Shown here: positions 1 through 64,000 of the stretch, in pieces
How the letters are laid out: the number at the start of each line of letters is the position of its first letter
How positions within the stretch are numbered: position 1 is the first letter of the stretch
Virus record (IMG/VR): IMGVR_UViG_3300042673_002246
Reading direction: 5' to 3' (one strand)
DNA: 64,000 nucleotides
Origin: a virus
Position numbers and translations under genes: made by a program
The notes under the pieces: generated by a model
Told to the model about the DNA's origin: nothing
Database searches by the model: none
What the model saw: only the letters and a program-made list of their open reading frames with translations

Positions 1-144
1 TTCAGCGATAATTCCCATAAGTTCATCGTTGACAGAGTCATTTGCTTTTATCACTTCTGCGGCTTTGGAGATTATTGACCCACCTCTACCATGTTGGAGT
101 TTGCGAGCAATTGACTCAAGCTGTTCGATTATTTCATTAGCCAT
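1..144 (-). CDS. Hypothetical protein, N-terminal part (runs off window start)
   Basis: Translated by hand: ATG at 144, MANEIIEQLESIARKLQHG..., open to position 1; overlaps the stop of the upstream ORF. Confidence 0.55.
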   Translation of the reverse strand, partial: MANEIIEQLESIARKLQHGRGGSIISKAAEVIKANDSVNDELMGIIAE

Positions 145-292
145 TAGCGGCTTTCTTTTCGTCCAGAATTTTTCCGCATACAGAACAGAAGATTACACCG
201 CCTTTTTCGTTGCCAAGAAAGTGTTGCCAATTACCGCAGCGATGAGGCATGCGAGATGTCAGCCAAATCCAGAAGTATCTAATTTGTTCCAT
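137..292 (-). CDS. Small hypothetical protein (51 aa) with CxxC
   Basis: Hand translation MEQIRYFWIWLTSRMPHRCGNWQHF...FCSVCGKIL; coupled to neighbours in a minus-strand run. Confidence 0.45.
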   Translation of the reverse strand: MEQIRYFWIWLTSRMPHRCGNWQHFLGNEKGGVIFCSVCGKILDEKKAANG

Positions 293-554
293 CTTCCCCC
301 CAGTGTTGCTTGTCCAGCGTGGACATTAACTCATCGATTGCACGCCACAGCTCTGGCCAGTCTCTGCGGAGCTTGGCCATCATGCGCCTGTGTCGCCTCG
401 TATCATCGTCAATCCATGTGATTGCCATGCGAAATGCAAATACTTTATGCAATAGCTCATGGTATTTTTCCTCAAGGTCGTCATACGCGAACATCAGAAG
501 CTCATGTTCTGACTCAAACCCCTTGATTATGTTTTTCATTTTTTCTTTTTTCAT
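279..554 (-). CDS. Hypothetical phage protein
   Basis: 91-aa ORF with GAGGAGG RBS, same strand as neighbours. Confidence 0.65.
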   Translation of the reverse strand: MKKEKMKNIIKGFESEHELLMFAYDDLEEKYHELLHKVFAFRMAITWIDDDTRRHRRMMAKLRRDWPELWRAIDELMSTLDKQHWGEDGTN

Positions 555-566
555 TTTTCCTCCTCG

Positions 567-639
<73 letters not shown>

Positions 640-644
640 TTTGA

Positions 645-926
645 TTATAAATCTCTTGGCGGTATCGGTATTCCGCCTCCAGCCATTCTGAGGAATGTTT
701 TTTCGTCAATAACCTCAAACGACCATGCGTCTTGAGTGAATCCATTATTTATTTCGTGCGGTCTTCTGTCAATCAACGAAATCAGTCTGCACCTAGCGAT
801 ATTCCCGTCAATTTTAGTGTTTACGTACCATGTTTTTACTGGGTCTCTTGTTTGCCAAATAACATAAATGCAGTCATCGGTTTGGCCTGTTTTTGTTATT
901 TTTCCAATTGTCCCTTTTTGTGACAT
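645..926 (-). CDS. Hypothetical protein
   Basis: 93-aa ORF filling the gap in a minus-strand run. Confidence 0.55.
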   Translation of the reverse strand: MSQKGTIGKITKTGQTDDCIYVIWQTRDPVKTWYVNTKIDGNIARCRLISLIDRRPHEINNGFTQDAWSFEVIDEKTFLRMAGGGIPIPPRDL

Positions 927-939
927 GTTATTACCATTC

Positions 940-1329
940 TTATTTCTCGACTACTTTATATTTTGCATAGTGCAGACTTTTTTCAGCATACTCGGGATTT
1001 AGCGTTTTACGCCATCCGCCGATAGATTCCATGAGCACACCAGGCTGTCCTGTTGCCTCGCACGTGCGAGCCGCAATCTCCTCATGTTTGGTGATTATTT
1101 CACTAAGCCTGACTGGCTCATGACATGACTCCGACACCTCGATGTAATATCTCAACCCACCAAATTTTTGTTTCACTTGAAGGATTGTGTAATTTGGGTC
1201 TATCGCGAGAAGTTCTTTGTCGCAGTCAAGGACAATCTTGTACCACCCCTCATCGACGTCGATGTTCTTCCACCACCCATCTTTTATTCTTTGGGCTAGT
1301 TCTCTTATTTCTATGCTTATGTTGTTCAT
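940..1329 (-). CDS. Conserved phage hypothetical protein
   Basis: QVKQKFGGLRYY...RTCEATG.PG motif that recurs in phage hypotheticals. Confidence 0.7.
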   Translation of the reverse strand: MNNISIEIRELAQRIKDGWWKNIDVDEGWYKIVLDCDKELLAIDPNYTILQVKQKFGGLRYYIEVSESCHEPVRLSEIITKHEEIAARTCEATGQPGVLMESIGGWRKTLNPEYAEKSLHYAKYKVVEK

Positions 1330-1331
1330 AG

Positions 1332-1403
1332 TGGGAGCCGAGGGTCTCGAACCCTCCGCCTACTCGATGTAAACGAGTTGCTCTACCGCTGAGCTAGGCA
1401 CCC
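1332..1403 (-). tRNA. tRNA-Val(TAC)
   Basis: Cloverleaf, anticodon stem ACTCG/CGAGT, loop TTTACAT, TTCGAGA T-loop. Confidence 0.9.
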
Positions 1404-1419
1404 TGCGTGTTCACCTTAG

Positions 1420-1494
1420 TGCCCCTGGTTGGAATTGAACCAACGTGGACCGCTACGGTTTCTACACCTTATAAGAGTGAGCCGATACAGGGGC
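1420..1494 (-). ncRNA. Atypical tRNA-like RNA, anticodon TAT (Ile), lacking a canonical D-arm
   Basis: Perfect 7-bp acceptor stem GCCCCTG/CAGGGGC+A, perfect T-arm GTTGG-TTCAATT-CCAAC, loop CTTATAA; only 7 nt between acceptor and anticodon stems. Confidence 0.7.
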
Positions 1495-1499
1495 CAGTT

Positions 1500-1826
1500 T
1501 CACTTGAATAGCTCCACTGCCTCGGTTATTCGTTCACGCAAAGCACTCACGCTTCCAGACGACGACATTTTCCCTTGGAAAACACCTTTGTGGAAAAGAA
1601 GCAATGAAGGAATAGACATAATTTCGAAGTCCTTCGCTGTCGCCATATTGTCGTCTGTGTTGATTTTAACAAAATCTACTTTCTCACTGAATTCACCAGA
1701 TAGTTCATCAAGAATTGGGGAAAGTTTTAAGCACGGTCCGCACCATGGTGCCCAAAAATCTACAAGAACCAGCTTGTCTGATGAGTTGATAAATTCACTA
1801 AATGTTTGGTCGGTAAGTTCTAACAT
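1500..1826 (-). CDS. trxA: Thioredoxin
   Basis: VLVDFWAPWCGPC active site, 108 aa. Confidence 0.95.
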   Translation of the reverse strand: MLELTDQTFSEFINSSDKLVLVDFWAPWCGPCLKLSPILDELSGEFSEKVDFVKINTDDNMATAKDFEIMSIPSLLLFHKGVFQGKMSSSGSVSALRERITEAVELFK

Positions 1827-1836
1827 GATTTAAATA

Positions 1837-2295
1837 CTACTCCGTTTCATCGTAATTTTTGTCGTACATCATCTTAATTACATCTTCTGGGTAGATAAGA
1901 AAACCCTTTGCCGGGTTGTCATCTCCACCAAAATTTCTTTTTGTCTCAGGATTGAATTTATCAGGATGTTTCCTGAGAAAACGCTTTAGACGGGCTACCG
2001 ATATTATTACGAACGAACCGTCCATTGCGTAAATGTATACCCACCATTTTGCGGTTGTTACATTTATTCCGCTTGCTACCCAAACTTGCTCACCGTTTTC
2101 ATCACGCGCACCGCGTGGATTTTGTTGCGTTTCCACAACCATTCTGCCATTGCGATATCTATCGCTTTTTACTTCAAATTCCCCACCGGAGAGTGATTCA
2201 AGAAACTGAGAAATCAGTTTCTCTCCTTCCTGCCCATACGCCAGGTCGGATTTAAAATCAAATGTTCTAGCTGGTAAATCCCAAGAGTCTTTCAT
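1837..2295 (-). CDS. Conserved phage protein, PD-(D/E)xK nuclease-like
   Basis: DLAYGQEGE...FEVKSDR...G.MVVE pattern. Confidence 0.55.
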   Translation of the reverse strand: MKDSWDLPARTFDFKSDLAYGQEGEKLISQFLESLSGGEFEVKSDRYRNGRMVVETQQNPRGARDENGEQVWVASGINVTTAKWWVYIYAMDGSFVIISVARLKRFLRKHPDKFNPETKRNFGGDDNPAKGFLIYPEDVIKMMYDKNYDETE

Positions 2296-2337
2296 TCCTG
2301 AAAGAATACTAATTCAGCGATGGAATAACAACCGTTA

Positions 2338-2940
2338 CTACATTCTCCAGTTGGCTAATCCGCCCTTACTATTGTTCATAATGTAACGAGCCATCATTAA
2401 ATTGCAGTGCACTGTCTTAAGCCCTTGCATTCGGTTTTCGACAGCATTGTCCCCGCATACATTTTTTACTGCCGAGTACCAACTGGAATTGATTTGCAAC
2501 AATCCCGTATCGTATGAGCCGTCCTTGTTTAGAGCGTAGGTCATGTTGCCAGCGGCATCCCACTTCGCATTTTGTGCTTTCGGGCGACAACCCGACTCCC
2601 TCCACGCAATGTATGACCATGTTTGTATTGGGTAAAGACCATAAGCTTCGAAAACTGGCTCAAGCTTTGGGCAGCGCTTACTCGGGTCGCTTGGAACTTC
2701 TTTCCTGTGCCCCTCGTGGTCGCTTTTCACTGGTGGGAACTGCGGCAAGCTTCGCTTGGCCCTAAACCCTGGGTCGGCTTCCCTGACCTCTTGGTTTGCG
2801 GCCCACACCGGATTTTCAACTAACACCTCCTCAACCGATAAATTGACCGAAGTGTTTGCTGTTTCCGTTGTGTTTGTCGGAATTCCAACTCCAGCTATAA
2901 AAAGGAGTATAGAAAATCCCCATCCAATAAATGTGTTCAA
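2338..2940 (-). CDS. Secreted lytic transglycosylase-like (SLT/lysozyme fold) protein
   Basis: N-terminal hydrophobic signal; IAWRESGC catalytic Glu and DTGLLQIN motif; TTG start with AGGAG RBS. Confidence 0.8.
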   Translation of the reverse strand: MNTFIGWGFSILLFIAGVGIPTNTTETANTSVNLSVEEVLVENPVWAANQEVREADPGFRAKRSLPQFPPVKSDHEGHRKEVPSDPSKRCPKLEPVFEAYGLYPIQTWSYIAWRESGCRPKAQNAKWDAAGNMTYALNKDGSYDTGLLQINSSWYSAVKNVCGDNAVENRMQGLKTVHCNLMMARYIMNNSKGGLANWRM

Positions 2941-3031
2941 TTGCTTCTCCTGTTGTCGGCGGATAAGACGTGGCGTTTAGTAAAAAGCCAATATTTGGTT
3001 TGCTTTGGTCACCCCGCCAGGGGCACTATTA

Positions 3032-3040
3032 ATTATAACA
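3032..3040 (-). promoter_or_regulatory. Extended -10 promoter (TGTTATAAT) upstream of the transglycosylase
   Basis: Perfect TGnTATAAT about 90 nt before the start codon. Confidence 0.55.
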
Positions 3041-3094
3041 GTTTGATTACGCCAGCTGCAACCGCGTAGCAACCAATAAAAATAAGGGTTTTAT

Positions 3095-3328
3095 CTATTG
3101 AAAGTTATCTGGTCCAAGAATCTCAAAAACAGCAAGCACTTTACCCTGTGGCGTCGGACCGATAATAATTTCAAATTGCATTGACCGAAGTATCAGTTCG
3201 GCTATGTCTTCCGCTTGTCGTTTTGCGTCTGCAGCATCTTGCTCATCATTTTGTTTAACGGAAATATAATTTAAAATCACTTCCGCTAAATGGTCAATGA
3301 CCGTGAGTCTAGATACTGGTTCTGACAT
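3095..3328 (-). CDS. Hypothetical protein
   Basis: 77-aa ORF divergent from ssb. Confidence 0.5.
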   Translation of the reverse strand: MSEPVSRLTVIDHLAEVILNYISVKQNDEQDAADAKRQAEDIAELILRSMQFEIIIGPTPQGKVLAVFEILGPDNFQ

Positions 3329-3330
3329 GG

Positions 3331-3359
3331 TTGACAGGCTACACCAGTTGGGCTAGGGT
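3331..3359 (+). promoter_or_regulatory. SigA-type promoter for ssb
   Basis: TTGACA-17 bp-TAGGGT (TANNNT -10). Confidence 0.65.
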
Positions 3360-3390
3360 GACACGCAATATCAACCCAGTAGGAGAAGAA

Positions 3391-3873
3391 ATGAACCTAG
3401 CGCCAATAACAGTAATTGGGAACGTCACGGCGGACCCAGAGCTCACCTACACGCAAAGCGAGCAGGCCCGCCTGTCGTTTTCTGTAGCAGTTAACCACAT
3501 CTGGTACGACCAGAAAAACGAAAAGCAGGAAAAGGTCAGCTACCACAACGTAACAGCGTGGAGATACCTTGCTGAAAACACTGCACGAGTAATCGAAAAG
3601 GGCATCGGCGTCGTTGTTTATGGACGACTAGAGCAGCGCTCATATGATGACAAGGACGGCAACAAGCGTTCAATCACGGAGATTGTCGCAGAAGACATTG
3701 GCGTACTGACTCGCTCAATTGAGACGATTACTCGTCGTGTTGGAAAGAATTCTGGTGAGGGCCAGCCTCAGCAGTCTGGCTCGCGTCAGTCGTCTCAGCA
3801 GACTGGAGCACGTCGCGCGCGACCAGCAACCGCCGCAGTGGGCGCCCCATCGGACGAACCAGAGCCATTCTGA
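3391..3873 (+). CDS. ssb: Single-stranded DNA-binding protein
   Basis: ITVIGNVTADPEL...VVVYGRLEQRSY OB-fold, acidic DEPEPF tail; ATG at 3391 after AGGAG. Confidence 0.95.
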   Translation: MNLAPITVIGNVTADPELTYTQSEQARLSFSVAVNHIWYDQKNEKQEKVSYHNVTAWRYLAENTARVIEKGIGVVVYGRLEQRSYDDKDGNKRSITEIVAEDIGVLTRSIETITRRVGKNSGEGQPQQSGSRQSSQQTGARRARPATAAVGAPSDEPEPF

Positions 3874-3902
3874 GCCCAACCCCGAGATTCGGGGAAAAGT
3901 TT

Positions 3903-3950
3903 AAGCGCCTGTTAATTTGCGCCAGGGAGCGTAAAACAGGCGCTTTTTCT
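3903..3950 (+). terminator. Intrinsic terminator after ssb
   Basis: AAGCGCCTGTT...AACAGGCGCTT stem followed by TTTCT. Confidence 0.7.
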
Positions 3951-3964
3951 ATGCCCAAAATCAG

Positions 3965-4026
3965 TTTCTGACTCTAGAAAAAATAGTCAGAAAAAGGTTG
4001 CAATCTTAAAAATCAGACATTAAGTT
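3965..4026 (+). promoter_or_regulatory. Inverted repeat plus SigA-like promoter
   Basis: TTTCTGACT-N11-AGTCAGAAA (3965-3993), then TTGCAA-17-TAAGTT. Confidence 0.55.
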
Positions 4027-4062
4027 TGTTGCCACCTAGACCACAGCCAAGGAGGTAGTGGA

Positions 4063-4302
4063 ATGTCAGAATACAGCAAGCTCAAAGAAAAAGGAATGGG
4101 ACGCGGTCGTCCACGTCACACAGAAGAGCAGAAAGTTCAGTCAGCAGCATTGAATACAATGCGTCAGGAAGCACGTCGACGTGCGCATTTGGTTCTCAAA
4201 AGTCGTCATATCGATGAATATAACGATATCTACGAGGCTGAATTGGGCGCGATGCAGTCAACTGAAACTACATCACGTCGCGTAAAGCGCACGCGCAAAT
4301 AA
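4063..4302 (+). CDS. Small basic protein with AT-hook-like GRGRPR, likely DNA-binding
   Basis: GRGRPR motif, strong AAGGAGG RBS. Confidence 0.7.
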   Translation: MSEYSKLKEKGMGRGRPRHTEEQKVQSAALNTMRQEARRRAHLVLKSRHIDEYNDIYEAELGAMQSTETTSRRVKRTRK

Positions 4303-4323
4303 GTTTGAGCTGAGTTGGTGGGG

Positions 4324-4482
4324 CTAAATTTGCTCGTCCAACTCAGCTTTTCTTATTCTTTTTTCAGCGTTTGGACTAAGGTCAAGTAGAAACCTTCTTG
4401 CCCAGGTTCTTTTTTCGTTATCAGTCATTTCCCAGAAGTTCTCTGGCAACTTTTTAATTCGTTGAAGAGGTGCATCAGCCAT
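4324..4482 (-). CDS. Hypothetical protein
   Basis: Probable start MADAPLQ at 4482, coupled to the upstream stop. Confidence 0.5.
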   Translation of the reverse strand: MADAPLQRIKKLPENFWEMTDNEKRTWARRFLLDLSPNAEKRIRKAELDEQI

Positions 4483-4666
4483 TATCTTCTTCGCCTTTAT
4501 CGTCATTGACTAATTCGCCAGTTTTAAAACGCTTGTTTTTTGACATATGTTCCATGATTGCTACAAGGTCCATGTGGTTTTCATAACTTGATGTCCTCAT
4601 GCGGCCGTCAGCGTCTGCTATTTGGGCAAGCTGCTCTATCGATGCTTCAAATCCAGGTGTCGTCAT
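4475..4666 (-). CDS. Hypothetical protein
   Basis: 63-aa ORF abutting its neighbours. Confidence 0.55.
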   Translation of the reverse strand: MTTPGFEASIEQLAQIADADGRMRTSSYENHMDLVAIMEHMSKNKRFKTGELVNDDKGEEDNG

Positions 4667-4870
4667 TTATCTTCCATCCCTAATCTTGTTAATCCTAGTT
4701 GATGAATGTTTATGTGTTTTTTTCTTTGCTGAACCATACTCTATTTCTAGCCATTCATCAAAATCTTCGTACGCACCGGGGGTGTCCCTGATGTAGCGCT
4801 CGTACTCTTTAAGCAATTCGACGTATTCATCGTCGTCTTCATCAAATCTTCTACCCATAACTAAAATCAA
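4667..4870 (-). CDS. Hypothetical protein
   Basis: Acidic/basic small ORF in a coupled run (start may be 4858). Confidence 0.55.
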   Translation of the reverse strand: MILVMGRRFDEDDDEYVELLKEYERYIRDTPGAYEDFDEWLEIEYGSAKKKTHKHSSTRINKIRDGR

Positions 4871-5370
4871 TCAGCCTTCGATGACCTTGCGCGTTTTCCC
4901 GCAGATGAAGCGGCTTCTGTGTTTTTTACAAATTGTCGGCCAGAACGACTGCCTAATAGCTTTTTTCTATTTGTTGCTGCTCGCTGAGCTGGGGTAAGTC
5001 TTGACCACGCTTTTGCTGGGAGATATCTACGCATTCCACCAGGACGATTTGCTGGTTTTCCGTCTGATGTTCTCCATTTTTCTTTAGTCCATTTCTTTAG
5101 AGAGCGTTGACGTTTTTTAAGTCCACCCCTGTATCCGCCACCGGCTTTTTCATACTCAATGGCAAGTAGTTGGGCTTTACGCGCAGACCACTGTCCTGGT
5201 TTCCCGCCTTTTGAGCCGGCCATAATTCTGTTTTTTATTTTTTCGCGGAGTTGCGGTTTTGTGTAAGACATGTTTGCAGCCTTAGCCAAGATGACAGGAG
5301 CTTCGCCGACAAATGTATTGATTGACTCTTCCACCCACGCAGCTGTTGAATCTGAATTTCGCGTTCTCAT
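4867..5370 (-). CDS. Conserved basic phage protein (GQWSARKAQ / KWTKEKW family)
   Basis: YTKPQLREKIK...GGKPGQWSARKAQLL...SLKKWTKEKW...RYLP motifs recur in phage hypotheticals. Confidence 0.75.
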   Translation of the reverse strand: MRTRNSDSTAAWVEESINTFVGEAPVILAKAANMSYTKPQLREKIKNRIMAGSKGGKPGQWSARKAQLLAIEYEKAGGGYRGGLKKRQRSLKKWTKEKWRTSDGKPANRPGGMRRYLPAKAWSRLTPAQRAATNRKKLLGSRSGRQFVKNTEAASSAGKRARSSKAD

Positions 5371-5395
5371 ATCGATACCTATATTATTGCACTTT

Positions 5396-8300
5396 TTATG
5401 AAGATTTTTTCTTAGTGTTTTTTATGGGCAATCGTGGCTGTCCTTCATCGCCTGACTCAAAAGCAAGTAGGGCCTTTCTGAACCGTTCAATTGTTTCCCT
5501 AGTAATTGTTTGGCCGCCATCGCCGCCGGTATCAATAAAGGCAGGACTCAGGTCATCTGCCCCAGACTCGAGCAACTCCCACAGAACGTTCAGGTTGGTT
5601 ACGGCTTTTTGGTTTTCCTGCCCACCCAAATCCCTGGCTCGCGGAAGGAATTGCGCTGTTGGGTAAATATCGGTTACATCAAGATAAAGAGTTCCGTCAT
5701 CCACCCATCCGCCGATAGCGACTCTTTCTGCTCCATCCGATGGGTTGTTGAATACTTCAGGTCCGTGAAAGTCCAGCCATGCAACGAATGTGTCAATAAG
5801 TTCTTCTGTTGGCTCTCCATCCGGAGTGAAGTCTGCAGAAGCTGGAAAAATCATTCCTTTTTTATTTCTTGCTACTGCTATACCATTTTTTATGTCGTCC
5901 ATTGTGTCTAGCTCGACAGTAAAACCGCCTTGGAATCCTTTTTGCAGAGTCTTTCTTGCCAGTAGGCGTTTCTCTGGGGTTTCAGCATATTTGACCTCAA
6001 CCTGTGATGCTATTTGCCGTATCTGCTCTGGAGAGTACTTAACTCTTTTTTTCTTCACAGTAGCTCCAGATGAAAGGCGTGGCGCACTGCTTGAATTTCG
6101 TTCCTGAGATTTTTCTGCCAGATTTCCCCACGGTTCTGTATTGCCGTCAACAAACAGTATTGAATAAACATCTTCACGCAGTTTTTTATTTAGCGCATAT
6201 GTCTTCAACTTATCATTTGGGTGAAGTATCGCAACTACTGCCTCAGCAAATGCTTCAGCTTTATTTGTATTACCGTAAGAAGAGAGCGTCATCGGACTAT
6301 CTGTAACCGAATTTATGTCAACCCCGTCAGAGAATCTGGCCATCATGTCAGGATTCATAATTACATCGTTATACTCGGACGCAACCTGCAGCGCTTGCGC
6401 GTAACGCTTATCCTGAGGGTCACCAGAACCAAAATAATGGCGATTTTTTGGCTTGCCAGCTAGTTCGACGTCTTTTAGTGCTCGGAAATGCAACCAATGT
6501 CCCCACTCATGGGTTATGACTCCAGCTATTGATTTGTCAATAGTGTTATCACGGCTCGTTACGAGTCTCGTCGGGTCCATGGTCACGTTTTCGCGTGCTG
6601 TGTCTAGCGAATTTGATTCCCTGTCGATAATCAGTCTTCGGTTAAAGGATACGGAATTAAGGAATGGAGTTGTCCTGGCGCGAACATATGGGTCTTTTGA
6701 ACCGATTCCGCGAACACTCTTTATTTGTTCAAGTTTTGACGAAACCTGAGGCAAGCTTTCATACGCCCTCGAAGCATCAGCTGTTTGCATGTAGAAAACG
6801 GGAGCACCGTGTGTCTCAAATGCCCACTTTAGTTTTGGATTTGATTCGACAGCTTGCTCAACAGCGTTACGCACAGCTTCAACTGCTTCGGGGGAGAAAT
6901 CTATATCATCCCATGGATTGTTTTTAAAATACTCGTCATGGACGGCGTTGAATTTTTTTACGTATTCTTCAGAGTCTCGTCCTCCTGGCGCAAAATCATC
7001 AATAAGCATTTCAAAGTATTGCTCTTTTGATGTTGGGACGAGCAATTCAGACATTTGTCTTGGAGTCATGCCCTTTAGCCAGTTCGACTTGCTTCTGCGA
7101 ACATTTCCGCCAAGTTCACTTTGGTCTCCGTATTTATATTTTTTCAATTGATGCGCTTTTATATCTGGCTGATTCATTTTGAGTATTGGACGCTCGCCTC
7201 CAGACGAAAGACGGTTAGAGGTTCGTCTATTTTTCCTGCCACCACGCGATAGGAGGCGATTAACCACAGTCCTTGGAGCTGACTGCTGGCTCTTGCGCTT
7301 GATGTCACGCTTCATTAAAATAGTGACGCCTTCTCCGGCTCTAAATAGCTCATCGGCTTCTTCAAAATCAACAAGCTGTTCTGCTGTTGCATTTGTTTTG
7401 AATTTTCCGTTTTTTGATTTTTCGTAGAGCGATGTTATTCTCTTCTTTTCTTCGTCCGTAAACCAGTTTCGTGATGAATCATTTACCGCATTATCTATTA
7501 CTTCTATAAATTTTTGCTGCTCGCCCTGCGACGCCCATGTAAAGCCATTTCTAGCCCAGTGTGTTGCGCCCATATAGTCGCCTTGTTTCCCAGACTGAGC
7601 GGAAGCCAATATTGTTTCTGCATCAATCTCTCTGTAAACAGCCTCGTTTCTGGCGTTGAAAATGCTCGCTATTCCATTGCCTCGAGCTGGGGCACCGACG
7701 GATAGTGAATCATGGACAATTATCTTATTTCTTCCATTGATTACAATTGTTCTGATTGAATCAGCAATTACCAGTTGGCCTTCGTTTTGCCCTTTTTCGA
7801 AGTCCTCCATATCTCCAATTCCGTCCCAACGTTCCCGCCGTGGAATTCCTGCTTGAGTAAGTCGTTTTACCGCGTCCTTGTCTTTTGTTTCAATGGTGAA
7901 TTTCAAGCTCACGCTTGTGGATGGCCGCTTTTTCACGCCTTCCATAATTCCATCGACCCCAAGGGCTTCACTTGCTTCTTCGAATTCTTCTTCGTCCATT
8001 TTCTGTACGACGACGTCTGTCGGTGAAACAACAACATCAAATGTTCTACCAAGATTTATTTTTTCTCCGTTTGTTGCCGTGACTATAACGTCGTTTCTTG
8101 TCGTTATTTCACCAGAAAACATATCTTTCGCTGCTGACTTTATTGATTCTTTGAGGGCTTTTCTTTCTTCGCTATCCGCGAGAACCTCTTCTTCGAATAC
8201 ATCGTATTCAATACCCTGAATTTTCTGAAATGAGGAATATCTTGGGTCATCTTTGGTAATCCACTCATCTTCTTTTTGGAGTTCGTCATTCAGCATCAGC

Positions 8301-11300
8301 GCAGAGAAACTCTCTACTCCTGCTCGCTGTTCGTTTGATAGGTAATTTTCCTCACTTACGACTGAATCGTAAATTTTACCTGAAGACAAACCGCGTATTT
8401 CATTAATTCTTTCCAACAAGCGATTATCTTCATTGATGTCATATTCTTCTGCAAGAATTTTACGAATTTTTCGTGCGTAGTTGTATCTCCTTCTAAATAA
8501 AGCACGAAGTTGTTTATCTTTTTCTTCATCACTTCTTCTAAGTGAGTTCGTACTAATATCCCGTATTGAGTCATATGCCAAAATAGGATTGTGAACTTCT
8601 ATTTCATAAGAATAAGTTGTACGCGTATTGCCATCTCTGTCTTTGACTTCTTTTTGTATATCCCTGAGTACGTATCCAAATTCTTTAATTGAATCATCAT
8701 CGCTAATCGCTTGAAATAAAATCCCACTGTCAGGTTTGAGTGAGGTCTCAATCCGCCCGCCATCATATTCAACTGCAGCTTTTGGAAGTTTGAATGTTTT
8801 TGGCTGAATTGCTCCGTCTTGCCCAGATGACAAGGAGTTGCGTTTATCTGGGTCATAACCCCACTCGAGCCATGAGTCACCGTTGGTGTAGATGTCTTTT
8901 GCTTTGACGCGTTTTTTGATTATTTCATAGTCCCCACGAAGAACTCCCTCACCGTGCTCAACTGCATACTGTCGTACGGGGGTCACCCAGTCACCTGGAT
9001 TTATTGATACAAGCTCAGATTCTTCCTGATTGCGTAGAGCATCTAGCTCAGATGCAAGTTTGTCGTAATAGTCGCTGTGATGGAGGTTTGTTGATACACC
9101 ACGAGGTACCCGACCATATTGGAGAATGTATTTCTGCTGTTTTTCGAGTCTTAGTATTTGCTCATCCCTCGATATCGGAACAGCCCTATACACGGTCACA
9201 TCGGCATTCGGTTTATTTCTGAAACGACGAACCACATCTACTGCGGCTGCGTCAAAACTGTCATTACCCGTTCCGTAGTAGCGGATACTTGAGGAGGAAT
9301 AAACATCATCTGGGTAAACACCAGTCAAATTGTGAAGTGGTGCTCCAGAATCTGCATCTGGGGCCATATGCATTCCTCTGTAGTCGCCATCATCTCCAGA
9401 TGAAAGACGGCGATACTCAGCGACATCTTGTTCGAATTTATCTACCGCTGCTGCAAATTTTGCATTATTTGAATTGAACTTTGCATCCCTTTTGTCTTTG
9501 TCCAAAACGTCAGTTGACCAACCATTAATGATGGCTCCATCGATAATCGCCGACATGACAAGACCGGTTGCTTCAGCATCTGCATCTGCCGTATGGTGTT
9601 TTTCACCTAAATCAACATTGAGGTATTTGGTTATGGCGGCAAGTCCATTGGACGGCTTCTTGTTCCCGTCTGCATCAAGAACGAATGGGCCGTCGTCTGT
9701 TTCTGGCGTCCAACGAGGAAGGGCCATATCTGAAATTTCTTTAGTGTCTAGGTAGCCCTTGGGTCTCCATGTAATGCCTGATTGAGATAGTGCCAGTTCG
9801 AGGACGTCTTTGTCAAATGATGCGTTTTGTACGCCGAATATTGCATCATCTCCAGCAAACTCGGCAAGTCGTTCATGTGCCTTTTTGATAGATGTTTGGG
9901 TTTTTAACCACTCATCTGTCAGCGGATTGCCATCTATGTCCTTGAGGTTCGCGCGAGACCATTCACCAAGAGATTCTTCTGGGTCCATGAAAATATTGAT
10001 GCTGTCAATTATTTTTCCGTCTTTCATCTTCACAGCACCAAACTGTGTTGGTTGGCCATTGGAAGAAGGTTTGCGGAATTCATCAAATACCAGACCAGTC
10101 GTCTCGTAATCAAAGAAAATTATTTCTCGATTTTTGTACTTGTCCTTAAATTCCTGCCATGTTTTAGCATCGCCAAATTCTTGCTCTGCTCCGCCAATAA
10201 AAGCACCGTATGTTGGTTTTCTAGGATAAGAAGGCCTGTCTGAGCCGCTAGACAAACGCTTTGAGTAGTCAATCGGTTCGTTTATGTCAGCTAGAAGCTC
10301 ATCAATGTCTACATATCCCCTTTCATCATGCATTTTGACAATTCTTGGAGTCATCGCAAACAATATGTCGTCATAATCAGTCTGGCTGAAACCCTGAGGC
10401 TTCGAGAGTCCGGCAATCGGCTTGTTTTTTCCTAGTACTTGCCACTCCCCACCAGGACCAAGGATGTCGGTAATGTCATGACCCCATTTTCCTACACCAA
10501 ACCATGATGTGCCTCTACGATGTCGTGCTGTTGCTAAATCCTGCAACCATAATGTGCGTATTTCCTTTATCATCGAGGAAAAGGCTTCAGTTGGATATCT
10601 GTCGAGATATCCAGAATATTTTGTAGCAGCTTGATACAGACCAGAGTGAGTAGACATAAAGTTCTTGTCATCACCAAGTGCAGCCAATACCGACTGCATC
10701 TCTGATGCTGCTTTTTCTTCGACTCCTAGATTTAACTCGACCTCACTGATAATCCCGTCAAGATTAAATGCATTGCCTTTTCTGGCATTTATGTCAGATA
10801 TTCTCAGGCTGTCACCAACTTCCCAGCCTTTTGTAAATTTATCGTCAGAAGCAAATGCCACGTACGGACTACCAATGATGTTCGCAATAGCTCTAACTTC
10901 GTCTTGATTCTCAATTACTGAAGACTCATCATTTGCGCGAAGCTTTTGCAATAATGAGCGATATGCTTTGACTTTGACTGACGTTGAAGCAAAATCACGG
11001 CGTAAATTTCGTGACTGTGTCTCATTTAGCTCGCGTGTATTACCTAGTATCTGTCCAGAGCCAATTCCTCCACCTTTTGTGCGTTCAGGTATGAATATTC
11101 CATCATCTAGTTCTGCTACTCCATGATGAATAAAGTACGCGTTAGTTGGTGTTGGTGAAATAAAAAGGTTATCTTGTTCTTGCTGACTCAGAGACCTTAT
11201 CGAATCAGCTTCGCTTTTAAGAACTGCAATTTTTTCTTTTGGTATTTCTTCAACATCTAGAACATTTTGTTCATCTCGTATTTTTTTGCGATTTTCTTCA

Positions 11301-12013
11301 AATTCTTGAATTCGTAGGCTTTCTTCAGCAAGATAAAGTTTTTCTTTTGCTTCCGTAACCCTACTTGACAGGGCTTTTTTAATTTCGCTTTCCCGTTGCG
11401 CAGGGTCGTTAATGTTTCTACTATCGAGGTCTTGCTCGATGAGTGCTACGTGTTCTTCACGTGTTTGATTTGCTGGATTTATTCCAGGTTTATCAATATC
11501 GATGGTGTCGACTGGCTCGTTGCTTCTTGAATTACCGCTAAGAACGACACCGTTATCTTTTCCTGTCCAATTCCCGGACCGCTCTAATTCGGCAATTGCA
11601 GCCCTTAGCCCTTCAACTCTTTTACGAGCCACAGCAACTCTTTCTTCTACTGGGCTGGTTTGTTCTGTTGTGTTTGCCTGCCCAGAAGAGAGTCGCACGG
11701 CTTGTCGAACCGCCTGGGTTTCATCGTTTGTGCCTATAAACCTTGGACGCGTTGTGCCCTCATCGACCCACCCGTCTGCATCCGGGTCGAAATTACTGCC
11801 GGTTGGTTTTCTGCTTCCTGGCACCCCTCCTGTTGGAACATCAATGTCTCCACGACGACGCCTACGTCCGCCTCCAACATTTGGCCTATCAATAAGACGA
11901 CTGCCCACATACGAGGCAAGGCGACGACCAATGGCCTTGGTTTCCTGCTCTAGCTCTCTACCTTTTCGGGAAAGCTCAAACGGAATCTCAAATTCCTCAT
12001 CTGCGTTAGACAT
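5396..12013 (-). CDS. Giant polyvalent protein A (2205 aa): leader, unknown module, DEDDh exonuclease, ART-like, unknown, GNAT, zincin and C-terminal module, separated by 7 LSSG linkers
   Basis: Long ORF; FFDYETTG...QNASFD...HTADAD (DEDDh); VYRAVP...INPGDWVT...EWG; RGNGIAS...WARNGF (GNAT); HEWGH...EAFAE (zincin). Confidence 0.85.
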   Translation of the reverse strand: MSNADEEFEIPFELSRKGRELEQETKAIGRRLASYVGSRLIDRPNVGGGRRRRRGDIDVPTGGVPGSRKPTGSNFDPDADGWVDEGTTRPRFIGTNDETQAVRQAVRLSSGQANTTEQTSPVEERVAVARKRVEGLRAAIAELERSGNWTGKDNGVVLSGNSRSNEPVDTIDIDKPGINPANQTREEHVALIEQDLDSRNINDPAQRESEIKKALSSRVTEAKEKLYLAEESLRIQEFEENRKKIRDEQNVLDVEEIPKEKIAVLKSEADSIRSLSQQEQDNLFISPTPTNAYFIHHGVAELDDGIFIPERTKGGGIGSGQILGNTRELNETQSRNLRRDFASTSVKVKAYRSLLQKLRANDESSVIENQDEVRAIANIIGSPYVAFASDDKFTKGWEVGDSLRISDINARKGNAFNLDGIISEVELNLGVEEKAASEMQSVLAALGDDKNFMSTHSGLYQAATKYSGYLDRYPTEAFSSMIKEIRTLWLQDLATARHRRGTSWFGVGKWGHDITDILGPGGEWQVLGKNKPIAGLSKPQGFSQTDYDDILFAMTPRIVKMHDERGYVDIDELLADINEPIDYSKRLSSGSDRPSYPRKPTYGAFIGGAEQEFGDAKTWQEFKDKYKNREIIFFDYETTGLVFDEFRKPSSNGQPTQFGAVKMKDGKIIDSINIFMDPEESLGEWSRANLKDIDGNPLTDEWLKTQTSIKKAHERLAEFAGDDAIFGVQNASFDKDVLELALSQSGITWRPKGYLDTKEISDMALPRWTPETDDGPFVLDADGNKKPSNGLAAITKYLNVDLGEKHHTADADAEATGLVMSAIIDGAIINGWSTDVLDKDKRDAKFNSNNAKFAAAVDKFEQDVAEYRRLSSGDDGDYRGMHMAPDADSGAPLHNLTGVYPDDVYSSSSIRYYGTGNDSFDAAAVDVVRRFRNKPNADVTVYRAVPISRDEQILRLEKQQKYILQYGRVPRGVSTNLHHSDYYDKLASELDALRNQEESELVSINPGDWVTPVRQYAVEHGEGVLRGDYEIIKKRVKAKDIYTNGDSWLEWGYDPDKRNSLSSGQDGAIQPKTFKLPKAAVEYDGGRIETSLKPDSGILFQAISDDDSIKEFGYVLRDIQKEVKDRDGNTRTTYSYEIEVHNPILAYDSIRDISTNSLRRSDEEKDKQLRALFRRRYNYARKIRKILAEEYDINEDNRLLERINEIRGLSSGKIYDSVVSEENYLSNEQRAGVESFSALMLNDELQKEDEWITKDDPRYSSFQKIQGIEYDVFEEEVLADSEERKALKESIKSAAKDMFSGEITTRNDVIVTATNGEKINLGRTFDVVVSPTDVVVQKMDEEEFEEASEALGVDGIMEGVKKRPSTSVSLKFTIETKDKDAVKRLTQAGIPRRERWDGIGDMEDFEKGQNEGQLVIADSIRTIVINGRNKIIVHDSLSVGAPARGNGIASIFNARNEAVYREIDAETILASAQSGKQGDYMGATHWARNGFTWASQGEQQKFIEVIDNAVNDSSRNWFTDEEKKRITSLYEKSKNGKFKTNATAEQLVDFEEADELFRAGEGVTILMKRDIKRKSQQSAPRTVVNRLLSRGGRKNRRTSNRLSSGGERPILKMNQPDIKAHQLKKYKYGDQSELGGNVRRSKSNWLKGMTPRQMSELLVPTSKEQYFEMLIDDFAPGGRDSEEYVKKFNAVHDEYFKNNPWDDIDFSPEAVEAVRNAVEQAVESNPKLKWAFETHGAPVFYMQTADASRAYESLPQVSSKLEQIKSVRGIGSKDPYVRARTTPFLNSVSFNRRLIIDRESNSLDTARENVTMDPTRLVTSRDNTIDKSIAGVITHEWGHWLHFRALKDVELAGKPKNRHYFGSGDPQDKRYAQALQVASEYNDVIMNPDMMARFSDGVDINSVTDSPMTLSSYGNTNKAEAFAEAVVAILHPNDKLKTYALNKKLREDVYSILFVDGNTEPWGNLAEKSQERNSSSAPRLSSGATVKKKRVKYSPEQIRQIASQVEVKYAETPEKRLLARKTLQKGFQGGFTVELDTMDDIKNGIAVARNKKGMIFPASADFTPDGEPTEELIDTFVAWLDFHGPEVFNNPSDGAERVAIGGWVDDGTLYLDVTDIYPTAQFLPRARDLGGQENQKAVTNLNVLWELLESGADDLSPAFIDTGGDGGQTITRETIERFRKALLAFESGDEGQPRLPIKNTKKKSS
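9410..10243 (-). other. DnaQ-like DEDDh 3'-5' exonuclease module within protein A
   Basis: Exo I DYETTG, Exo II NASFD, Exo III HTADAD, bounded on both sides by RLSSG. Confidence 0.85.
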
Positions 12014-12074
12014 CTACAAAATGATACCACTTACATAAAACTCAATAAAAATGAATTTACGTGGTGTTAAGACT

Positions 12075-12437
12075 TTACTGAAGTCTTGTGTTGCATTTTG
12101 TGCAGGTTACGGACCATGGATACCGCTTAACCATACTTGGCGGGTGCTGGCAATCCAGGGCTCGTGTGGCGCGCTCGTTAAGGCAGTTTCGTATCCACGC
12201 AGAAAGGGATAGTTGCTCCTCGGATGAGGCTTGTTTCCAGCGCTCTCTTTCTGCTTCTGTGGTTCGGATGAGAACGGACTTATCGATTGGGGCGTCGTCT
12301 TCTTTTGCAACAGGAGCAATAGTTGGACTGATTGTGTCAGCAACTTTTTTCATTGCCGCCATCATATTTGAAGCGCTTATATCTTCACTCGTCAAAATCT
12401 TTATCTGCTTCTTCACCGTAATCCTCCTCGGATTCAT
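12075..12437 (-). CDS. Ribbon-helix-helix-like regulator with C-terminal Zn-ribbon
   Basis: VLIRTTEAERERWKQAS...SLSAWIRNCL plus C.H...C..C; true start may be near 12365. Confidence 0.6.
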   Translation of the reverse strand: MNPRRITVKKQIKILTSEDISASNMMAAMKKVADTISPTIAPVAKEDDAPIDKSVLIRTTEAERERWKQASSEEQLSLSAWIRNCLNERATRALDCQHPPSMVKRYPWSVTCTKCNTRLQ

Positions 12438-13071
12438 CCAGACCTGAAAGCTCGACTAATTCGGCATCAATTATGTCCGAACTATCTGTCCCTAGAAGAG
12501 ACTTTACTGTACTTTCGGGCAACACGCCGGATATAGCCATCAGTTCCAAAAGTTTTTTTGCTTCGGACTCTGGGTCAAAACCAATCGCCGGTCTTTCAAC
12601 TCCTGGCTGGCCGGCAATAACTGCTCGTATATTCGTATTGTTGTTGACATCCATTTGCACATTGACGTTCGTCTGTTCCATGCCAAGGAGTTTTGTCCTC
12701 CTGTCCATGATTGATAAAACCTGCTGAATAGCCTTGAGGTCTGGCTCAATTTGAATTTCCGTGCCATCCTCCTGAACCTCCCTGCGATGTTGCGTCATTG
12801 GCCAAATCGCCTGCTGTAGGTTGTCCAGCCGCTCGAGCTCAAGCCGAAGAACTTCGGGGTAAGCAAGAATTGCTTCCTTGTTCATTTTTTCCAATTGGCG
12901 CTGAACTGAACGAGTGACAGATGATGTGGATACCCCGAATCTTCTGGCTATTTCCTGCACTGACGTTCCAGCCTGGCGCATCTTAAAGATGCGTATATCG
13001 CGCTCGTTCAGAAATTCACGAGTCGTTATCGGCTTTGTTTTATCATCACTCATGTTGTTGTCTTCATCCAC
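12385..13071 (-). CDS. HTH protein, putative terminase small subunit
   Basis: N-terminal HTH (AGTSVQEIARRFGVS), then LELERLD.L and AIQQVLSIMDRRTKLLG helices typical of actinophage TerS-like proteins. Confidence 0.6.
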   Translation of the reverse strand: MDEDNNMSDDKTKPITTREFLNERDIRIFKMRQAGTSVQEIARRFGVSTSSVTRSVQRQLEKMNKEAILAYPEVLRLELERLDNLQQAIWPMTQHRREVQEDGTEIQIEPDLKAIQQVLSIMDRRTKLLGMEQTNVNVQMDVNNNTNIRAVIAGQPGVERPAIGFDPESEAKKLLELMAISGVLPESTVKSLLGTDSSDIIDAELVELSGLDESEEDYGEEADKDFDE

Positions 13072-14846
13072 TCTATCACTTCGAATGGGAAGCGTTTTCC
13101 GCGTTTCATCTTCAGCGGCCAGTGGCGTTCATCGCGAGCACCTCTAAAGTGCTTAACGTCATAGACGTAATCGCCACCAGCAGTTGGGTCTGGTTGCAGG
13201 GACAAGCCAAATTCTGGCCAGCGCGACCAAACTGCAGAACCGAATGGACGCAAATCCCTTGACGTAGAACTTGTACCAAGTGGGGCATGGTGCTCAATCC
13301 ATAGAGCGCAACCATAAACAACGCGAATTGTGTCCAAGTATTTAGCCACTTCAATGGCGATTGATTCAGAAGTTCTCCCACCTGGGTCAAGAAATGCCTT
13401 ATATAGCGGCCCTATCACGAGAAGCTGTGGCCTAACTTGGTCTAGCGCATCTTCAAGGATTGCCCTGTCTGCTGCCTTGAGCAAGTCCATTCCTGATGGT
13501 TTGGAAAGCAGGTGTGCGTCGATGCTGTCAGTTCCTGCGTGGGACATGGCCTGGAGAGCAATTGAGCGTGATGTTCTTCGGATGATTCGTTCTGGGTTTT
13601 CTAGGTCAACGGTAAGCGTTGTGATTCTTGGCATTTGCTGAAAAGAAAAAGGATTTATTCCAGCAGCCGTAAGAATTCCAACCTGACGTGCAAGCATGGT
13701 TTTACCAACACCTTCTGCGGCTACGACTATCACTCTTTCGCTTTTTTCTAATAACCCAGGAATAACCCATTCATATGTGTCGCCAGTGGTTTCACTAAGA
13801 AATTCATTCCACTGAACAAGACGACCAGTATCCAGAACAAAGGACACAGTTGAAGAAGCAATGATTAGATTGCTCTTTGCAATTTTTTGTTTTGCATTTA
13901 GGTCGGTTCGCGCAATCAGTTCGCTTAGCTTCTCAATTGCGGCATCTTCTGGAGTTTGGGGCGACTCAACTTCAACCTCTTCAAAATCAATTTGCTCAAA
14001 ATCTTGATTTTCCGCGTCCTCGAAAATTGGCAGCAATCCATCGATTGAGCCACCACTCGACATGTGGTCAGTAATATCCTTGTGTGATGGGCAAACCCAT
14101 GCCTGCGCGCTGCATCCAGCTGCAGAAAGTGTCTCCACTACTTCATTGGCGTGTTTTACCCCAATTTCATCATTGTCGGCGATGACCTCTACAACGGCTC
14201 CAGCCAGTGCCTCTGTGTGGATGTCGAGCCATTTACCAGCACCGCCAGGCATTGTTGTTGCAACAATCCCCATGTCAATGAGCGTGTTGGCATCCTTTTC
14301 CCCCTCAACAACCCAAATTGGCACACCATTTTTCTTGGCTTCAAGAACTGCTGGCAAATTGTAAAGAACTTTCGGCGTATCGCCGAGAGCATAAACCCAG
14401 CCATTTCGCCCATCTGGCTTTCTCTGACTGAATGACTTCTTGCCATTTTCATCGACGTATCTAACTTTTTGAAATAGCAACTGATGATTTTCATCAACAA
14501 AGTCATACGACTCGACAAAAGTCAACTTCGGTTTCTGTGTGGGTATTGGTTTTTTTTCTGTCTTTATTGGCTTGTCTGTTGCAGCATTTCTGATGACGGG
14601 TTTTGAATCCTGCGGCATTAAGTCCGAAACGCGCAAACCAACCGAACTGCAAATTTCATCAACATTGCACGACATTGCGCGGTGGCAAGTAACTAGAACA
14701 CGGCCGTCGTTCCCCTCCGAGACAGATAAGGACGGGTTTGAGTCGTCGTTTCTGCACGGACAGCGAGCAACCCATCCGGTGCTTGTTTTACGGACGCCAT
14801 CAAGCAGTCCGAGAAAATTTTCTACTGGGTCGGATATTTGGGTCAT
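13050..14846 (-). CDS. DNA primase-helicase (Zn-binding + TOPRIM + RecA/AAA helicase)
   Basis: ARCPC.NDD.NPSLSV...CH; VVEGEKDA and ADND TOPRIM motifs; Walker A AAEGVGKT. Confidence 0.9.
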   Translation of the reverse strand: MTQISDPVENFLGLLDGVRKTSTGWVARCPCRNDDSNPSLSVSEGNDGRVLVTCHRAMSCNVDEICSSVGLRVSDLMPQDSKPVIRNAATDKPIKTEKKPIPTQKPKLTFVESYDFVDENHQLLFQKVRYVDENGKKSFSQRKPDGRNGWVYALGDTPKVLYNLPAVLEAKKNGVPIWVVEGEKDANTLIDMGIVATTMPGGAGKWLDIHTEALAGAVVEVIADNDEIGVKHANEVVETLSAAGCSAQAWVCPSHKDITDHMSSGGSIDGLLPIFEDAENQDFEQIDFEEVEVESPQTPEDAAIEKLSELIARTDLNAKQKIAKSNLIIASSTVSFVLDTGRLVQWNEFLSETTGDTYEWVIPGLLEKSERVIVVAAEGVGKTMLARQVGILTAAGINPFSFQQMPRITTLTVDLENPERIIRRTSRSIALQAMSHAGTDSIDAHLLSKPSGMDLLKAADRAILEDALDQVRPQLLVIGPLYKAFLDPGGRTSESIAIEVAKYLDTIRVVYGCALWIEHHAPLGTSSTSRDLRPFGSAVWSRWPEFGLSLQPDPTAGGDYVYDVKHFRGARDERHWPLKMKRGKRFPFEVIEWMKTTT

Positions 14847-14850
14847 TTGG

Positions 14851-15219
14851 TCACTTGAGATTCATTCCTGGAATAAGAATTATCGGTTCACGCGGAACCA
14901 ATTGTATTTTCATTCTACGTCGCAAAGTCTTCCGTTGTCGCTCGGTTGTACCAGCCCAGATACCGTACTTTTCGTGGTAAATGCTGTATGCAAAACACTG
15001 TTCTATTTTTGCGCATTCATTGCAAATTTCAATAGCGAGCTTGGTGTTGTCTCGAGACTCGATATAGCTTTCCTTGAAATCATCGCTCTCTCGGTCAGCG
15101 TGTGGAAAGAAAATGTTTGGGCTGTAATTTTTGCATGCGCCATCAGTCGGCGGTCTATCCACTCGTACTGGAATTTCACTTTGCGTATATGGATAGCTTG
15201 GCACTGTTCCCCCAATCAT
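14851..15219 (-). CDS. whiB: WhiB-family Fe-S transcription factor
   Basis: AC...FFP...AIEICNEC....QC...YGIWAGTTERQR. Confidence 0.9.
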   Translation of the reverse strand: MIGGTVPSYPYTQSEIPVRVDRPPTDGACKNYSPNIFFPHADRESDDFKESYIESRDNTKLAIEICNECAKIEQCFAYSIYHEKYGIWAGTTERQRKTLRRRMKIQLVPREPIILIPGMNLK

Positions 15220-15244
15220 GAACTATAAATTGATGGGAGTGATG

Positions 15245-15655
15245 TTAGCGGGTGTCAACCAATCTTGTCACGTCTCTGGCGGAAAGAAATATTGTCGCAC
15301 TGCGAATAACCAGTTGACCAGATATATCTTCTGAAAGAACATCTACAGCGTCTACGGGAATCGAGAATCTTGTTGCTAGCGCGGCTCGCGTGCGTTCAAT
15401 TTTTACTTCGTCGTCAGCAAGGGCTTCATCTTCGGTTCTTATCACCCGAGGTCCGACGAGCGCGCGAATCTCACTGGCTTTTTGTTCAGCGCGCAAACAC
15501 CACGCACAAGCTAATTCTCCAGTTGATGCTGCACGTTTACGTATCTCAGTATGACCACATACTAGGACGTGATGATACGAAACATGACCCCAAGCACCGA
15601 CTCTTTTTATTTCGGCTATTTTGCGTCTTGGTGAGCGCCTACGCTCGGATGTCAT
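15245..15655 (-). CDS. Hypothetical protein with Zn-ribbon (CGH...CAWC)
   Basis: 136-aa ORF in a minus-strand run. Confidence 0.6.
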   Translation of the reverse strand: MTSERRRSPRRKIAEIKRVGAWGHVSYHHVLVCGHTEIRKRAASTGELACAWCLRAEQKASEIRALVGPRVIRTEDEALADDEVKIERTRAALATRFSIPVDAVDVLSEDISGQLVIRSATIFLSARDVTRLVDTR

Positions 15656-15673
15656 TAAGACTCGGTCTGAAAA

Positions 15674-15961
15674 TTATTTAAAAAGCTTTCGCAAGAAGCT
15701 CTTTAGCCAATTTTTTGCCTTAGTTGTATCGACTTCAACCTTGTCTGGAACTGACTGTTCAATTTTTTCTTCAATGGCATCCCATGCCTTCATGAATTCA
15801 TCTGTGTCAGCAAGATACGAGGAGGCAGAATCCTTTATCTTGACTGCAGCTTTCGATGCTGACGTCTTTTTCGCCGCAGGCTTTTTGGCTGCTGGCTTTT
15901 TCTTGGCCGGAGCCTTCTTAGCTGCGGCTTTTTTTGCTGTTGGTTTTTTGTTCGTTGTCAT
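15674..15961 (-). CDS. Histone H1-like Lys/Ala/Pro-rich protein
   Basis: Repeated (P)AAKK/PAKK units at the N-terminus. Confidence 0.7.
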   Translation of the reverse strand: MTTNKKPTAKKAAAKKAPAKKKPAAKKPAAKKTSASKAAVKIKDSASSYLADTDEFMKAWDAIEEKIEQSVPDKVEVDTTKAKNWLKSFLRKLFK

Positions 15962-16063
15962 GGAACAGACTCTAGTGCATAAATCGAGTCCGCGGTGAAA
16001 GGGGTATTTTATTCAAAAAACATATTTACGGTTCAACTTTTTAATAATGATTAGTATTTCGAT

Positions 16064-16702
16064 GTGGAGCAATACGTTGACGATTTCGGCAAGATGGCCT
16101 TAGCCCTGACGTCGGCCCAGTTGGCTAAAGATGTTGCCATTTCCGAGCACGGAATCGGAGAGGACGTGGCTACACACTTTCTTGGATGGTCTCCAAAGTA
16201 CTTAATGCTTATTGCCCAGATGAAGCAGTCTGTCACCAATCTCCCACACGAAATAAAATTTGAAAAGTGTAAAGAATTATGCGAGTTAATGCGAAAATAC
16301 TGGGGTATTGCGTCGCTGACGATGGTGGCTGAGGGGTACTGCTCCTACGACGCAGCACAGACCAAAGGGTCCAGTCTTGCAGCCGCATTCGTGGACAGGG
16401 ACAACTCTGTGTCTGAGTGCATAACGATAAGCCATGCCTCTATTGACGATTCAGACTCGGTAACGCCGGTTTCGATGGTCGCCGCACCATATTCCGTTTC
16501 AATAGGTAAAAAAGTTGATTGGGCAGAAATGCTCTTTTACCCAGAAAAAGCAGACAAATACCTAAAACAGGCGAAATATCCGCAGATGATAAGAAATTCG
16601 TTAATGGGGAACGTGGTCGATGAAGTGAGCCAGGGGCAAATCATGCGGGTTAGGGATGAAATAGACGAACTTGGCTTTTTAATTCAAGATTTTACTGTTT
16701 AA
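16064..16702 (+). CDS. Hypothetical protein
   Basis: 212-aa ORF. Confidence 0.65.
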   Translation: MEQYVDDFGKMALALTSAQLAKDVAISEHGIGEDVATHFLGWSPKYLMLIAQMKQSVTNLPHEIKFEKCKELCELMRKYWGIASLTMVAEGYCSYDAAQTKGSSLAAAFVDRDNSVSECITISHASIDDSDSVTPVSMVAAPYSVSIGKKVDWAEMLFYPEKADKYLKQAKYPQMIRNSLMGNVVDEVSQGQIMRVRDEIDELGFLIQDFTV

Positions 16703-16724
16703 ATATTAGGTATAATTAAATATT

Positions 16725-17054
16725 ATGGGAGCTTTTTACGATAGTCCTGCATTTGGAGACGGCTCCAAGGGGGAAGTAGAAATAATTGCAGGCGTAAAGA
16801 TTCACCGAGCGAGCCGTCAACCATGCCCAGTTTGTGGTCATCCGACCGGTGATTGTAGTGGAGAATCTGGGCCACCAAAAACTATTTTTGGTTACAACAC
16901 GAATTCATCACTAGATGACAATTTGACTTTTTATGTTGAAGAAGATTATGTTGAGGAACACGAAATAGCACCAGGCGTTACAACGAAAACAATAATTTAT
17001 CGAGCTGGACAACACATTCCATTAAATACAGCAAAAGAGCTCGGACTAATTTAA
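16725..17054 (+). CDS. Hypothetical protein with CPVCGHPTGDC motif
   Basis: 109-aa ORF; TATAAT at 16711-16716 just upstream (possibly leaderless). Confidence 0.65.
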   Translation: MGAFYDSPAFGDGSKGEVEIIAGVKIHRASRQPCPVCGHPTGDCSGESGPPKTIFGYNTNSSLDDNLTFYVEEDYVEEHEIAPGVTTKTIIYRAGQHIPLNTAKELGLI

Positions 17055-17152
17055 TTTTTTCCACGACGCTGGACCATTTCAGTATTTTTTTTTCGGCTAC
17101 ACTCTTTTCTCTTATACGCTCACCGCACCACACAGTAAGGAATTAAATTAAA

Positions 17153-19081
17153 ATGTCTATTCTTGACCCATCTTTCATCGCAAGTTACGCAGATAAAAAA
17201 ACACCATGGGGTTTCGGTGGTTTGGGCGAGGTTGTATACCTGCGCACATACAGCCGCCCAGTCGATGGAACTGGTCGCAATGAGACGTGGACCGAAACAA
17301 TTACCCGCGCAATTAATGGCGCAATTGAAATTGGCGTTCCATTTACGCCAGAGGAAGCAGAAAAGCTTTTTGACCACATGTTCAACCTGCGTTGCTCGCT
17401 TTCTGGGCGTGCTCTTTGGCAACTTGGCACACCGCTTGTCAAGAAGTTCAATGCAACTTCTTTGAATAATTGTTACTTCACAAATATTGAATCGATTGAA
17501 GATTTTGAATTGCTGTTTGAATACCTGATGCTGGGTGGCGGCGTTGGATTCTCGGTAGAGCGCTCGAAGATTCACGAGCTACCAAAAGTTAAGCCAGGCG
17601 TCGTCATCACTCACGAGCGGTCAAATGACGCAGACATTATCGTTCCTGACTCTCGTCAAGGATGGAAGCGACTCCTTCATGCAGTTCTTAAGTCATACTT
17701 TGATACTGGCAAGTCTTTTTCATACTCGACAATTTTAATTCGTGAATATGGCGCGCCATTGAAGACGTTCGGCGGTACCGCATCTGGTCCAGGCGCATTA
17801 ATTGACGGAGTTGCCGACATATGCAAGGTAATGCAGAATCGCGAGGGCAAGAAGCTTCGTTCAATTGACGTGCTCGACATTTGCAACATCATTGGTCGCA
17901 TCGTTGTTTCTGGTTCATCACGTCGTTCAGCACAGATTGCAATTGGTGACCCAGACGACGTTCTGTTTATTCGAGCAAAGAACTGGTCAACTGGCAGCGT
18001 TCCAGCGTGGCGTGCTAACTCCAACAACTCCATCTATGCAGATGCGTACGAAGAAATCATGACAGAACTCTGGAAGGGTTACGACGGCTCAGGCGAGCCA
18101 TACGGTCTTGTTAATCGCAAGCTTGCAAGGAATTATGGCCGACTAGGCGAAAGAATGGTCGACAATAGCATTGAGGGCTTCAATCCGTGTGCGGAAATTG
18201 CCCTCGCAGATGGCGAGTCATGCAATCTAGCCACAATATTTTTGCCAAATGTCGAATCACTTGAACAGCTAAAAGAAATATCAATGTTGCTATACAAGGT
18301 GCAGAAACAGATAACCAGGCTTGACTACCCATACGCAAAGACAACCGAGATTGTTCGCAAGAACGCAAGACTCGGCCAGAGCGTCACTGGAATCTTGCAG
18401 GTGGAGCAGGAAAAGATTGAGTGGCTTGATAAGGCGTATATAAATCTCCGTGAATTTGATAAAAAGTACTCGGCAGAAAATAATTGGCCAGAATCGGTTC
18501 GCCTTACAACAGTTCAGCCATCTGGTACCTTGGCGCTGCTCCCAGGCAACACGCCTGGTATACATCCAGGATTTGCGCAGTACTACATCCGACGTGTGCG
18601 CTTTGGTTCATCAGACCCATTGGTCGATGGTTGCCGTAAGCGCGGTTATAAAGTTCAGTGGGATATCGGAATTGACGGTCGCGAAGACCACACTAAATAT
18701 GTGGTTGATTTTCCGTGCGAATCGCCAGAGGGCGCAGTTCTTGCCGCAAGCATGACAGCAGTTGAGCAGCTTGAATGGGTGAAGAAGATGCAAACCGTAT
18801 GGGCAGACAACGCTGTGTCCGTAACCGTCTACTATCGCAAGGAAGAGCTCGATTCAATCAAAGAATGGTTATCCAAGAACTACGACAAGGGCGTCAAATC
18901 GGTGTCGTTTCTTTTGCACAGCGACCACAACTTCCCGCTTCCGCCATACGAAGAAATCACCAAAGAGGAATACCAAAAACTGATATCAAAAATAGATTTT
19001 TCAATTCCTTTGGTGCAAAATTCCTTTGACGGACTGCTTGCGCTTGATGATTGTGCTACTGGTGCTTGTCCTGTAAAGTAA
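17153..19081 (+). CDS. nrdJ: Class II (adenosylcobalamin-dependent) ribonucleotide reductase
   Basis: VYLRTYSR, SGRALWQLG, NNCYF, GFNPCAEI..CNL, TVQPSGT, C-terminal CATGACP; no nrdB nearby. Confidence 0.92.
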   Translation: MSILDPSFIASYADKKTPWGFGGLGEVVYLRTYSRPVDGTGRNETWTETITRAINGAIEIGVPFTPEEAEKLFDHMFNLRCSLSGRALWQLGTPLVKKFNATSLNNCYFTNIESIEDFELLFEYLMLGGGVGFSVERSKIHELPKVKPGVVITHERSNDADIIVPDSRQGWKRLLHAVLKSYFDTGKSFSYSTILIREYGAPLKTFGGTASGPGALIDGVADICKVMQNREGKKLRSIDVLDICNIIGRIVVSGSSRRSAQIAIGDPDDVLFIRAKNWSTGSVPAWRANSNNSIYADAYEEIMTELWKGYDGSGEPYGLVNRKLARNYGRLGERMVDNSIEGFNPCAEIALADGESCNLATIFLPNVESLEQLKEISMLLYKVQKQITRLDYPYAKTTEIVRKNARLGQSVTGILQVEQEKIEWLDKAYINLREFDKKYSAENNWPESVRLTTVQPSGTLALLPGNTPGIHPGFAQYYIRRVRFGSSDPLVDGCRKRGYKVQWDIGIDGREDHTKYVVDFPCESPEGAVLAASMTAVEQLEWVKKMQTVWADNAVSVTVYYRKEELDSIKEWLSKNYDKGVKSVSFLLHSDHNFPLPPYEEITKEEYQKLISKIDFSIPLVQNSFDGLLALDDCATGACPVK

Positions 19082-19093
19082 TAGGCCACGCAG

Positions 19094-19170
19094 GCGTTGG
19101 TAGCTCAATCGGATAGAGCAACAGACTTCTAATCTGTAGGTTGTAGGTTCGAGTCCTACCCGACGCGCCA
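19094..19170 (+). tRNA. tRNA-Arg(TCT)
   Basis: Cloverleaf, loop CTTCTAA, encoded CCA. Confidence 0.95.
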
Positions 19171-19185
19171 TCAAACACATCAATC

Positions 19186-19884
19186 ATGGAGGCTGCAATG
19201 GAAGTGAAAGAAAGAAAAATTGATGAGTTTGGGTTTGTGCGTCTAGACGCACATATGGCCGACGATATGTCGGTTGTCAATGCAGCACGTGTATCTTTTG
19301 CACGACACCAAGAGGAGCTTGATGAAGCAGCAAAAGGATTGATAAATTTCTTAATGCGCGAAAGACATGGCACTCCTTTTGAGCACAATGCATTTAGATT
19401 CCATATTAAGTGTCCAATATTTGTTGCTAGGGAATGGTTTAGGCACAGAATAGGTTCATTTAATGAATTTTCAGCTCGATACAGTATGGTCAACGATGAG
19501 TTTTTCGTTCCTGCAGAGCACGATGTGAGAACTCAGGTTGGAAAACCGGGCGCATACCACTTTGACCCCGTTGAAAAAGATGTCGCCGATAGAACTATTG
19601 AAAGAATTAAAAATATAAACGAAATGGCGTACGGCACCTACAAGGAATTGATTAATGACGGCGTTGCAAAAGAGCTTGCACGAACAGTTTTGCCAATGGG
19701 AATGTACACACAGTTTTATTGGACGGTAAATGCTCGCTCGTTAATGAATTTTTTATCTCTTCGTCTAGACAAGTCTGCACAGGTGGACATTCGCCGATAT
19801 GCAACATGTGTTGAAATTGTTTTGGCTCAAACTATGCCTGTCACGTATAAGGCATGGGTTGAAAATGGAATGGTATGTCCATAG
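19186..19884 (+). CDS. thyX: Flavin-dependent thymidylate synthase
   Basis: VVNAARVS, HGTPFEH, REWFRHRIGSFNEFSARY signature. Confidence 0.97.
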   Translation: MEAAMEVKERKIDEFGFVRLDAHMADDMSVVNAARVSFARHQEELDEAAKGLINFLMRERHGTPFEHNAFRFHIKCPIFVAREWFRHRIGSFNEFSARYSMVNDEFFVPAEHDVRTQVGKPGAYHFDPVEKDVADRTIERIKNINEMAYGTYKELINDGVAKELARTVLPMGMYTQFYWTVNARSLMNFLSLRLDKSAQVDIRRYATCVEIVLAQTMPVTYKAWVENGMVCP

Positions 19885-19916
19885 TTGATTGAAGGTGTAA
19901 AAATTAACCATATTTT

Positions 19917-19992
19917 TGGCGAGTAGCTCAGTTGGCAGAGCAAGGGACTGTTAATCCCTGGGTCGTAGGTTCGAGCCCTACCTCGCCAGCCA
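19917..19992 (+). tRNA. tRNA-Asn(GTT)
   Basis: Cloverleaf, loop CTGTTAA, encoded CCA. Confidence 0.95.
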
Positions 19993-20055
19993 TTATGTGG
20001 ATTATTTAATTGTTTCCGATAGGGTACATCTAAACCACAAATTTAAAGGAAAATC

Positions 20056-20832
20056 ATGAGAAACATGAAGAAGATAGTTGTAGTTGCCGCCCTTTTGTTT
20101 GCAACGCTCGGCTCTAGTGAGGCAACCGCTCAAGATTGCGGCGAATACACAGAAGCTCCATCATCATTGGCCCCCTCAATGATTACGATTATTGATACAG
20201 AAGTTGGAACCGATGCATATCAACGATTGGTTGCTTACAGTAATGGTGGGCACAAGGCTCTGGGAATGGCGATTGCTGGTTTCTATAACTACCTTGATAA
20301 GTGCCAGTACGTAGGCATTGGCATCGGAGACGGAAGTGGTGGTAATGGCTTTCGCCCGAATTACACACTAGCTATTTGGTACGAAGGTATTGATTTGTCC
20401 GTGGCTCGTTCTGCTATTTACTCCCTTATTGGAGCCAGCGCGAATCCAGTTGTGAGTAATGGTGATTGCAATATCTCATGTGACGGAACGACTGGTCGTC
20501 AGTTTGATGGCACCATTGCTACTTCCACCACTACGACGAACATTCCCGAGACGACCACCACTACGACGACAATTATTCCGCAAGTTATTGTGCCCGTTGC
20601 TCCTCCAAGGCCAGCAGAAGAATTAGATGTTGCTCCAGTTGAAGTACCAACAGTCCCAAGTGAAGCACCAGTAATCGTTGAAACAACGACAACCACCTCC
20701 CTTGCTTCCATGCAAGTAATTGAGTCTGTTTCATTGAGTGTTGCTACTGCAAACAAGGAAGTTGCCAGCAATAAGAAGACTTTGCCCCCTAAGAAGAAGG
20801 CAAAGAAGGTGGTTGTTCAGCGCCGAAAATAA
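20056..20832 (+). CDS. Secreted protein with Thr/Pro-rich stalk and basic tail
   Basis: Signal peptide ending ATA-Q, poly-Thr tracts, KKAKK C-terminus. Confidence 0.7.
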   Translation: MRNMKKIVVVAALLFATLGSSEATAQDCGEYTEAPSSLAPSMITIIDTEVGTDAYQRLVAYSNGGHKALGMAIAGFYNYLDKCQYVGIGIGDGSGGNGFRPNYTLAIWYEGIDLSVARSAIYSLIGASANPVVSNGDCNISCDGTTGRQFDGTIATSTTTTNIPETTTTTTTIIPQVIVPVAPPRPAEELDVAPVEVPTVPSEAPVIVETTTTTSLASMQVIESVSLSVATANKEVASNKKTLPPKKKAKKVVVQRRK

Positions 20833-20842
20833 CATAGGCGTC

Positions 20843-20932
20843 GGAGCGGTGGCAGAGAGGCTTATTGCACCTGTCTTGAAAACAGGAGTCCGTTTGCGCG
20901 GACCGGGGGTTCAAATCCCTCCCGCTCCTCCA
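20843..20932 (+). tRNA. tRNA-Ser(TGA)
   Basis: Cloverleaf with long variable arm, loop CTTGAAA, encoded CCA. Confidence 0.93.
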
Positions 20933-20938
20933 TATCCA

Positions 20939-21011
20939 GTCTGGGTAGCCCAATGGCAGAGGCACGGCGCTTAGGACGCCGCCAGTGAGAGTTCGAGTCT
21001 CTCTCCAGACA
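20939..21011 (+). tRNA. tRNA-Leu(TAG), short variable loop
   Basis: GTCTGGG/TCCAGAC acceptor, CGGCG-CTTAGGA-CGCCG anticodon arm, GAGAG-TTCGAGT-CTCTC T-arm. Confidence 0.85.
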
Positions 21012-21028
21012 CTATATTTTTAAGGGCT

Positions 21029-21100
21029 GCCCTTGTAGCTCAGTGGTAGAGCACCTCACTTGTAATGAGGTGGCCGTGGGTTCGACTCCCACCGAGGGCT
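21029..21100 (+). tRNA. tRNA-Thr(TGT)
   Basis: Cloverleaf, loop CTTGTAA. Confidence 0.93.
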
Positions 21101-21123
21101 CTACTTTTTGCTAGGTTCTATTT

Positions 21124-21906
21124 ATGTCCGTAAAAATCATCAAAAATGTCGATATCGGCAATATTCCGCCTACCCCGGCGATTCCGATTATTGATGATGC
21201 TCGGACCCCGGAAGCCACATCCAACCTTATTGAAATCGCTGGATTCCACGGATATCCAGTAAGTTACCGACAAGAACAGGGTGGGCGACTGATTCAGAAT
21301 ATTGTCCCTGTGCATAAAAACGAAAACCAACAAATATCTACGTCGTCAAAAGTTGAATTATATCTTCATACCGAGACGGCTTTTCACCCGTATAAGCCAA
21401 CACATGTAATTTTGATGTGTTTACGCGGCGACGAAACAGCACTGACAACATACTCCTCCCTTGACGACATAGTCTCCGAGCTTTCTGAAGAGCAGATAAA
21501 TGTTCTCCGAACTCCAAACTTCACAACTTCATTGGATGACAGCTTCATGATGGATGGGGAACCGGATTTTACTCTCGGAATAACTCCTCTTTCTCGCGAC
21601 AAAGCCGGCCATGATGTATTCACATTTGATTGGGCGTTAATGAGAGGTAAGACCACAGAAGCGCAATCGACTCTTTCCGCTGTTCGTGATGCAATATCAA
21701 AGACCACAAAAGAAGTGGCGCTCAAGTCTGGTGAAGTTATGGTTATAGACAACAGAGTTGCTGTACATGGCAGAAAGCCGTTTCAACCAAAATATGATGG
21801 GAGCGATAGGTGGGTGAAGCGAATCCTAACCATAGATAGACTTCCGCCAAGAAAATACATGGACGAACATGTAATTGATTTCGATTTTGAAGAGGAGGCG
21901 ATGTGA
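21124..21906 (+). CDS. Clavaminate synthase/AsnO-like Fe(II)/2-oxoglutarate oxygenase (TauD/TfdA fold)
   Basis: LHTETAFH (HxE facial triad), IDNRVAVHGR, DRWVKR. Confidence 0.85.
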   Translation: MSVKIIKNVDIGNIPPTPAIPIIDDARTPEATSNLIEIAGFHGYPVSYRQEQGGRLIQNIVPVHKNENQQISTSSKVELYLHTETAFHPYKPTHVILMCLRGDETALTTYSSLDDIVSELSEEQINVLRTPNFTTSLDDSFMMDGEPDFTLGITPLSRDKAGHDVFTFDWALMRGKTTEAQSTLSAVRDAISKTTKEVALKSGEVMVIDNRVAVHGRKPFQPKYDGSDRWVKRILTIDRLPPRKYMDEHVIDFDFEEEAM

Positions 21907-21964
21907 GCCTTAAAGAAATAGGTCTCTCCGAAGATTTCGATTTTTTGCGCACACGTTTTTCAGC

Positions 21965-22267
21965 ATGGACCAGAAGACTACGGGTTTATTAGTGCATCCA
22001 CAATATACCACTAGCATGTATCCAATAACGATAAGGCAATCTCGTTATGGTGGGACATATGAGGGCGGCGAGTGGTATGCGTATCACGGAGACATAGAGC
22101 TCGCACAGGGGTATTACGACTACATTGACGGCGATGACTGCGACGCTCTGGATTTTTGGGATTCGGACGACTCAAAATTTTTTGGTATTGGCGACACGCC
22201 GAACCAGGCACTCGAGGATATGTTGGACAGAAATCCAGTTATTCGTACATCTCCCGATTGGGAATAG
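21965..22267 (+). CDS. Conserved phage hypothetical protein
   Basis: YP.TIRQSRYGGTYEGGEW...GDTPNQAL motif. Confidence 0.65.
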   Translation: MDQKTTGLLVHPQYTTSMYPITIRQSRYGGTYEGGEWYAYHGDIELAQGYYDYIDGDDCDALDFWDSDDSKFFGIGDTPNQALEDMLDRNPVIRTSPDWE

Positions 22268-22369
22268 ACAGGTCTTTTCTCATTCTGAGAAATGTTTTTA
22301 GCATTACCGCGACTATTACCGGAGCAAATACAACTGCAGAAACAAACCGGCAGCCCTTCTTGATGTCAA

Positions 22370-22696
22370 TCACCTAAAATCACCACTCCCACTTATCGCC
22401 CCACGCTCTTTCCTGTCGGCAAGTTTCGCAAGATTCTCATGAGCTACATTATCCAGCGTGACATTTAGCTCAAGCGCTAATTGAGAAACATACCAAAGAA
22501 CATCCCCTAGCTCTGATGCTAATTCAAACCGCTTTTCTTCCGTCAGGTGTGAATCATAATCACGAATGACTTTCTTTAGTTTTCCCGCTACTTCCCCAGC
22601 CTCGGAGCAGAGACCAAGAGCTAAGTATTCGAGTGCTTTGCCCTTTGGGTAGATTGCAGTAGAGCTGGTTCGATGTTGGTAGTCGTTAAAATCCAT
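22370..22696 (-). CDS. mazG: MazG-like NTP pyrophosphohydrolase
   Basis: LGLCSEAGEVAGKLKK...ELGDVLWY...NLAKL..R..RG.I.GSGD. Confidence 0.9.
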   Translation of the reverse strand: MDFNDYQHRTSSTAIYPKGKALEYLALGLCSEAGEVAGKLKKVIRDYDSHLTEEKRFELASELGDVLWYVSQLALELNVTLDNVAHENLAKLADRKERGAISGSGDFR

Positions 22697-22772
22697 GATG
22701 GGGCCTATCTATTTTTATGATACTTAACTTTGTTGTATTCATTTTAGTGATTGCAATGCAATAATGATTGCC

Positions 22773-22925
22773 ATGACAGCACTAATAATACTTGGGTTTT
22801 TGGGCATTGTTGCCGGAATATTTCACCTTTTTCTAGTTAGGTCGGTAGACCAGTACACCGCCTATGGTCAGGGCGGCACATTCCGCGAGTGGAATGAATT
22901 CGAGCGACAGAAGCTCAATTTCTAG
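22773..22925 (+). CDS. Small membrane protein (50 aa)
   Basis: Hand translation MTALIILGFLGIVAGIFHLFLVRS... Confidence 0.45.
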   Translation: MTALIILGFLGIVAGIFHLFLVRSVDQYTAYGQGGTFREWNEFERQKLNF

Positions 22926-22926
22926 A

Positions 22927-23535
22927 CTACTTAACGTATATTCCAAGTCTTTCCAGCTCTGTGCCCTCATCGCTAATAAACCTATAACCATCTGGCTTTG
23001 GGTCTGGCTCGTCTTTCCATACAGGAATCATTGAATTGTTCCCATATGCAAAGTCCGGATTTTCTCGCAGGTGAATTTCGATTAGTTTGCCGCCAATAAA
23101 CTCGCAGTTGATTGTTCTGTACTGAAGCGGGATTAACCCTATGAACTGCGGCAGAGGGTGCCATTTATCTGTTTTTTCCCATTTGGTGAATCTCTGATAG
23201 GGGCGCTCTGAATGCTTTGTCCCAACTGTTTTGAGGATTGGCTGATATCCCTTGTAGTCGATGCTTAGATGTTCTCCCTCAAAAACCTCACACCAGAACT
23301 CGCCTGGATGAAGAAGTTCTGTGGTTTTTTCTTCTATGTATATTTTTCTTGCTTTTTCGCCCATACCCTCGATGTTCATCACGGGCTTCACGAAGTACTC
23401 ACCCGGCTTCGGAACGGGGGTTCCACGTGGGCCACAGATATGTCCGGAGAGCCTGGAAACAATTAACTTGTCAAATACCCAGAGGTGTTTTGGGTCGCAG
23501 TTAAGCCATGCTTTTGCTTCTAGTGATTGCTCCAC
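22927..23535 (-). CDS. Conserved phage protein, possibly ATP-grasp-like
   Basis: WVFDKL...CGP.G...VKPVMNIEGMG...FWCEVFEGEHLSIDY...NCEFIGGKLIEIHLRENPDF. Confidence 0.6.
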   Translation of the reverse strand: MEQSLEAKAWLNCDPKHLWVFDKLIVSRLSGHICGPRGTPVPKPGEYFVKPVMNIEGMGEKARKIYIEEKTTELLHPGEFWCEVFEGEHLSIDYKGYQPILKTVGTKHSERPYQRFTKWEKTDKWHPLPQFIGLIPLQYRTINCEFIGGKLIEIHLRENPDFAYGNNSMIPVWKDEPDPKPDGYRFISDEGTELERLGIYVK

Positions 23536-23537
23536 AT

Positions 23538-23783
23538 TTACGGCTCAATAAAGATGCACTCACCAGGGCACTCTTCGGCAGCTTCAATTACGTCAGATAG
23601 TCTTTCGTCTGCGAAAGAAGCCATTCCTTCCGCTCCTTCCGGGTTCCCCACAGCGGCCGCATAAATCTTGTCCCCTTCGCGCACATACGCAAGACCGTCT
23701 GGCATCATGTGAAAAACATCTGGGGCTATCTCTGCGCATAGTCCATCTCCAGTACATAGGTCTTGGTCAATCCATACTCTCAT
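23538..23783 (-). CDS. Single-cluster ferredoxin
   Basis: IDQDLCTGDGLCAEIAPDVF...AEECPGECI (CxxDxxC...CP). Confidence 0.92.
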   Translation of the reverse strand: MRVWIDQDLCTGDGLCAEIAPDVFHMMPDGLAYVREGDKIYAAAVGNPEGAEGMASFADERLSDVIEAAEECPGECIFIEP

Positions 23784-24112
23784 TGCGCAGTTTCTTGTCC
23801 GCAGTAAATCTTTGCTTCATGGAGAACTTCGAACCACTTCTCATCTATGTTCGCGCCGAATTGACTCAGTTCCATGAACAGTCGGTCACCAAGGCCCTTG
23901 TCTGACATGTCCTTAAACAATGCAAAGAACTCATGACTCTTCGTGCTTAGGTGTATATCCTTGCGCGTGAATGGATGTGTAATTCTTATGTGCGCAGCAT
24001 TAAGCATTGGAGTGCAAATGTTGTATTCAGAGTTTTTTGCAGTTGTAAATGCAATCTCTTCGCTGTTCTTTTCCTCACGAACAACTTTTTTCTTCGGGGG
24101 TGCTCCAGCCAT
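23780..24112 (-). CDS. Hypothetical protein
   Basis: 110-aa ORF, ATGA overlap with the ferredoxin. Confidence 0.6.
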   Translation of the reverse strand: MAGAPPKKKVVREEKNSEEIAFTTAKNSEYNICTPMLNAAHIRITHPFTRKDIHLSTKSHEFFALFKDMSDKGLGDRLFMELSQFGANIDEKWFEVLHEAKIYCGQETAQ

Positions 24113-24170
24113 TACTTATCCTCCGTAATCGGTCCGCCGGTAACCCATGCCCGGCATGATGTTTCACTTT

Positions 24171-24458
24171 TCACAGTTGCTCCTCGCTATCTGGGATGCC
24201 ATTGCCGTTTTTGTCTTCAGCATTTCTTCCAGTGGAAATCATCAGTCCTGCAAGTGTTCCAGTTATGAAAGTCGCGACGCTCGAAAGCACGCTAAAAAAC
24301 ATTTTATCGTTTTCTGCTTGAGCTCCTATCGGCTGCGTAACGAATACGAGAGCGTACAAAACACCTATAGTTGTTAGTGTTAAAACTGCAGCAAGTACGC
24401 ACCCAACAACAAACTTAAGACGAGCATCAAGGTCCGCTGGTGTGAGTCGTGGTTTCAT
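24171..24458 (-). CDS. Two-TM membrane protein (possible holin-like)
   Basis: Two hydrophobic helices, C-terminal DKNGNGIPD. Confidence 0.65.
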   Translation of the reverse strand: MKPRLTPADLDARLKFVVGCVLAAVLTLTTIGVLYALVFVTQPIGAQAENDKMFFSVLSSVATFITGTLAGLMISTGRNAEDKNGNGIPDSEEQL

Positions 24459-24478
24459 ATTTTAATTAACCCTCCTGA

Positions 24479-25009
24479 TTAATCAAGGTTGGAAAAAGAA
24501 CGGACTGGGCGCACAAAGTACAATTGGTCCTTACTAACGTTGTAGCCACTAGACCCACTAGCACCAAAAATCTGCACATGTGCGGTTTCGTATGTGAAGT
24601 TCATTCCTGGAACACCTTGGGTTGAACTCCAGTATGCGCTACCATCATCAAAGCCTCCAACCATGTCTCGATGGGCGTATAGCTGGGCCATCTCGTCATC
24701 GGAAGGCAGGAACCAATCTGTAAATCCATTCCATGAATAACTAGTGCAATATGCTGCTGCGCAGTTGTCCTTTGTATTTCCACTCATTGACGCAATAAGT
24801 TTTGTATTGCTTTCTCCTGTGCCAATTTTGTTTCCCGAAGCACCAGAATCTCCGTATCCAGAAGACCAGGGTATTTGGACGAAATCGGGATTTCTGCATG
24901 GACCTGCTTCAAACCACAAACCAGTAGTATTTCCATGTGTGGTCGGATTGATAAAAATAACTCCACCCGCAGGTCCTTTATCACCGATTCTTAAATGTTC
25001 TATTTTCAT
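24479..25009 (-). CDS. DUF1566/Lcl-like domain protein
   Basis: IGDKGPAGGVIF...GESNT...DWFLPS.DEM...YWSST...VRPVRSF; start placed at 25009 (ATGA overlap). Confidence 0.75.
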   Translation of the reverse strand: MKIEHLRIGDKGPAGGVIFINPTTHGNTTGLWFEAGPCRNPDFVQIPWSSGYGDSGASGNKIGTGESNTKLIASMSGNTKDNCAAAYCTSYSWNGFTDWFLPSDDEMAQLYAHRDMVGGFDDGSAYWSSTQGVPGMNFTYETAHVQIFGASGSSGYNVSKDQLYFVRPVRSFSNLD

Positions 25010-25224
25010 GGCGCCGTTGTTACCTCTGGTGAAATCGTATCTACGCTTATTTCGTTCGGGTCCCATCCAAGCAGCGTTTTTGTGCACGCTCCATCTACCT
25101 CGCATATTGGCGGCTTACATTCACTCTTGCCCCAGTTTTCAGGGTCTTGACATTCATATCGGTACTTACCGTCATAGCCGCAAGAAGCAATAAGAAGTGC
25201 AGAAACAAGAATTAACCTTTTCAT
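25006..25224 (-). CDS. Small lipoprotein
   Basis: Lipobox LIASC, YRYECQDPENW...C..P.C....C. Confidence 0.7.
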   Translation of the reverse strand: MKRLILVSALLIASCGYDGKYRYECQDPENWGKSECKPPICEVDGACTKTLLGWDPNEISVDTISPEVTTAP

Positions 25225-25622
25225 TTTGTCTTGAATTCATTCCAGGTTTTGTCACCCACACCAAAATATTCACGAGCAAAACCAGATTGGATAATGTCTT
25301 TGTTTAAACAAGCAGTTGTGGGGTCATCTATTTTGTCTGATGAGTAAATTCTTGCCAAAACTCTTCCATATTTATCATTTTTGTCTGGAATAGTGTTTAC
25401 AAAAACCCATTTATGACCATCAAGCCAGTCCTTGGTAAAAGACTTTGCCTTAAGCCCAAGTTCTTTTTCCTTGAGGTCTTTGGTGCGTGACTCTGGTGTA
25501 TTAACGCCATATAGACGAACACGAATTTTATGATGGACACTAAATCCAAGGTCAATCATTAGGTCGACCGTGTCTCCATCAACTACATTGAGTACCGTTG
25601 CCCCATACCAGAATCGTTCCAC
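25221..25622 (-). CDS. Thermonuclease (SNase-like)
   Basis: VVDGDTVD, RVRLYGVNTPESRT, DKYGRVLA. Confidence 0.9.
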   Translation of the reverse strand: MERFWYGATVLNVVDGDTVDLMIDLGFSVHHKIRVRLYGVNTPESRTKDLKEKELGLKAKSFTKDWLDGHKWVFVNTIPDKNDKYGRVLARIYSSDKIDDPTTACLNKDIIQSGFAREYFGVGDKTWNEFKTK

Positions 25623-25634
25623 GACAAGTTATCC

Positions 25635-27050
25635 CTACTTGCTGTTCTTTGGATTTAGGCGATTCATTATCGCATCTTGGCCCGGAAACTTGGGACCCAT
25701 AACGCGTCCTGTTTCTGGCTTCTTTTCTACTCGCGGACCTGGTGCGATTGTTGGTGGCTGTGGCCTATCAGCTCCTGGTCTTTTTGATGAAGGAGTTCCA
25801 GGATTTGGTTTTTGTCCTGGTGGGTACTTCTTTCCAGGACTCGGAATACGGTCTGCTGGCTTGCTTGGTTGAGGCCTACTTGGGCTTGGGTATCTGTCGG
25901 CTGGCTTGGTGTCTTTTGGCTCCGGTTTTTGCCCAGGAGGATACTTTTTCCCTGGACTTGGATATCTGTCGGCAGGCTTCTGGTCCCTTGGTTTGGATGG
26001 TGACGGCTTTTGCCCTGGTGGGTATTTCTTTGGCGGGTCTGGATACCTATCTGCAGGCTTCTGGTCACGTGGTTTTGAAGGAGATGGCTTCTGTCCCGGA
26101 GGTGATGATGGTCCCTTTGGAAGACCGTCAGCAGATGGCTTACCATCTGCCCCTCTTAGAACCTTGTCGAAAGCTGCTCTAGCTCTTGCACGAGCATCTC
26201 TTTCTTCCTTGCTTCTATCCTCAACACGTCGATTCATTTTTATTCCCTGAAGCTTTAGCTGCTGACGAACAAATTTTCTTCTCTGCGCTTCATAGTTCGC
26301 ATCGCTTGAGCGTTGATATGGTTTTCTTTGCTCTTGTGGAGTGCCATCGAAAATCATTCCATCGCTGTCGTGGTCTACGGCTTCCGCTGGATTTGTTCCG
26401 GTAGGAGCAGCGCCGCCAGCGCGTTGGCCAATTGACATTCCAAGAGCGGCTTTGTACTCATAATCTTCAAGTTCATCTGACTTCTTCTTTGAGTTTTGGT
26501 AACGCTCAAGAAGTCTTTTCCCTTTTGCAGCAAGCGCTGCTGCATCTTCCATATTTTTGGGAACTGGTTCCCCCCATGCTGCAGCAGAAAGAGCAAGTCT
26601 TGTTGCTCTTCCTTTTTCGTCTTTCATTGGTCCACGTGGGTTGGTGAAAAATCTAGTAAGGAATGAACCCTTGCGACGCATTTTTTCCGGTGTATCAGCT
26701 GGGCCTCTTACTCCTGGCTTTAGATTTGCGCCTTCTGTTCTCTTGAAGAACGCTCTACCAGCAGCTGTCAAACCACCCTTTGGGTCTTTGAGTGGTTTTT
26801 TCCCGCCCTTTGTTTTTATGTATTCAGGAATTGCCGAGATTTGTTCCTCGGATGGGAATTCGAATTGACCGACACGATTAGAACCGTAATACTCATCGAA
26901 TATCGGCATGAAATCTTCTGATTTAAGTTCGATTAGCGTTTCATCAATTAGCTGCTCGAGCTCATCTTGTTCTTGGATATTGTTCGCTATTTGCTCTAAT
27001 TCGGCAAAAAGCTCTTCATCGCTTTTGATTTGTGACATCGCATCTTCCAT
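25635..27050 (-). CDS. Head-region protein with conserved basic domain, DxDxDG motif and Pro/Lys-rich repeats
   Basis: PKGGLTAAGR...RRKGSFLTRF...ALSAAAW; DHDSDGMIFDGT; repeats. Confidence 0.75.
   Translation of the reverse strand: MEDAMSQIKSDEELFAELEQIANNIQEQDELEQLIDETLIELKSEDFMPIFDEYYGSNRVGQFEFPSEEQISAIPEYIKTKGGKKPLKDPKGGLTAAGRAFFKRTEGANLKPGVRGPADTPEKMRRKGSFLTRFFTNPRGPMKDEKGRATRLALSAAAWGEPVPKNMEDAAALAAKGKRLLERYQNSKKKSDELEDYEYKAALGMSIGQRAGGAAPTGTNPAEAVDHDSDGMIFDGTPQEQRKPYQRSSDANYEAQRRKFVRQQLKLQGIKMNRRVEDRSKEERDARARARAAFDKVLRGADGKPSADGLPKGPSSPPGQKPSPSKPRDQKPADRYPDPPKKYPPGQKPSPSKPRDQKPADRYPSPGKKYPPGQKPEPKDTKPADRYPSPSRPQPSKPADRIPSPGKKYPPGQKPNPGTPSSKRPGADRPQPPTIAPGPRVEKKPETGRVMGPKFPGQDAIMNRLNPKNSK
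25790..26105 (-). repeat. Imperfect tandem coding repeat (KKYPPGQKP...KPADRYP) x about 4
   Basis: Visible in the translation and as ~80-nt DNA repeats; boundaries approximate. Confidence 0.85.
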
Positions 27051-27080
27051 GGTTCAATTTTCGCACAGATATGAAACTAT

Positions 27081-27135
27081 AAAAGAAACAACCCCCGGTT
27101 TCACCGTTTTCACGATTACTCCCGGGGGTTATTTC
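27081..27135 (-). terminator. Intrinsic terminator after major capsid gene
   Basis: GAAATAACCCCCGG...CCGGGGGTTGTTTC followed by TTTT on the minus strand. Confidence 0.75.
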
Positions 27136-27167
27136 AACTCAAACTGGATAACCAGTTATTGGATTAA

Positions 27168-28517
27168 TCAGCTTGGCTCGTTGTCGAAGTCAACTTTGAC
27201 GAATGCTTCTGGACGCTTGACAGCAAGGGCGAGTCTCTGCTCGGCCAAGATGACGATTGCGTTGCGCACGAAGAAGTCTGAGTGCTGTTCCGAAATTCGG
27301 ATTGAAGCCTCTTCTCTGTCGTACAGCTGAGCACCGGTACCGAATGCACCGACCAGGGCTGTTCCCTCAGCGATTGCCGGGGTGTCAACGACTGGCATTC
27401 TCCAAACGCGTGGCTCGCCACCCATTGCCACTGACACAGCGACCAAGTACTGGCCGTTTGTATCCTTGGTCAATTCGATGTCTTCCCAGTCGTTCGGGTG
27501 CAACACGATGCCGGATGGCTCGTAGTAAGCAAGGAACGAGAGGGTTGCGGCACGACGAATTGCATCAGCCTTTGTGTCTGGAACTGGTGTGTCTGCACCG
27601 TCTGACCATGCGTACTCCTGAATGTTTGGAGTCTGAAGAACACCAAGAAGGTTTTCGCCAGTTCCATCGCCATTCAAAATCTGCGAGTCTTCTAGGAGAC
27701 GCAGACCGTACATGAGTTCGTTGTCGATGATTGAACGTAGCTGTGGCTCATCGGCGAGGACGTTGCGGTGTGCAGCTTCCCAGTGTGCCAATGTGCGAAC
27801 AGGAGCCTGCTCACCAACGAATGCGAACGATGACTGCGGCTTGATACCGAAGTTGCCACCAGAACGCTCAGCAACTGAAGATGCCGAGTTAACACCATGG
27901 CCAGCCTGAAGGGTTGTGAAACCGAGCTGACGGAAGTATTCGATTACTGCTGCAGATGTTCTGCGAACTGGGAACAGGTCGCGAACACGCTTTGTACGCA
28001 TTGGAGGAAGAACCATGGCATCGCGCTGAACGTTTCCGAAGCTGCCGAGGCGGCTGTCTGTAACTAGCGTTGTTGGCAATGCTGAGTAAACGTCCTTTAC
28101 GTTGTAAGCGGTCAATGAAGCAGCGACTTGCCATGGTGCAACCATGTTTGCGCCGTTACGGCCACCATTGAGTGTCTTGAACTCAGGTGACTCGATAAAC
28201 ATTTGACCGATTGACTTGATTTCGCGTGAGCTCAATTGACTGAGGTCTGCAGCTGCTGCAGCATAGCTTGAAGCTACTGCTTCTCCCTGTGGCTGTGATG
28301 ACCATGAGTCAACATCGCCCATTGTCTGAAGGTCAGCGAGCAGTGACTTAATTGACTTAATGTCCTGCATGTTCTTGTCGAATGCTGACTTCTGCTCAGA
28401 AGAAACAACTACTGTGCCTTCCTCGATTTTGAATGAGTCCGCAATGGCTTTATTGTCTGCCATTTTGGTGCGAAGAGCTGACTGCAGCTCTTCAATTCTT
28501 GCTTTGTCTTGTGACAT
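27168..28517 (-). CDS. HK97-fold major capsid protein with ~101-aa delta domain
   Basis: RVRDLFP, VRTLAHW, QILNGDGTGENLLG, IVLHPNDW, FVRNAIVILAEQRLALAVKRPEAFV. Confidence 0.96.
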   Translation of the reverse strand: MSQDKARIEELQSALRTKMADNKAIADSFKIEEGTVVVSSEQKSAFDKNMQDIKSIKSLLADLQTMGDVDSWSSQPQGEAVASSYAAAAADLSQLSSREIKSIGQMFIESPEFKTLNGGRNGANMVAPWQVAASLTAYNVKDVYSALPTTLVTDSRLGSFGNVQRDAMVLPPMRTKRVRDLFPVRRTSAAVIEYFRQLGFTTLQAGHGVNSASSVAERSGGNFGIKPQSSFAFVGEQAPVRTLAHWEAAHRNVLADEPQLRSIIDNELMYGLRLLEDSQILNGDGTGENLLGVLQTPNIQEYAWSDGADTPVPDTKADAIRRAATLSFLAYYEPSGIVLHPNDWEDIELTKDTNGQYLVAVSVAMGGEPRVWRMPVVDTPAIAEGTALVGAFGTGAQLYDREEASIRISEQHSDFFVRNAIVILAEQRLALAVKRPEAFVKVDFDNEPS

Positions 28518-28675
28518 GATTTGCTCCGTATTGGAATTTGAAGGGTTGAATTACTGCTTACGTCGTGGCTTAGGTAAGCACCCAGCCCTCGTAATATCAA
28601 AAATAACAGATGGTTTACATTCTTTAGTGCAACTAATAAAGTTTTATACAAAAGTGTGTAAATAGTAATTGCTAT

Positions 28676-29416
28676 TTATTTTTGACTGAGTTCCTCAGAA
28701 ATTGCGTGCTTTTTCTTTAGGTTGCTCTTGCCACCGGAACGAAAAACAGTACGAACGGCGTTCATTATTTCTCGGCTTCTGGTTCTCTCCGCATTTCTTC
28801 TTCCCAGCGAAGTTGAGCCGGTTCTATTTGCGTAATCGGTCATATTTGTGCAAGGCATCCAAACTGTTCTTCCGTTTTTGCTAACTCTCCTGCTTACGCC
28901 AATGCAACCGATTTGCCTAGCTCTTGACCGAGCTGAGTCTGGGTCCATGAACACATCTGTGTCATCTTCCCTTACGTATTGAGGGCCCTGAAGAGCTTTG
29001 CCGCTTACCGGGACACAGTTTGGGACCATGCTCCCATTTTTCCCAGGTTTCATTCCAACCTGTTTGTATCCAGGCCAACATGGACTGGATTCCGCTTTTC
29101 CAGCAAAATTCCCAGACACCAATCCACCGCCGTCGATTGTTTCTATTCCTCGAATCGGCATCTCGTTCAAGTTTTCCCAATTATCTATTCTTCGTTTTTT
29201 CTTTTTCTTTCCAGTGCTTCTTCCGGCAGCTTTTCTTTCTCCGGCAACAACGGTTCTCCATTTACTTGTTTCAGCAATATCTGATAGACGCTCAAGCTCA
29301 CCCATTGATGCACATGGCATCCAGTTGCCATCTTTATCCTTGTGCGCCCCAAAGCAACCCATTTCACGCGCAATTGCAAGTGCGTCAAGCTTCTTGACCA
29401 AGTCTGGTTTTTTCAT
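28676..29416 (-). CDS. Cys-motif head-region protein
   Basis: Two copies of AR.[MI]GC.G...WMPC plus CWPGYKQVGMK...VPNCVP. Confidence 0.7.
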   Translation of the reverse strand: MKKPDLVKKLDALAIAREMGCFGAHKDKDGNWMPCASMGELERLSDIAETSKWRTVVAGERKAAGRSTGKKKKKRRIDNWENLNEMPIRGIETIDGGGLVSGNFAGKAESSPCWPGYKQVGMKPGKNGSMVPNCVPVSGKALQGPQYVREDDTDVFMDPDSARSRARQIGCIGVSRRVSKNGRTVWMPCTNMTDYANRTGSTSLGRRNAERTRSREIMNAVRTVFRSGGKSNLKKKHAISEELSQK

Positions 29417-30156
29417 ATCTTCCTGCCAAGTTTTGACTGCAGTGCAGCGATGAGTCTTTGATTTCCCTCTGGGACTATTGGCTCGCGCTTTGATTCAACA
29501 AGGAATTCAGCGTGCCTATTTGCGCGCCGTGAAGGTGATTCTGGATTTGCCGTTTTTTCGGCAACGTGTGCTCTCACTATTGCTTTTTGTCCGATTCTTT
29601 CAACTATCCGATTGATTGCAATAGACGCAAGACTATTAGCCTCTCTTGAAATTAGTTGTCCAGATTTTTTATCAAATCCAATTTTTTGATTATTTTTTAT
29701 AGAACTAAATACTTCTGAGCGCCTAGCTGAAGATGAGAACAACCTTGCCTTGAAGTCAACTATGTTGATTTTTTCAATAGGGCTCTTGAATTTATCAATC
29801 CCCCTGCTAGACGGGGAACGAAATCCATTGGTTTTTGTCTCTGATGGAAATCTTGAAGCGTTCAGTATTTTCTTCTGTGATGTCACGATTGGGGTAGATG
29901 GAACGATTACTTCTGGAGAATCAAAATTTATTCCATCAACTATTCTCTGTACCGAAGAGTTAATTTCCTTGAAATCAGTTGCAACAAATCCAGCAGGAAG
30001 TGATTTTGTTGCGTACGACTCACGCGAAACAACACCATCTATTAGGCTGTTTCCGAATTCGGTTAGTGATTTAACAATAAACTTTGAATCATCATCAATA
30101 GCTATGGCATGCGGCATATTGCGCAGCGCATCTTTTATTATGGAAATACGTTTCAC
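29413..30156 (-). CDS. Hypothetical head-region protein
   Basis: 247-aa ORF, coupled on both sides. Confidence 0.65.
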   Translation of the reverse strand: MKRISIIKDALRNMPHAIAIDDDSKFIVKSLTEFGNSLIDGVVSRESYATKSLPAGFVATDFKEINSSVQRIVDGINFDSPEVIVPSTPIVTSQKKILNASRFPSETKTNGFRSPSSRGIDKFKSPIEKINIVDFKARLFSSSARRSEVFSSIKNNQKIGFDKKSGQLISREANSLASIAINRIVERIGQKAIVRAHVAEKTANPESPSRRANRHAEFLVESKREPIVPEGNQRLIAALQSKLGRKI

Positions 30157-32204
30157 TTGCCACCTCCGGAAATGAGACTTCGAAGTACTTGTTTTTGATT
30201 TTGTAGTACGTCAAGTCTTGAATTGAACAGTTTAGAAATAATGTTTAAGTGAATTTTTTCCCCATCAGACATCCCATACCCATTCATGTCGGATACAAAT
30301 TTTTTTGAGTTAAAACTTCTTGCCCGATTAATCATTTGTGACAAAAGTTTCATAAAAAGAACTCTTTGCTCTGCTCTTAGTTTTTGATAATAGTCAGAAT
30401 ATGCTGGAGTGAGTTGTGCGCCATAAAAATCATTGAGACGCATCTTCATTCTTTTTGTTATTTCTATTTTTGAGAGGTCAATCAATCCTGATGTGGTGTT
30501 ATCTGCCAATACCGCCCTGGTTCCATCAGCTGTATCTATTGGATAAATTGAGGATGCTGGTCTTGAGCGCTGGTCTGTCAAGAAGTCGCTTACAAGCATT
30601 CTTGCAACATCCGCAATATCAAGGTTTTCAAATTTTTGATTCGGGTTGAATACGCCACCAGGCACAGCAGACTCCACGTCCTGTCTCAGATACATTCTTT
30701 TATCGTTTGGTTTTCCAACAAATATCACATCCGGAGACTCCATGCCCAGATGCTGCTGGAGGTCTGACGCAAATCTCTCCGCTAGGTGCTGATAGTTTTT
30801 TGGCTTTTCGTAAACGAAATACTTTTGAGCCCCAGACTCAACCGCTGATATTGAATTTGATATTTTCTCCTTGCGGACTAATTGTTGATTTGCTAGAAGT
30901 TTTGCGAGAACGATAGGTGTAATTCGTGAAAAACTACCTCCGTCTGCAATGAAACTTATTGCATCATCAAGATTGTTTATTAGCTTTCCTCTCCCGGAAA
31001 GTGAAACCGTAGTTCGCGAGGTGCCCTGTTCTTCTTTTGGCAATTTCTGTAGTTTTCGCTTACCAAATAGCTTCTTTGCCCAGGCTGTTGTCCCATCAAT
31101 TATTTCATTAGGATTTTTGATTCCATCAAACGATTCGGAATACTGAATACCATCGCCTATTTCGTCGGCAACATTTCTCAGCCTTGCTCCTGGGTCTTTG
31201 CTGTTATTTATTTTTTGTGCTGAATTGACTACTCTTCCAAGTTTTCTTCTCTCGCCAACAGAGAGATTTCTGGCCTTAGACAGGCTTATTGTTGAACCAC
31301 CAGGTAGAACATAAATCAAACTTTTAATTCCAGTATTGGAAAGAAGTCCAAGCTCTTCTCCGCCGAGGTCGGATGAAGAAAGAGTCGACATAAGGTAGTA
31401 GGCGCCTTCCATGTCCCTGTTATCCGGGATAGCTCTCAGCACCTTCGTTGGAACTACTGGTTCCAGAACGAATCCATCACGCCTAACCATTCTCCTGGCT
31501 TTAGTGTTGGACGACAGGTTGAATTGACCGATTTCTTTTATGAGCGCTTTCACCTTGTCTGATGACGCTCTTCTGTTTTCGTTTCCAACGCGGGTAATTT
31601 GTGGTTTCCTGCTTGCAATAAGAGAGCTGTCGATTGGTCCGCCAGTAACAGTGCGACCCTGAACAGTGGATGGAAGTCCTGATGTGCCAGCTCCTCGTAT
31701 TGCTCTAATTGTTGCTCCGAGAGCGGAAGGAATATCAAAAAGTTTTGCACCGCACGTAGAAAGTCTGTTGTCAGTGAATCGCCCGCCGTACTGGTACCCT
31801 TCCGGACACCTGTAACCACGATTCTGACCCGGCCTTGAGCCACCCCTGCTCCCACCAAATCCAGGAGTTATTGTTCTGTATGTTGCAGAACGAATAGGGG
31901 AACGAATTGGTCCTGTATCTCCTGGCAGAAATGTGCTGAGCAATGTGCTTCCGAGTTGGCGGCCAAATTTTGCCTTAGTGCTCATGATTCCATTTGAATC
32001 AATTTTATGCTTTCTCCTGGTATTGCCATTAAGACGCGACAGGGCCTTATACTCAACAATCTTTTGACTGATTGCTCCACGCCCGCGAATAAAGTCAAAC
32101 TTTGACTTAGTGTCCAAATCAGAAAGAATAACTCTCGTTACGATACGAGAAGTTGACTCCGGACAGCAGTATTCTGTATCGCTATTAACCACAGCACTCC
32201 TCAT
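30153..32204 (-). CDS. Head-region protein (683 aa) with RCPxG...FTD...C motif and degenerate HipA/PI3-4-kinase-like C-terminus
   Basis: RCPEGYQYGGRFTDNRLSTCG; HLAERFASDLQQHLGMESP...SDFLTDQRSR...LADN. Confidence 0.65.
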   Translation of the reverse strand: MRSAVVNSDTEYCCPESTSRIVTRVILSDLDTKSKFDFIRGRGAISQKIVEYKALSRLNGNTRRKHKIDSNGIMSTKAKFGRQLGSTLLSTFLPGDTGPIRSPIRSATYRTITPGFGGSRGGSRPGQNRGYRCPEGYQYGGRFTDNRLSTCGAKLFDIPSALGATIRAIRGAGTSGLPSTVQGRTVTGGPIDSSLIASRKPQITRVGNENRRASSDKVKALIKEIGQFNLSSNTKARRMVRRDGFVLEPVVPTKVLRAIPDNRDMEGAYYLMSTLSSSDLGGEELGLLSNTGIKSLIYVLPGGSTISLSKARNLSVGERRKLGRVVNSAQKINNSKDPGARLRNVADEIGDGIQYSESFDGIKNPNEIIDGTTAWAKKLFGKRKLQKLPKEEQGTSRTTVSLSGRGKLINNLDDAISFIADGGSFSRITPIVLAKLLANQQLVRKEKISNSISAVESGAQKYFVYEKPKNYQHLAERFASDLQQHLGMESPDVIFVGKPNDKRMYLRQDVESAVPGGVFNPNQKFENLDIADVARMLVSDFLTDQRSRPASSIYPIDTADGTRAVLADNTTSGLIDLSKIEITKRMKMRLNDFYGAQLTPAYSDYYQKLRAEQRVLFMKLLSQMINRARSFNSKKFVSDMNGYGMSDGEKIHLNIISKLFNSRLDVLQNQKQVLRSLISGGGK

Positions 32205-32829
32205 CGAGTGATTTCTTTTTTACAACACTCTTCGACACTGTGCTGCCTGTTTCGTCCTCGCCTTCAATCTCCCAGTTTTTATCTTCTCTCAAAAAGTCCA
32301 TAAACTTTGGCTCCATTTCACAGAAGTCGCGCAAAACAAGAAACGCGTGCTTGTAGTCATCTTCAGTTACAACTTCAATTCCTTTTGATTCCTGTTGAAC
32401 AAAGTCGTGAAAAAACACGTCGTCAAAAATTGCGTCTTTTTTTGCCCCTCTAACAAGATTTGCTGGCTTTGCGTTGCTTGCCAGCCTTCTGGCAAATTGT
32501 GCATCAGTCCAGTTGGTCAGCTTGCGAATCTTCTTTTTGCAGTTCTTCATTCCTGGATGGTGGCATCCTTCATTTGGCCATAAACCAGTTGTTTCATGAT
32601 GAAGCCATGCGCAAATATTGTTCAGCGGATACAGTTCTGGGTGATTCGCTAAAATCACTCTGCATCTCCTGAACCCGCCTGGTTTTTTCATGATTGGACG
32701 CCAGTAGCGAAGTAGGCGCTCTAGGTTCCCTCGACGCGGTCCATATCCACGAAGAATATCGCCGGTGACAATCTCCTGAGGGAGTAGCCCTCCTAGTGGG
32801 TCGGCTTTTATTTCGTCTTCGTTAGACAT
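32185..32829 (-). CDS. Conserved actinophage head-region protein
   Basis: GNLERLLRYW...PGGFRRC...CAWLHHETTGLWP motif. Confidence 0.7.
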   Translation of the reverse strand: MSNEDEIKADPLGGLLPQEIVTGDILRGYGPRRGNLERLLRYWRPIMKKPGGFRRCRVILANHPELYPLNNICAWLHHETTGLWPNEGCHHPGMKNCKKKIRKLTNWTDAQFARRLASNAKPANLVRGAKKDAIFDDVFFHDFVQQESKGIEVVTEDDYKHAFLVLRDFCEMEPKFMDFLREDKNWEIEGEDETGSTVSKSVVKKKSLDEECCG

Positions 32830-33334
32830 CGTTGTTATCCTCCAATTGGCGCAAAATATTCATTGCGTTCCAGGCGTCGTCGCGCTGTTGCAGCGATTTA
32901 AATGAATAAATATCCCTCTCAGACTTTACCATTCCTCCGCAGCAACTAGTTTGAACTTGAACAACATCAGTCTTTGTGTTTAAAAACTCCTGAATGCGGT
33001 CAGATTTTTGTTTAAGCGATTTTTGTTTTTTACCCAATTTTGAAACAACATTTAGACCGTCAAGCATTTTTTTGTCTATTGGCTTAGTTTTTAAAATAAA
33101 TGTGTCGTACCATGAACCCTTGGTTGGATTTTGTGGTGAATCCCAAAGAAATCGTAAAAATCTTGACGAGCGGTTCTTTCTGACGCCGATTGCTTTTGCT
33201 GCAAAAGAGAAAAAGTACACGAATACGGCACTTCCGTCCGGACGAACAACTGCACCATCTTTGGAATTTTTATTCGCGTCGATTATGTAATAAATACGGT
33301 CTTGGCCTACTGAACCAGCCAATACAGCTTTCAT
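32822..33334 (-). CDS. Hypothetical protein
   Basis: 170-aa coupled ORF. Confidence 0.6.
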   Translation of the reverse strand: MKAVLAGSVGQDRIYYIIDANKNSKDGAVVRPDGSAVFVYFFSFAAKAIGVRKNRSSRFLRFLWDSPQNPTKGSWYDTFILKTKPIDKKMLDGLNVVSKLGKKQKSLKQKSDRIQEFLNTKTDVVQVQTSCCGGMVKSERDIYSFKSLQQRDDAWNAMNILRQLEDNNDV

Positions 33335-36300
33335 AGCATTGCTCCGCTTCTAGTCACAAGGCTAGGACTTTTCTCTTTTCTCATCTCTTCAAGAAGCTTT
33401 TTGGCGTTTTCTGCAATCTCGCGCATTATTTTTTCCCTAAGGACTGTCTCTATGTCGTCGGAGCGCTTTGCTGCTGCACTATAGCTCCTGGCATCAAAAA
33501 GATTAATTCCTTCTGGGTGAGCTATCCCTACATTATCAAAACCAAGTTTTTTATATTCATCTTGTATTTTTTTTGCAGCTCTATAGTTTCTTAATTTTTG
33601 CATGCTTTGCGTATTCATTTTGCTTCCAGAGTTAATTGAGTAAAAATACTCAATCTCTTCTTGTGAGAATCCTGCCGAACGAAGCCGCTCAGCAATCGAG
33701 CGATTATTGACTACGTCAGAAATATCTTCTTTGCCAGAATTTTCAGATAGTCGGGAGAATGGGTAGTTGATTTTCTCAACTTCATCCTTATCAAAACCGC
33801 CAAGAATTTGTGCTTCGAATACATCCCTGTCCACCCCTTGACCCAAGCTGCCAGGAGTTGGGAATTTGCCATCTCTATCTCTTCCACTATTTACGGAAGA
33901 GAAATCATCCGACATGCCAGCACCGAGAAGATTTAACGTTGATACTAGATTTCTGCTTCTCGAACCTGGGCTGCTACCACCGATATAAGCATCAACGATG
34001 TCATCACGGTTCATTGAGTTTAATGCAACCGGTCTGTGGCCGGTGCTTAACGAATCACCCTTACCATATGCAACTCTGTTCGATACATTTGGCTTGAGTA
34101 CAACTTCTATGTCGCCGAATGCGGTAAGTCCATCACCGACAATATCTTCGTCCATGATTTCAAAATTTGCATCCATGTCAATATTGCCTGAATTGTTTTG
34201 CAATACTTGATTTTGTTTTGCCTTTTTATATGAATTGTGAACAAGATATCCACTTACTGGCCTCAATTCATTTGGAATATCAGAAGATAGACCGATTGAT
34301 GATTGATAGTCTTTGGCAAAATTAATTGCGGACATTCCGATTCTCTGCGAGGAAGTGGCGTCAGTATCTCCGTCCGACATTTTCCCTGTTAGGACCTGCC
34401 TGCGCGTCCTTGACAAAACCCCACGCGTACGATTGTTATTGCGTGTTTCTGAAACATTCTTCATAAATGCCCTAAACCCATCGGCAAATGAGTTTTGTAG
34501 TTTTTTTCTGTTACTCACTGGTTTTCTTGGTCCTGAGTAATCGCCAAGTTTTTCCATCGCGCGCATGGCTGTGTTTTTGTCTATCGCTCCACTTCTTTGG
34601 AGCTCCCTGACAGCGACAAGAGCCAGGTCTTGATTTCCAGCAGCAGCAATTTGGTTTGCCACCTTTGCTATATCTTCTGATGTCCCACCGTTTCCAAAGA
34701 CGCTCATTGCCGCAATCGCCTGGACCATGTCTCCGCGCTCGGATTTTTCTACTCCGGCTTTTGTTAGCGCGCTAACTGCTCTTGCATTTGCATTTCTATC
34801 GTTTCTAGCTCGGTTCGCGGCACTTGTCATGTCTCTTCCAGAGCTGAACCATGTCCTTCGCGCAGCTGCCCTACCTGTGATTTCATCAGAATCGTCTGGT
34901 AGGACTATTCTGCGATTGGAACGCAACGACTGTCTTGTGGTGACTGCTTTTTTGTAGTCCGGACGTGCTGTGTATCCGACGGCACCAACCTTGATGAAGT
35001 CACCTCGCTCATAGAGCTCGTCGGCCATGTCTGAAATATTCGTCTTTAGGTCTTCTGCAACTTTCGCAATTTCCGAGTCGCTGATTTCAGCAATATCTCC
35101 CTTTTGCCAAGCATTTTCTGCACCAAGTCTTGCTTCTTTGATTCCATATACTTCCTGAAAAGCTCTGCCAAGTGTAAGGCCCTCAACGATGTCGGTTTGC
35201 ACTTCGTTAACATTTAGTGGAACCTGCAATTCATCACCTAAGCCAAGATTCGCTACGTTTATTCCTGCCCATCTGTGATGTCCATCCAAAATGTATTTAT
35301 CCATTGTTGCGAGTATCGGCGAACTGAACCACTGCTTATTGATTTCTTCAAGGAAGCGCCGTCTGAACTCATCGGACTTTCTATCAAGACCTTCTTGCTC
35401 TAGTTGGTCTGCGATTTCAAGTGCTTTTTTGGTTATTCCATCTGCCATGCCAGACACCTTTGATGCGACAAGCTGCTGCTGCGACGGAGCATACTCGTTT
35501 GCGGGGACTGTTTTTTTACGTACGGATGGACCAGTAGACGGGTCTTCTGGTGTAAGTGTTTCATTTAGGAATTGAATGAATTCACCCTCAAGATTCACCT
35601 CGGTGTTATTCCAATCCGTGTTCGAGTAGAACCAATTAAGTTCATCCTCTGACATTGGGTTCGATGATGGTTTGTTTTTCATTGGATGACGTTTTTTTAG
35701 GGATGCGTATCTTTCACTATCCTCAGTAGACAGTCCAGATGCAGGTTCCCATTTCCCATCGGCTTTACCATTTTTTAACATCCGTATGGCAATTGTGTTT
35801 GCGCCTTTTGTTCTTCCGTTTGTCTGGGGCATCTTTTCTCTATCTATGCCGATATGGCCAGAACACAGCAGATTTTGCATTGCATCATAAAGCCCACATA
35901 GGTCAGCCTGGTAGCTGTCGACATAGTCTTTTTTCATTTTGTTTACAAAATCTTTTGATGAGATATCGATGCCTGGATTGTTTGAAAGCACATCAGCTTC
36001 GTATGCTTTCTTGAAGTTCAACCATCTTTCGTTATTCTGCTCAATATGGGTCAAGGCGCTTTTCTGCACTGCCTTCTCTAGCTTTGCCTGAGCGCTAGCG
36101 GTAAGTGTTAGGTCTGCATCTTTTACAATCACGTGATGGCCGAGTGACATAAGCGCCAACGCTGTCGGTACGTCTTCGGCAATGTATGTATTTCTGTGAT
36201 TTGCGCTAATTGCCTTCCTTGTTGAGCGGACCAGTGATTTACCAAAAACCTTTGATATCTCGTCAGTAGTCATGTCATCGACGTTTTTTCCACCAGCAAC

Positions 36301-39300
36301 AACTTTGTCGAAAATGTCTGCCGCTTTTGCGGCTACCTCATCTTCCAGTTTCGCCCTACTTTCTAATTCCTCTACCGAGCTGATACGTCCACTAGACAGA
36401 CGTCCGCGCCTGTCGTTTGGTGCCATTCTTGAAAGTCGTTCTGTTCTTCTTGAGGTGGATGGAGCACCAGGACGAACTCCGCCAGAACGAACAACCCCAT
36501 TTTCCGACAACGAACTAATATCTTCGTCACGCATTCTCACTCGAACTCGTCTGTCGAAAGAACTGTGCATTTTAAATGCAGCATTTTCAATCAACTGTGC
36601 TATCTGTTCATCTGAGTACCTTCGAAGAGCTTCTGCAACATTTGAGTCGAGCATGTCTGATGCAATGTCGTCATACTCTTTTGAACCATTACCATTGAGG
36701 ATTGAGCGCAGCTCACGCATATCAGACGAAAGCTGCTTTCTCCGCGAAGACCGTCTTTCCTCTCTGGAGAGAGTTGGTCCAAAATGTGTAGACCCAGAAG
36801 AAAGTCGTCTTGATGGGGCTTCGCCGAAGGTTGACCCAAAATCTGCAACTGAATCAATTATCTCAGCGCTTGTCTCGTCTATATCTGCAGATTCTCTTTC
36901 TGTTGAGTCTGGCCTCGATATGCCGAGTTTGCTTCTTCTTATTATTTCTTTATCGGCAACTTCTCTAATTTTCTTAGAGTTTCCCTGTCGCCATATGGCG
37001 TCATCGGTTCCAGAGCTGATTCCGTCAACAAGGGCATCAAGTACATCAACGGTGTCTTTCTGTCTTACAATTTCAGCTCTTATCGTTCCATCTTTGTCGC
37101 GACTAATGATTCTCAGTTTCCCTGGAGGTGCGACGAACTTTTGCTCATCATCTTTTTCGGCATTTGGAAAGACTCCGCGATTTCCTTCTGCAACACTAAT
37201 GATTATTTTCCTCTTTACGCGGCCCGTTTCCTTATCTGTCCCCCGAGGTGATGATGTCGGTTTAGAGCGAGATGTGAGTACACGTCCAGAAATGAAATTA
37301 TCTACATTTATTTCATCCCCAACCTTTTTCCCCTTTACTTCTACTGCTGGGAAGTCGGATACAACCTCAAATTCAAATGGCGAATCTATCGACGACGAAT
37401 CAATTGCTTCCATTGTTGGGATGAGTATGTTGCGCACCTGTTCAGACAGCGAACCCTCGTCCTTGCGCCTCGGGTCTACGGCAAGGCCAAGACGGTTGAG
37501 GCGAGCATTTCTTGCATTCATCGCCCTACCTACAACAGTTTGCTTTTCCGGAGTTAACATCTGCGCTATTTCTGGGGCTACGAAATCATCCATCTCTCGG
37601 ATTGCAGCAGCTTGTTCTTTGGTTATCTTTCGACGCAGGCGCGCTTTCTCTCGTTTCGCATTGTCTATAGCTTCTTTTTGCGATTTAAATTTCTTTATTT
37701 TCTTAGGTTTTGGTTTGAGTAATTCATCTACCTTGCCATTAAACTCCCTACCGGCCCTTGCTGTTGCACGCGAATCACCACTCTCTGCAATTCGTGAAAT
37801 GTATTCAGAACGGAGAATTGAGCGCTCCTCCATTAATTCTTGAACTTCCGGGTCGTCTTCTAGCCTGTCTTTAACCAGGACGTCAATATCAGCGGCACGG
37901 CGAATCAGTTGATTTTCTGATTTTGTTTTTGCTGAAGATGTTATGTCATCAATTCTTTTTGCTTTAGCAAATGCTTTTATTTCTTCGTCATCCACCATTC
38001 CTGCATCACGTCTTGTTTTTTCGACTACCCTGTCGAATCTCGATGCCTCACCCTTTGCTCCAACTCCGAATTTTTTCCTCCACTCAGAACGCGAATCAGA
38101 GTACATTTTCTCGTAGTAGTCAAGTATTTTTTGACCTTCTTCAATTTTCTTGCTGAGGTCAGCCACTTTCTCTGTTCGCTCTGTTATTGATTCCTCTGTT
38201 GCATCTTCTGGTAGTTCAGAAAGCCCATTGAGCTCATTCGTAAAATTATCCAGTTGTGCGCGTATGTCTCTTCTTTGGGCATCAACCAGTGCAGCTTGTT
38301 GGAACATCTCTTCTTCATCGAGTTCCGAATAGAATTTTTTAAATTCTTTAAGTTTTTCCCGTCTTTCCTCTATTGTTCGTTTTTCAATGTCTCCGGACAT
38401 TTCATCGATTTCTTCATCGGAAAGGCGGTCTGCAGAAGAGCTGGAAGTCGGCCTGAATGTAGTACTTTCCAGTATTGCTCGTTCTTCTGCATCAATATCT
38501 GCGCGCTCGGCAGAAAGCCTGCTTCGCTCAACGTCATCCATCCACTCCAATGCTGCGTCTACGTCATCTCCGAAAATAAGTCCCTGTTCGCGTAGTGCAT
38601 GTAGTTCTGCACCAACCTCAAGACCCCATATTTCGCTGCCTTCTGTATATTCGGTTGGGTACTTGCCAGCAAGAAATGCAGCCACTTCACTGCGCTTTAA
38701 TGCATCTGACATATTTTTCAGGTCCAAGCCATCATTGGAATCCATCATCAAATCCATAACATCACCGCTTGTTAGATTTGTCAACAATCCTCCACGCTCT
38801 TCATCGAAATCAACAGTGACAATACGGTTTCCGACAAACGTCATCGCACCAGTTCTCTTGTCTTGTTTGTACTGAGGGATTTCAATTTTTCCGCCGTTAT
38901 CGATAGCTTTGCGAAGAATTTTTTGAATGAATGCCTGGCTTTGAATTCCGTGTGAAAACTCATGAAAAGCAATATGTTTAGTAAATGACCTCGGCCCGTC
39001 TACAAGCCCTGCCATGTGGCGTGCTGCATATTCGGAATTTATTAAGAAGTCTGCTACTGCGCTCTTCGCCTCTGAGTCACTGACAACCCCAACAGCAGAT
39101 ACGGCAAGTCGTTCATCTGCACGCATGTCTGGCAGCATCGATTCCTGGTTTGTCATGATGCGCTCTAGGTTTACGTGCATTACTCCACGTATTCCACCAG
39201 CACCTGGCCTCATGCTTCCGTGAACCGCAGTTCCTGCTTCGTCATTAGTGAAGAAATTGTATTCAATTCGGTCGAAAAATTTAGCGGTTCCTGGTTTTGT

Positions 39301-40707
39301 TTTGTACAGATGCAAAGCTGTTTCAAAATATGCTCGCTCTGTTTCGTAATATCTCTTAATGTCAGCTTCAATTAAGCGCTCTTGTTCTGGCTTGGTCAGC
39401 GCTTTCCAGTTAGCCACCTTCTGCAGGCGGGCTGTTATGTACCTGCGAACCTCGTCTGGTCTCATTCTGGACATATCGCCCATTCCAGAAACATTCGATA
39501 CGTTTAGGTCCCAACCATCTCTGCCGCCCGTTGCGACGAACAGCTCATTTAGCTTTTCTACTGCCTCGAATACGTCGGCATTTACTGCTCGTGCAGCATC
39601 GCTTCTGTCAACACCCAATTCGCTATACAGTTGCGAAACGCTTTCATCGAACTTGATAGCCGCATCCTGGGCATTTATCAGTCCGTTTCTAAAAAGTCGC
39701 TGACCTGGCTCAACGTCAACCGTACGCCAATCTGGGGAATCTAGTCTTTCTCCAGTTATCTCGTCGTAATACGGGCTTCTTGCCATTCTGACCGGAGCCC
39801 ACGGAACATTTGAATCCCACTCATTGTTTTTTATAAAGTTAAGTAGTGTTCTTACTCCGTTTGTAAAACCACCAAGCTCCCCTGATTCCTGCATCTCTTT
39901 TGCCTTACGCGCAGCAAAGCGAGAGAATCTCGACGCGCTAAAACCAAAACAGTTGGTTCCGAACATGTCCGTAAATTGGTTTGCAGCAGGGGTTCCCGGA
40001 GGGCATCTGAATTTGTTTAGCTCGTCACGGACTACGCCGAATCGAGCAGCAGCTCGCGCAATGAGATTTCCACCAGGAACACGAGAAGAGAGAGGTCTGC
40101 CAGGGAGGCGTTTTTTTTCTAGTCCGTTTTCTTTTTCTGTTAGTTCACGTAGTTTGGCTCGTCGCTCATCGAATGACATGCCTGCAGTAATAGAGAATCC
40201 ATCTATTTCTTCTGCCGATTCCTGGATTACATCATCTGTTTTTGCATTTACTTTAAATTTTGTAAGTTTTATTTGCGGTTTGCGATTAAGCTCAAAAAGC
40301 ATTTCGTCGAGATTTTTGAAATTCCCAGTTGTCGGCTCAATCCACCCAATGTTTGGCATGGTGTCCATGCCATTTTTGCTTTCGTATGATGGACTAAGTA
40401 CAAACCTTTTTCCTGGCTCCCACTTCGCTGCAGTTTCCCATCTGTGACCAAATTCGTCGGACTGAACGCCAGGTCTAGTGTCTCCAGTGAATTCACGTTT
40501 CTTATTGTCGGTATCTTCGTATGTTTGGCGATTTTCGCCAAGAGCTTTTACTGCGATATCGGCAATAAGTCTTTCCTGTTTGGCTGATTCAATAACTGAA
40601 GCCTTGAAAGTAAGAGCCTTTTTATCAACGTCACCAATAGTGCGCGCAGGCGCCAGCATGCGACGCGATACAACTACTCGTTCCTTGTCGGTGAAATCAC
40701 CCGTCAT
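33331..40707 (-). CDS. Giant polyvalent protein B (2458 aa): RCP motif, zincin, degenerate VIP2-like ART, ParB/Srx-like and DUF3626-like modules
   Basis: RCPPGTPAANQFTD; HEFSH...EVGAE; ILDGHHRWA; RPVSGYL...FGDIEVVLK...GDSL...EAQILGG; three [LF]SSG linkers. Confidence 0.8.
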   Translation of the reverse strand: MTGDFTDKERVVVSRRMLAPARTIGDVDKKALTFKASVIESAKQERLIADIAVKALGENRQTYEDTDNKKREFTGDTRPGVQSDEFGHRWETAAKWEPGKRFVLSPSYESKNGMDTMPNIGWIEPTTGNFKNLDEMLFELNRKPQIKLTKFKVNAKTDDVIQESAEEIDGFSITAGMSFDERRAKLRELTEKENGLEKKRLPGRPLSSRVPGGNLIARAAARFGVVRDELNKFRCPPGTPAANQFTDMFGTNCFGFSASRFSRFAARKAKEMQESGELGGFTNGVRTLLNFIKNNEWDSNVPWAPVRMARSPYYDEITGERLDSPDWRTVDVEPGQRLFRNGLINAQDAAIKFDESVSQLYSELGVDRSDAARAVNADVFEAVEKLNELFVATGGRDGWDLNVSNVSGMGDMSRMRPDEVRRYITARLQKVANWKALTKPEQERLIEADIKRYYETERAYFETALHLYKTKPGTAKFFDRIEYNFFTNDEAGTAVHGSMRPGAGGIRGVMHVNLERIMTNQESMLPDMRADERLAVSAVGVVSDSEAKSAVADFLINSEYAARHMAGLVDGPRSFTKHIAFHEFSHGIQSQAFIQKILRKAIDNGGKIEIPQYKQDKRTGAMTFVGNRIVTVDFDEERGGLLTNLTSGDVMDLMMDSNDGLDLKNMSDALKRSEVAAFLAGKYPTEYTEGSEIWGLEVGAELHALREQGLIFGDDVDAALEWMDDVERSRLSAERADIDAEERAILESTTFRPTSSSSADRLSDEEIDEMSGDIEKRTIEERREKLKEFKKFYSELDEEEMFQQAALVDAQRRDIRAQLDNFTNELNGLSELPEDATEESITERTEKVADLSKKIEEGQKILDYYEKMYSDSRSEWRKKFGVGAKGEASRFDRVVEKTRRDAGMVDDEEIKAFAKAKRIDDITSSAKTKSENQLIRRAADIDVLVKDRLEDDPEVQELMEERSILRSEYISRIAESGDSRATARAGREFNGKVDELLKPKPKKIKKFKSQKEAIDNAKREKARLRRKITKEQAAAIREMDDFVAPEIAQMLTPEKQTVVGRAMNARNARLNRLGLAVDPRRKDEGSLSEQVRNILIPTMEAIDSSSIDSPFEFEVVSDFPAVEVKGKKVGDEINVDNFISGRVLTSRSKPTSSPRGTDKETGRVKRKIIISVAEGNRGVFPNAEKDDEQKFVAPPGKLRIISRDKDGTIRAEIVRQKDTVDVLDALVDGISSGTDDAIWRQGNSKKIREVADKEIIRRSKLGISRPDSTERESADIDETSAEIIDSVADFGSTFGEAPSRRLSSGSTHFGPTLSREERRSSRRKQLSSDMRELRSILNGNGSKEYDDIASDMLDSNVAEALRRYSDEQIAQLIENAAFKMHSSFDRRVRVRMRDEDISSLSENGVVRSGGVRPGAPSTSRRTERLSRMAPNDRRGRLSSGRISSVEELESRAKLEDEVAAKAADIFDKVVAGGKNVDDMTTDEISKVFGKSLVRSTRKAISANHRNTYIAEDVPTALALMSLGHHVIVKDADLTLTASAQAKLEKAVQKSALTHIEQNNERWLNFKKAYEADVLSNNPGIDISSKDFVNKMKKDYVDSYQADLCGLYDAMQNLLCSGHIGIDREKMPQTNGRTKGANTIAIRMLKNGKADGKWEPASGLSTEDSERYASLKKRHPMKNKPSSNPMSEDELNWFYSNTDWNNTEVNLEGEFIQFLNETLTPEDPSTGPSVRKKTVPANEYAPSQQQLVASKVSGMADGITKKALEIADQLEQEGLDRKSDEFRRRFLEEINKQWFSSPILATMDKYILDGHHRWAGINVANLGLGDELQVPLNVNEVQTDIVEGLTLGRAFQEVYGIKEARLGAENAWQKGDIAEISDSEIAKVAEDLKTNISDMADELYERGDFIKVGAVGYTARPDYKKAVTTRQSLRSNRRIVLPDDSDEITGRAAARRTWFSSGRDMTSAANRARNDRNANARAVSALTKAGVEKSERGDMVQAIAAMSVFGNGGTSEDIAKVANQIAAAGNQDLALVAVRELQRSGAIDKNTAMRAMEKLGDYSGPRKPVSNRKKLQNSFADGFRAFMKNVSETRNNNRTRGVLSRTRRQVLTGKMSDGDTDATSSQRIGMSAINFAKDYQSSIGLSSDIPNELRPVSGYLVHNSYKKAKQNQVLQNNSGNIDMDANFEIMDEDIVGDGLTAFGDIEVVLKPNVSNRVAYGKGDSLSTGHRPVALNSMNRDDIVDAYIGGSSPGSRSRNLVSTLNLLGAGMSDDFSSVNSGRDRDGKFPTPGSLGQGVDRDVFEAQILGGFDKDEVEKINYPFSRLSENSGKEDISDVVNNRSIAERLRSAGFSQEEIEYFYSINSGSKMNTQSMQKLRNYRAAKKIQDEYKKLGFDNVGIAHPEGINLFDARSYSAAAKRSDDIETVLREKIMREIAENAKKLLEEMRKEKSPSLVTRSGAML

Positions 40708-40724
40708 TGCGGGTTGCCTTTTTG

Positions 40725-42347
40725 TTAGAGATTGTCGATTTGCTCTTCGAGCAGCTGAAACTCAACCAGTGAGGCGAGGAAGTTTGCATCATTTGGCACC
40801 TCATTCTTTTCTGAAGCACCAGCAATCCAGTTTGCTGGAATCAAGCTTTCGAGCTTCAGAGCCCGCGCCCGCTTCATGATGTGCTTCTTCGCTGCTTCTT
40901 TATCCTTGGCGCGACCAAATGCCTGAATTGCATTGCGCAAATCAGCTTCGGTAACAATTGGGTATGAACCGTCCGGAAGAGCCATGCCTTCTTTTGCAAG
41001 GTCCATTCGTCGTTCTTCGTTGAAAGCACGCTTCAAGGCAAGCTCTGCTGCTTCTGCTTCAATTGCTTCAGCTTCATCTTGCTCGTATCTGTCGTATCCC
41101 AGAACCTCTCCATCGAGGGCAACGAAAACATCGTATGACTTCCCGTCGAATCCTTCGATTTCAACTGCGTACGAATCAAATCCTTCGAATACGTCTGGCT
41201 CAACAGCCACGACATGTCCATCGAATGATTTTACTGCGATTTCTGCAGCTTCAGTGAAGTCAATCAACTTGTACTCAGACGCCTCTGATTTTTGCTCAAA
41301 TTCATTTACGTCAAGTTTGTGGAAACCCATAACTTCAGCAGTTGTTCCGTCAATGAATATTTCCTTGACATCTCCACTCTTTGTTTGCACATCAACCACA
41401 AACATGTCCGCATCTGCAGAATAGCCAGAGTCGATAACACGACCATTGAACATCTGTTCAGCAAGTCCTTCAACATGAAGGATTCCTGGCATTCCTTTTT
41501 CCGCAATGCATCCACCTGGGCAGTCATCGCATACTGGGGCCGAGCCAGCATAAGCCTTGCGCTCCAGGGAGCAGACGTAACCTGACGCACCAATGTCCGA
41601 TGGCTTTATGCCCATCGACTTAATACGTGTTTCACGGAGGGCATCCCAGTATTCATTACCGGCATCAAAAGACTTTTCCTCAGTATCTTCTTCTTCGTCT
41701 TCGTCCATTTCTTCTTCGTCTTCTGCGCCCTCTTCGGCTTCTTCTTCCATGTCCATGTCTTCTTCTTCCATGTCCATGTCTTCTTCGTCTTCTTCGTCTT
41801 CTTCGTCTTCGTCCATTTCGTCTTCTGACATATCCATGTCTTCAGCCTTGAACTTACGGCGTCCCTTTGGACCCATTCCGTACATTTTTTCGGATTCAGA
41901 ATCCATCTCTTCCTCGTCTGCGTCAGTGTCGAGGTTTTCGTCATCTTCTTCGTCCATGTCGTCCATTTCTGGTTCGACATCTTCTTGCATCTCTGGAACC
42001 ATGCGCTTTTTGGCCATTGACTCTTCTTCGTCTTCGGCCATTTCCTCGTCATCCATTTCTGCGTACATTTCTTTCATGGATGGTTTCTTCTTTTTCTTCT
42101 TGTTGCGAGAAACCATGTCCTCTGACATTTCTGGCATCATGTCTTCTGTCATATCTTCCGACATGACGCTTTTCCCATCCAATCCCGAAACTGGAACCAT
42201 CTTCATTTCAACTGGTACCGCGCCGCATTTGGCGCAAATTTTTGCGCCCTTGACAAATCCGCACTCGCCAGAAGCAAGTCCTTTCGCGCACTTCAGCACG
42301 TCTCCGTCGCTGTCGATGCTGACATTAACCTTCTCGTCGTAGCTCAT
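40725..42347 (-). CDS. Acidic head-region protein (scaffold-like) with Cys clusters and PepSY-like repeats
   Basis: Asp/Glu/Met tract; EAAEIAVKSFDGHVVAVE..YAVEI PepSY-like; C-terminal ALPDGSYPI...DLRNAIQAFGRAKD. Confidence 0.7.
   Translation of the reverse strand: MSYDEKVNVSIDSDGDVLKCAKGLASGECGFVKGAKICAKCGAVPVEMKMVPVSGLDGKSVMSEDMTEDMMPEMSEDMVSRNKKKKKKPSMKEMYAEMDDEEMAEDEEESMAKKRMVPEMQEDVEPEMDDMDEEDDENLDTDADEEEMDSESEKMYGMGPKGRRKFKAEDMDMSEDEMDEDEEDEEDEEDMDMEEEDMDMEEEAEEGAEDEEEMDEDEEEDTEEKSFDAGNEYWDALRETRIKSMGIKPSDIGASGYVCSLERKAYAGSAPVCDDCPGGCIAEKGMPGILHVEGLAEQMFNGRVIDSGYSADADMFVVDVQTKSGDVKEIFIDGTTAEVMGFHKLDVNEFEQKSEASEYKLIDFTEAAEIAVKSFDGHVVAVEPDVFEGFDSYAVEIEGFDGKSYDVFVALDGEVLGYDRYEQDEAEAIEAEAAELALKRAFNEERRMDLAKEGMALPDGSYPIVTEADLRNAIQAFGRAKDKEAAKKHIMKRARALKLESLIPANWIAGASEKNEVPNDANFLASLVEFQLLEEQIDNL
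41690..42070 (-). repeat. Low-complexity Asp/Glu/Met coding tract
   Basis: (TCTTCGTCT)n-like repeats encoding DEDEEDEEDMDMEE; boundaries approximate. Confidence 0.85.
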
Positions 42348-42489
42348 AGAACTCCTGTTTGTGCAGGAAAATGACCGGTCTGGACATTAACCATTAAATT
42401 GTGCTCTAAATTATAACGTATCATGTCGCAGCAGCGTGAATTAGCAACATTAACTAATTTCTGCAAATTTATTTACTACTGCAATATTC

Positions 42490-45400
42490 CTATTCTTTTG
42501 TTCCTGATTTGCCGAACATGGTTCGACCTTCTTCTTGAAGTCTCTTACGTGCGTTTTCTAATTGCTCTTTACTGAAAATGTCCTCAATTGTGTGGCTTGT
42601 GCCAAATATTTCATTGAAACGATTGACCACATCCTGAAGCTCGTTGGATGAGTATCTTGGCTCATCACCCTTAATCTTGCTGAAAGTCTTGCCGCGTGTT
42701 TTTGCTGCATTGTTTAGAAGAACGGAAAGATTGCTCGTACCAAGGATGTATTCCTTATTTCTCTTGGTGTTTCCACCAGAACCCTTCTGGGTGTTTGATA
42801 TGAACTCAACCATCGCCTCGGCAACATTTGCCTTGCTTGCGCGAAGTTCACCGTCAAGCTTTTGACCATTTTCTGGCCAAACGCTTTCCGCATTCTCAAT
42901 CATCCCTGTCCGAATCATCTCCTGGATTGCTGCAACTGGCACTCCGTCACTTTCCCATGACTTCCTGTCTTTCGGATTGGTCAAACCGACATCATCCATC
43001 CCGAATGACCGCTTCATTCTTTCTCTTAGCTGAGCCATCCATTCGTCTCTGTCAAGACCAAGATTTTCGATGAGATTATCCAACTTGAAATCTCTTCTTG
43101 ATGTCTTTGCGCCAGCTGGGTTTGTTTCATTGACCGTCGGTGCTGGTGCTTCTGGAACAAAGTCTGGCATTCCCTCGTAAATAAGGTCAGCCTCGGCAGA
43201 AGCTTCGCCATCAGCGTCTTCTGGGTTTGGCGTAAATCTTCCAGTTGCCCTAAATTTTGCCACTGGGTCGACTTCTCCAAGAGTGGAGTATTCATCTGAA
43301 GAAATGATTTGATTTTCTTCCCTGTCGGCCCAGAACGGATATGCGTCTTTCCCAAATGTTTCAATGATGAATCTGTCGCGCATATTGGCTCTACCGAGAT
43401 TTTCGGCAAAACGTTGAGCTGACGACATCTTCTCCACGCCCGGCTCGTCTGAAGTTACTGGCGAGAACAATCTCCATCCACCAAATTCAGGTCTATTGCC
43501 GAGTTCTGCAACGAGGAATCTGACGGCATTGTGGGATATTCCAGAATCATCATCAGAAATCCTCTTTGCATCCTCTGGCGATAAATTTAGCAATCTTGAA
43601 AGGTCGGTGTTGGAAATTGGTTCCGACTTGGTCCACTTTACATCAGCAATTGTGTTGTCTGGATTTCTGACAACATCAAACTCAGTTGGAATTCTGATTG
43701 ATTCCTTCAGGCTCTTTACTGGAAGCATCCATGTATCTGCATCTGGATTCGAAAGATTTTCATTCCCAGATACGCGACCGATAGTTACTTGTGGTCGACG
43801 CTTCATTGCGGCGGCAGCCTTATCCAGGCCCTCATTTATCTGTCGTCTGCGCTCTTTTACTGTTCCGGACTTACTTGACGTATCTAGCGTTATTCCGCGT
43901 TTTCTAAAACCATCCCAGAATCTTCTGGCAAACGCGAATGACTCTCCAGTCTTTGAGCCTCTAATTGCAGCAAGATTTGTAGCATTGATATTGTCCGCAT
44001 AAGTGGACCCGCTACTCATTCTTCGTGCTTTTCTGTCAGCGCGATTTGAACTGTTTACTGAACGTGGCCCACCAACTGCTGCTGTCCGTTCTGGCGCTTG
44101 GACTCCTGGCGTTTCTGGTGCTGAGGTTTCTGTAGTGGCCTGTCGCTCAACATCTCCGCCACGAAGTCTTGCTCGTCTTGCCGACCTGTTGGTCCCAGTT
44201 CCTGGAACTGCTGTTTCAGGTACGCTATTTACGCGACCGCTTGAAAGTATCTCTCTTGCGCCATCAGGGAATACTTGCTCACCATCTCCAAATGGGTTCC
44301 AAAATCCAGAAGGAGCCTGCTGCTCCTCGGTTAGGAACTTTTCAATATATTCAAAACCCTTTGGATTTTTCTTTGGGTCGATAATCCATGACGTTGCCTC
44401 AGACAACTGAATGCGCTTTTTTGCGCGAGTCATCATGACGTAAATAAGGTTTTCCATTTCACGACTTATGTCATTCCCTGGAAGTATCGAACCATCGTCT
44501 TCAAACTTTGGCTGGAAGAAATCGTCTCCGGCAACCACGTTGTCGAATTCCAAACCTTTGGCTGCGTGTGTTGTTAAGAACGATGCATCAACTTCTGGCT
44601 CGTTTGCTGAGTCAGTTATCATTCTTCCAACAAGGCTGAGGAGCAATCCAGTCTCTTCTGGATTATCTCCCTTTATTCTTACAGCGTCATATGCTGGTGC
44701 ATTCGATGAGCCAGCCTTACGTGGTACGTACTGCTTTTCTATTGTGACTTTTCCTTCCAGATTGAGGTCTTTAATCATTTTCTCAATCCGGCGTCGCATC
44801 ATAGGCTTTTCGCCGTTCTTGTCACCTGTGTACTGAATTTTTCCTGCTGCGTCCCTGAACTGGTAGACATCAATTATTCCTTCACCGGAAATAATTACTC
44901 CATTCTCCCATTTCCCATCTGCACCAAGACTTTCGGTATCCAGTTTCCAGAAAACTTCTCTGCTTGGTGTCTGGCCGGTTGGGTTCGGGATGATGTTAAA
45001 TCGCTTATCACGATTCATCTTGTACGCACCCTTGGCTCCACCGCCGCCTTTACCTGCTTTTTGTTTTCCGAGAGCAATTAGTTCCTCACCAGAAACCGTC
45101 GAAGAACTTCCATCTATATTCTTGAATGGGTCAACATCGAGTGGTTCTTCTATTTCTCGTATTCTTGCTCTAGTTAAGACCTCGCCAGTTTGTGGGTCCC
45201 TTCGACCTAGCAATCTGTTTAGCCAGTCAAGTGGGGAAAGTTGATTTCCTTCTGCGTCTCGAACCTGCAAAAGCTTGAGCATTGAACCCAGTTGACCATA
45301 GGATGATTTTTGACCTGCGCGTTTTCTGATTTCCTCCATTGTCCACGCATTGCCAATAATCTTTGATTCGCGTGGTCGTGTCCCAACAGGACGGAGGACA

Positions 45401-48400
45401 AACTGATAGTGGCGTAGGAATTCAACCATGTCTCTGTATTTTTCGGCAGGCAATCCAACGATTTTGTCTGGATGCGCTCCGATGAATTCCAAGGCAGCTG
45501 TAAGGGTGTTTTTGTTTGAATAAGAAATATATGCCCACGTACCATCTGCGCTTGTTGGTATCTGACGGTAGAGGATTCCTTCCGATTCTGGAACGATGTA
45601 ACCACGAGCCTTGTCCAGTAGCTCATTTCTCTCTTTTTCTGGCATATCTGCCAGTGACTGTCCGTCTGGACCAGAAATTCCGTATTTCTTTTGTATTGAA
45701 TCAAGTTTCTTACGCAAATCATTTCCGGTGAGTGTTCCAAGATTGAAGTCATGAGAAACCACATCCTGAAGTCGGCCAAACAACTTGTAGTCCGCAGAAA
45801 CCTCATCAATCCCATTCTGCCTGTCGGTCATGTTTCCACGACCAAGCATCAAGTTTCCAAGGAACGCAACTGTCTTTCCGTATCTGAATGAGTCAGTCAA
45901 CGTCAAGTTGAAATCTGGATTGAGTCGAGCGAATGAGTCAGATGAACCACGGAATCCATAAATTGATTGCCGTGGGTCACCGACCATGACTATTGCAAGA
46001 TTATTATTCGCAATATTGTCTTCAATCACCTTTTGGAGAACTGGGTTTACGTCCTGAGCTTCGTCAAAGAAGAAAGTCGAAATGGGCTTATCTTCCGTTG
46101 CATATCGGCGACGCAATCCGGCGCGTGCTCCACCACCTGTGTAGACATAATCCACACCATCAACTTGGACTATTGAGCCTGGGTCAAGTTTTTTGTCCTG
46201 TGCTCTTGCATCTTTCACTTTTCTTGTGCCGTGACCAACCATTCCAGCGTCTGTACGCAGATTTGGTTTTTGCATAGCCCAAATCTTTACTTGCTGGTCG
46301 TAGTTGGGCAGCACATTGCTCTTCGGGTCGAGCGTGTCAGACCACATTTTGAGTGCTAGGTCAACCCACTCTTGTGGTATCTGGTCGAATGCTGTTTCGG
46401 CAGGGTCGATTGGGTCGCCAGACTCGGCAAGTTGCTTATTTCTTTCAATTTCGTGTGGACGAAGCTTGAAATGTTTTTCACTAAGCGCATCATCATCACT
46501 CTGTGAATAACGAGTAAGGGCGTTGATGAGAACAAGACCATAATCGTCAGCAGTCAGCTCCACCCCTTCGTGGGTAAGTCCGTCTGGGTATTTCGTGCCG
46601 AAATCGTAGTGTCTCGCTACGTCGCGACCACCGCTTTCTGTTTCAAACGAAACGTATCCCAAAGTTCTGAATCCAGCTTTTTTCAATCCTGTTGTATCGA
46701 CAGTTTTTCCACCATATCCCTCTGCAGACGTTTGTCTTGTTGATTTAGGGTTTGCTGATGAGTAGTACTCGTTGCCGGCGCCAATGCCTATCTTTTTTAG
46801 TTTCTCTTTGAACTCTGGAGAAATTCCTGGCCTGTCTTCGAGCAATAGGGACCAGTATGCCAATTGGTTAATCGAAGAGCTTCCTGTGTTGTCAGGCATT
46901 CTACGTGCTGCTTCTGCAGCATTTTTCTTATTGAATGTTATGTAATAAAACTGTGACTCCGGAGATTCCTTGGCCATACGAATAACAGATTGTTCAACTG
47001 TGGTGGTTTTACCTGCTCCGGCTCCTGCGCGAACAGCAGCCAATCCACCTTCACCAGTTTTTGTGAAGTGTGCAACTGTGTCCATAACGTCTTTTTGTTC
47101 ATCAGTCGGCTCAAACTTCATTCCAAACATTTCCATGAACGAACCCTCAGTTCGCTCAATCTTGCGCTTAGGGTCCTTGGCGCCAACAATTGGTCCGCGG
47201 CCAGAAGAAAGACGCTTGTTAATTTGGTTATACGTGTTGCCTTCTTCGTCCTTGATAACGAATCCGGTTATGCCGCTTGAAAGACGATTATTCTCGTAGT
47301 CCTCAAGGATAGTTTTTACTGCAGATGGACCTTGTCCACGAACACGCACGCGTTGACGTACTTTGTTTTCTGGTGTTGGTGTGCCGACAACTGGCTTTTT
47401 CTTTGGAATTGGGATAGTGATTCGACCAACGATTGGCGCTTCAATTGTGTAGTCTTCTTTACCCTTGCGTTCGCTGTCTGGAACACCAGCGCGCTTGCGC
47501 AGCGTTGCTGACTTATTCATAATGTAGTCAACAGCCTGCTGTCCGCCTTCAATTGCACGACGGATTGAGCTTGGGTCGTCCTGCAGTGCTTTGCGCCAGA
47601 ACGCTAGGTACTGAATATGGTCTTCGCGTATTTGAGGCTCTACACCGAGGAATCCCATCGCAAATGAAGCACCGATTTCTGCGATGAGTTCTTCAAATGC
47701 GTATTTCTTTCTCTGTTCTGGGGTGCCCTTCATTCTGCCGCTTAGGTCCCTCTTTAGTCGCGATGGATGGGCTGTCCAGTGAATAATTTCATGCAGAACT
47801 GTTCCATAGAAAGCAATTGGTTCAATAAAGTTCTCAAATGGAGGAACATTTATCGTGTCGTCGTTTGGGTCGTAGAATGCGCTGACTCCCTGTTCCTTGT
47901 ATCTAGGACCAATTTCTTTGATTACATTTTCAATGTCTTCAAGTCGTTGTGCCGCATCAAGTTTTTCTGTTTCTTTGACTTCGTAGACCCATGCTGGCAG
48001 TCCGTCCATTTGGTCGGCGTTGAATACTGTTTCAATTTTGAAACCCTTTTCACCAGTACGAATTCCGTCATCATTTTTTATGTCAAACGGAACGAGGATA
48101 TTGACACCAAGTTCTCCTGGTTTTGGTTTTGCTTTCTTATTCAACTCACGCCACTGCGAACGTCCAGCCCAACGATTTGTTTTGTATTTGCGCTTTGATG
48201 CGACCTGGGAAAGAATCAATTGATTCATGCCTTGATAAATACGATTTCTTCTTGTTGGATTTCGACCGTACAACTCTGGCGAGCGCCAAGGCACTTGCCA
48301 CTGGCCAGCTTTGCTTGGGTCCTTTAATATCTCATCAAGCGCAGCAATAATTGCTTCACCCATTTGCTGGTACATGTCTTTAATACGAGCTGCATCTGCT

Positions 48401-51354
48401 TCTTGATTTTCATCTTTTCCAGATGACAGTGTCTGGCCATCCCTGTATTCCCAGAGTGGTCCTAAGTAGTCTTGCTTTTCACGACGAGTGCGCTTGTTTT
48501 CTGGCTTTTTTAGGAAATTCTCAAATCCACTAGAAAGTCTTGGCGCGCTCTCGGCAGCACGCGATGCACTGCCTCTTCGAATCTCGGACATGTATCTTTG
48601 TTCTGCCTGGCGCACCTCCGTTCTTGTTACACCAAGTTTTTTGGCCATATCCTCAATGGATACGCCATTCATACGCTCTTCGTAAATATCCTGGTCTGTA
48701 TAGTCTTCTGGGTTCTTTTCTGGTGGAGCGATTTTCCCTCGTTTTGGACGTGGCATTTCTTCGCCGAGGAAATCTCTAATAATTCTGTCGTATGTATCAG
48801 TTCCGCTCTCATCGAATGGAAGGTTGTCGTCGCCGTAGGGATTATCTGGGTCGAAATCGTCATCGAGCGCAGGAAGTCTTCCGGATGAGAGTTTTCTATC
48901 TGGCTTGTTTGGGCTTGCACCGTCGAACCCATATGAGTTCATCCAGCGAGCAAGAGCCTCTTTATCGTTTGGGTCCCATGTTCCAGTTGACGGGCGACGC
49001 TCATAGACTTCGCTGCGTAGCGCACTATCAAGTCCTTTAAGAAACTGGCTCTCGCCGTCTTCGCCAACATAATTTTTATTCTTGTCCTTTTTGTCTTTTC
49101 CAGCAAAATACTTATTTGTTGCATCGAGGTATGTGCCTAGTGTGCGAACAAAATCGTAATACCACTCTTGATACGCCTGTCCGCTCTTTGCTTTTTCGTT
49201 GAATTTTGCTGGGCGCTTCTTATCGTCGCCTTGCCATGCTCTTCTTGCTTGGTTGTACCCAAGCTCGCGCCCTCTTAAGAACTCTGCGGAACGTGTATTG
49301 TCTGTTTGGTAGCGAGGCACTTCTTCCCAGCCGAAGCCCTTATCAACCCATTCCTGTGCAGTCTTGTCAAATGCTTCTCGTCTTGCCTGTTCATCTGGTG
49401 CGACACCAAACTTACTCTCGGTTTCTTTTCCAAGACCGTGACGTGAAGTATTAAATCGTGAGCGTTTCTCAGCTCCAGAAGAGAAGGGTTTTGACGGTGT
49501 TGCCGGTTTTGCATCTTGCACGCCGACGAAGCGGGGTCGTGTTGTTCCTTCATCTACCCAGCCATCGTTGTCGGGGTCGAAGTCGCTCCCCGTTGGTCGT
49601 CGATTTCCTGGTGTTCCGCCGGTTGGCATGTCAATGTCGCCACGGCGATTTCTTCTGTCTCGACGGCCACCGATTGATGGTCTGTCAATGAGTCTGCTGC
49701 CAACGTAGCTTCCTAGTCTTCGGCCAATCGCTTTTGACTCAAACTCAGAGCTATCTAGAAATTTTTTTTTTATGTTTTCCAGAGCGTTATCGACTGCTTC
49801 AATAAAATCTAAACTAACCCCGGATTTGAGAACGATTCCATCAATATCCACTTCTGCATCAACCATGTAGTAATCGAGAATTGGGTCAATTTCTTGCTTG
49901 ACACGGAACGCGTCATTTGGGTGAAGCGGAATGCAGTATTGCTCATCGAATGAGTTGTCATCTTTGCCAAATTCAGAAAGTGATTTAAATTTGCTACGCT
50001 TCTTTTTTCTCCTACCTACCGCTCCGCGAAGCATGGCCATGACAAACTCGCCAGGGTACTTAACTTCTAGGTCTTCAATAGCTTCATCGAAATTTGCGTC
50101 TTCTTCAATTTCGTATTCTTTTTTAGCAATTCCATCGACATTGACAACGCCTTTTGGAATTACTGCAAAACGACATTTGCCTTCTGGTTCGATGTCCATA
50201 TCAACAATCTTGCATGACCCATCATTTTGGAAGAACACGCAATTTGCACACTTGACCCCGATTGATGCGATGGGATTTTCTGAAGCCGGTTTATATCCAG
50301 CCCACACACCATCTTTGTCTTCGTTGAACTTGCCGTGGCGTTTTACAATTTTTAGCAAAGCGTCACGCAGGTCCGCTTCCTCTTTATCGAGGTTGTTCTT
50401 ATCTATTGGCTTGTTATTGCCCTCTTCGTACTGAACTGCAGGGAGCGGAACAACAACAACACCCTCCATGCCTGGCTTGACAGCTATTGGCATTGATGGC
50501 ATCTGCTGTGGGCGGACCATTCTTCTTGGCTCATTTGGCGGAACCATCATTGGTGCTGTTTGTGGTGCGGACGGTCTCTGCATCACTATTTCTTCTGGCG
50601 GGCCGAACATCATTCGACCACCCGTTCGACTCCAGCCACACTTGAATCTCTTAACTGAACCGTCAGCCACACGACGAGCAAATGTCAGATTTTCGTCGTC
50701 CATTTCCATGAGCGATATTTTTGCGCCAAGCATTCCTGAGAGTTGCTTTTCAATTTCCAACTTGTTCGGCTTTTCATCATCCATCATCATGACGGAGCTA
50801 TCTTCGCCGTATGGGTCATCTGTCTTCACGGAAATTGTGCCAGTCAGTTGATTGGCTCCATGAAGAACTGGAGACACTTCATAAAGCTCCAACTCGTAAA
50901 TTACGTTTGCCTGAGACTTTTGGTCATACTGTGCGCGCAGGGTTTTATATCCAATCGACCATTCTTGTTCTTCTCCAAAGAAAGCAACCATCGTGAAAGC
51001 TTCGCGGCCCTTTTCTGACTGAAGATTAAATTGAACTTTTGCAAATAATCCGCCGATTCCAGCAATCTTCATTTTTAGTGGTAGGCGTGGGTCAGACGGT
51101 GGCACCTCGTAAATTTCGAGTACTTTGCCGATTGGGTCATTCCAGTTATGGCCCCACACAACACGCGGCTTGCGGCGCTGAAGACTCTTCGTAAAAGCAC
51201 CACTTGCGCAAATATCACCAACAGAGTCTTTATTGCCGATTCCAGCTACAAAGCACTCAACAATTCCTTGCATCTCATCGAGATTGACGGAGCCGGCTTT
51301 CTGTGAAGCGGAGCCAAGGGATGTCGACTTGTATTCAAAGTGGTCAGTGGTCAT
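42490..51354 (-). CDS. Giant protein C (2954 aa): HK97-type prohead protease fused to HiPIP-like motif, shared leader, ArdC-like antirestriction module and UvrD-like SF1 helicase
   Basis: GNKDSVGD...WGHNW..PIG...WSIGY...LYEVSPVLHGAN (protease); YQGMN, LHEIIHWT, YAFEELIAEIGA (ArdC); AGAGAGKTT, DEAQD, VGDPRQSIYGFRG, SFRYG, THAAKGLEFD, YVMMTRAK (UvrD); 8 xSSG linkers. Confidence 0.9.
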   Translation of the reverse strand: MTTDHFEYKSTSLGSASQKAGSVNLDEMQGIVECFVAGIGNKDSVGDICASGAFTKSLQRRKPRVVWGHNWNDPIGKVLEIYEVPPSDPRLPLKMKIAGIGGLFAKVQFNLQSEKGREAFTMVAFFGEEQEWSIGYKTLRAQYDQKSQANVIYELELYEVSPVLHGANQLTGTISVKTDDPYGEDSSVMMMDDEKPNKLEIEKQLSGMLGAKISLMEMDDENLTFARRVADGSVKRFKCGWSRTGGRMMFGPPEEIVMQRPSAPQTAPMMVPPNEPRRMVRPQQMPSMPIAVKPGMEGVVVVPLPAVQYEEGNNKPIDKNNLDKEEADLRDALLKIVKRHGKFNEDKDGVWAGYKPASENPIASIGVKCANCVFFQNDGSCKIVDMDIEPEGKCRFAVIPKGVVNVDGIAKKEYEIEEDANFDEAIEDLEVKYPGEFVMAMLRGAVGRRKKKRSKFKSLSEFGKDDNSFDEQYCIPLHPNDAFRVKQEIDPILDYYMVDAEVDIDGIVLKSGVSLDFIEAVDNALENIKKKFLDSSEFESKAIGRRLGSYVGSRLIDRPSIGGRRDRRNRRGDIDMPTGGTPGNRRPTGSDFDPDNDGWVDEGTTRPRFVGVQDAKPATPSKPFSSGAEKRSRFNTSRHGLGKETESKFGVAPDEQARREAFDKTAQEWVDKGFGWEEVPRYQTDNTRSAEFLRGRELGYNQARRAWQGDDKKRPAKFNEKAKSGQAYQEWYYDFVRTLGTYLDATNKYFAGKDKKDKNKNYVGEDGESQFLKGLDSALRSEVYERRPSTGTWDPNDKEALARWMNSYGFDGASPNKPDRKLSSGRLPALDDDFDPDNPYGDDNLPFDESGTDTYDRIIRDFLGEEMPRPKRGKIAPPEKNPEDYTDQDIYEERMNGVSIEDMAKKLGVTRTEVRQAEQRYMSEIRRGSASRAAESAPRLSSGFENFLKKPENKRTRREKQDYLGPLWEYRDGQTLSSGKDENQEADAARIKDMYQQMGEAIIAALDEILKDPSKAGQWQVPWRSPELYGRNPTRRNRIYQGMNQLILSQVASKRKYKTNRWAGRSQWRELNKKAKPKPGELGVNILVPFDIKNDDGIRTGEKGFKIETVFNADQMDGLPAWVYEVKETEKLDAAQRLEDIENVIKEIGPRYKEQGVSAFYDPNDDTINVPPFENFIEPIAFYGTVLHEIIHWTAHPSRLKRDLSGRMKGTPEQRKKYAFEELIAEIGASFAMGFLGVEPQIREDHIQYLAFWRKALQDDPSSIRRAIEGGQQAVDYIMNKSATLRKRAGVPDSERKGKEDYTIEAPIVGRITIPIPKKKPVVGTPTPENKVRQRVRVRGQGPSAVKTILEDYENNRLSSGITGFVIKDEEGNTYNQINKRLSSGRGPIVGAKDPKRKIERTEGSFMEMFGMKFEPTDEQKDVMDTVAHFTKTGEGGLAAVRAGAGAGKTTTVEQSVIRMAKESPESQFYYITFNKKNAAEAARRMPDNTGSSSINQLAYWSLLLEDRPGISPEFKEKLKKIGIGAGNEYYSSANPKSTRQTSAEGYGGKTVDTTGLKKAGFRTLGYVSFETESGGRDVARHYDFGTKYPDGLTHEGVELTADDYGLVLINALTRYSQSDDDALSEKHFKLRPHEIERNKQLAESGDPIDPAETAFDQIPQEWVDLALKMWSDTLDPKSNVLPNYDQQVKIWAMQKPNLRTDAGMVGHGTRKVKDARAQDKKLDPGSIVQVDGVDYVYTGGGARAGLRRRYATEDKPISTFFFDEAQDVNPVLQKVIEDNIANNNLAIVMVGDPRQSIYGFRGSSDSFARLNPDFNLTLTDSFRYGKTVAFLGNLMLGRGNMTDRQNGIDEVSADYKLFGRLQDVVSHDFNLGTLTGNDLRKKLDSIQKKYGISGPDGQSLADMPEKERNELLDKARGYIVPESEGILYRQIPTSADGTWAYISYSNKNTLTAALEFIGAHPDKIVGLPAEKYRDMVEFLRHYQFVLRPVGTRPRESKIIGNAWTMEEIRKRAGQKSSYGQLGSMLKLLQVRDAEGNQLSPLDWLNRLLGRRDPQTGEVLTRARIREIEEPLDVDPFKNIDGSSSTVSGEELIALGKQKAGKGGGGAKGAYKMNRDKRFNIIPNPTGQTPSREVFWKLDTESLGADGKWENGVIISGEGIIDVYQFRDAAGKIQYTGDKNGEKPMMRRRIEKMIKDLNLEGKVTIEKQYVPRKAGSSNAPAYDAVRIKGDNPEETGLLLSLVGRMITDSANEPEVDASFLTTHAAKGLEFDNVVAGDDFFQPKFEDDGSILPGNDISREMENLIYVMMTRAKKRIQLSEATSWIIDPKKNPKGFEYIEKFLTEEQQAPSGFWNPFGDGEQVFPDGAREILSSGRVNSVPETAVPGTGTNRSARRARLRGGDVERQATTETSAPETPGVQAPERTAAVGGPRSVNSSNRADRKARRMSSGSTYADNINATNLAAIRGSKTGESFAFARRFWDGFRKRGITLDTSSKSGTVKERRRQINEGLDKAAAAMKRRPQVTIGRVSGNENLSNPDADTWMLPVKSLKESIRIPTEFDVVRNPDNTIADVKWTKSEPISNTDLSRLLNLSPEDAKRISDDDSGISHNAVRFLVAELGNRPEFGGWRLFSPVTSDEPGVEKMSSAQRFAENLGRANMRDRFIIETFGKDAYPFWADREENQIISSDEYSTLGEVDPVAKFRATGRFTPNPEDADGEASAEADLIYEGMPDFVPEAPAPTVNETNPAGAKTSRRDFKLDNLIENLGLDRDEWMAQLRERMKRSFGMDDVGLTNPKDRKSWESDGVPVAAIQEMIRTGMIENAESVWPENGQKLDGELRASKANVAEAMVEFISNTQKGSGGNTKRNKEYILGTSNLSVLLNNAAKTRGKTFSKIKGDEPRYSSNELQDVVNRFNEIFGTSHTIEDIFSKEQLENARKRLQEEGRTMFGKSGTKE
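44251..47199 (-). other. UvrD/Rep-like helicase module in protein C
   Basis: Major SF1 motifs present, bounded by RLSSG and ILSSG. Confidence 0.9.
47287..48417 (-). other. ArdC-like ssDNA-binding/zincin antirestriction module in protein C
   Basis: W..PW...N...Y.G.N, VFNADQ, HEIIH, EELIAE; bounded by TLSSG and RLSSG. Confidence 0.88.
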
Positions 51355-51460
51355 TTAATTCGCTTTCACTAAGACTCAATAGATAATAAACGACCAGATA
51401 AATCTGCAGTGCAAGTATTGAGAATTGCTTTTCTTTTACAGAAACTATTTAGTGAAATAG

Positions 51461-53527
51461 TTAGAACTGAGCGAAGTTCCAGGCTCGGCGTGTCTCTTCT
51501 TCAGCAATTTCGACATGTTCTTTTGCAAGAAGATTTGCATACATTTCAATTAGCTCTTGTCTGAAGGATGAAAATCTTCGCTCTTCGTCAGAATAAACAA
51601 ACGATTTAAGCATTATTTCATTGATATTAAAGGCTGTCTGCTCATTTATTTTTTTGATATTTGCAACGTGTGAATCAACAGCTCTCAAGAAATCTAGAGG
51701 CGGTATAGCTCTTGGCGACAAACCCTTTACATGCATTCTTTCGCGTTTTGATTCATGCGAGTCATTGATAATCGCGGAAACAACTGGCTTTAGGTCATCT
51801 TCAAATTGCTTATTCCATGAGTCAATCGAGAGTATTGAATCGATGTCAAGCGTTCCAGCCATGAGCCCTTTTCTTGCCTTGCTTCCACCAGACTTTTCCA
51901 GTACAACTCGTTGCTGTCTTTCCAGAATTCTCTCAATTCCTCGTGAAAGTATTTCCGACCAACGCTCAATTGAAGTTTCTGTTCTGTCTTCGACAGCTGG
52001 CTCAGCTGATTTGTACTGCATCTCGCCGCTTTCTGCGGTGAGCGCTCCAGGTGGAGTTGGTGCAGCTCCAGTTTGTAATGCGGCTGCTTCTGGCGGGAGT
52101 GTACTTTGAGCAAGCTCGCCTGTTTGTGCAACCTCGGCCATTGCACCCTGCATCGTGTTCGGGTCAAGGGGGATATTTTCCATCGGTGGGGCCTGACCTG
52201 GCATTGGCGGCATTCCAGGAATTGGTGGCATACCGGGAGCTCCAGGCATACCTGGGGCTGCACCAGGGACCATTGCAGCGTTCTCGTCCATCTTCTTCTT
52301 TGTATTCGCAATCGGAATTAAGTTTGGATTAGCGAGGAGTGAGTCAGCAAGGTCGGACTCAACTTCTTTTCTTGAGGAACCAATTCGGTATTCGTTTCCG
52401 CTTATCAATCCAGCCTGAAACTCTGTAAGCAAATATCTATCGCGCTCTTGCTTGTACAACTGAAGAATTGGAACTTCGCTCGTATCGAAGTCGACATAGT
52501 TTTTATCGTCCAACTCATCAAGTGCTCGCGCAATCGGTTCTAGGTGCGGCAACATTGTTTCCATCCAGAAGACACGTATTTCTTCCGCAGCATTGCTGAA
52601 TGTTCTTCCAGCTGCGTTTCCTATTACTGATTCCGGCACACCGAATGCAGCAAGAATTTCTTCTTTCGTAACTTGGCGCATCTGGATATACGCGGCATCG
52701 CGCGGGCTCGCTGATGTGTCAACAAAATCAACGCCATCGTCTGCTGCGATTACTGTTGTATGTCCAGTCTTGGATAGGTTGCCACGGAACCTGCTCTTTA
52801 ATTCTTCTTTATCGTCTTCATCTATTTCTCCACGGACTACAAGCAAGCCGCCAGGACGGCCGTCATTAAGGAGATAGTTTCTGTTGTAGAGCTTCGCAAG
52901 ATTTTCAATTTCAATAGCTACACCAGCAGCCTCGAGCGGAGTAAGTGACAGATATGGGTCAAGTGGGTGTGGACGGCGAATCCAGCAAACATCTTCTGGC
53001 TTAAGTATTACCTTTTCTCCGTAGGGCATGGCAACTTCATAGCCGGAAACAAATGTTTTCGGATGAGGGATTGGCGCCGTTGCCTGTGGTGGTAGAAGAT
53101 TAAGGGCGATTATTCCGCCGTCTCTTCCGCGTATTTTCTCAATAAATGCTCCGCGCGTACCAAGAAGAAGCTGTGCAGAAAGCCTATATCTAAAGATAAA
53201 ACTATTTTCCCCAACGTTGGCTCTTGTGTTTAGTAGCTCGAGCAACGTGGAGCGATTTGCTTCTTTACCAACTATTATCTCGCCCTTGTTGGAATTATCT
53301 TTTCGAAGAATCACTGGCAGTCGTGCCTGATTACCGGCAATTGCATCAATACACCTGTTTACCCAGGTGATTTTGGACATGCCCTCGCGATATGCGCGTT
53401 CAATGTCCCATGAATCTCGATATGGTTTATGTACAAGACCTGGGTTTGCCGAAATTGGTGCACCAAAGGCAATCTGCTTTGAGTCAGACGACTTGAGTGA
53501 TTTATCTTTTGGAGAGTTCCAGCCCAT
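51461..53527 (-). CDS. Portal protein (HK97-like) with Pro-rich linker and C-terminal extension
   Basis: WVNRCIDAIA, GAFIEK.R, LTPLEAA, NDGRPGGLL, EILAAFGVPES.IG, NEYR. Confidence 0.92.
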   Translation of the reverse strand: MGWNSPKDKSLKSSDSKQIAFGAPISANPGLVHKPYRDSWDIERAYREGMSKITWVNRCIDAIAGNQARLPVILRKDNSNKGEIIVGKEANRSTLLELLNTRANVGENSFIFRYRLSAQLLLGTRGAFIEKIRGRDGGIIALNLLPPQATAPIPHPKTFVSGYEVAMPYGEKVILKPEDVCWIRRPHPLDPYLSLTPLEAAGVAIEIENLAKLYNRNYLLNDGRPGGLLVVRGEIDEDDKEELKSRFRGNLSKTGHTTVIAADDGVDFVDTSASPRDAAYIQMRQVTKEEILAAFGVPESVIGNAAGRTFSNAAEEIRVFWMETMLPHLEPIARALDELDDKNYVDFDTSEVPILQLYKQERDRYLLTEFQAGLISGNEYRIGSSRKEVESDLADSLLANPNLIPIANTKKKMDENAAMVPGAAPGMPGAPGMPPIPGMPPMPGQAPPMENIPLDPNTMQGAMAEVAQTGELAQSTLPPEAAALQTGAAPTPPGALTAESGEMQYKSAEPAVEDRTETSIERWSEILSRGIERILERQQRVVLEKSGGSKARKGLMAGTLDIDSILSIDSWNKQFEDDLKPVVSAIINDSHESKRERMHVKGLSPRAIPPLDFLRAVDSHVANIKKINEQTAFNINEIMLKSFVYSDEERRFSSFRQELIEMYANLLAKEHVEIAEEETRRAWNFAQF

Positions 53528-53534
53528 ATTTTAT

Positions 53535-53735
53535 TTACTCAAGCCCTAATAGAAATCCGAATATTCCACAACCGATACCAGCAACAATCAAACCGACGGG
53601 CATGGCAATGAGACCAGCACCAATACTTGTTAATAGTATAAACGAAACCATGAATAAATTAGCGAAAGTACGCCTGTTGTACACTGTCTTTGCCCTGGAA
53701 CTGACTTTATTAACTGCTTCTTTTAATTTGGGCAT
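53535..53735 (-). CDS. Small two-TM membrane protein upstream of portal
   Basis: MPKLKEAV...; hydrophobic helices; start placed at 53735. Confidence 0.6.
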   Translation of the reverse strand: MPKLKEAVNKVSSRAKTVYNRRTFANLFMVSFILLTSIGAGLIAMPVGLIVAGIGCGIFGFLLGLE

Positions 53736-53797
53736 ATAAGATACAGTAGCGCATAATTTACGATTGTCCGTGGACAAGAAGACGCCGAGATATTTAC

Positions 53798-55111
53798 ATG
53801 ACACAAAAACCGAATTGGGCTGAAGTTCTCGAATATCTGCAACCCAAGATGCCTCCCTTCTGCCCAGAAGAGCCATCAATAAACCAAAGAGTTTTTTTAA
53901 GAACTAATTCAATAGAAGCCCTATTTGGTGGTGCAGCAGGTGGTGGAAAGTCAAGCGCTTTGCTAATGGCTGCTCTCCAGTATGTAGATGTGCCTGGGTA
54001 TTCGGCCATTCTTTTCCGTAGAACTTTCGCTGACCTTTCGCTTCCCGGAGCCCTGATGGACCGCTTTAAGTCCTGGATGTCCAACTACGATGATGTGCAT
54101 TGGAATGCAAATAGCTTCATCGCCACTTTCCCATCTGGCGCCCGCATTTCATTCGGGTATCTAAATAATGCCAATGACTATTTACGCTATAAAGGCTCGG
54201 AATTTCAGTTCATTGGAATGGACGAAGTAACCGAAATCCGTGAATCTGATTATCGATACCTATTCTCCCGTTTGCGTCGCCCTGCGAGCGGACCAATTTC
54301 TCAAGTGCCATTAAGAATGCGTTCAGCATCAAACCCTGCTCCCAACTGGGTTAGACAGAGATTCATTGTTGAGGGTCGTCAGGAAAACCGCATTTTCGTT
54401 CCATCTAAGTTGACCGACAACCCAGGAATTGACGCTGAATCGTACCGACAGGCCCTTGCTGCACTTGACCCCGTGGAAAGACGTCGCCTAGAAATGGGCG
54501 ACTGGTGGTCGACAACGCTCGGAACTCTTTTTGAAAGAACTTCATTTATTATTATCGACCCAGAAGAAATCCCTGAAATCAAAAGTTCTGCCCGTGTTGT
54601 TAGATTTTGGGACCTTGCTGCCACCGAACCATCCCAGAGCAACCCGAATCCAGACTATACGGTCGGAACGTTGATGATGTTTGACGGCGGTGTTGCCTAC
54701 ATTCTGGATGTAAAACGAGCACGAGTAAAAGGTGAAAAAGTAGAGCAGCTGATTGCCCAGACAGCTCAGGAAGATGGTCTGGGAGTATCAATACGAATGG
54801 AACAAGAACCAGGTTCGTCGGGTAAAGCACTTGCCGACCAATATGCCAGGTATGTGGTTCCTGGGTACGATTTTGGGGCAATACGTTCTACTGGAGACAA
54901 AGAAACTCGCGCACGGCCATTCGCCGCCGCTGCAGCCAACGGAAATGTACGTATTATTCGTGCACCTTGGCTGACTGCATGGATGGATGAATTTTCATCT
55001 TTCCCCGAAGCCTGCGACCACGACGACCAGGTCGACTCAGCTGTCGGAGCATTTACGTTTTTAACTGGCCTGGGGTTGCCACAGAGAAAGCGTGTCTCTA
55101 TACTGATTTAG
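53798..55111 (+). CDS. terL: Terminase large subunit
   Basis: FGGAAGGGKS Walker A, FIGMDEVT Walker B, SASNP, RFWDLAAT, HDDQVDS nuclease motifs. Confidence 0.95.
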   Translation: MTQKPNWAEVLEYLQPKMPPFCPEEPSINQRVFLRTNSIEALFGGAAGGGKSSALLMAALQYVDVPGYSAILFRRTFADLSLPGALMDRFKSWMSNYDDVHWNANSFIATFPSGARISFGYLNNANDYLRYKGSEFQFIGMDEVTEIRESDYRYLFSRLRRPASGPISQVPLRMRSASNPAPNWVRQRFIVEGRQENRIFVPSKLTDNPGIDAESYRQALAALDPVERRRLEMGDWWSTTLGTLFERTSFIIIDPEEIPEIKSSARVVRFWDLAATEPSQSNPNPDYTVGTLMMFDGGVAYILDVKRARVKGEKVEQLIAQTAQEDGLGVSIRMEQEPGSSGKALADQYARYVVPGYDFGAIRSTGDKETRARPFAAAAANGNVRIIRAPWLTAWMDEFSSFPEACDHDDQVDSAVGAFTFLTGLGLPQRKRVSILI

Positions 55112-55150
55112 TAATTACTTAAACTACTACTGAATTAAAGGGGCAATAAA

Positions 55151-55654
55151 ATGAATGCTGTAGAAAAGATAGAGCAGATTCGCGCACTGATTACCGAACT
55201 GGATTCAGAACTTCAGTCCATTGCTGACTCTGATGTTGAGATTCCAATTGCTTGTGGAATTTTGGCAGACATCAATTTCCTTAAGCGAGACCTAACTTTT
55301 GTTTATGACGGGTACGCACACCTTGTTGGCAAAATCATGGGGTCAACTGAATCAATCAAATTGGACAACGGCGCAGAAATCGAGAAGAAATCTTCATACG
55401 ACAGAAAGTCGTGGGACCACAAGGCGCTTGCTTCTGCGGTTTCGGACAAGTTGGTGAAGATGTCCATTGACATGGATACCGGCGAAGTACTGAAGTCACC
55501 ACGAGAAATAGCCATGGATATGGTTACGTATTGTGCTCCGTCATATTGGCGAGTGAAAGAGTTGAACAAGATTGGAATCAATCCAGACAATTATTGCGAA
55601 GTTGGCGAACTGAAGACTAGCATTATTGTCCGTAAGCCAAAAGATTCCGAATAA
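55151..55654 (+). CDS. Conserved actinophage hypothetical protein
   Basis: RKSWDH...DTGEV...YWRVKEL.KIGINPD.YCE. Confidence 0.7.
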   Translation: MNAVEKIEQIRALITELDSELQSIADSDVEIPIACGILADINFLKRDLTFVYDGYAHLVGKIMGSTESIKLDNGAEIEKKSSYDRKSWDHKALASAVSDKLVKMSIDMDTGEVLKSPREIAMDMVTYCAPSYWRVKELNKIGINPDNYCEVGELKTSIIVRKPKDSE

Positions 55655-55684
55655 ATACACCACCAACAAGGGATACAAAACATC

Positions 55685-56401
55685 ATGGAACAAAATCAAG
55701 TAAAAGACGCTTCATCAATCATGAAGGAACTGTATGCGCAGTTCCCACAAGAATCAGAACGCACAATCGTCAAGAGCGGCGTATCACTTGTTTACTTGCC
55801 AATCAGCGAAGTAATCAATCGACTAAACAAGGTTCTCGGCGTGGAGGGCTGGTCATTTGAAATTATTTCAGTTCGTCGCGACGAAATTGACCAAGACGAA
55901 TTGGTAGCACACGTTGCGCTTACTGCAGAGATTGGCGACAAGCGAGTGGTTAAACATGGATTTGGTGGCTCAAACGTAAAGCGCGCTAAGAGCAATCAAA
56001 AGCCAGTTGACCTTGGAAATGACTTTAAGGGCGCGGTTTCTGATGCGTTAAAGAAGGCTGCCCAACAATTGGGAGTCGGTCTCTATCTTGCTCGCTCGGT
56101 TGACGCTATGGACGCCGAAGACGCAATTCTTCTTGATGCATCAGATGATGGTTTTGCGCGTATTCCAGAACAGGTTCCAACACCTGCGCTTTCTGAGCTT
56201 GAGGAAAAATGGAATACTTTCATCGATATCACCAAGGGGCTGAAGAAAGAACAGAAGGAAGAGTTGAACTCGTTCTGGTCAACCCACTCTGGAGGCCGAC
56301 CAAAGCCGACGAAGTCAAGTGCCACAATCGAGGACTTGCAAGCACTCATCACAGAGGCATTGCGAATTCAGTTTGGTGGGCAGTATGTCACTAATTCCTG
56401 A
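55685..56401 (+). CDS. Rad52/Sak-like single-strand annealing protein
   Basis: LVYL...VINRLNKVLG..GWSF...KGAVSDALKKAAQQLGVGLYL. Confidence 0.88.
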   Translation: MEQNQVKDASSIMKELYAQFPQESERTIVKSGVSLVYLPISEVINRLNKVLGVEGWSFEIISVRRDEIDQDELVAHVALTAEIGDKRVVKHGFGGSNVKRAKSNQKPVDLGNDFKGAVSDALKKAAQQLGVGLYLARSVDAMDAEDAILLDASDDGFARIPEQVPTPALSELEEKWNTFIDITKGLKKEQKEELNSFWSTHSGGRPKPTKSSATIEDLQALITEALRIQFGGQYVTNS

Positions 56402-57167
56402 TGGTGGATTTGTCGCTCCAGAGTTTCTATCCCCATCATCACTGGGAACGTTCAGGCAGTGTCCGCAAAAATTTAAGTACAGCAAAATAGATGGTCTCCA
56501 TGACCCAAGTGGCCAAGAAGCAATTCTTGGAAATTTCGTTCACGACGTACTTGAAGATTTGTACAAACTTCCGCCAGAACTTAGAACTCTTGAGCAGGCA
56601 AAAGACCTTGCTCGCAACCAATGGGCGAATAAATGGTCGGCAGAAGCTTCGTCGGTAATTCACTCAGAGAAAGAACTCAACAGATTTCGTTGGGCTGCTT
56701 GGTGGTGTATTGAGAATCTTTGGCTAATTGAGGACCCGACTACCGTTTCTCCTTTTAGTATGGAGTCTTACGTTCGCGGAGATATAGGCGGAGTAAAAAT
56801 TCATGGATTCATCGACAGGCTAAGCGTTAATGGAAATAGCGCAAAAGTTAGTGACTACAAAACAGGGAAGACTCCAAAGAAAAATTATCTATCCGACAAA
56901 TTTTTTCAGTTGATTGTCTACACTCAACTTTTGTCTAGCCTAGACATAGATGTTGACCAAAAGTCCGTTGAACTCCTCTATTTAAAAGACGGAGTGAAGT
57001 TTGAAAAAGATGTTTCACTGGATGACATTAAATCAACCGTTGAGTCAATTCAATCGACAAAACAGGAAATTGACAAATGTTGTAAGACCGGTGAATTTGT
57101 TGCCAATAAATCTATTCTTTGCAATTGGTGTGGCTTCAAGGGAATCTGCCCTGCGTGGAATAATTAA
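56385..57167 (+). CDS. RecB/Cas4-like PD-(D/E)xK exonuclease
   Basis: LSPSSL..F.QCP, GNFVH, GFIDRL, DYKTGK, QL..Y, CNWC....ICP; ATG at 56385. Confidence 0.9.
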   Translation: MSLIPDGGFVAPEFLSPSSLGTFRQCPQKFKYSKIDGLHDPSGQEAILGNFVHDVLEDLYKLPPELRTLEQAKDLARNQWANKWSAEASSVIHSEKELNRFRWAAWWCIENLWLIEDPTTVSPFSMESYVRGDIGGVKIHGFIDRLSVNGNSAKVSDYKTGKTPKKNYLSDKFFQLIVYTQLLSSLDIDVDQKSVELLYLKDGVKFEKDVSLDDIKSTVESIQSTKQEIDKCCKTGEFVANKSILCNWCGFKGICPAWNN

Positions 57168-57185
57168 AAAATCAAGGAGAAGATA

Positions 57186-57698
57186 ATGCAAGTTTTAAAC
57201 GATGATTCATTTGCAAGAATGGTTGCGGAAGAGGTGAAGAATAAGCTCTCCCCAACGCATAAGCAGGTTCTTCTAGAAAAAGAAAACTGGGGAAGATGGA
57301 AAGATGCCCTTTTAGCATTGTCCGACAACCTCCAAAATCAAATCGACAATATCGAATCAGATGCCGAATCAGACAATCTTCGTTATTCCTCGCTTGGGCC
57401 AGCTGGCTCCAAGTTAAGTCGAGAAGCAATATCTTATTACGACACGAAAGCAACTCGCGTTAAGCGGTTTAAGTTTCATGTAGACAAGCGTCTTGACGAA
57501 GTCATGAACATGATTGAAACCGGCGCAGAAATACAGACCGATGGATGGGACCAGGTTGAATTTCTTCGAAGGGCAATCGTCACTCATCGCACCCTTATGC
57601 GTTCATTTGACCTTGAAGATACCGCCATCGATAGGGCTCTGTGGTCTACACTTGACAATAAGTGGCTATTCGATTCCGTCACTAGCGATAATTTGTAA
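57186..57698 (+). CDS. Hypothetical protein
   Basis: 170 aa, AAGGAG RBS. Confidence 0.7.
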   Translation: MQVLNDDSFARMVAEEVKNKLSPTHKQVLLEKENWGRWKDALLALSDNLQNQIDNIESDAESDNLRYSSLGPAGSKLSREAISYYDTKATRVKRFKFHVDKRLDEVMNMIETGAEIQTDGWDQVEFLRRAIVTHRTLMRSFDLEDTAIDRALWSTLDNKWLFDSVTSDNL

Positions 57699-57762
57699 TA
57701 AAGCCACACTTAATGTGCCCAGCAGGGAGATTCACGCTCTAAACATGTAATAGGAGATTCGT

Positions 57763-58140
57763 ATGCTTCGTCGTAAAAAGCCATTGAAGCGCACGCCGAT
57801 AAAGCGTTCAGCAACAAAAGCAAAGCCGCGAAAAGCAATTCGCAAACGAAGCAAAAAAATGTCTGATACATATGTGGAGCGCCGAAAGCTTGTTGAGAAA
57901 GTTCTTCAAGAAAGACCGCTGTGTGAAGCATGCAAAATATTTGCTACACACGACGGAAAAATAACTTTCAATCACCATCTAAGCAGAGACCTGCATGAAG
58001 TTATTCGTCGCTCACAGGGCGGTTCGATTCTGGACGAAGAAAATATCCTGGCTGTATGCAGGCCTTGTCACGCAAGAATTAACGCCAACCCGCAGCTTGC
58101 ATTCGACCTTGGTTTAGCCAAGCATGGATGGGAACGCTAG
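57763..58140 (+). CDS. HNH endonuclease
   Basis: CEAC...DLHEVIRRSQGGS...N...VCRPCH. Confidence 0.85.
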   Translation: MLRRKKPLKRTPIKRSATKAKPRKAIRKRSKKMSDTYVERRKLVEKVLQERPLCEACKIFATHDGKITFNHHLSRDLHEVIRRSQGGSILDEENILAVCRPCHARINANPQLAFDLGLAKHGWER

Positions 58141-58757
58141 TTTTCTACAGAACCAATTCTTGGGGCAACCCTTTTGCTTCCTGCCCAGGCATCTCTGAGG
58201 GATTCCCCATCATTCGTAGTCACATCTCCGCCATTAAGAAATTGTCCGTAACCTCCAGAAACAATAACCAAATCAGCAACACCGAATAGGGCCAGCGTTA
58301 TTCTCTTGCGACGCCATTTTTCTTCTACGAATATTTGTTGTATTTTTGAATCTTGCTTAAACCATTGCAAAAACCCAACACGCTGAGAGCGTCCGAGAAA
58401 TTTTTTGTTTATTAAGTCACTTTCCATAACTATTGTTCCGGATGGGAAATCATCTCCGAATAATGCATAGATAAACATCATTGGTATTGCTGGACCGTTC
58501 GGATGTGGACGCGGCGCATCTTTCACTACATACCAAAGAGGAGGGGTAATCCCGATAATGTCTTCGTCTTTCCAGTTTATGAAAAGATTATTTTCTGAGT
58601 CTAGAGACCCATACCAAACCGATTCAGCGCTAGTAGGTTTATCTTTAGAAACAACAGTGGAAGGACGCTCAAACTCCTCCGTCGAGAAAGCATGAACTTC
58701 CGCCCATCTGTTGTTTAATTTGCCTGATTCCCAAAACCAAAGTTGCTTAAAAGGCAT
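58137..58757 (-). CDS. Hypothetical protein with C-terminal GNAT-like motif
   Basis: IQQIFVEEKWRRKRIT.AL resembles the acetyl-CoA-binding motif A. Confidence 0.55.
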   Translation of the reverse strand: MPFKQLWFWESGKLNNRWAEVHAFSTEEFERPSTVVSKDKPTSAESVWYGSLDSENNLFINWKDEDIIGITPPLWYVVKDAPRPHPNGPAIPMMFIYALFGDDFPSGTIVMESDLINKKFLGRSQRVGFLQWFKQDSKIQQIFVEEKWRRKRITLALFGVADLVIVSGGYGQFLNGGDVTTNDGESLRDAWAGSKRVAPRIGSVEN

Positions 58758-58766
58758 TAGGCTAGG

Positions 58767-59459
58767 TTAGTCGTTCCACCAATCAACCCATGGCTTTTGT
58801 GTAGCAGAAACAGCATCTTCACCAGACATACCAGTGTATGCAATCGAGATGATGACCTTTGCGTCATTCTCGTAGTCGTCCCAGTTGCCATCGACGTTGT
58901 AGACGAACATCTGGAGGAATTCGTCGGTATTCATAACCGCAGCATCTGCGAGGTACGTCCGTTCATTCCACTCTTCTTCGCTCCAATTGGAGTTTGTAGC
59001 GCGTGATTTTTCAATAGGTGATGCAGCAGTACTTCTAAGGCTCATTGCATTTCCTCCGAAACCGCCACCCTCTGTGCAGAATGCACCAATTCTTCCAGCG
59101 GCATCGTCTGGATTGCCAAGCCACATTGTTGGCTTAAGTTCTTCGTTTATGCTCTGGCTGTAGCCAAGGTCTTCAAATGCGTACAATATGTCGTTTGGGT
59201 TGTCGTAAATGCTGTGTTGAGTCTTGGAATTCTTTGCTTTATAAGCCGCAAGAGCCAAAACTCTGTCAGTTGTCTCAATGTCCAAAGTTGTCTCATCACC
59301 CTGCCAGAAACCAGCCGTGTTGCCGTAAATCGCTTGTGTGGTGAACCAGATTGATACAATCTTGACTCTGAATGGGAATGACACATTCAAAAAAGATGGG
59401 TCGCTGATTTTTACGGTCCAATCGTAGTTAACTATGGATGGTGCGATAATTCCGGACAT
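58767..59459 (-). CDS. Hypothetical protein
   Basis: 230 aa, AAGGAG RBS. Confidence 0.65.
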   Translation of the reverse strand: MSGIIAPSIVNYDWTVKISDPSFLNVSFPFRVKIVSIWFTTQAIYGNTAGFWQGDETTLDIETTDRVLALAAYKAKNSKTQHSIYDNPNDILYAFEDLGYSQSINEELKPTMWLGNPDDAAGRIGAFCTEGGGFGGNAMSLRSTAASPIEKSRATNSNWSEEEWNERTYLADAAVMNTDEFLQMFVYNVDGNWDDYENDAKVIISIAYTGMSGEDAVSATQKPWVDWWND

Positions 59460-59559
59460 GTTTTCTCCTTCGAGTAGTTAAACAGCTTACTACAGATATT
59501 CTTTTTTAAAAGTTTATTATTAACACTTTCAGTATTTATTACGGGTGTAATGTAGTAAT

Positions 59560-59624
59560 CCTTAGGACCGTTATAGGTGCGAGGGCCGGGTGCACAGGGC
59601 AACGTGCGGCACCCGGTTCTTGCA
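59560..59624 (+). ncRNA. Putative small structured RNA (two hairpins)
   Basis: 16-bp stem TGCGAGGGCCGGGTGC/GCACCCGGTTCTTGCA with three G-U pairs; GC-rich island in AT-rich intergenic DNA. Confidence 0.45.
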
Positions 59625-59723
59625 TGTTCAAAATTAAACAAATTAATTTTTAATTGGTTTACTAATCAGTATTTATTTTTAGTGTTACGATTTTTTCATC
59701 TAGCCAACATCTACTCTTAGCGA

Positions 59724-59846
59724 GAGAAAGGCAGGTGGTCAAAGGTCTAGTAGCGCGAGCTACGGCAAAACTACGCCAGACGTAAAACCACCAGCGCCAG
59801 TAGCACCCGCCGGACAGGCTAGAAGTTCGGCGGGTCTTTGCTTTTT
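59724..59846 (+). ncRNA. Putative multibranch ncRNA or riboswitch-like leader with intrinsic terminator
   Basis: GGTGGT/ACCACC, GTCT/AGAC, GTAGC-GCGA-GCTAC, GGC-N8-GCC, then ACCCGCCGGA/TTCGGCGGGT and a T-rich tail; TACTCT -10 at 59712. Confidence 0.55.
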
Positions 59847-59863
59847 AGGTTAATGTCTACTAA

Positions 59864-60400
59864 GTGAATATTCTTTCGCTCGACTTATCCCTAACGTCCA
59901 CTGGTTATTGCCACAATGGCGAAACCGGAGTTATATCTGTCGACAAAACTGGACCGCATCGTTTGTGGTTGATAAAACGCAAAGTTGAAGACCTAATCAT
60001 TGAATTCTCGATTGACGTTGTTGCCATGGAGGGGTATTCGTTTGCTTCCAGGAATTCTCAGGCACATTCAATTGGTGAACTTGGTGGTGTGATTCGTCTC
60101 TTGCTTTGGGAATTGGGCAGGCCAGTAGTCGTGATTCCCCCAACATGTAGAGCAAAATTTGCAACAGGAAAAGGCAATGCTTCTAAAAATGAAGTAATTT
60201 CTTCCATATCTGCAAAAACAGGACTAGTGTGGTCAAACCCTGGTGCAGATGATAAATGCGACGCTTGGATTATGGAAGAGATGGTTCTGGCTCGCCTTGG
60301 GAGTCCTAGATTTGACTGGCCAGCCACGCACGTATCTGGTCTAGAGAAAGTAGATTGGACGCTACTAAATGCCTACATTGAACAGCTTGGAGAGAAATGA
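59864..60400 (+). CDS. ruvC: RuvC-like Holliday junction resolvase
   Basis: ILSLDLSLTSTG, VAMEGYSF, ELGGV, KFATGKGNASK, DDKCDA. Confidence 0.88.
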   Translation: MNILSLDLSLTSTGYCHNGETGVISVDKTGPHRLWLIKRKVEDLIIEFSIDVVAMEGYSFASRNSQAHSIGELGGVIRLLLWELGRPVVVIPPTCRAKFATGKGNASKNEVISSISAKTGLVWSNPGADDKCDAWIMEEMVLARLGSPRFDWPATHVSGLEKVDWTLLNAYIEQLGEK

Positions 60401-60732
60401 GAAATAACCCAATAAGCCAAGTCGAGATTGAACAAGAGCTGCTTCGCTTGATGGACAAGCTCGAGACCGAAACTGAGCAGTTCGAAACGCTCGCAATGGA
60501 TTGTGCAAAAAAAGAAGCGCTTTATAAGTCAAATTGGGCCAAGGAATATCTTTCTGCTAAAGGCTCAATCAAAGAGCGTGAAGCATGGGCTGATTACAAA
60601 ATGGACCAGCAGAATTTCGAGTACAAGTGTGCCGAGGCGCTGGTGAAGTCAAAGCGTGAGTCGCTTCTGTCTATTCGTGCTTCAATGGATGCAATCCGAA
60701 CACTCAATGCAAATGTCAGGACACAGGTTTAA
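60397..60732 (+). CDS. Coiled-coil protein (possibly UvsY-like recombination mediator)
   Basis: Helical; SIKEREAWA...DAIRTLNANVR C-terminal pattern. Confidence 0.5.
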   Translation: MRNNPISQVEIEQELLRLMDKLETETEQFETLAMDCAKKEALYKSNWAKEYLSAKGSIKEREAWADYKMDQQNFEYKCAEALVKSKRESLLSIRASMDAIRTLNANVRTQV

Positions 60733-60735
60733 CTT

Positions 60736-61584
60736 ATGGCTAATGGAATACATGAATCGCTTCTTTCGCTTGCGGTAGATATCGACACGCTTTTCCCGCT
60801 TGACAACAATCCGCGGCGAGGCAATGTTGAAGCAATCATGTCGTCGTATGCAGAATTTGGCCAAATCAAACCTATCGTTGTGCGCCCAAACGGAGATGGA
60901 ACATCAACCGTTATTGCGGGAAATCATCAATTTGAAGCCGCAAAGCGTCTCGGGTGGGACAAGATTGCAGCAGTTGAATATGATGTGGACGACAAGCGAG
61001 CAATTGCATTCGCATTAGCAGACAACAGAACCATGGAGCTCGGATATACCGAGCCAGAATTGCTTAATGATTTTGTCTTAGAAATTAGTGATTACTACCC
61101 AGAGTTAATGGATGGACTTGGCTGGGATGAATTTGATATTGCTGAAATAGAACAAAAATCGATACGTGAAAACCACCAGGTGGTTGACAGCGGAGAATAT
61201 AGGCCACCTGTAATCGTCAATCCAAATGCGTCGTTTGATAATCCAGATGATTTGGTTGATGATGAAGAAGATTCTCCAGCATCAATCCAGCCAAGACAAT
61301 CTGTAGACATGAATACAGTAGAGGTAACCAAAACACGAGATGGTCAGCATCTTTCAGCAAAGGGCGGGGTAGACCAGCGCGATGCTGCTATTCGCGGTTC
61401 AACCACTGTTTCACCCTCGTCTGCTCCGCAGGCAGTTGTTCAGTACACACTTGTTTTTGATTCACCACAACAGCAATCTCGTTGGTATGACTTCATTAGG
61501 TGGTTGCGCTCTGACCCAGGTATAGATGGCTCAACAACGGCAGAAAGACTGATGAACTTCATTGATGAACACTGCGAGATTTGA
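60736..61584 (+). CDS. ParB/Srx-like N-terminal domain protein
   Basis: NNPRRG, FGQIKPIVV, VIAGNH..EAAK.LGW, ALADNR. Confidence 0.88.
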   Translation: MANGIHESLLSLAVDIDTLFPLDNNPRRGNVEAIMSSYAEFGQIKPIVVRPNGDGTSTVIAGNHQFEAAKRLGWDKIAAVEYDVDDKRAIAFALADNRTMELGYTEPELLNDFVLEISDYYPELMDGLGWDEFDIAEIEQKSIRENHQVVDSGEYRPPVIVNPNASFDNPDDLVDDEEDSPASIQPRQSVDMNTVEVTKTRDGQHLSAKGGVDQRDAAIRGSTTVSPSSAPQAVVQYTLVFDSPQQQSRWYDFIRWLRSDPGIDGSTTAERLMNFIDEHCEI

Positions 61585-61593
61585 TAGTTAATA

Positions 61594-62736
61594 ATGACTA
61601 GACAGCGACTCTTTTTGGATATGAGCTGTGTTGATGCAGCACGTGAACGCATTCGTCACGTATACGACACGTTCGACACCGTTTGTGTGCAGTTCTCCGG
61701 AGGAAAAGACTCAACAGCGGTTCTGTATCTTGCAAAAGAAATCCACGAAGAGCGCGGGCTTGGTCCAGTGAAGGTGATTTTTCGTGACGAAGAAATGGTT
61801 AGTCCTGCAGTAGTCAAATATGTAGAACAAGTTCGAAATTATGACTGGGTCGATATGGAGTGGTATTGCTTACCATATCCAGCAGAAGTTTGGGTTCTTG
61901 GGCACAGAATAACGACGCTGCTATGGAGTGACCAGAGACGAAAACAGGACCGTCTTGTCAGGGAGATTCCACCATGGGCAATTACTGGAAAACACTTTGG
62001 GTTGAATCACGATGTATCGCTGCCAGAGCAGACCGATTACTACACAATGCAGGGAAAGAAGGGAAACGTTGCTTTTCTAACTGGGGTTCGCGCCAGCGAA
62101 TCAATGGTTCGTTACCGCTCAATTGTCCAAAAGCTTCATGAAAATTACATCGTTACGCCATACAAACTGAAGCGCGGCATACCACTAAAGTTTGCAAAAA
62201 TAATTTATGACTGGAACACAAACGATGTATTTAAATTTATAATCGAGGAACACGGCGCAGATTACTGTGAATACTATGACCTAGCTGTTGCTACGGGTAG
62301 CAACACAAGAATAGGAATACCGCTACACGCCACGGCAATCAGACGGATAGGTGATGTGATTGCAACAGAGCCAGAGTTCTACGACCGTCTTTATGAATGC
62401 TTCCCATACATTGATGCTCAGCGTAGAGTGTGGCCGGAGTACGACGTAGAAAAAGTTATCGCCTCTTATGCCAAAGACGGATTTGCTGGTGCCTCGGCCT
62501 TTATTGATAAATACCTAGTTGGCTCACGCAGGCAGATGGAGGCGCGAGTCTTCGTTTCTAAGTTTCGCAAAAAACACCTAACCGACCCGCATGGTTACCC
62601 GGTTGCTTGGCTCATAAGGAACTTGATGCTTAACGAAATTGACGTAAACTCACCAACACCAGTCGGGCCAAGAACAAAAGCCCACACCATACGAACAGCG
62701 GAGCTAGAACAGGAACTTTACGGCGATGGCTATTAA
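61594..62736 (+). CDS. PAPS-reductase-family (IbrA/YbdN-like) protein
   Basis: AARERIR, VQFSGGKDS PP-loop, FRDEE, GVRASES..R, IYDW...DV. Confidence 0.88.
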   Translation: MTRQRLFLDMSCVDAARERIRHVYDTFDTVCVQFSGGKDSTAVLYLAKEIHEERGLGPVKVIFRDEEMVSPAVVKYVEQVRNYDWVDMEWYCLPYPAEVWVLGHRITTLLWSDQRRKQDRLVREIPPWAITGKHFGLNHDVSLPEQTDYYTMQGKKGNVAFLTGVRASESMVRYRSIVQKLHENYIVTPYKLKRGIPLKFAKIIYDWNTNDVFKFIIEEHGADYCEYYDLAVATGSNTRIGIPLHATAIRRIGDVIATEPEFYDRLYECFPYIDAQRRVWPEYDVEKVIASYAKDGFAGASAFIDKYLVGSRRQMEARVFVSKFRKKHLTDPHGYPVAWLIRNLMLNEIDVNSPTPVGPRTKAHTIRTAELEQELYGDGY

Positions 62737-63283
62737 TATTGAATATGTAGATATGGACTTGCTCGTGGTTCCAAGTTGGCGCGCAACATATGTCCTCAGA
62801 CCAGAACTTCTTATCATTTCTGGCTCACTTATGGAGTTTGGTTTCATTCAACCAATTCATGTAAGGCGCTCGTCTAATGAAATAATTGATGGTTCTGAAA
62901 GATTTCTTCTTGCAAGCAATATTGACGATATATATGAACAACTTGACGGAAAGATTCCAGTTGTTTTTCATGACGTTAACCAAATAGATGCAATGATTAT
63001 GCATTTGCGCCTTAATCGTGGGCGCTCAACTGTTGTGGCTGCAAAAACATCGGAAATAATTAGAAAAGCAAAACGCTCCGGAGACTACAGAGATAGCGAC
63101 TTTAATGAGTTACTTTCAATGAGAAACGAAGAGCTTTCATTAATGCTTGACGGAAGTGTCCTAAAAGCAAGGAAAATAAAAGAACATAATTACGCCAAAG
63201 CATGGGTTCCAATAGAGGCTCCATCGTCTCTTCCGGTATCGGACAAGATGGTTATTGAATCTCCGCCAAATCCTGACAGATAA
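62726..63283 (+). CDS. ParB-like (IbrB/YbdM-like) protein
   Basis: S..EFGFIQPI.V...EIIDGSER...HLRLNRGR; follows the IbrA-like gene with overlap. Confidence 0.75.
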   Translation: MAINIEYVDMDLLVVPSWRATYVLRPELLIISGSLMEFGFIQPIHVRRSSNEIIDGSERFLLASNIDDIYEQLDGKIPVVFHDVNQIDAMIMHLRLNRGRSTVVAAKTSEIIRKAKRSGDYRDSDFNELLSMRNEELSLMLDGSVLKARKIKEHNYAKAWVPIEAPSSLPVSDKMVIESPPNPDR

Positions 63284-63328
63284 AGAACATTTTTTTCTGC
63301 TATATTTTTATAGAGCTTAAGGAGCAAC

Positions 63329-64000
63329 ATGCCTGGTGTACGGTACGGCCCTGACATTTCTGATGACGCCGCATATATTCTGAATCAAATTGTCAGCCTC
63401 CAAGATGTCGAGGCTGACCTCAAGCGTCGTGGGCGAAAACTTAACGACCGTGACTCGAAGACTTTGGCACGAAACGTAAAAGCAGCTCAAACATTTTTTG
63501 GTGTAAGTGCTGCAGACATAAAGAAACGAAAATTCGGTGACATGGGAACACTGGCTCAGTATTCCATGGAGGGAATCAATCTCTCTCGCCGCAAGAGGGG
63601 GGCCAACGGTAAATGGGTTTACACAAAATCGAAGCGTGTAAAACTTGCAAAAGACAAAGATGGAATTGCGAAACGTACAGTTGCTGAAGAGCACGTAAAA
63701 TACAGAGGAGCGAATCCAGGCCGCACGTTTATTAGTGCTAGCGAGGACAAGGCAATTCGCAAAAAACTTGACCCAGTTGGTGGTGGAACATACCTTGGAA
63801 GGACGAGTCCAAGAAAATTTATGGATGCGCAAAAACGCTTCTATGACCGGATGTCAAAAAAAGGCGCAGTATCTTACGGTAACCAACCGGCAAGAAAAAT
63901 ACGCGGTCAGGACGACCTGGATAAAGTCAATATAGCCAAGCAATATGGCAAAAGCATCCGTCCAAGAATGACAACCTCACGTCCTGGCGGAAGAAGAAAA
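63329..64000 (+). CDS. Basic hypothetical protein, partial (runs off window end)
   Basis: AAGGAG RBS, ATG at 63329, MPGVRYGPDISDDAAY..., no stop for 224 codons (hand-read). Confidence 0.75.
   Translation, partial: MPGVRYGPDISDDAAYILNQIVSLQDVEADLKRRGRKLNDRDSKTLARNVKAAQTFFGVSAADIKKRKFGDMGTLAQYSMEGINLSRRKRGANGKWVYTKSKRVKLAKDKDGIAKRTVAEEHVKYRGANPGRTFISASEDKAIRKKLDPVGGGTYLGRTSPRKFMDAQKRFYDRMSKKGAVSYGNQPARKIRGQDDLDKVNIAKQYGKSIRPRMTTSRPGGRRK

Follow-up and report, generated by a model that had tools for sequence, protein, structure and literature searches.

An A10 run conserved at the junction of a phage prohead protease and its polyvalent cargo, a probable programmed slippage site

In the window, the whole stretch of 64,000 nucleotides of viral DNA that was analysed, an A10 homopolymer lies where a head-maturation protease module (residues 1-531) meets cargo of about 2400 residues, both encoded by a single 2954-aa ORF (P0001; 42490..51354, minus strand) in which a prohead protease is fused to polyvalent cargo. 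The ten adenines are kept letter for letter in distant relatives and therefore most likely make the copying machinery slip. Judging from sequence, the run is probably a programmed transcriptional slippage site of the Thermus dnaX type, predicted to give both a protease of about 533 aa and the protease-cargo fusion. The device would most likely be a familiar one, already used by dnaX, in a new setting, a phage head gene; in our literature search we encountered no report of a slip site in either a prohead protease or a polyvalent protein.

The giant ORF and the A10 run

The N-terminal part of the ORF contains a Peptidase_S78 domain (HK97-type prohead protease) at residues 31-174 (50833..51264, minus strand), which scores 38 bits with Pfam PF04586 (cut-off 21), matches phrog_80 (head maturation protease) at 1e-25 and displays 40% identity with actinophage capsid maturation proteases. 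The portal gene lies directly upstream (51461..53527, minus strand; phrog_2662 portal, 7e-67) and sets the head-module context. The assignment to Peptidase S78 is based on the profile match above the curated threshold and on this adjoining portal gene. The remainder of the short product (residues 175-527; 49774..50832, minus strand) is composed of a linker rich in Pro and Met, a HiPIP-like Cys4 module at residues 321-407, and a conserved domain at the C terminus whose last residues, ...DFIEAVDNALEN, directly precede the A-run.

The cargo half opens with a leader conserved across homologues (residues 537-619, EFESKAIGRRLGSYVGSRLIDRP...DGWVDEGTTRPRF; 49498..49746, minus strand). Its start is located 9 codons after the ATA codon, which bears out the position given in an earlier note on this DNA for a shared leader (about 9 codons past the run). 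The second copy, 71% identical, corresponds to residues ~22-102 (11708..11950, minus strand; tblastn E = 6e-32) of a separate 2205-aa ORF (5396..12013, minus strand). The leader of the giant ORF is followed by an ArdC-N domain with an MPTase-PolyVal zincin (residues 992-1267; 47554..48381, minus strand; PF08401, 1e-12, and PF18818, 2e-33; phrog_7245 anti-restriction protein) and by a UvrD-like SF1 helicase (residues ~1420-2320; 44395..47097, minus strand; PF00580, 2e-16, PF13245 and PF13361; phrog_1967). This cargo half (leader, ArdC/zincin, UvrD helicase and more) is probably packaged in the capsid and injected.

The run itself (49762..49771, minus strand; T10 on the plus strand) comprises the third base of ATA (Ile528) and the three AAA codons of Lys529 to Lys531. 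With the following TTT CTA GAT AGC it forms the putative slip cassette (49750..49773, minus strand), which reads ATA AAA AAA AAA TTT CTA GAT AGC and corresponds to codons 528-535 (I K K K F L D S). The earlier note had given this reading, with near-immediate stops in both other frames and a short form of about 535 aa, and the computed translations agree: on the minus strand (49773..49750), the gain of one A leads to IKKK-ISR-stop (TAG at 49753..49751; 534 aa) and the loss of one A to IKK-NF-stop (TAG at 49757..49755; 532 aa). The TAG at 49753..49751 is also encountered after a -1 ribosomal shift at A10. The run is the longest homopolymer of the window, the second being a T9 at 17085. One A10 in 64 kb is nevertheless within chance (at least one in 70 of 100 dinucleotide-preserving shuffles, mean 2.2), so that the significance of the run rests only on its conservation in relatives. 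The Lys codons of the ORF are divided between 110 AAA and 108 AAG, and its other KKK triplets are made of mixed codons.

Conservation of the run and its length variants

The junction had no match by blastn among 50,697 phage records, and tblastn matches were restricted to the protease domain (residues ~1-190) in actinophages; cultured relatives are therefore uninformative on the slip site. The comparison was realized with 28 lineages below 90% nucleotide identity, whose amino acid identity to the window ranges from 34 to 100%. Homologues with mixed Lys codons and no run had been set beforehand as the refutation of a slip site; in the 28 lineages the Lys codons of the site are AAA in 83 of 84 cases, and an unbroken A9-A11 run is present throughout, so this refutation did not materialize. 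In the same sequences, AAG accounts for 25-64% at nearby invariant Lys columns, and AAA represents from 17% to 85% of the Lys codons elsewhere in these genes (51% when pooled). The codon preceding the Lys triplet ends in A in 27 lineages (CTA, TTA, ATA, GTA, ACA). The sole exception, L022, reads TTT AAA AAA AAA AGT, where the run has moved by one base and is still an A10. The A-run is the only contiguous invariant nucleotide block of the 28-sequence alignment (A2). As the 28 lineages are kin, naive probabilities (10^-32) overstate their independence.

The multi-alignment also reveals stops in both shifted frames within 0-6 codons in 28/28 lineages, an arrangement matched by only 1-13% of the codon positions of the same ORFs. 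The downstream pattern NNN YTA RNT GAN is conserved, and Leu, wherever present, is encoded by TTA or CTA followed by A or G (17/17 cases). The site thus combines a run of at least nine bases within coding sequence, nucleotide conservation beyond protein need and nearby stops in both non-zero frames, as in transcriptional slippage sites. Each of five full-length ORFs (2840-4138 codons) contains exactly one run of at least nine bases, always at codons 528-576, the junction. Lineages lacking an 18-aa segment have their A10 (NNA AAA AAA AAA) elsewhere in the junction, in GGKKKR (L218), DRKKKL (L054) and GLKKKP (L050); there the gain-of-A frame is stopped in 1-3 codons and the loss-of-A frame in 3-10. 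Three fused lineages (L055, L085 and L093) carry no run near the junction, so the site is not essential to the architecture.

Run length was scored in 51 unique family contexts from IMG/VR and JGI with enough downstream sequence. The run is in frame in 46 of them (33 A10, 12 A11 and one A9) and out of frame in five, all A9. A12 and A13 variants, too long by one base, come in addition from ENA and Logan contigs. The A9G lineages comprise one in-frame (L061) and five out-of-frame members (L103, L104, L109, L175 and L177). The A9 lineage L185, out of frame, and the A10 lineage L046, in frame, share 99.9% identity over 3.5 kb, with a single gap at the run, where an assembly error is possible; L217 (A11) and L218 (A10) also differ in length at the run. 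Overall, the run is one base off in about 10% of contigs, which encode called proteins of 534-548 aa stopping right after KKK. In such out-of-frame genomes the conserved leader runs on for 59 codons without a start codon, and the fusion can therefore be made there only via slippage. The start-less leaders of L175 and L109 (both A9G) are almost identical, which leaves a synonymous/non-synonymous comparison uninformative. In contigs with the run one base off, current annotation separates a 534-548-aa protease from a "start-less" cargo gene, to which an internal start is assigned arbitrarily; the two should be joined.

Predicted products and parallels in known systems

The RNA polymerase, on the T10 template, would realign the nascent RNA and yield mRNAs of mixed run length (9, 10, 11 or more A's). 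Messengers with 10 or 13 A's would encode the full 2954-aa fusion, and those with 11 or 9 A's would meet a stop 3 or 2 codons on and give a protease-only protein of 534 or 532 aa. Free protease and cargo-bearing protease would thus be produced from one gene in a fixed proportion, which may limit the bulky cargo taken into each procapsid, as does the balance between Gag and Gag-Pol. By analogy with other A9-A11 sites, an efficiency of 15-55% could be expected. What we infer is the slippage itself, its mainly transcriptional nature and its dosing role, in which it would set the ratio of short to long form. The broader proposition is that, in large uncultured phages of lakes, the dose of packaged anti-defence cargo is controlled as that of Pol is in retroviruses, with the slip site fixing the ratio of bare protease to protease-cargo, and that the device arose repeatedly (A10 at at least three junction positions) and exists in both polarities, most genomes making the fusion by default and others only through slippage; we hold the chances for and against it to be evenly balanced. 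If borne out, the slip site would extend programmed slippage in phage head genes beyond the classical tail-chaperone and capsid examples, as a clear case with wide conservation, and would offer a handle on how a phage controls the copies of a huge injected anti-restriction/helicase polyprotein per capsid.

The closest parallel is dnaX (tau/gamma) of Thermus thermophilus, where transcriptional slippage takes place at an A9 and each non-zero frame has a stop close by (PMC5009743). In both cases the long ORF represents the full product, the A run lies within coding sequence and slipped mRNAs lead (by prediction, in the phage) to a C-terminally truncated product with the same N-terminus. However, the Thermus gene encodes a clamp-loader subunit with an A9, whereas the phage gene encodes a head protease with cargo and has an A10-A11. 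Poly-A transcriptional frameshifting is also described in tssM1 of Citrobacter rodentium (A11) and tssM3 of Yersinia pseudotuberculosis, with an efficiency of 20-25% and a functionally important ratio; the slipped product is the long form in Citrobacter but the short one in Yersinia, and poly-A runs were found in only two tssM genes in that study (PMC4256274). The likeness consists of a poly-A tract from which a structural component of a machine is made (by prediction, in the phage) in two lengths, with neither SD-like nor hairpin stimulators, and the two tssM polarities mirror the in-frame and out-of-frame phage genomes. Unlike the phage gene, tssM belongs to a bacterial secretion system and not to a virus, and the phage run persists in dozens of diverged lineages.

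The likeness to retroviral Gag/Gag-Pol is a functional analogy: recoding at a joint sets the proportion of assembly protein to enzyme-bearing form, and a virion protease processes the long form. Polarity and mechanism differ, since in most phage genomes the long form is the default and slippage would give the short one; the phage is moreover a DNA virus whose cargo consists of anti-defence and DNA-handling domains. With its giant multidomain polypeptide uniting the defining MPTase-PolyVal zincin, ArdC-N and a helicase, the ORF belongs to the polyvalent proteins (Iyer et al. 2017, PMC5512222). The words "frameshift" and "slippage" are absent from that description and "prohead protease" appears in its reference list only; neither a head-protease fusion nor a slip site figures in it. 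With regard to the polymerase, one study indicates that slippage by E. coli RNA polymerase is less frequent when the run is A in the RNA than when it is U (PMC6260861), which counts against the proposed slippage. No match to a T7-like RNA polymerase (PF00940) was detected in the 133.9-kb record; control genomes gave no match either, which makes this result uninformative.

Alternative explanations

Poly(A) also induces ribosome sliding and A_AAA_AAA is also a ribosomal -1 heptamer; the slip may therefore occur at the RNA polymerase or at the ribosome. The same two products could then arise by -1 programmed frameshifting on A_AAA_AAA, or by poly(A) sliding, followed by the stop 3 codons on, an origin that we regard as unlikely. 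The heptamer X_XXY_YYZ is found in the zero frame as A_AAA_AAA in the window and is in the right register in 27/28 lineages; the A9G lineages, which still have a nine-A run, carry the classical dnaX-type A_AAA_AAG, where shifting by -1 leads exactly back into the cargo frame. In E. coli dnaX, the -1 ribosomal frameshift depends on A_AAA_AAG, an upstream SD-like element and a downstream stem-loop. The phage site resembles it by its Lys-codon slippery heptamer (identical in A9G lineages), its immediate -1-frame stop and its predicted truncated product, but neither SD-like element nor stem-loop was found when searched for. RNAalifold on the 28 sequences (-45 to +100) returned 0 pairs, the fold of the window sequence at the site has a z of -1.0 and indicates no stimulator structure, and no SD-like motif (GGAGG-like block) is conserved upstream of the run in alignment A2; this alignment thus provides no stimulator (stem-loop or pseudoknot and/or SD-like element) for a -1 cassette. 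A promoter/terminator scan at the site found nothing. The lack of conserved structure and of an SD-like motif favours polymerase slippage over classical stimulated -1 frameshifting. Moreover, a -1 shift needs just seven bases, yet ten are conserved, and the last Lys codon is AAA and not the shiftier AAG in 27/28 lineages. The conservation of stops in both shifted frames is unneeded by a -1-only mechanism, and the too-long out-of-frame variants (A12, A13, and A11 in L217) would require a +1 shift.

A DNA contingency locus, in which replication slippage would create heritable A9, A10 and A11 genotypes and a population would mix fused and split genomes (phase variation), is very improbable. The pairs L185/L046 and L217/L218 and the A12 and A13 variants are what such a locus would produce, but one-base differences between assemblies may be homopolymer errors. 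Free phase variation would lead to a broad spread of lengths, whereas the run is in frame in about 90% of the unique contexts, and A10 remains the modal length across lineages saturated at synonymous sites; split genomes would also lose the leader-bearing cargo unless rescued by slippage. Least probable of all is the absence of recoding, with KKK kept for a protein reason (linker or cleavage context) and the A-run and stops incidental: proteins of the family do conserve the motif [ILV]KKK, an A10 is within chance for one 64-kb window and out-of-frame stops are plentiful in AT-rich sequence, but the use of AAA for 83 of the 84 Lys codons at the site, compared with about 50% elsewhere (the codon statistics on which conservation for protein reasons only was rejected), the A found at the preceding wobble base in 27/28 lineages, the run of L022 that outlives a register shift, the reappearance of A10 at other junction positions and the single run of at least nine bases per giant ORF all argue against it.

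A conserved ExK|A site is located just downstream of the run, where a protease cut could free the protease after translation; with such a possible post-translational cut, the need for a short form is less obvious.

The A10 run and its genomic setting

The longest homopolymer of the window is a run of ten A on the minus strand (T10 at 49762..49771 on the plus strand), read as ATA AAA AAA AAA TTT CTA GAT AGC at 49773..49750, as the earlier note had described. In a 2954-aa ORF (P0001; 42490..51354(-)), the run and its flank make up the codons 528-535, encoding I K K K F L D S. The near-immediate stops claimed for both other frames are also found: one additional A leads to IKKK-ISR-stop (534 aa) and one A fewer to IKK-NF-stop (532 aa). 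Taken alone, the run is unremarkable: when the window was shuffled 100 times with its dinucleotides preserved, A10/T10 was also present in 70 of the shuffles. The second-longest homopolymer of the window is a T9 on the plus strand (17085-17093), some 60 nt ahead of the ORF 17153..19081(+).

The window belongs to a 133.9-kb IMG/VR virus record and no close cultured relative was found; the matches to actinophages (Gordonia GMA6, Brevibacterium Cantare) are limited to the protease domain (~40% identity) and the head protein (~49%). The portal gene (51461..53527) is directly upstream of the 2954-aa ORF. The other strand encodes the large terminase (53798..55111), and the major head protein maps to 27168..28517. 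Pfam and PHROGs assign to the 2954-aa ORF an HK97-type prohead protease (PF04586, residues 31-174), an ArdC-N domain with an MPTase-PolyVal zincin (residues 992-1267) and a UvrD-like helicase (residues ~1420-2320).

Nucleotide conservation of the run and of the flanking stops

In the protein database, this architecture with the protease first was detected in more than 300 homologues, 2300-4700 aa in length. The alignment of their N-terminal 800 residues reveals that the motif [ILVF]KKK is kept down to ~45% identity, and that other lineages are devoid of the entire ~18-aa segment that holds it. The DNA of the relatives was obtained from IMG/VR, JGI, ENA and Logan, and collapsed to 28 lineages sharing less than 90% local nucleotide identity. 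The conserved A run that the earlier note proposed to look for is unbroken in all 28 (A10 in 22, A11 in 5, A9 in one), the next codon being ATx in the five A11 lineages. Mixed Lys codons with no run, named there as counter-evidence, were not seen: AAA occupies 83 of the 84 Lys codons of the site. As controls, AAA accounts for 17-85% of the Lys codons in the remainder of these genes (51% when pooled), and three nearby invariant Lys columns of the same 28 sequences contain 25-64% of AAG. In the ORF of the window, AAA and AAG are in a ratio of 110:108 and the other KKK triplets are mixed. The run is the sole contiguous invariant block of the nucleotide alignment, and each of five full-length ORFs (2840-4138 codons) displays a single homopolymer of at least nine bases, always at codons 528-576. 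The codon preceding the run ends with A in 27 of the 28 lineages. In the exception, the lineage L022 (F-K-K-K-S; TTT AAA AAA AAA AGT), the run is displaced by one base and its length is still ten, which points to a selection acting on the nucleotides rather than on the peptide.

The sequence following the run corresponds to the pattern NNN YTA RNT GAN. A stop is encountered after 1-6 codons in the gain-of-A frame and after 0-4 codons in the loss-of-A frame, in 28 of 28 lineages for each, whereas both frames are closed that fast at only 1-13% of the codon positions of the same ORFs. Where a Leu is found two codons past the run (17 cases), it is always encoded by TTA or CTA and followed by A or G. 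Seven tRNA genes are present in the window (19094-21101, 566-639 and 1331-1403), for Met, Val, Arg-TCT, Asn, Ser-TGA, Leu-TAG and Thr, with none for Lys; the two codons for Leu that flank the run in most lineages include CUA, which is decoded by the tRNA-Leu(TAG).

Out-of-frame lineages and runs at other junction positions

A search for short forms recovered called proteins of 534-548 aa, ending right after KKK with shifted-frame tails. On their contigs, the run is one base off the in-frame length (A13 in L102; A9 in L103 and in L104, which come from two samples; A12 in L105; A11 in L217) and the cargo goes on in another frame. A census of IMG/VR and JGI metagenomes, based on the conserved motif DP[IV][FL][DE]Y and a run of at least nine, recovered 54 unique family contexts, 51 of which had enough downstream sequence to be scored. 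The run is in frame as A10 (33 contexts), A11 (12) or A9 (one), and out of frame as A9 in the other five. One lineage, found in several lake samples (contigs L103, with the run at 4623-4631, L104, L109, L175 and L177), reads TTA or ATA, then AAA AAA AAG TCC. Its protease ORF ends four codons past the run, the cargo follows in the -1 frame, and gene callers report two genes for it, a truncated one for the cargo and one for a 548-aa protease. Because the conserved leader that opens the cargo half contains no ATG, GTG or TTG for 59 codons, the fusion could there result only from an A added to the mRNA or from the ribosome shifting by -1 on A_AAA_AAG, which is the classical heptamer for such a shift. 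The contigs L185 (A9, out of frame) and L046 (A10, in frame) come from different samples. Over 3.5 kb, their identity is 99.9% apart from the run, and this difference of one A reflects either a true polymorphism in run length or an error in the assembly of the homopolymer.

Among the lineages without the 18-aa segment, some carry an A10 elsewhere in the junction, again in the register NNA AAA AAA AAA: L218 (2026-2035, GGKKKR), L054 (codon 159 of the match, DRKKKL) and L050 (codon 219 of the match, GLKKKP, just ahead of the first LSSG motif). There, the gain-of-A frame is shut within 1-3 codons, and the corresponding distance for the loss-of-A frame is 3-10. These other positions suggest that the putative slip device was gained repeatedly. 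No junction run was found in L055, L085 and L093, also devoid of the segment; in L060, the sole run is an A9 situated ~680 codons into the match, far past the junction.

Candidate mechanism and proposed role

RNA polymerase slippage would fit several of these points better than a stimulated -1 ribosomal frameshifting: ten A are kept and not seven, the last codon is AAA and not AAG, stops close both shifted frames, and some run variants would require a +1 shift. No pair was predicted for a conserved RNA structure between -45 and +100 in the 28 sequences, the fold of the window around the run is unremarkable (z = -1.0), and the nucleotide alignment displays no conserved SD-like block upstream of the run. 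The layout is the same as in Thermus thermophilus dnaX (PMC5009743). The phage site, where slippage is predicted, also matches the poly-A sites of tssM1/tssM3, at which slippage reaches 20-25%, both length variants are required and both polarities are found (PMC4256274). Conversely, slippage by the E. coli RNA polymerase is described in one study as less ready on A runs than on T runs (PMC6260861), and the ribosome may contribute by shifting to the -1 frame or by sliding on the poly(A). A search of the 133.9-kb record for a T7-like RNA polymerase (PF00940) gave no match, and the control genomes gave none either.

If slippage occurs, one gene would give two products: a short one, which contains the whole protease module and terminates just past a domain conserved in all lineages (...IEAVDxAL-N), and a long one composed of the same part, the leader and the cargo. 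The proposed slip site would thus fix the proportion of bare to cargo-bearing protease, and hence the load of the ~270-kDa cargo per procapsid, a control functionally similar to that of Gag and Gag-Pol. Such a role would not be a necessity, as the run is missing from some fused lineages, and proteolytic release could be permitted by a conserved ExK|A motif shortly after the junction. The class of mechanism is already known. Our literature search found no description of a slip site in a prohead protease or a polyvalent protein, and neither frameshifting nor slippage is mentioned by Iyer et al. 2017 (PMC5512222).

The leader (residues 537-619) is indeed shared, as previously claimed: it is 71% identical to the residues ~22-102 of a separate 2205-aa ORF (5396..12013(-)), in which ~21 residues precede the copy (11708-11950(-)) and which has ParB-C and exonuclease-like matches. 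The leader may act as a signal, for packaging or processing, that is common to cargo encoded separately. The short product also includes a Cys4 HiPIP-like module of ~85 aa (50134-50394(-), residues 321-407), displaying 50-67% identity with parts of small metagenomic proteins, of which there are more than 100. In some of them it is fused to a Dps/ferritin-like (PF00210), PF19141, PF19197 or PF01355 domain, at times in two copies, and it may represent a portable head-associated module.
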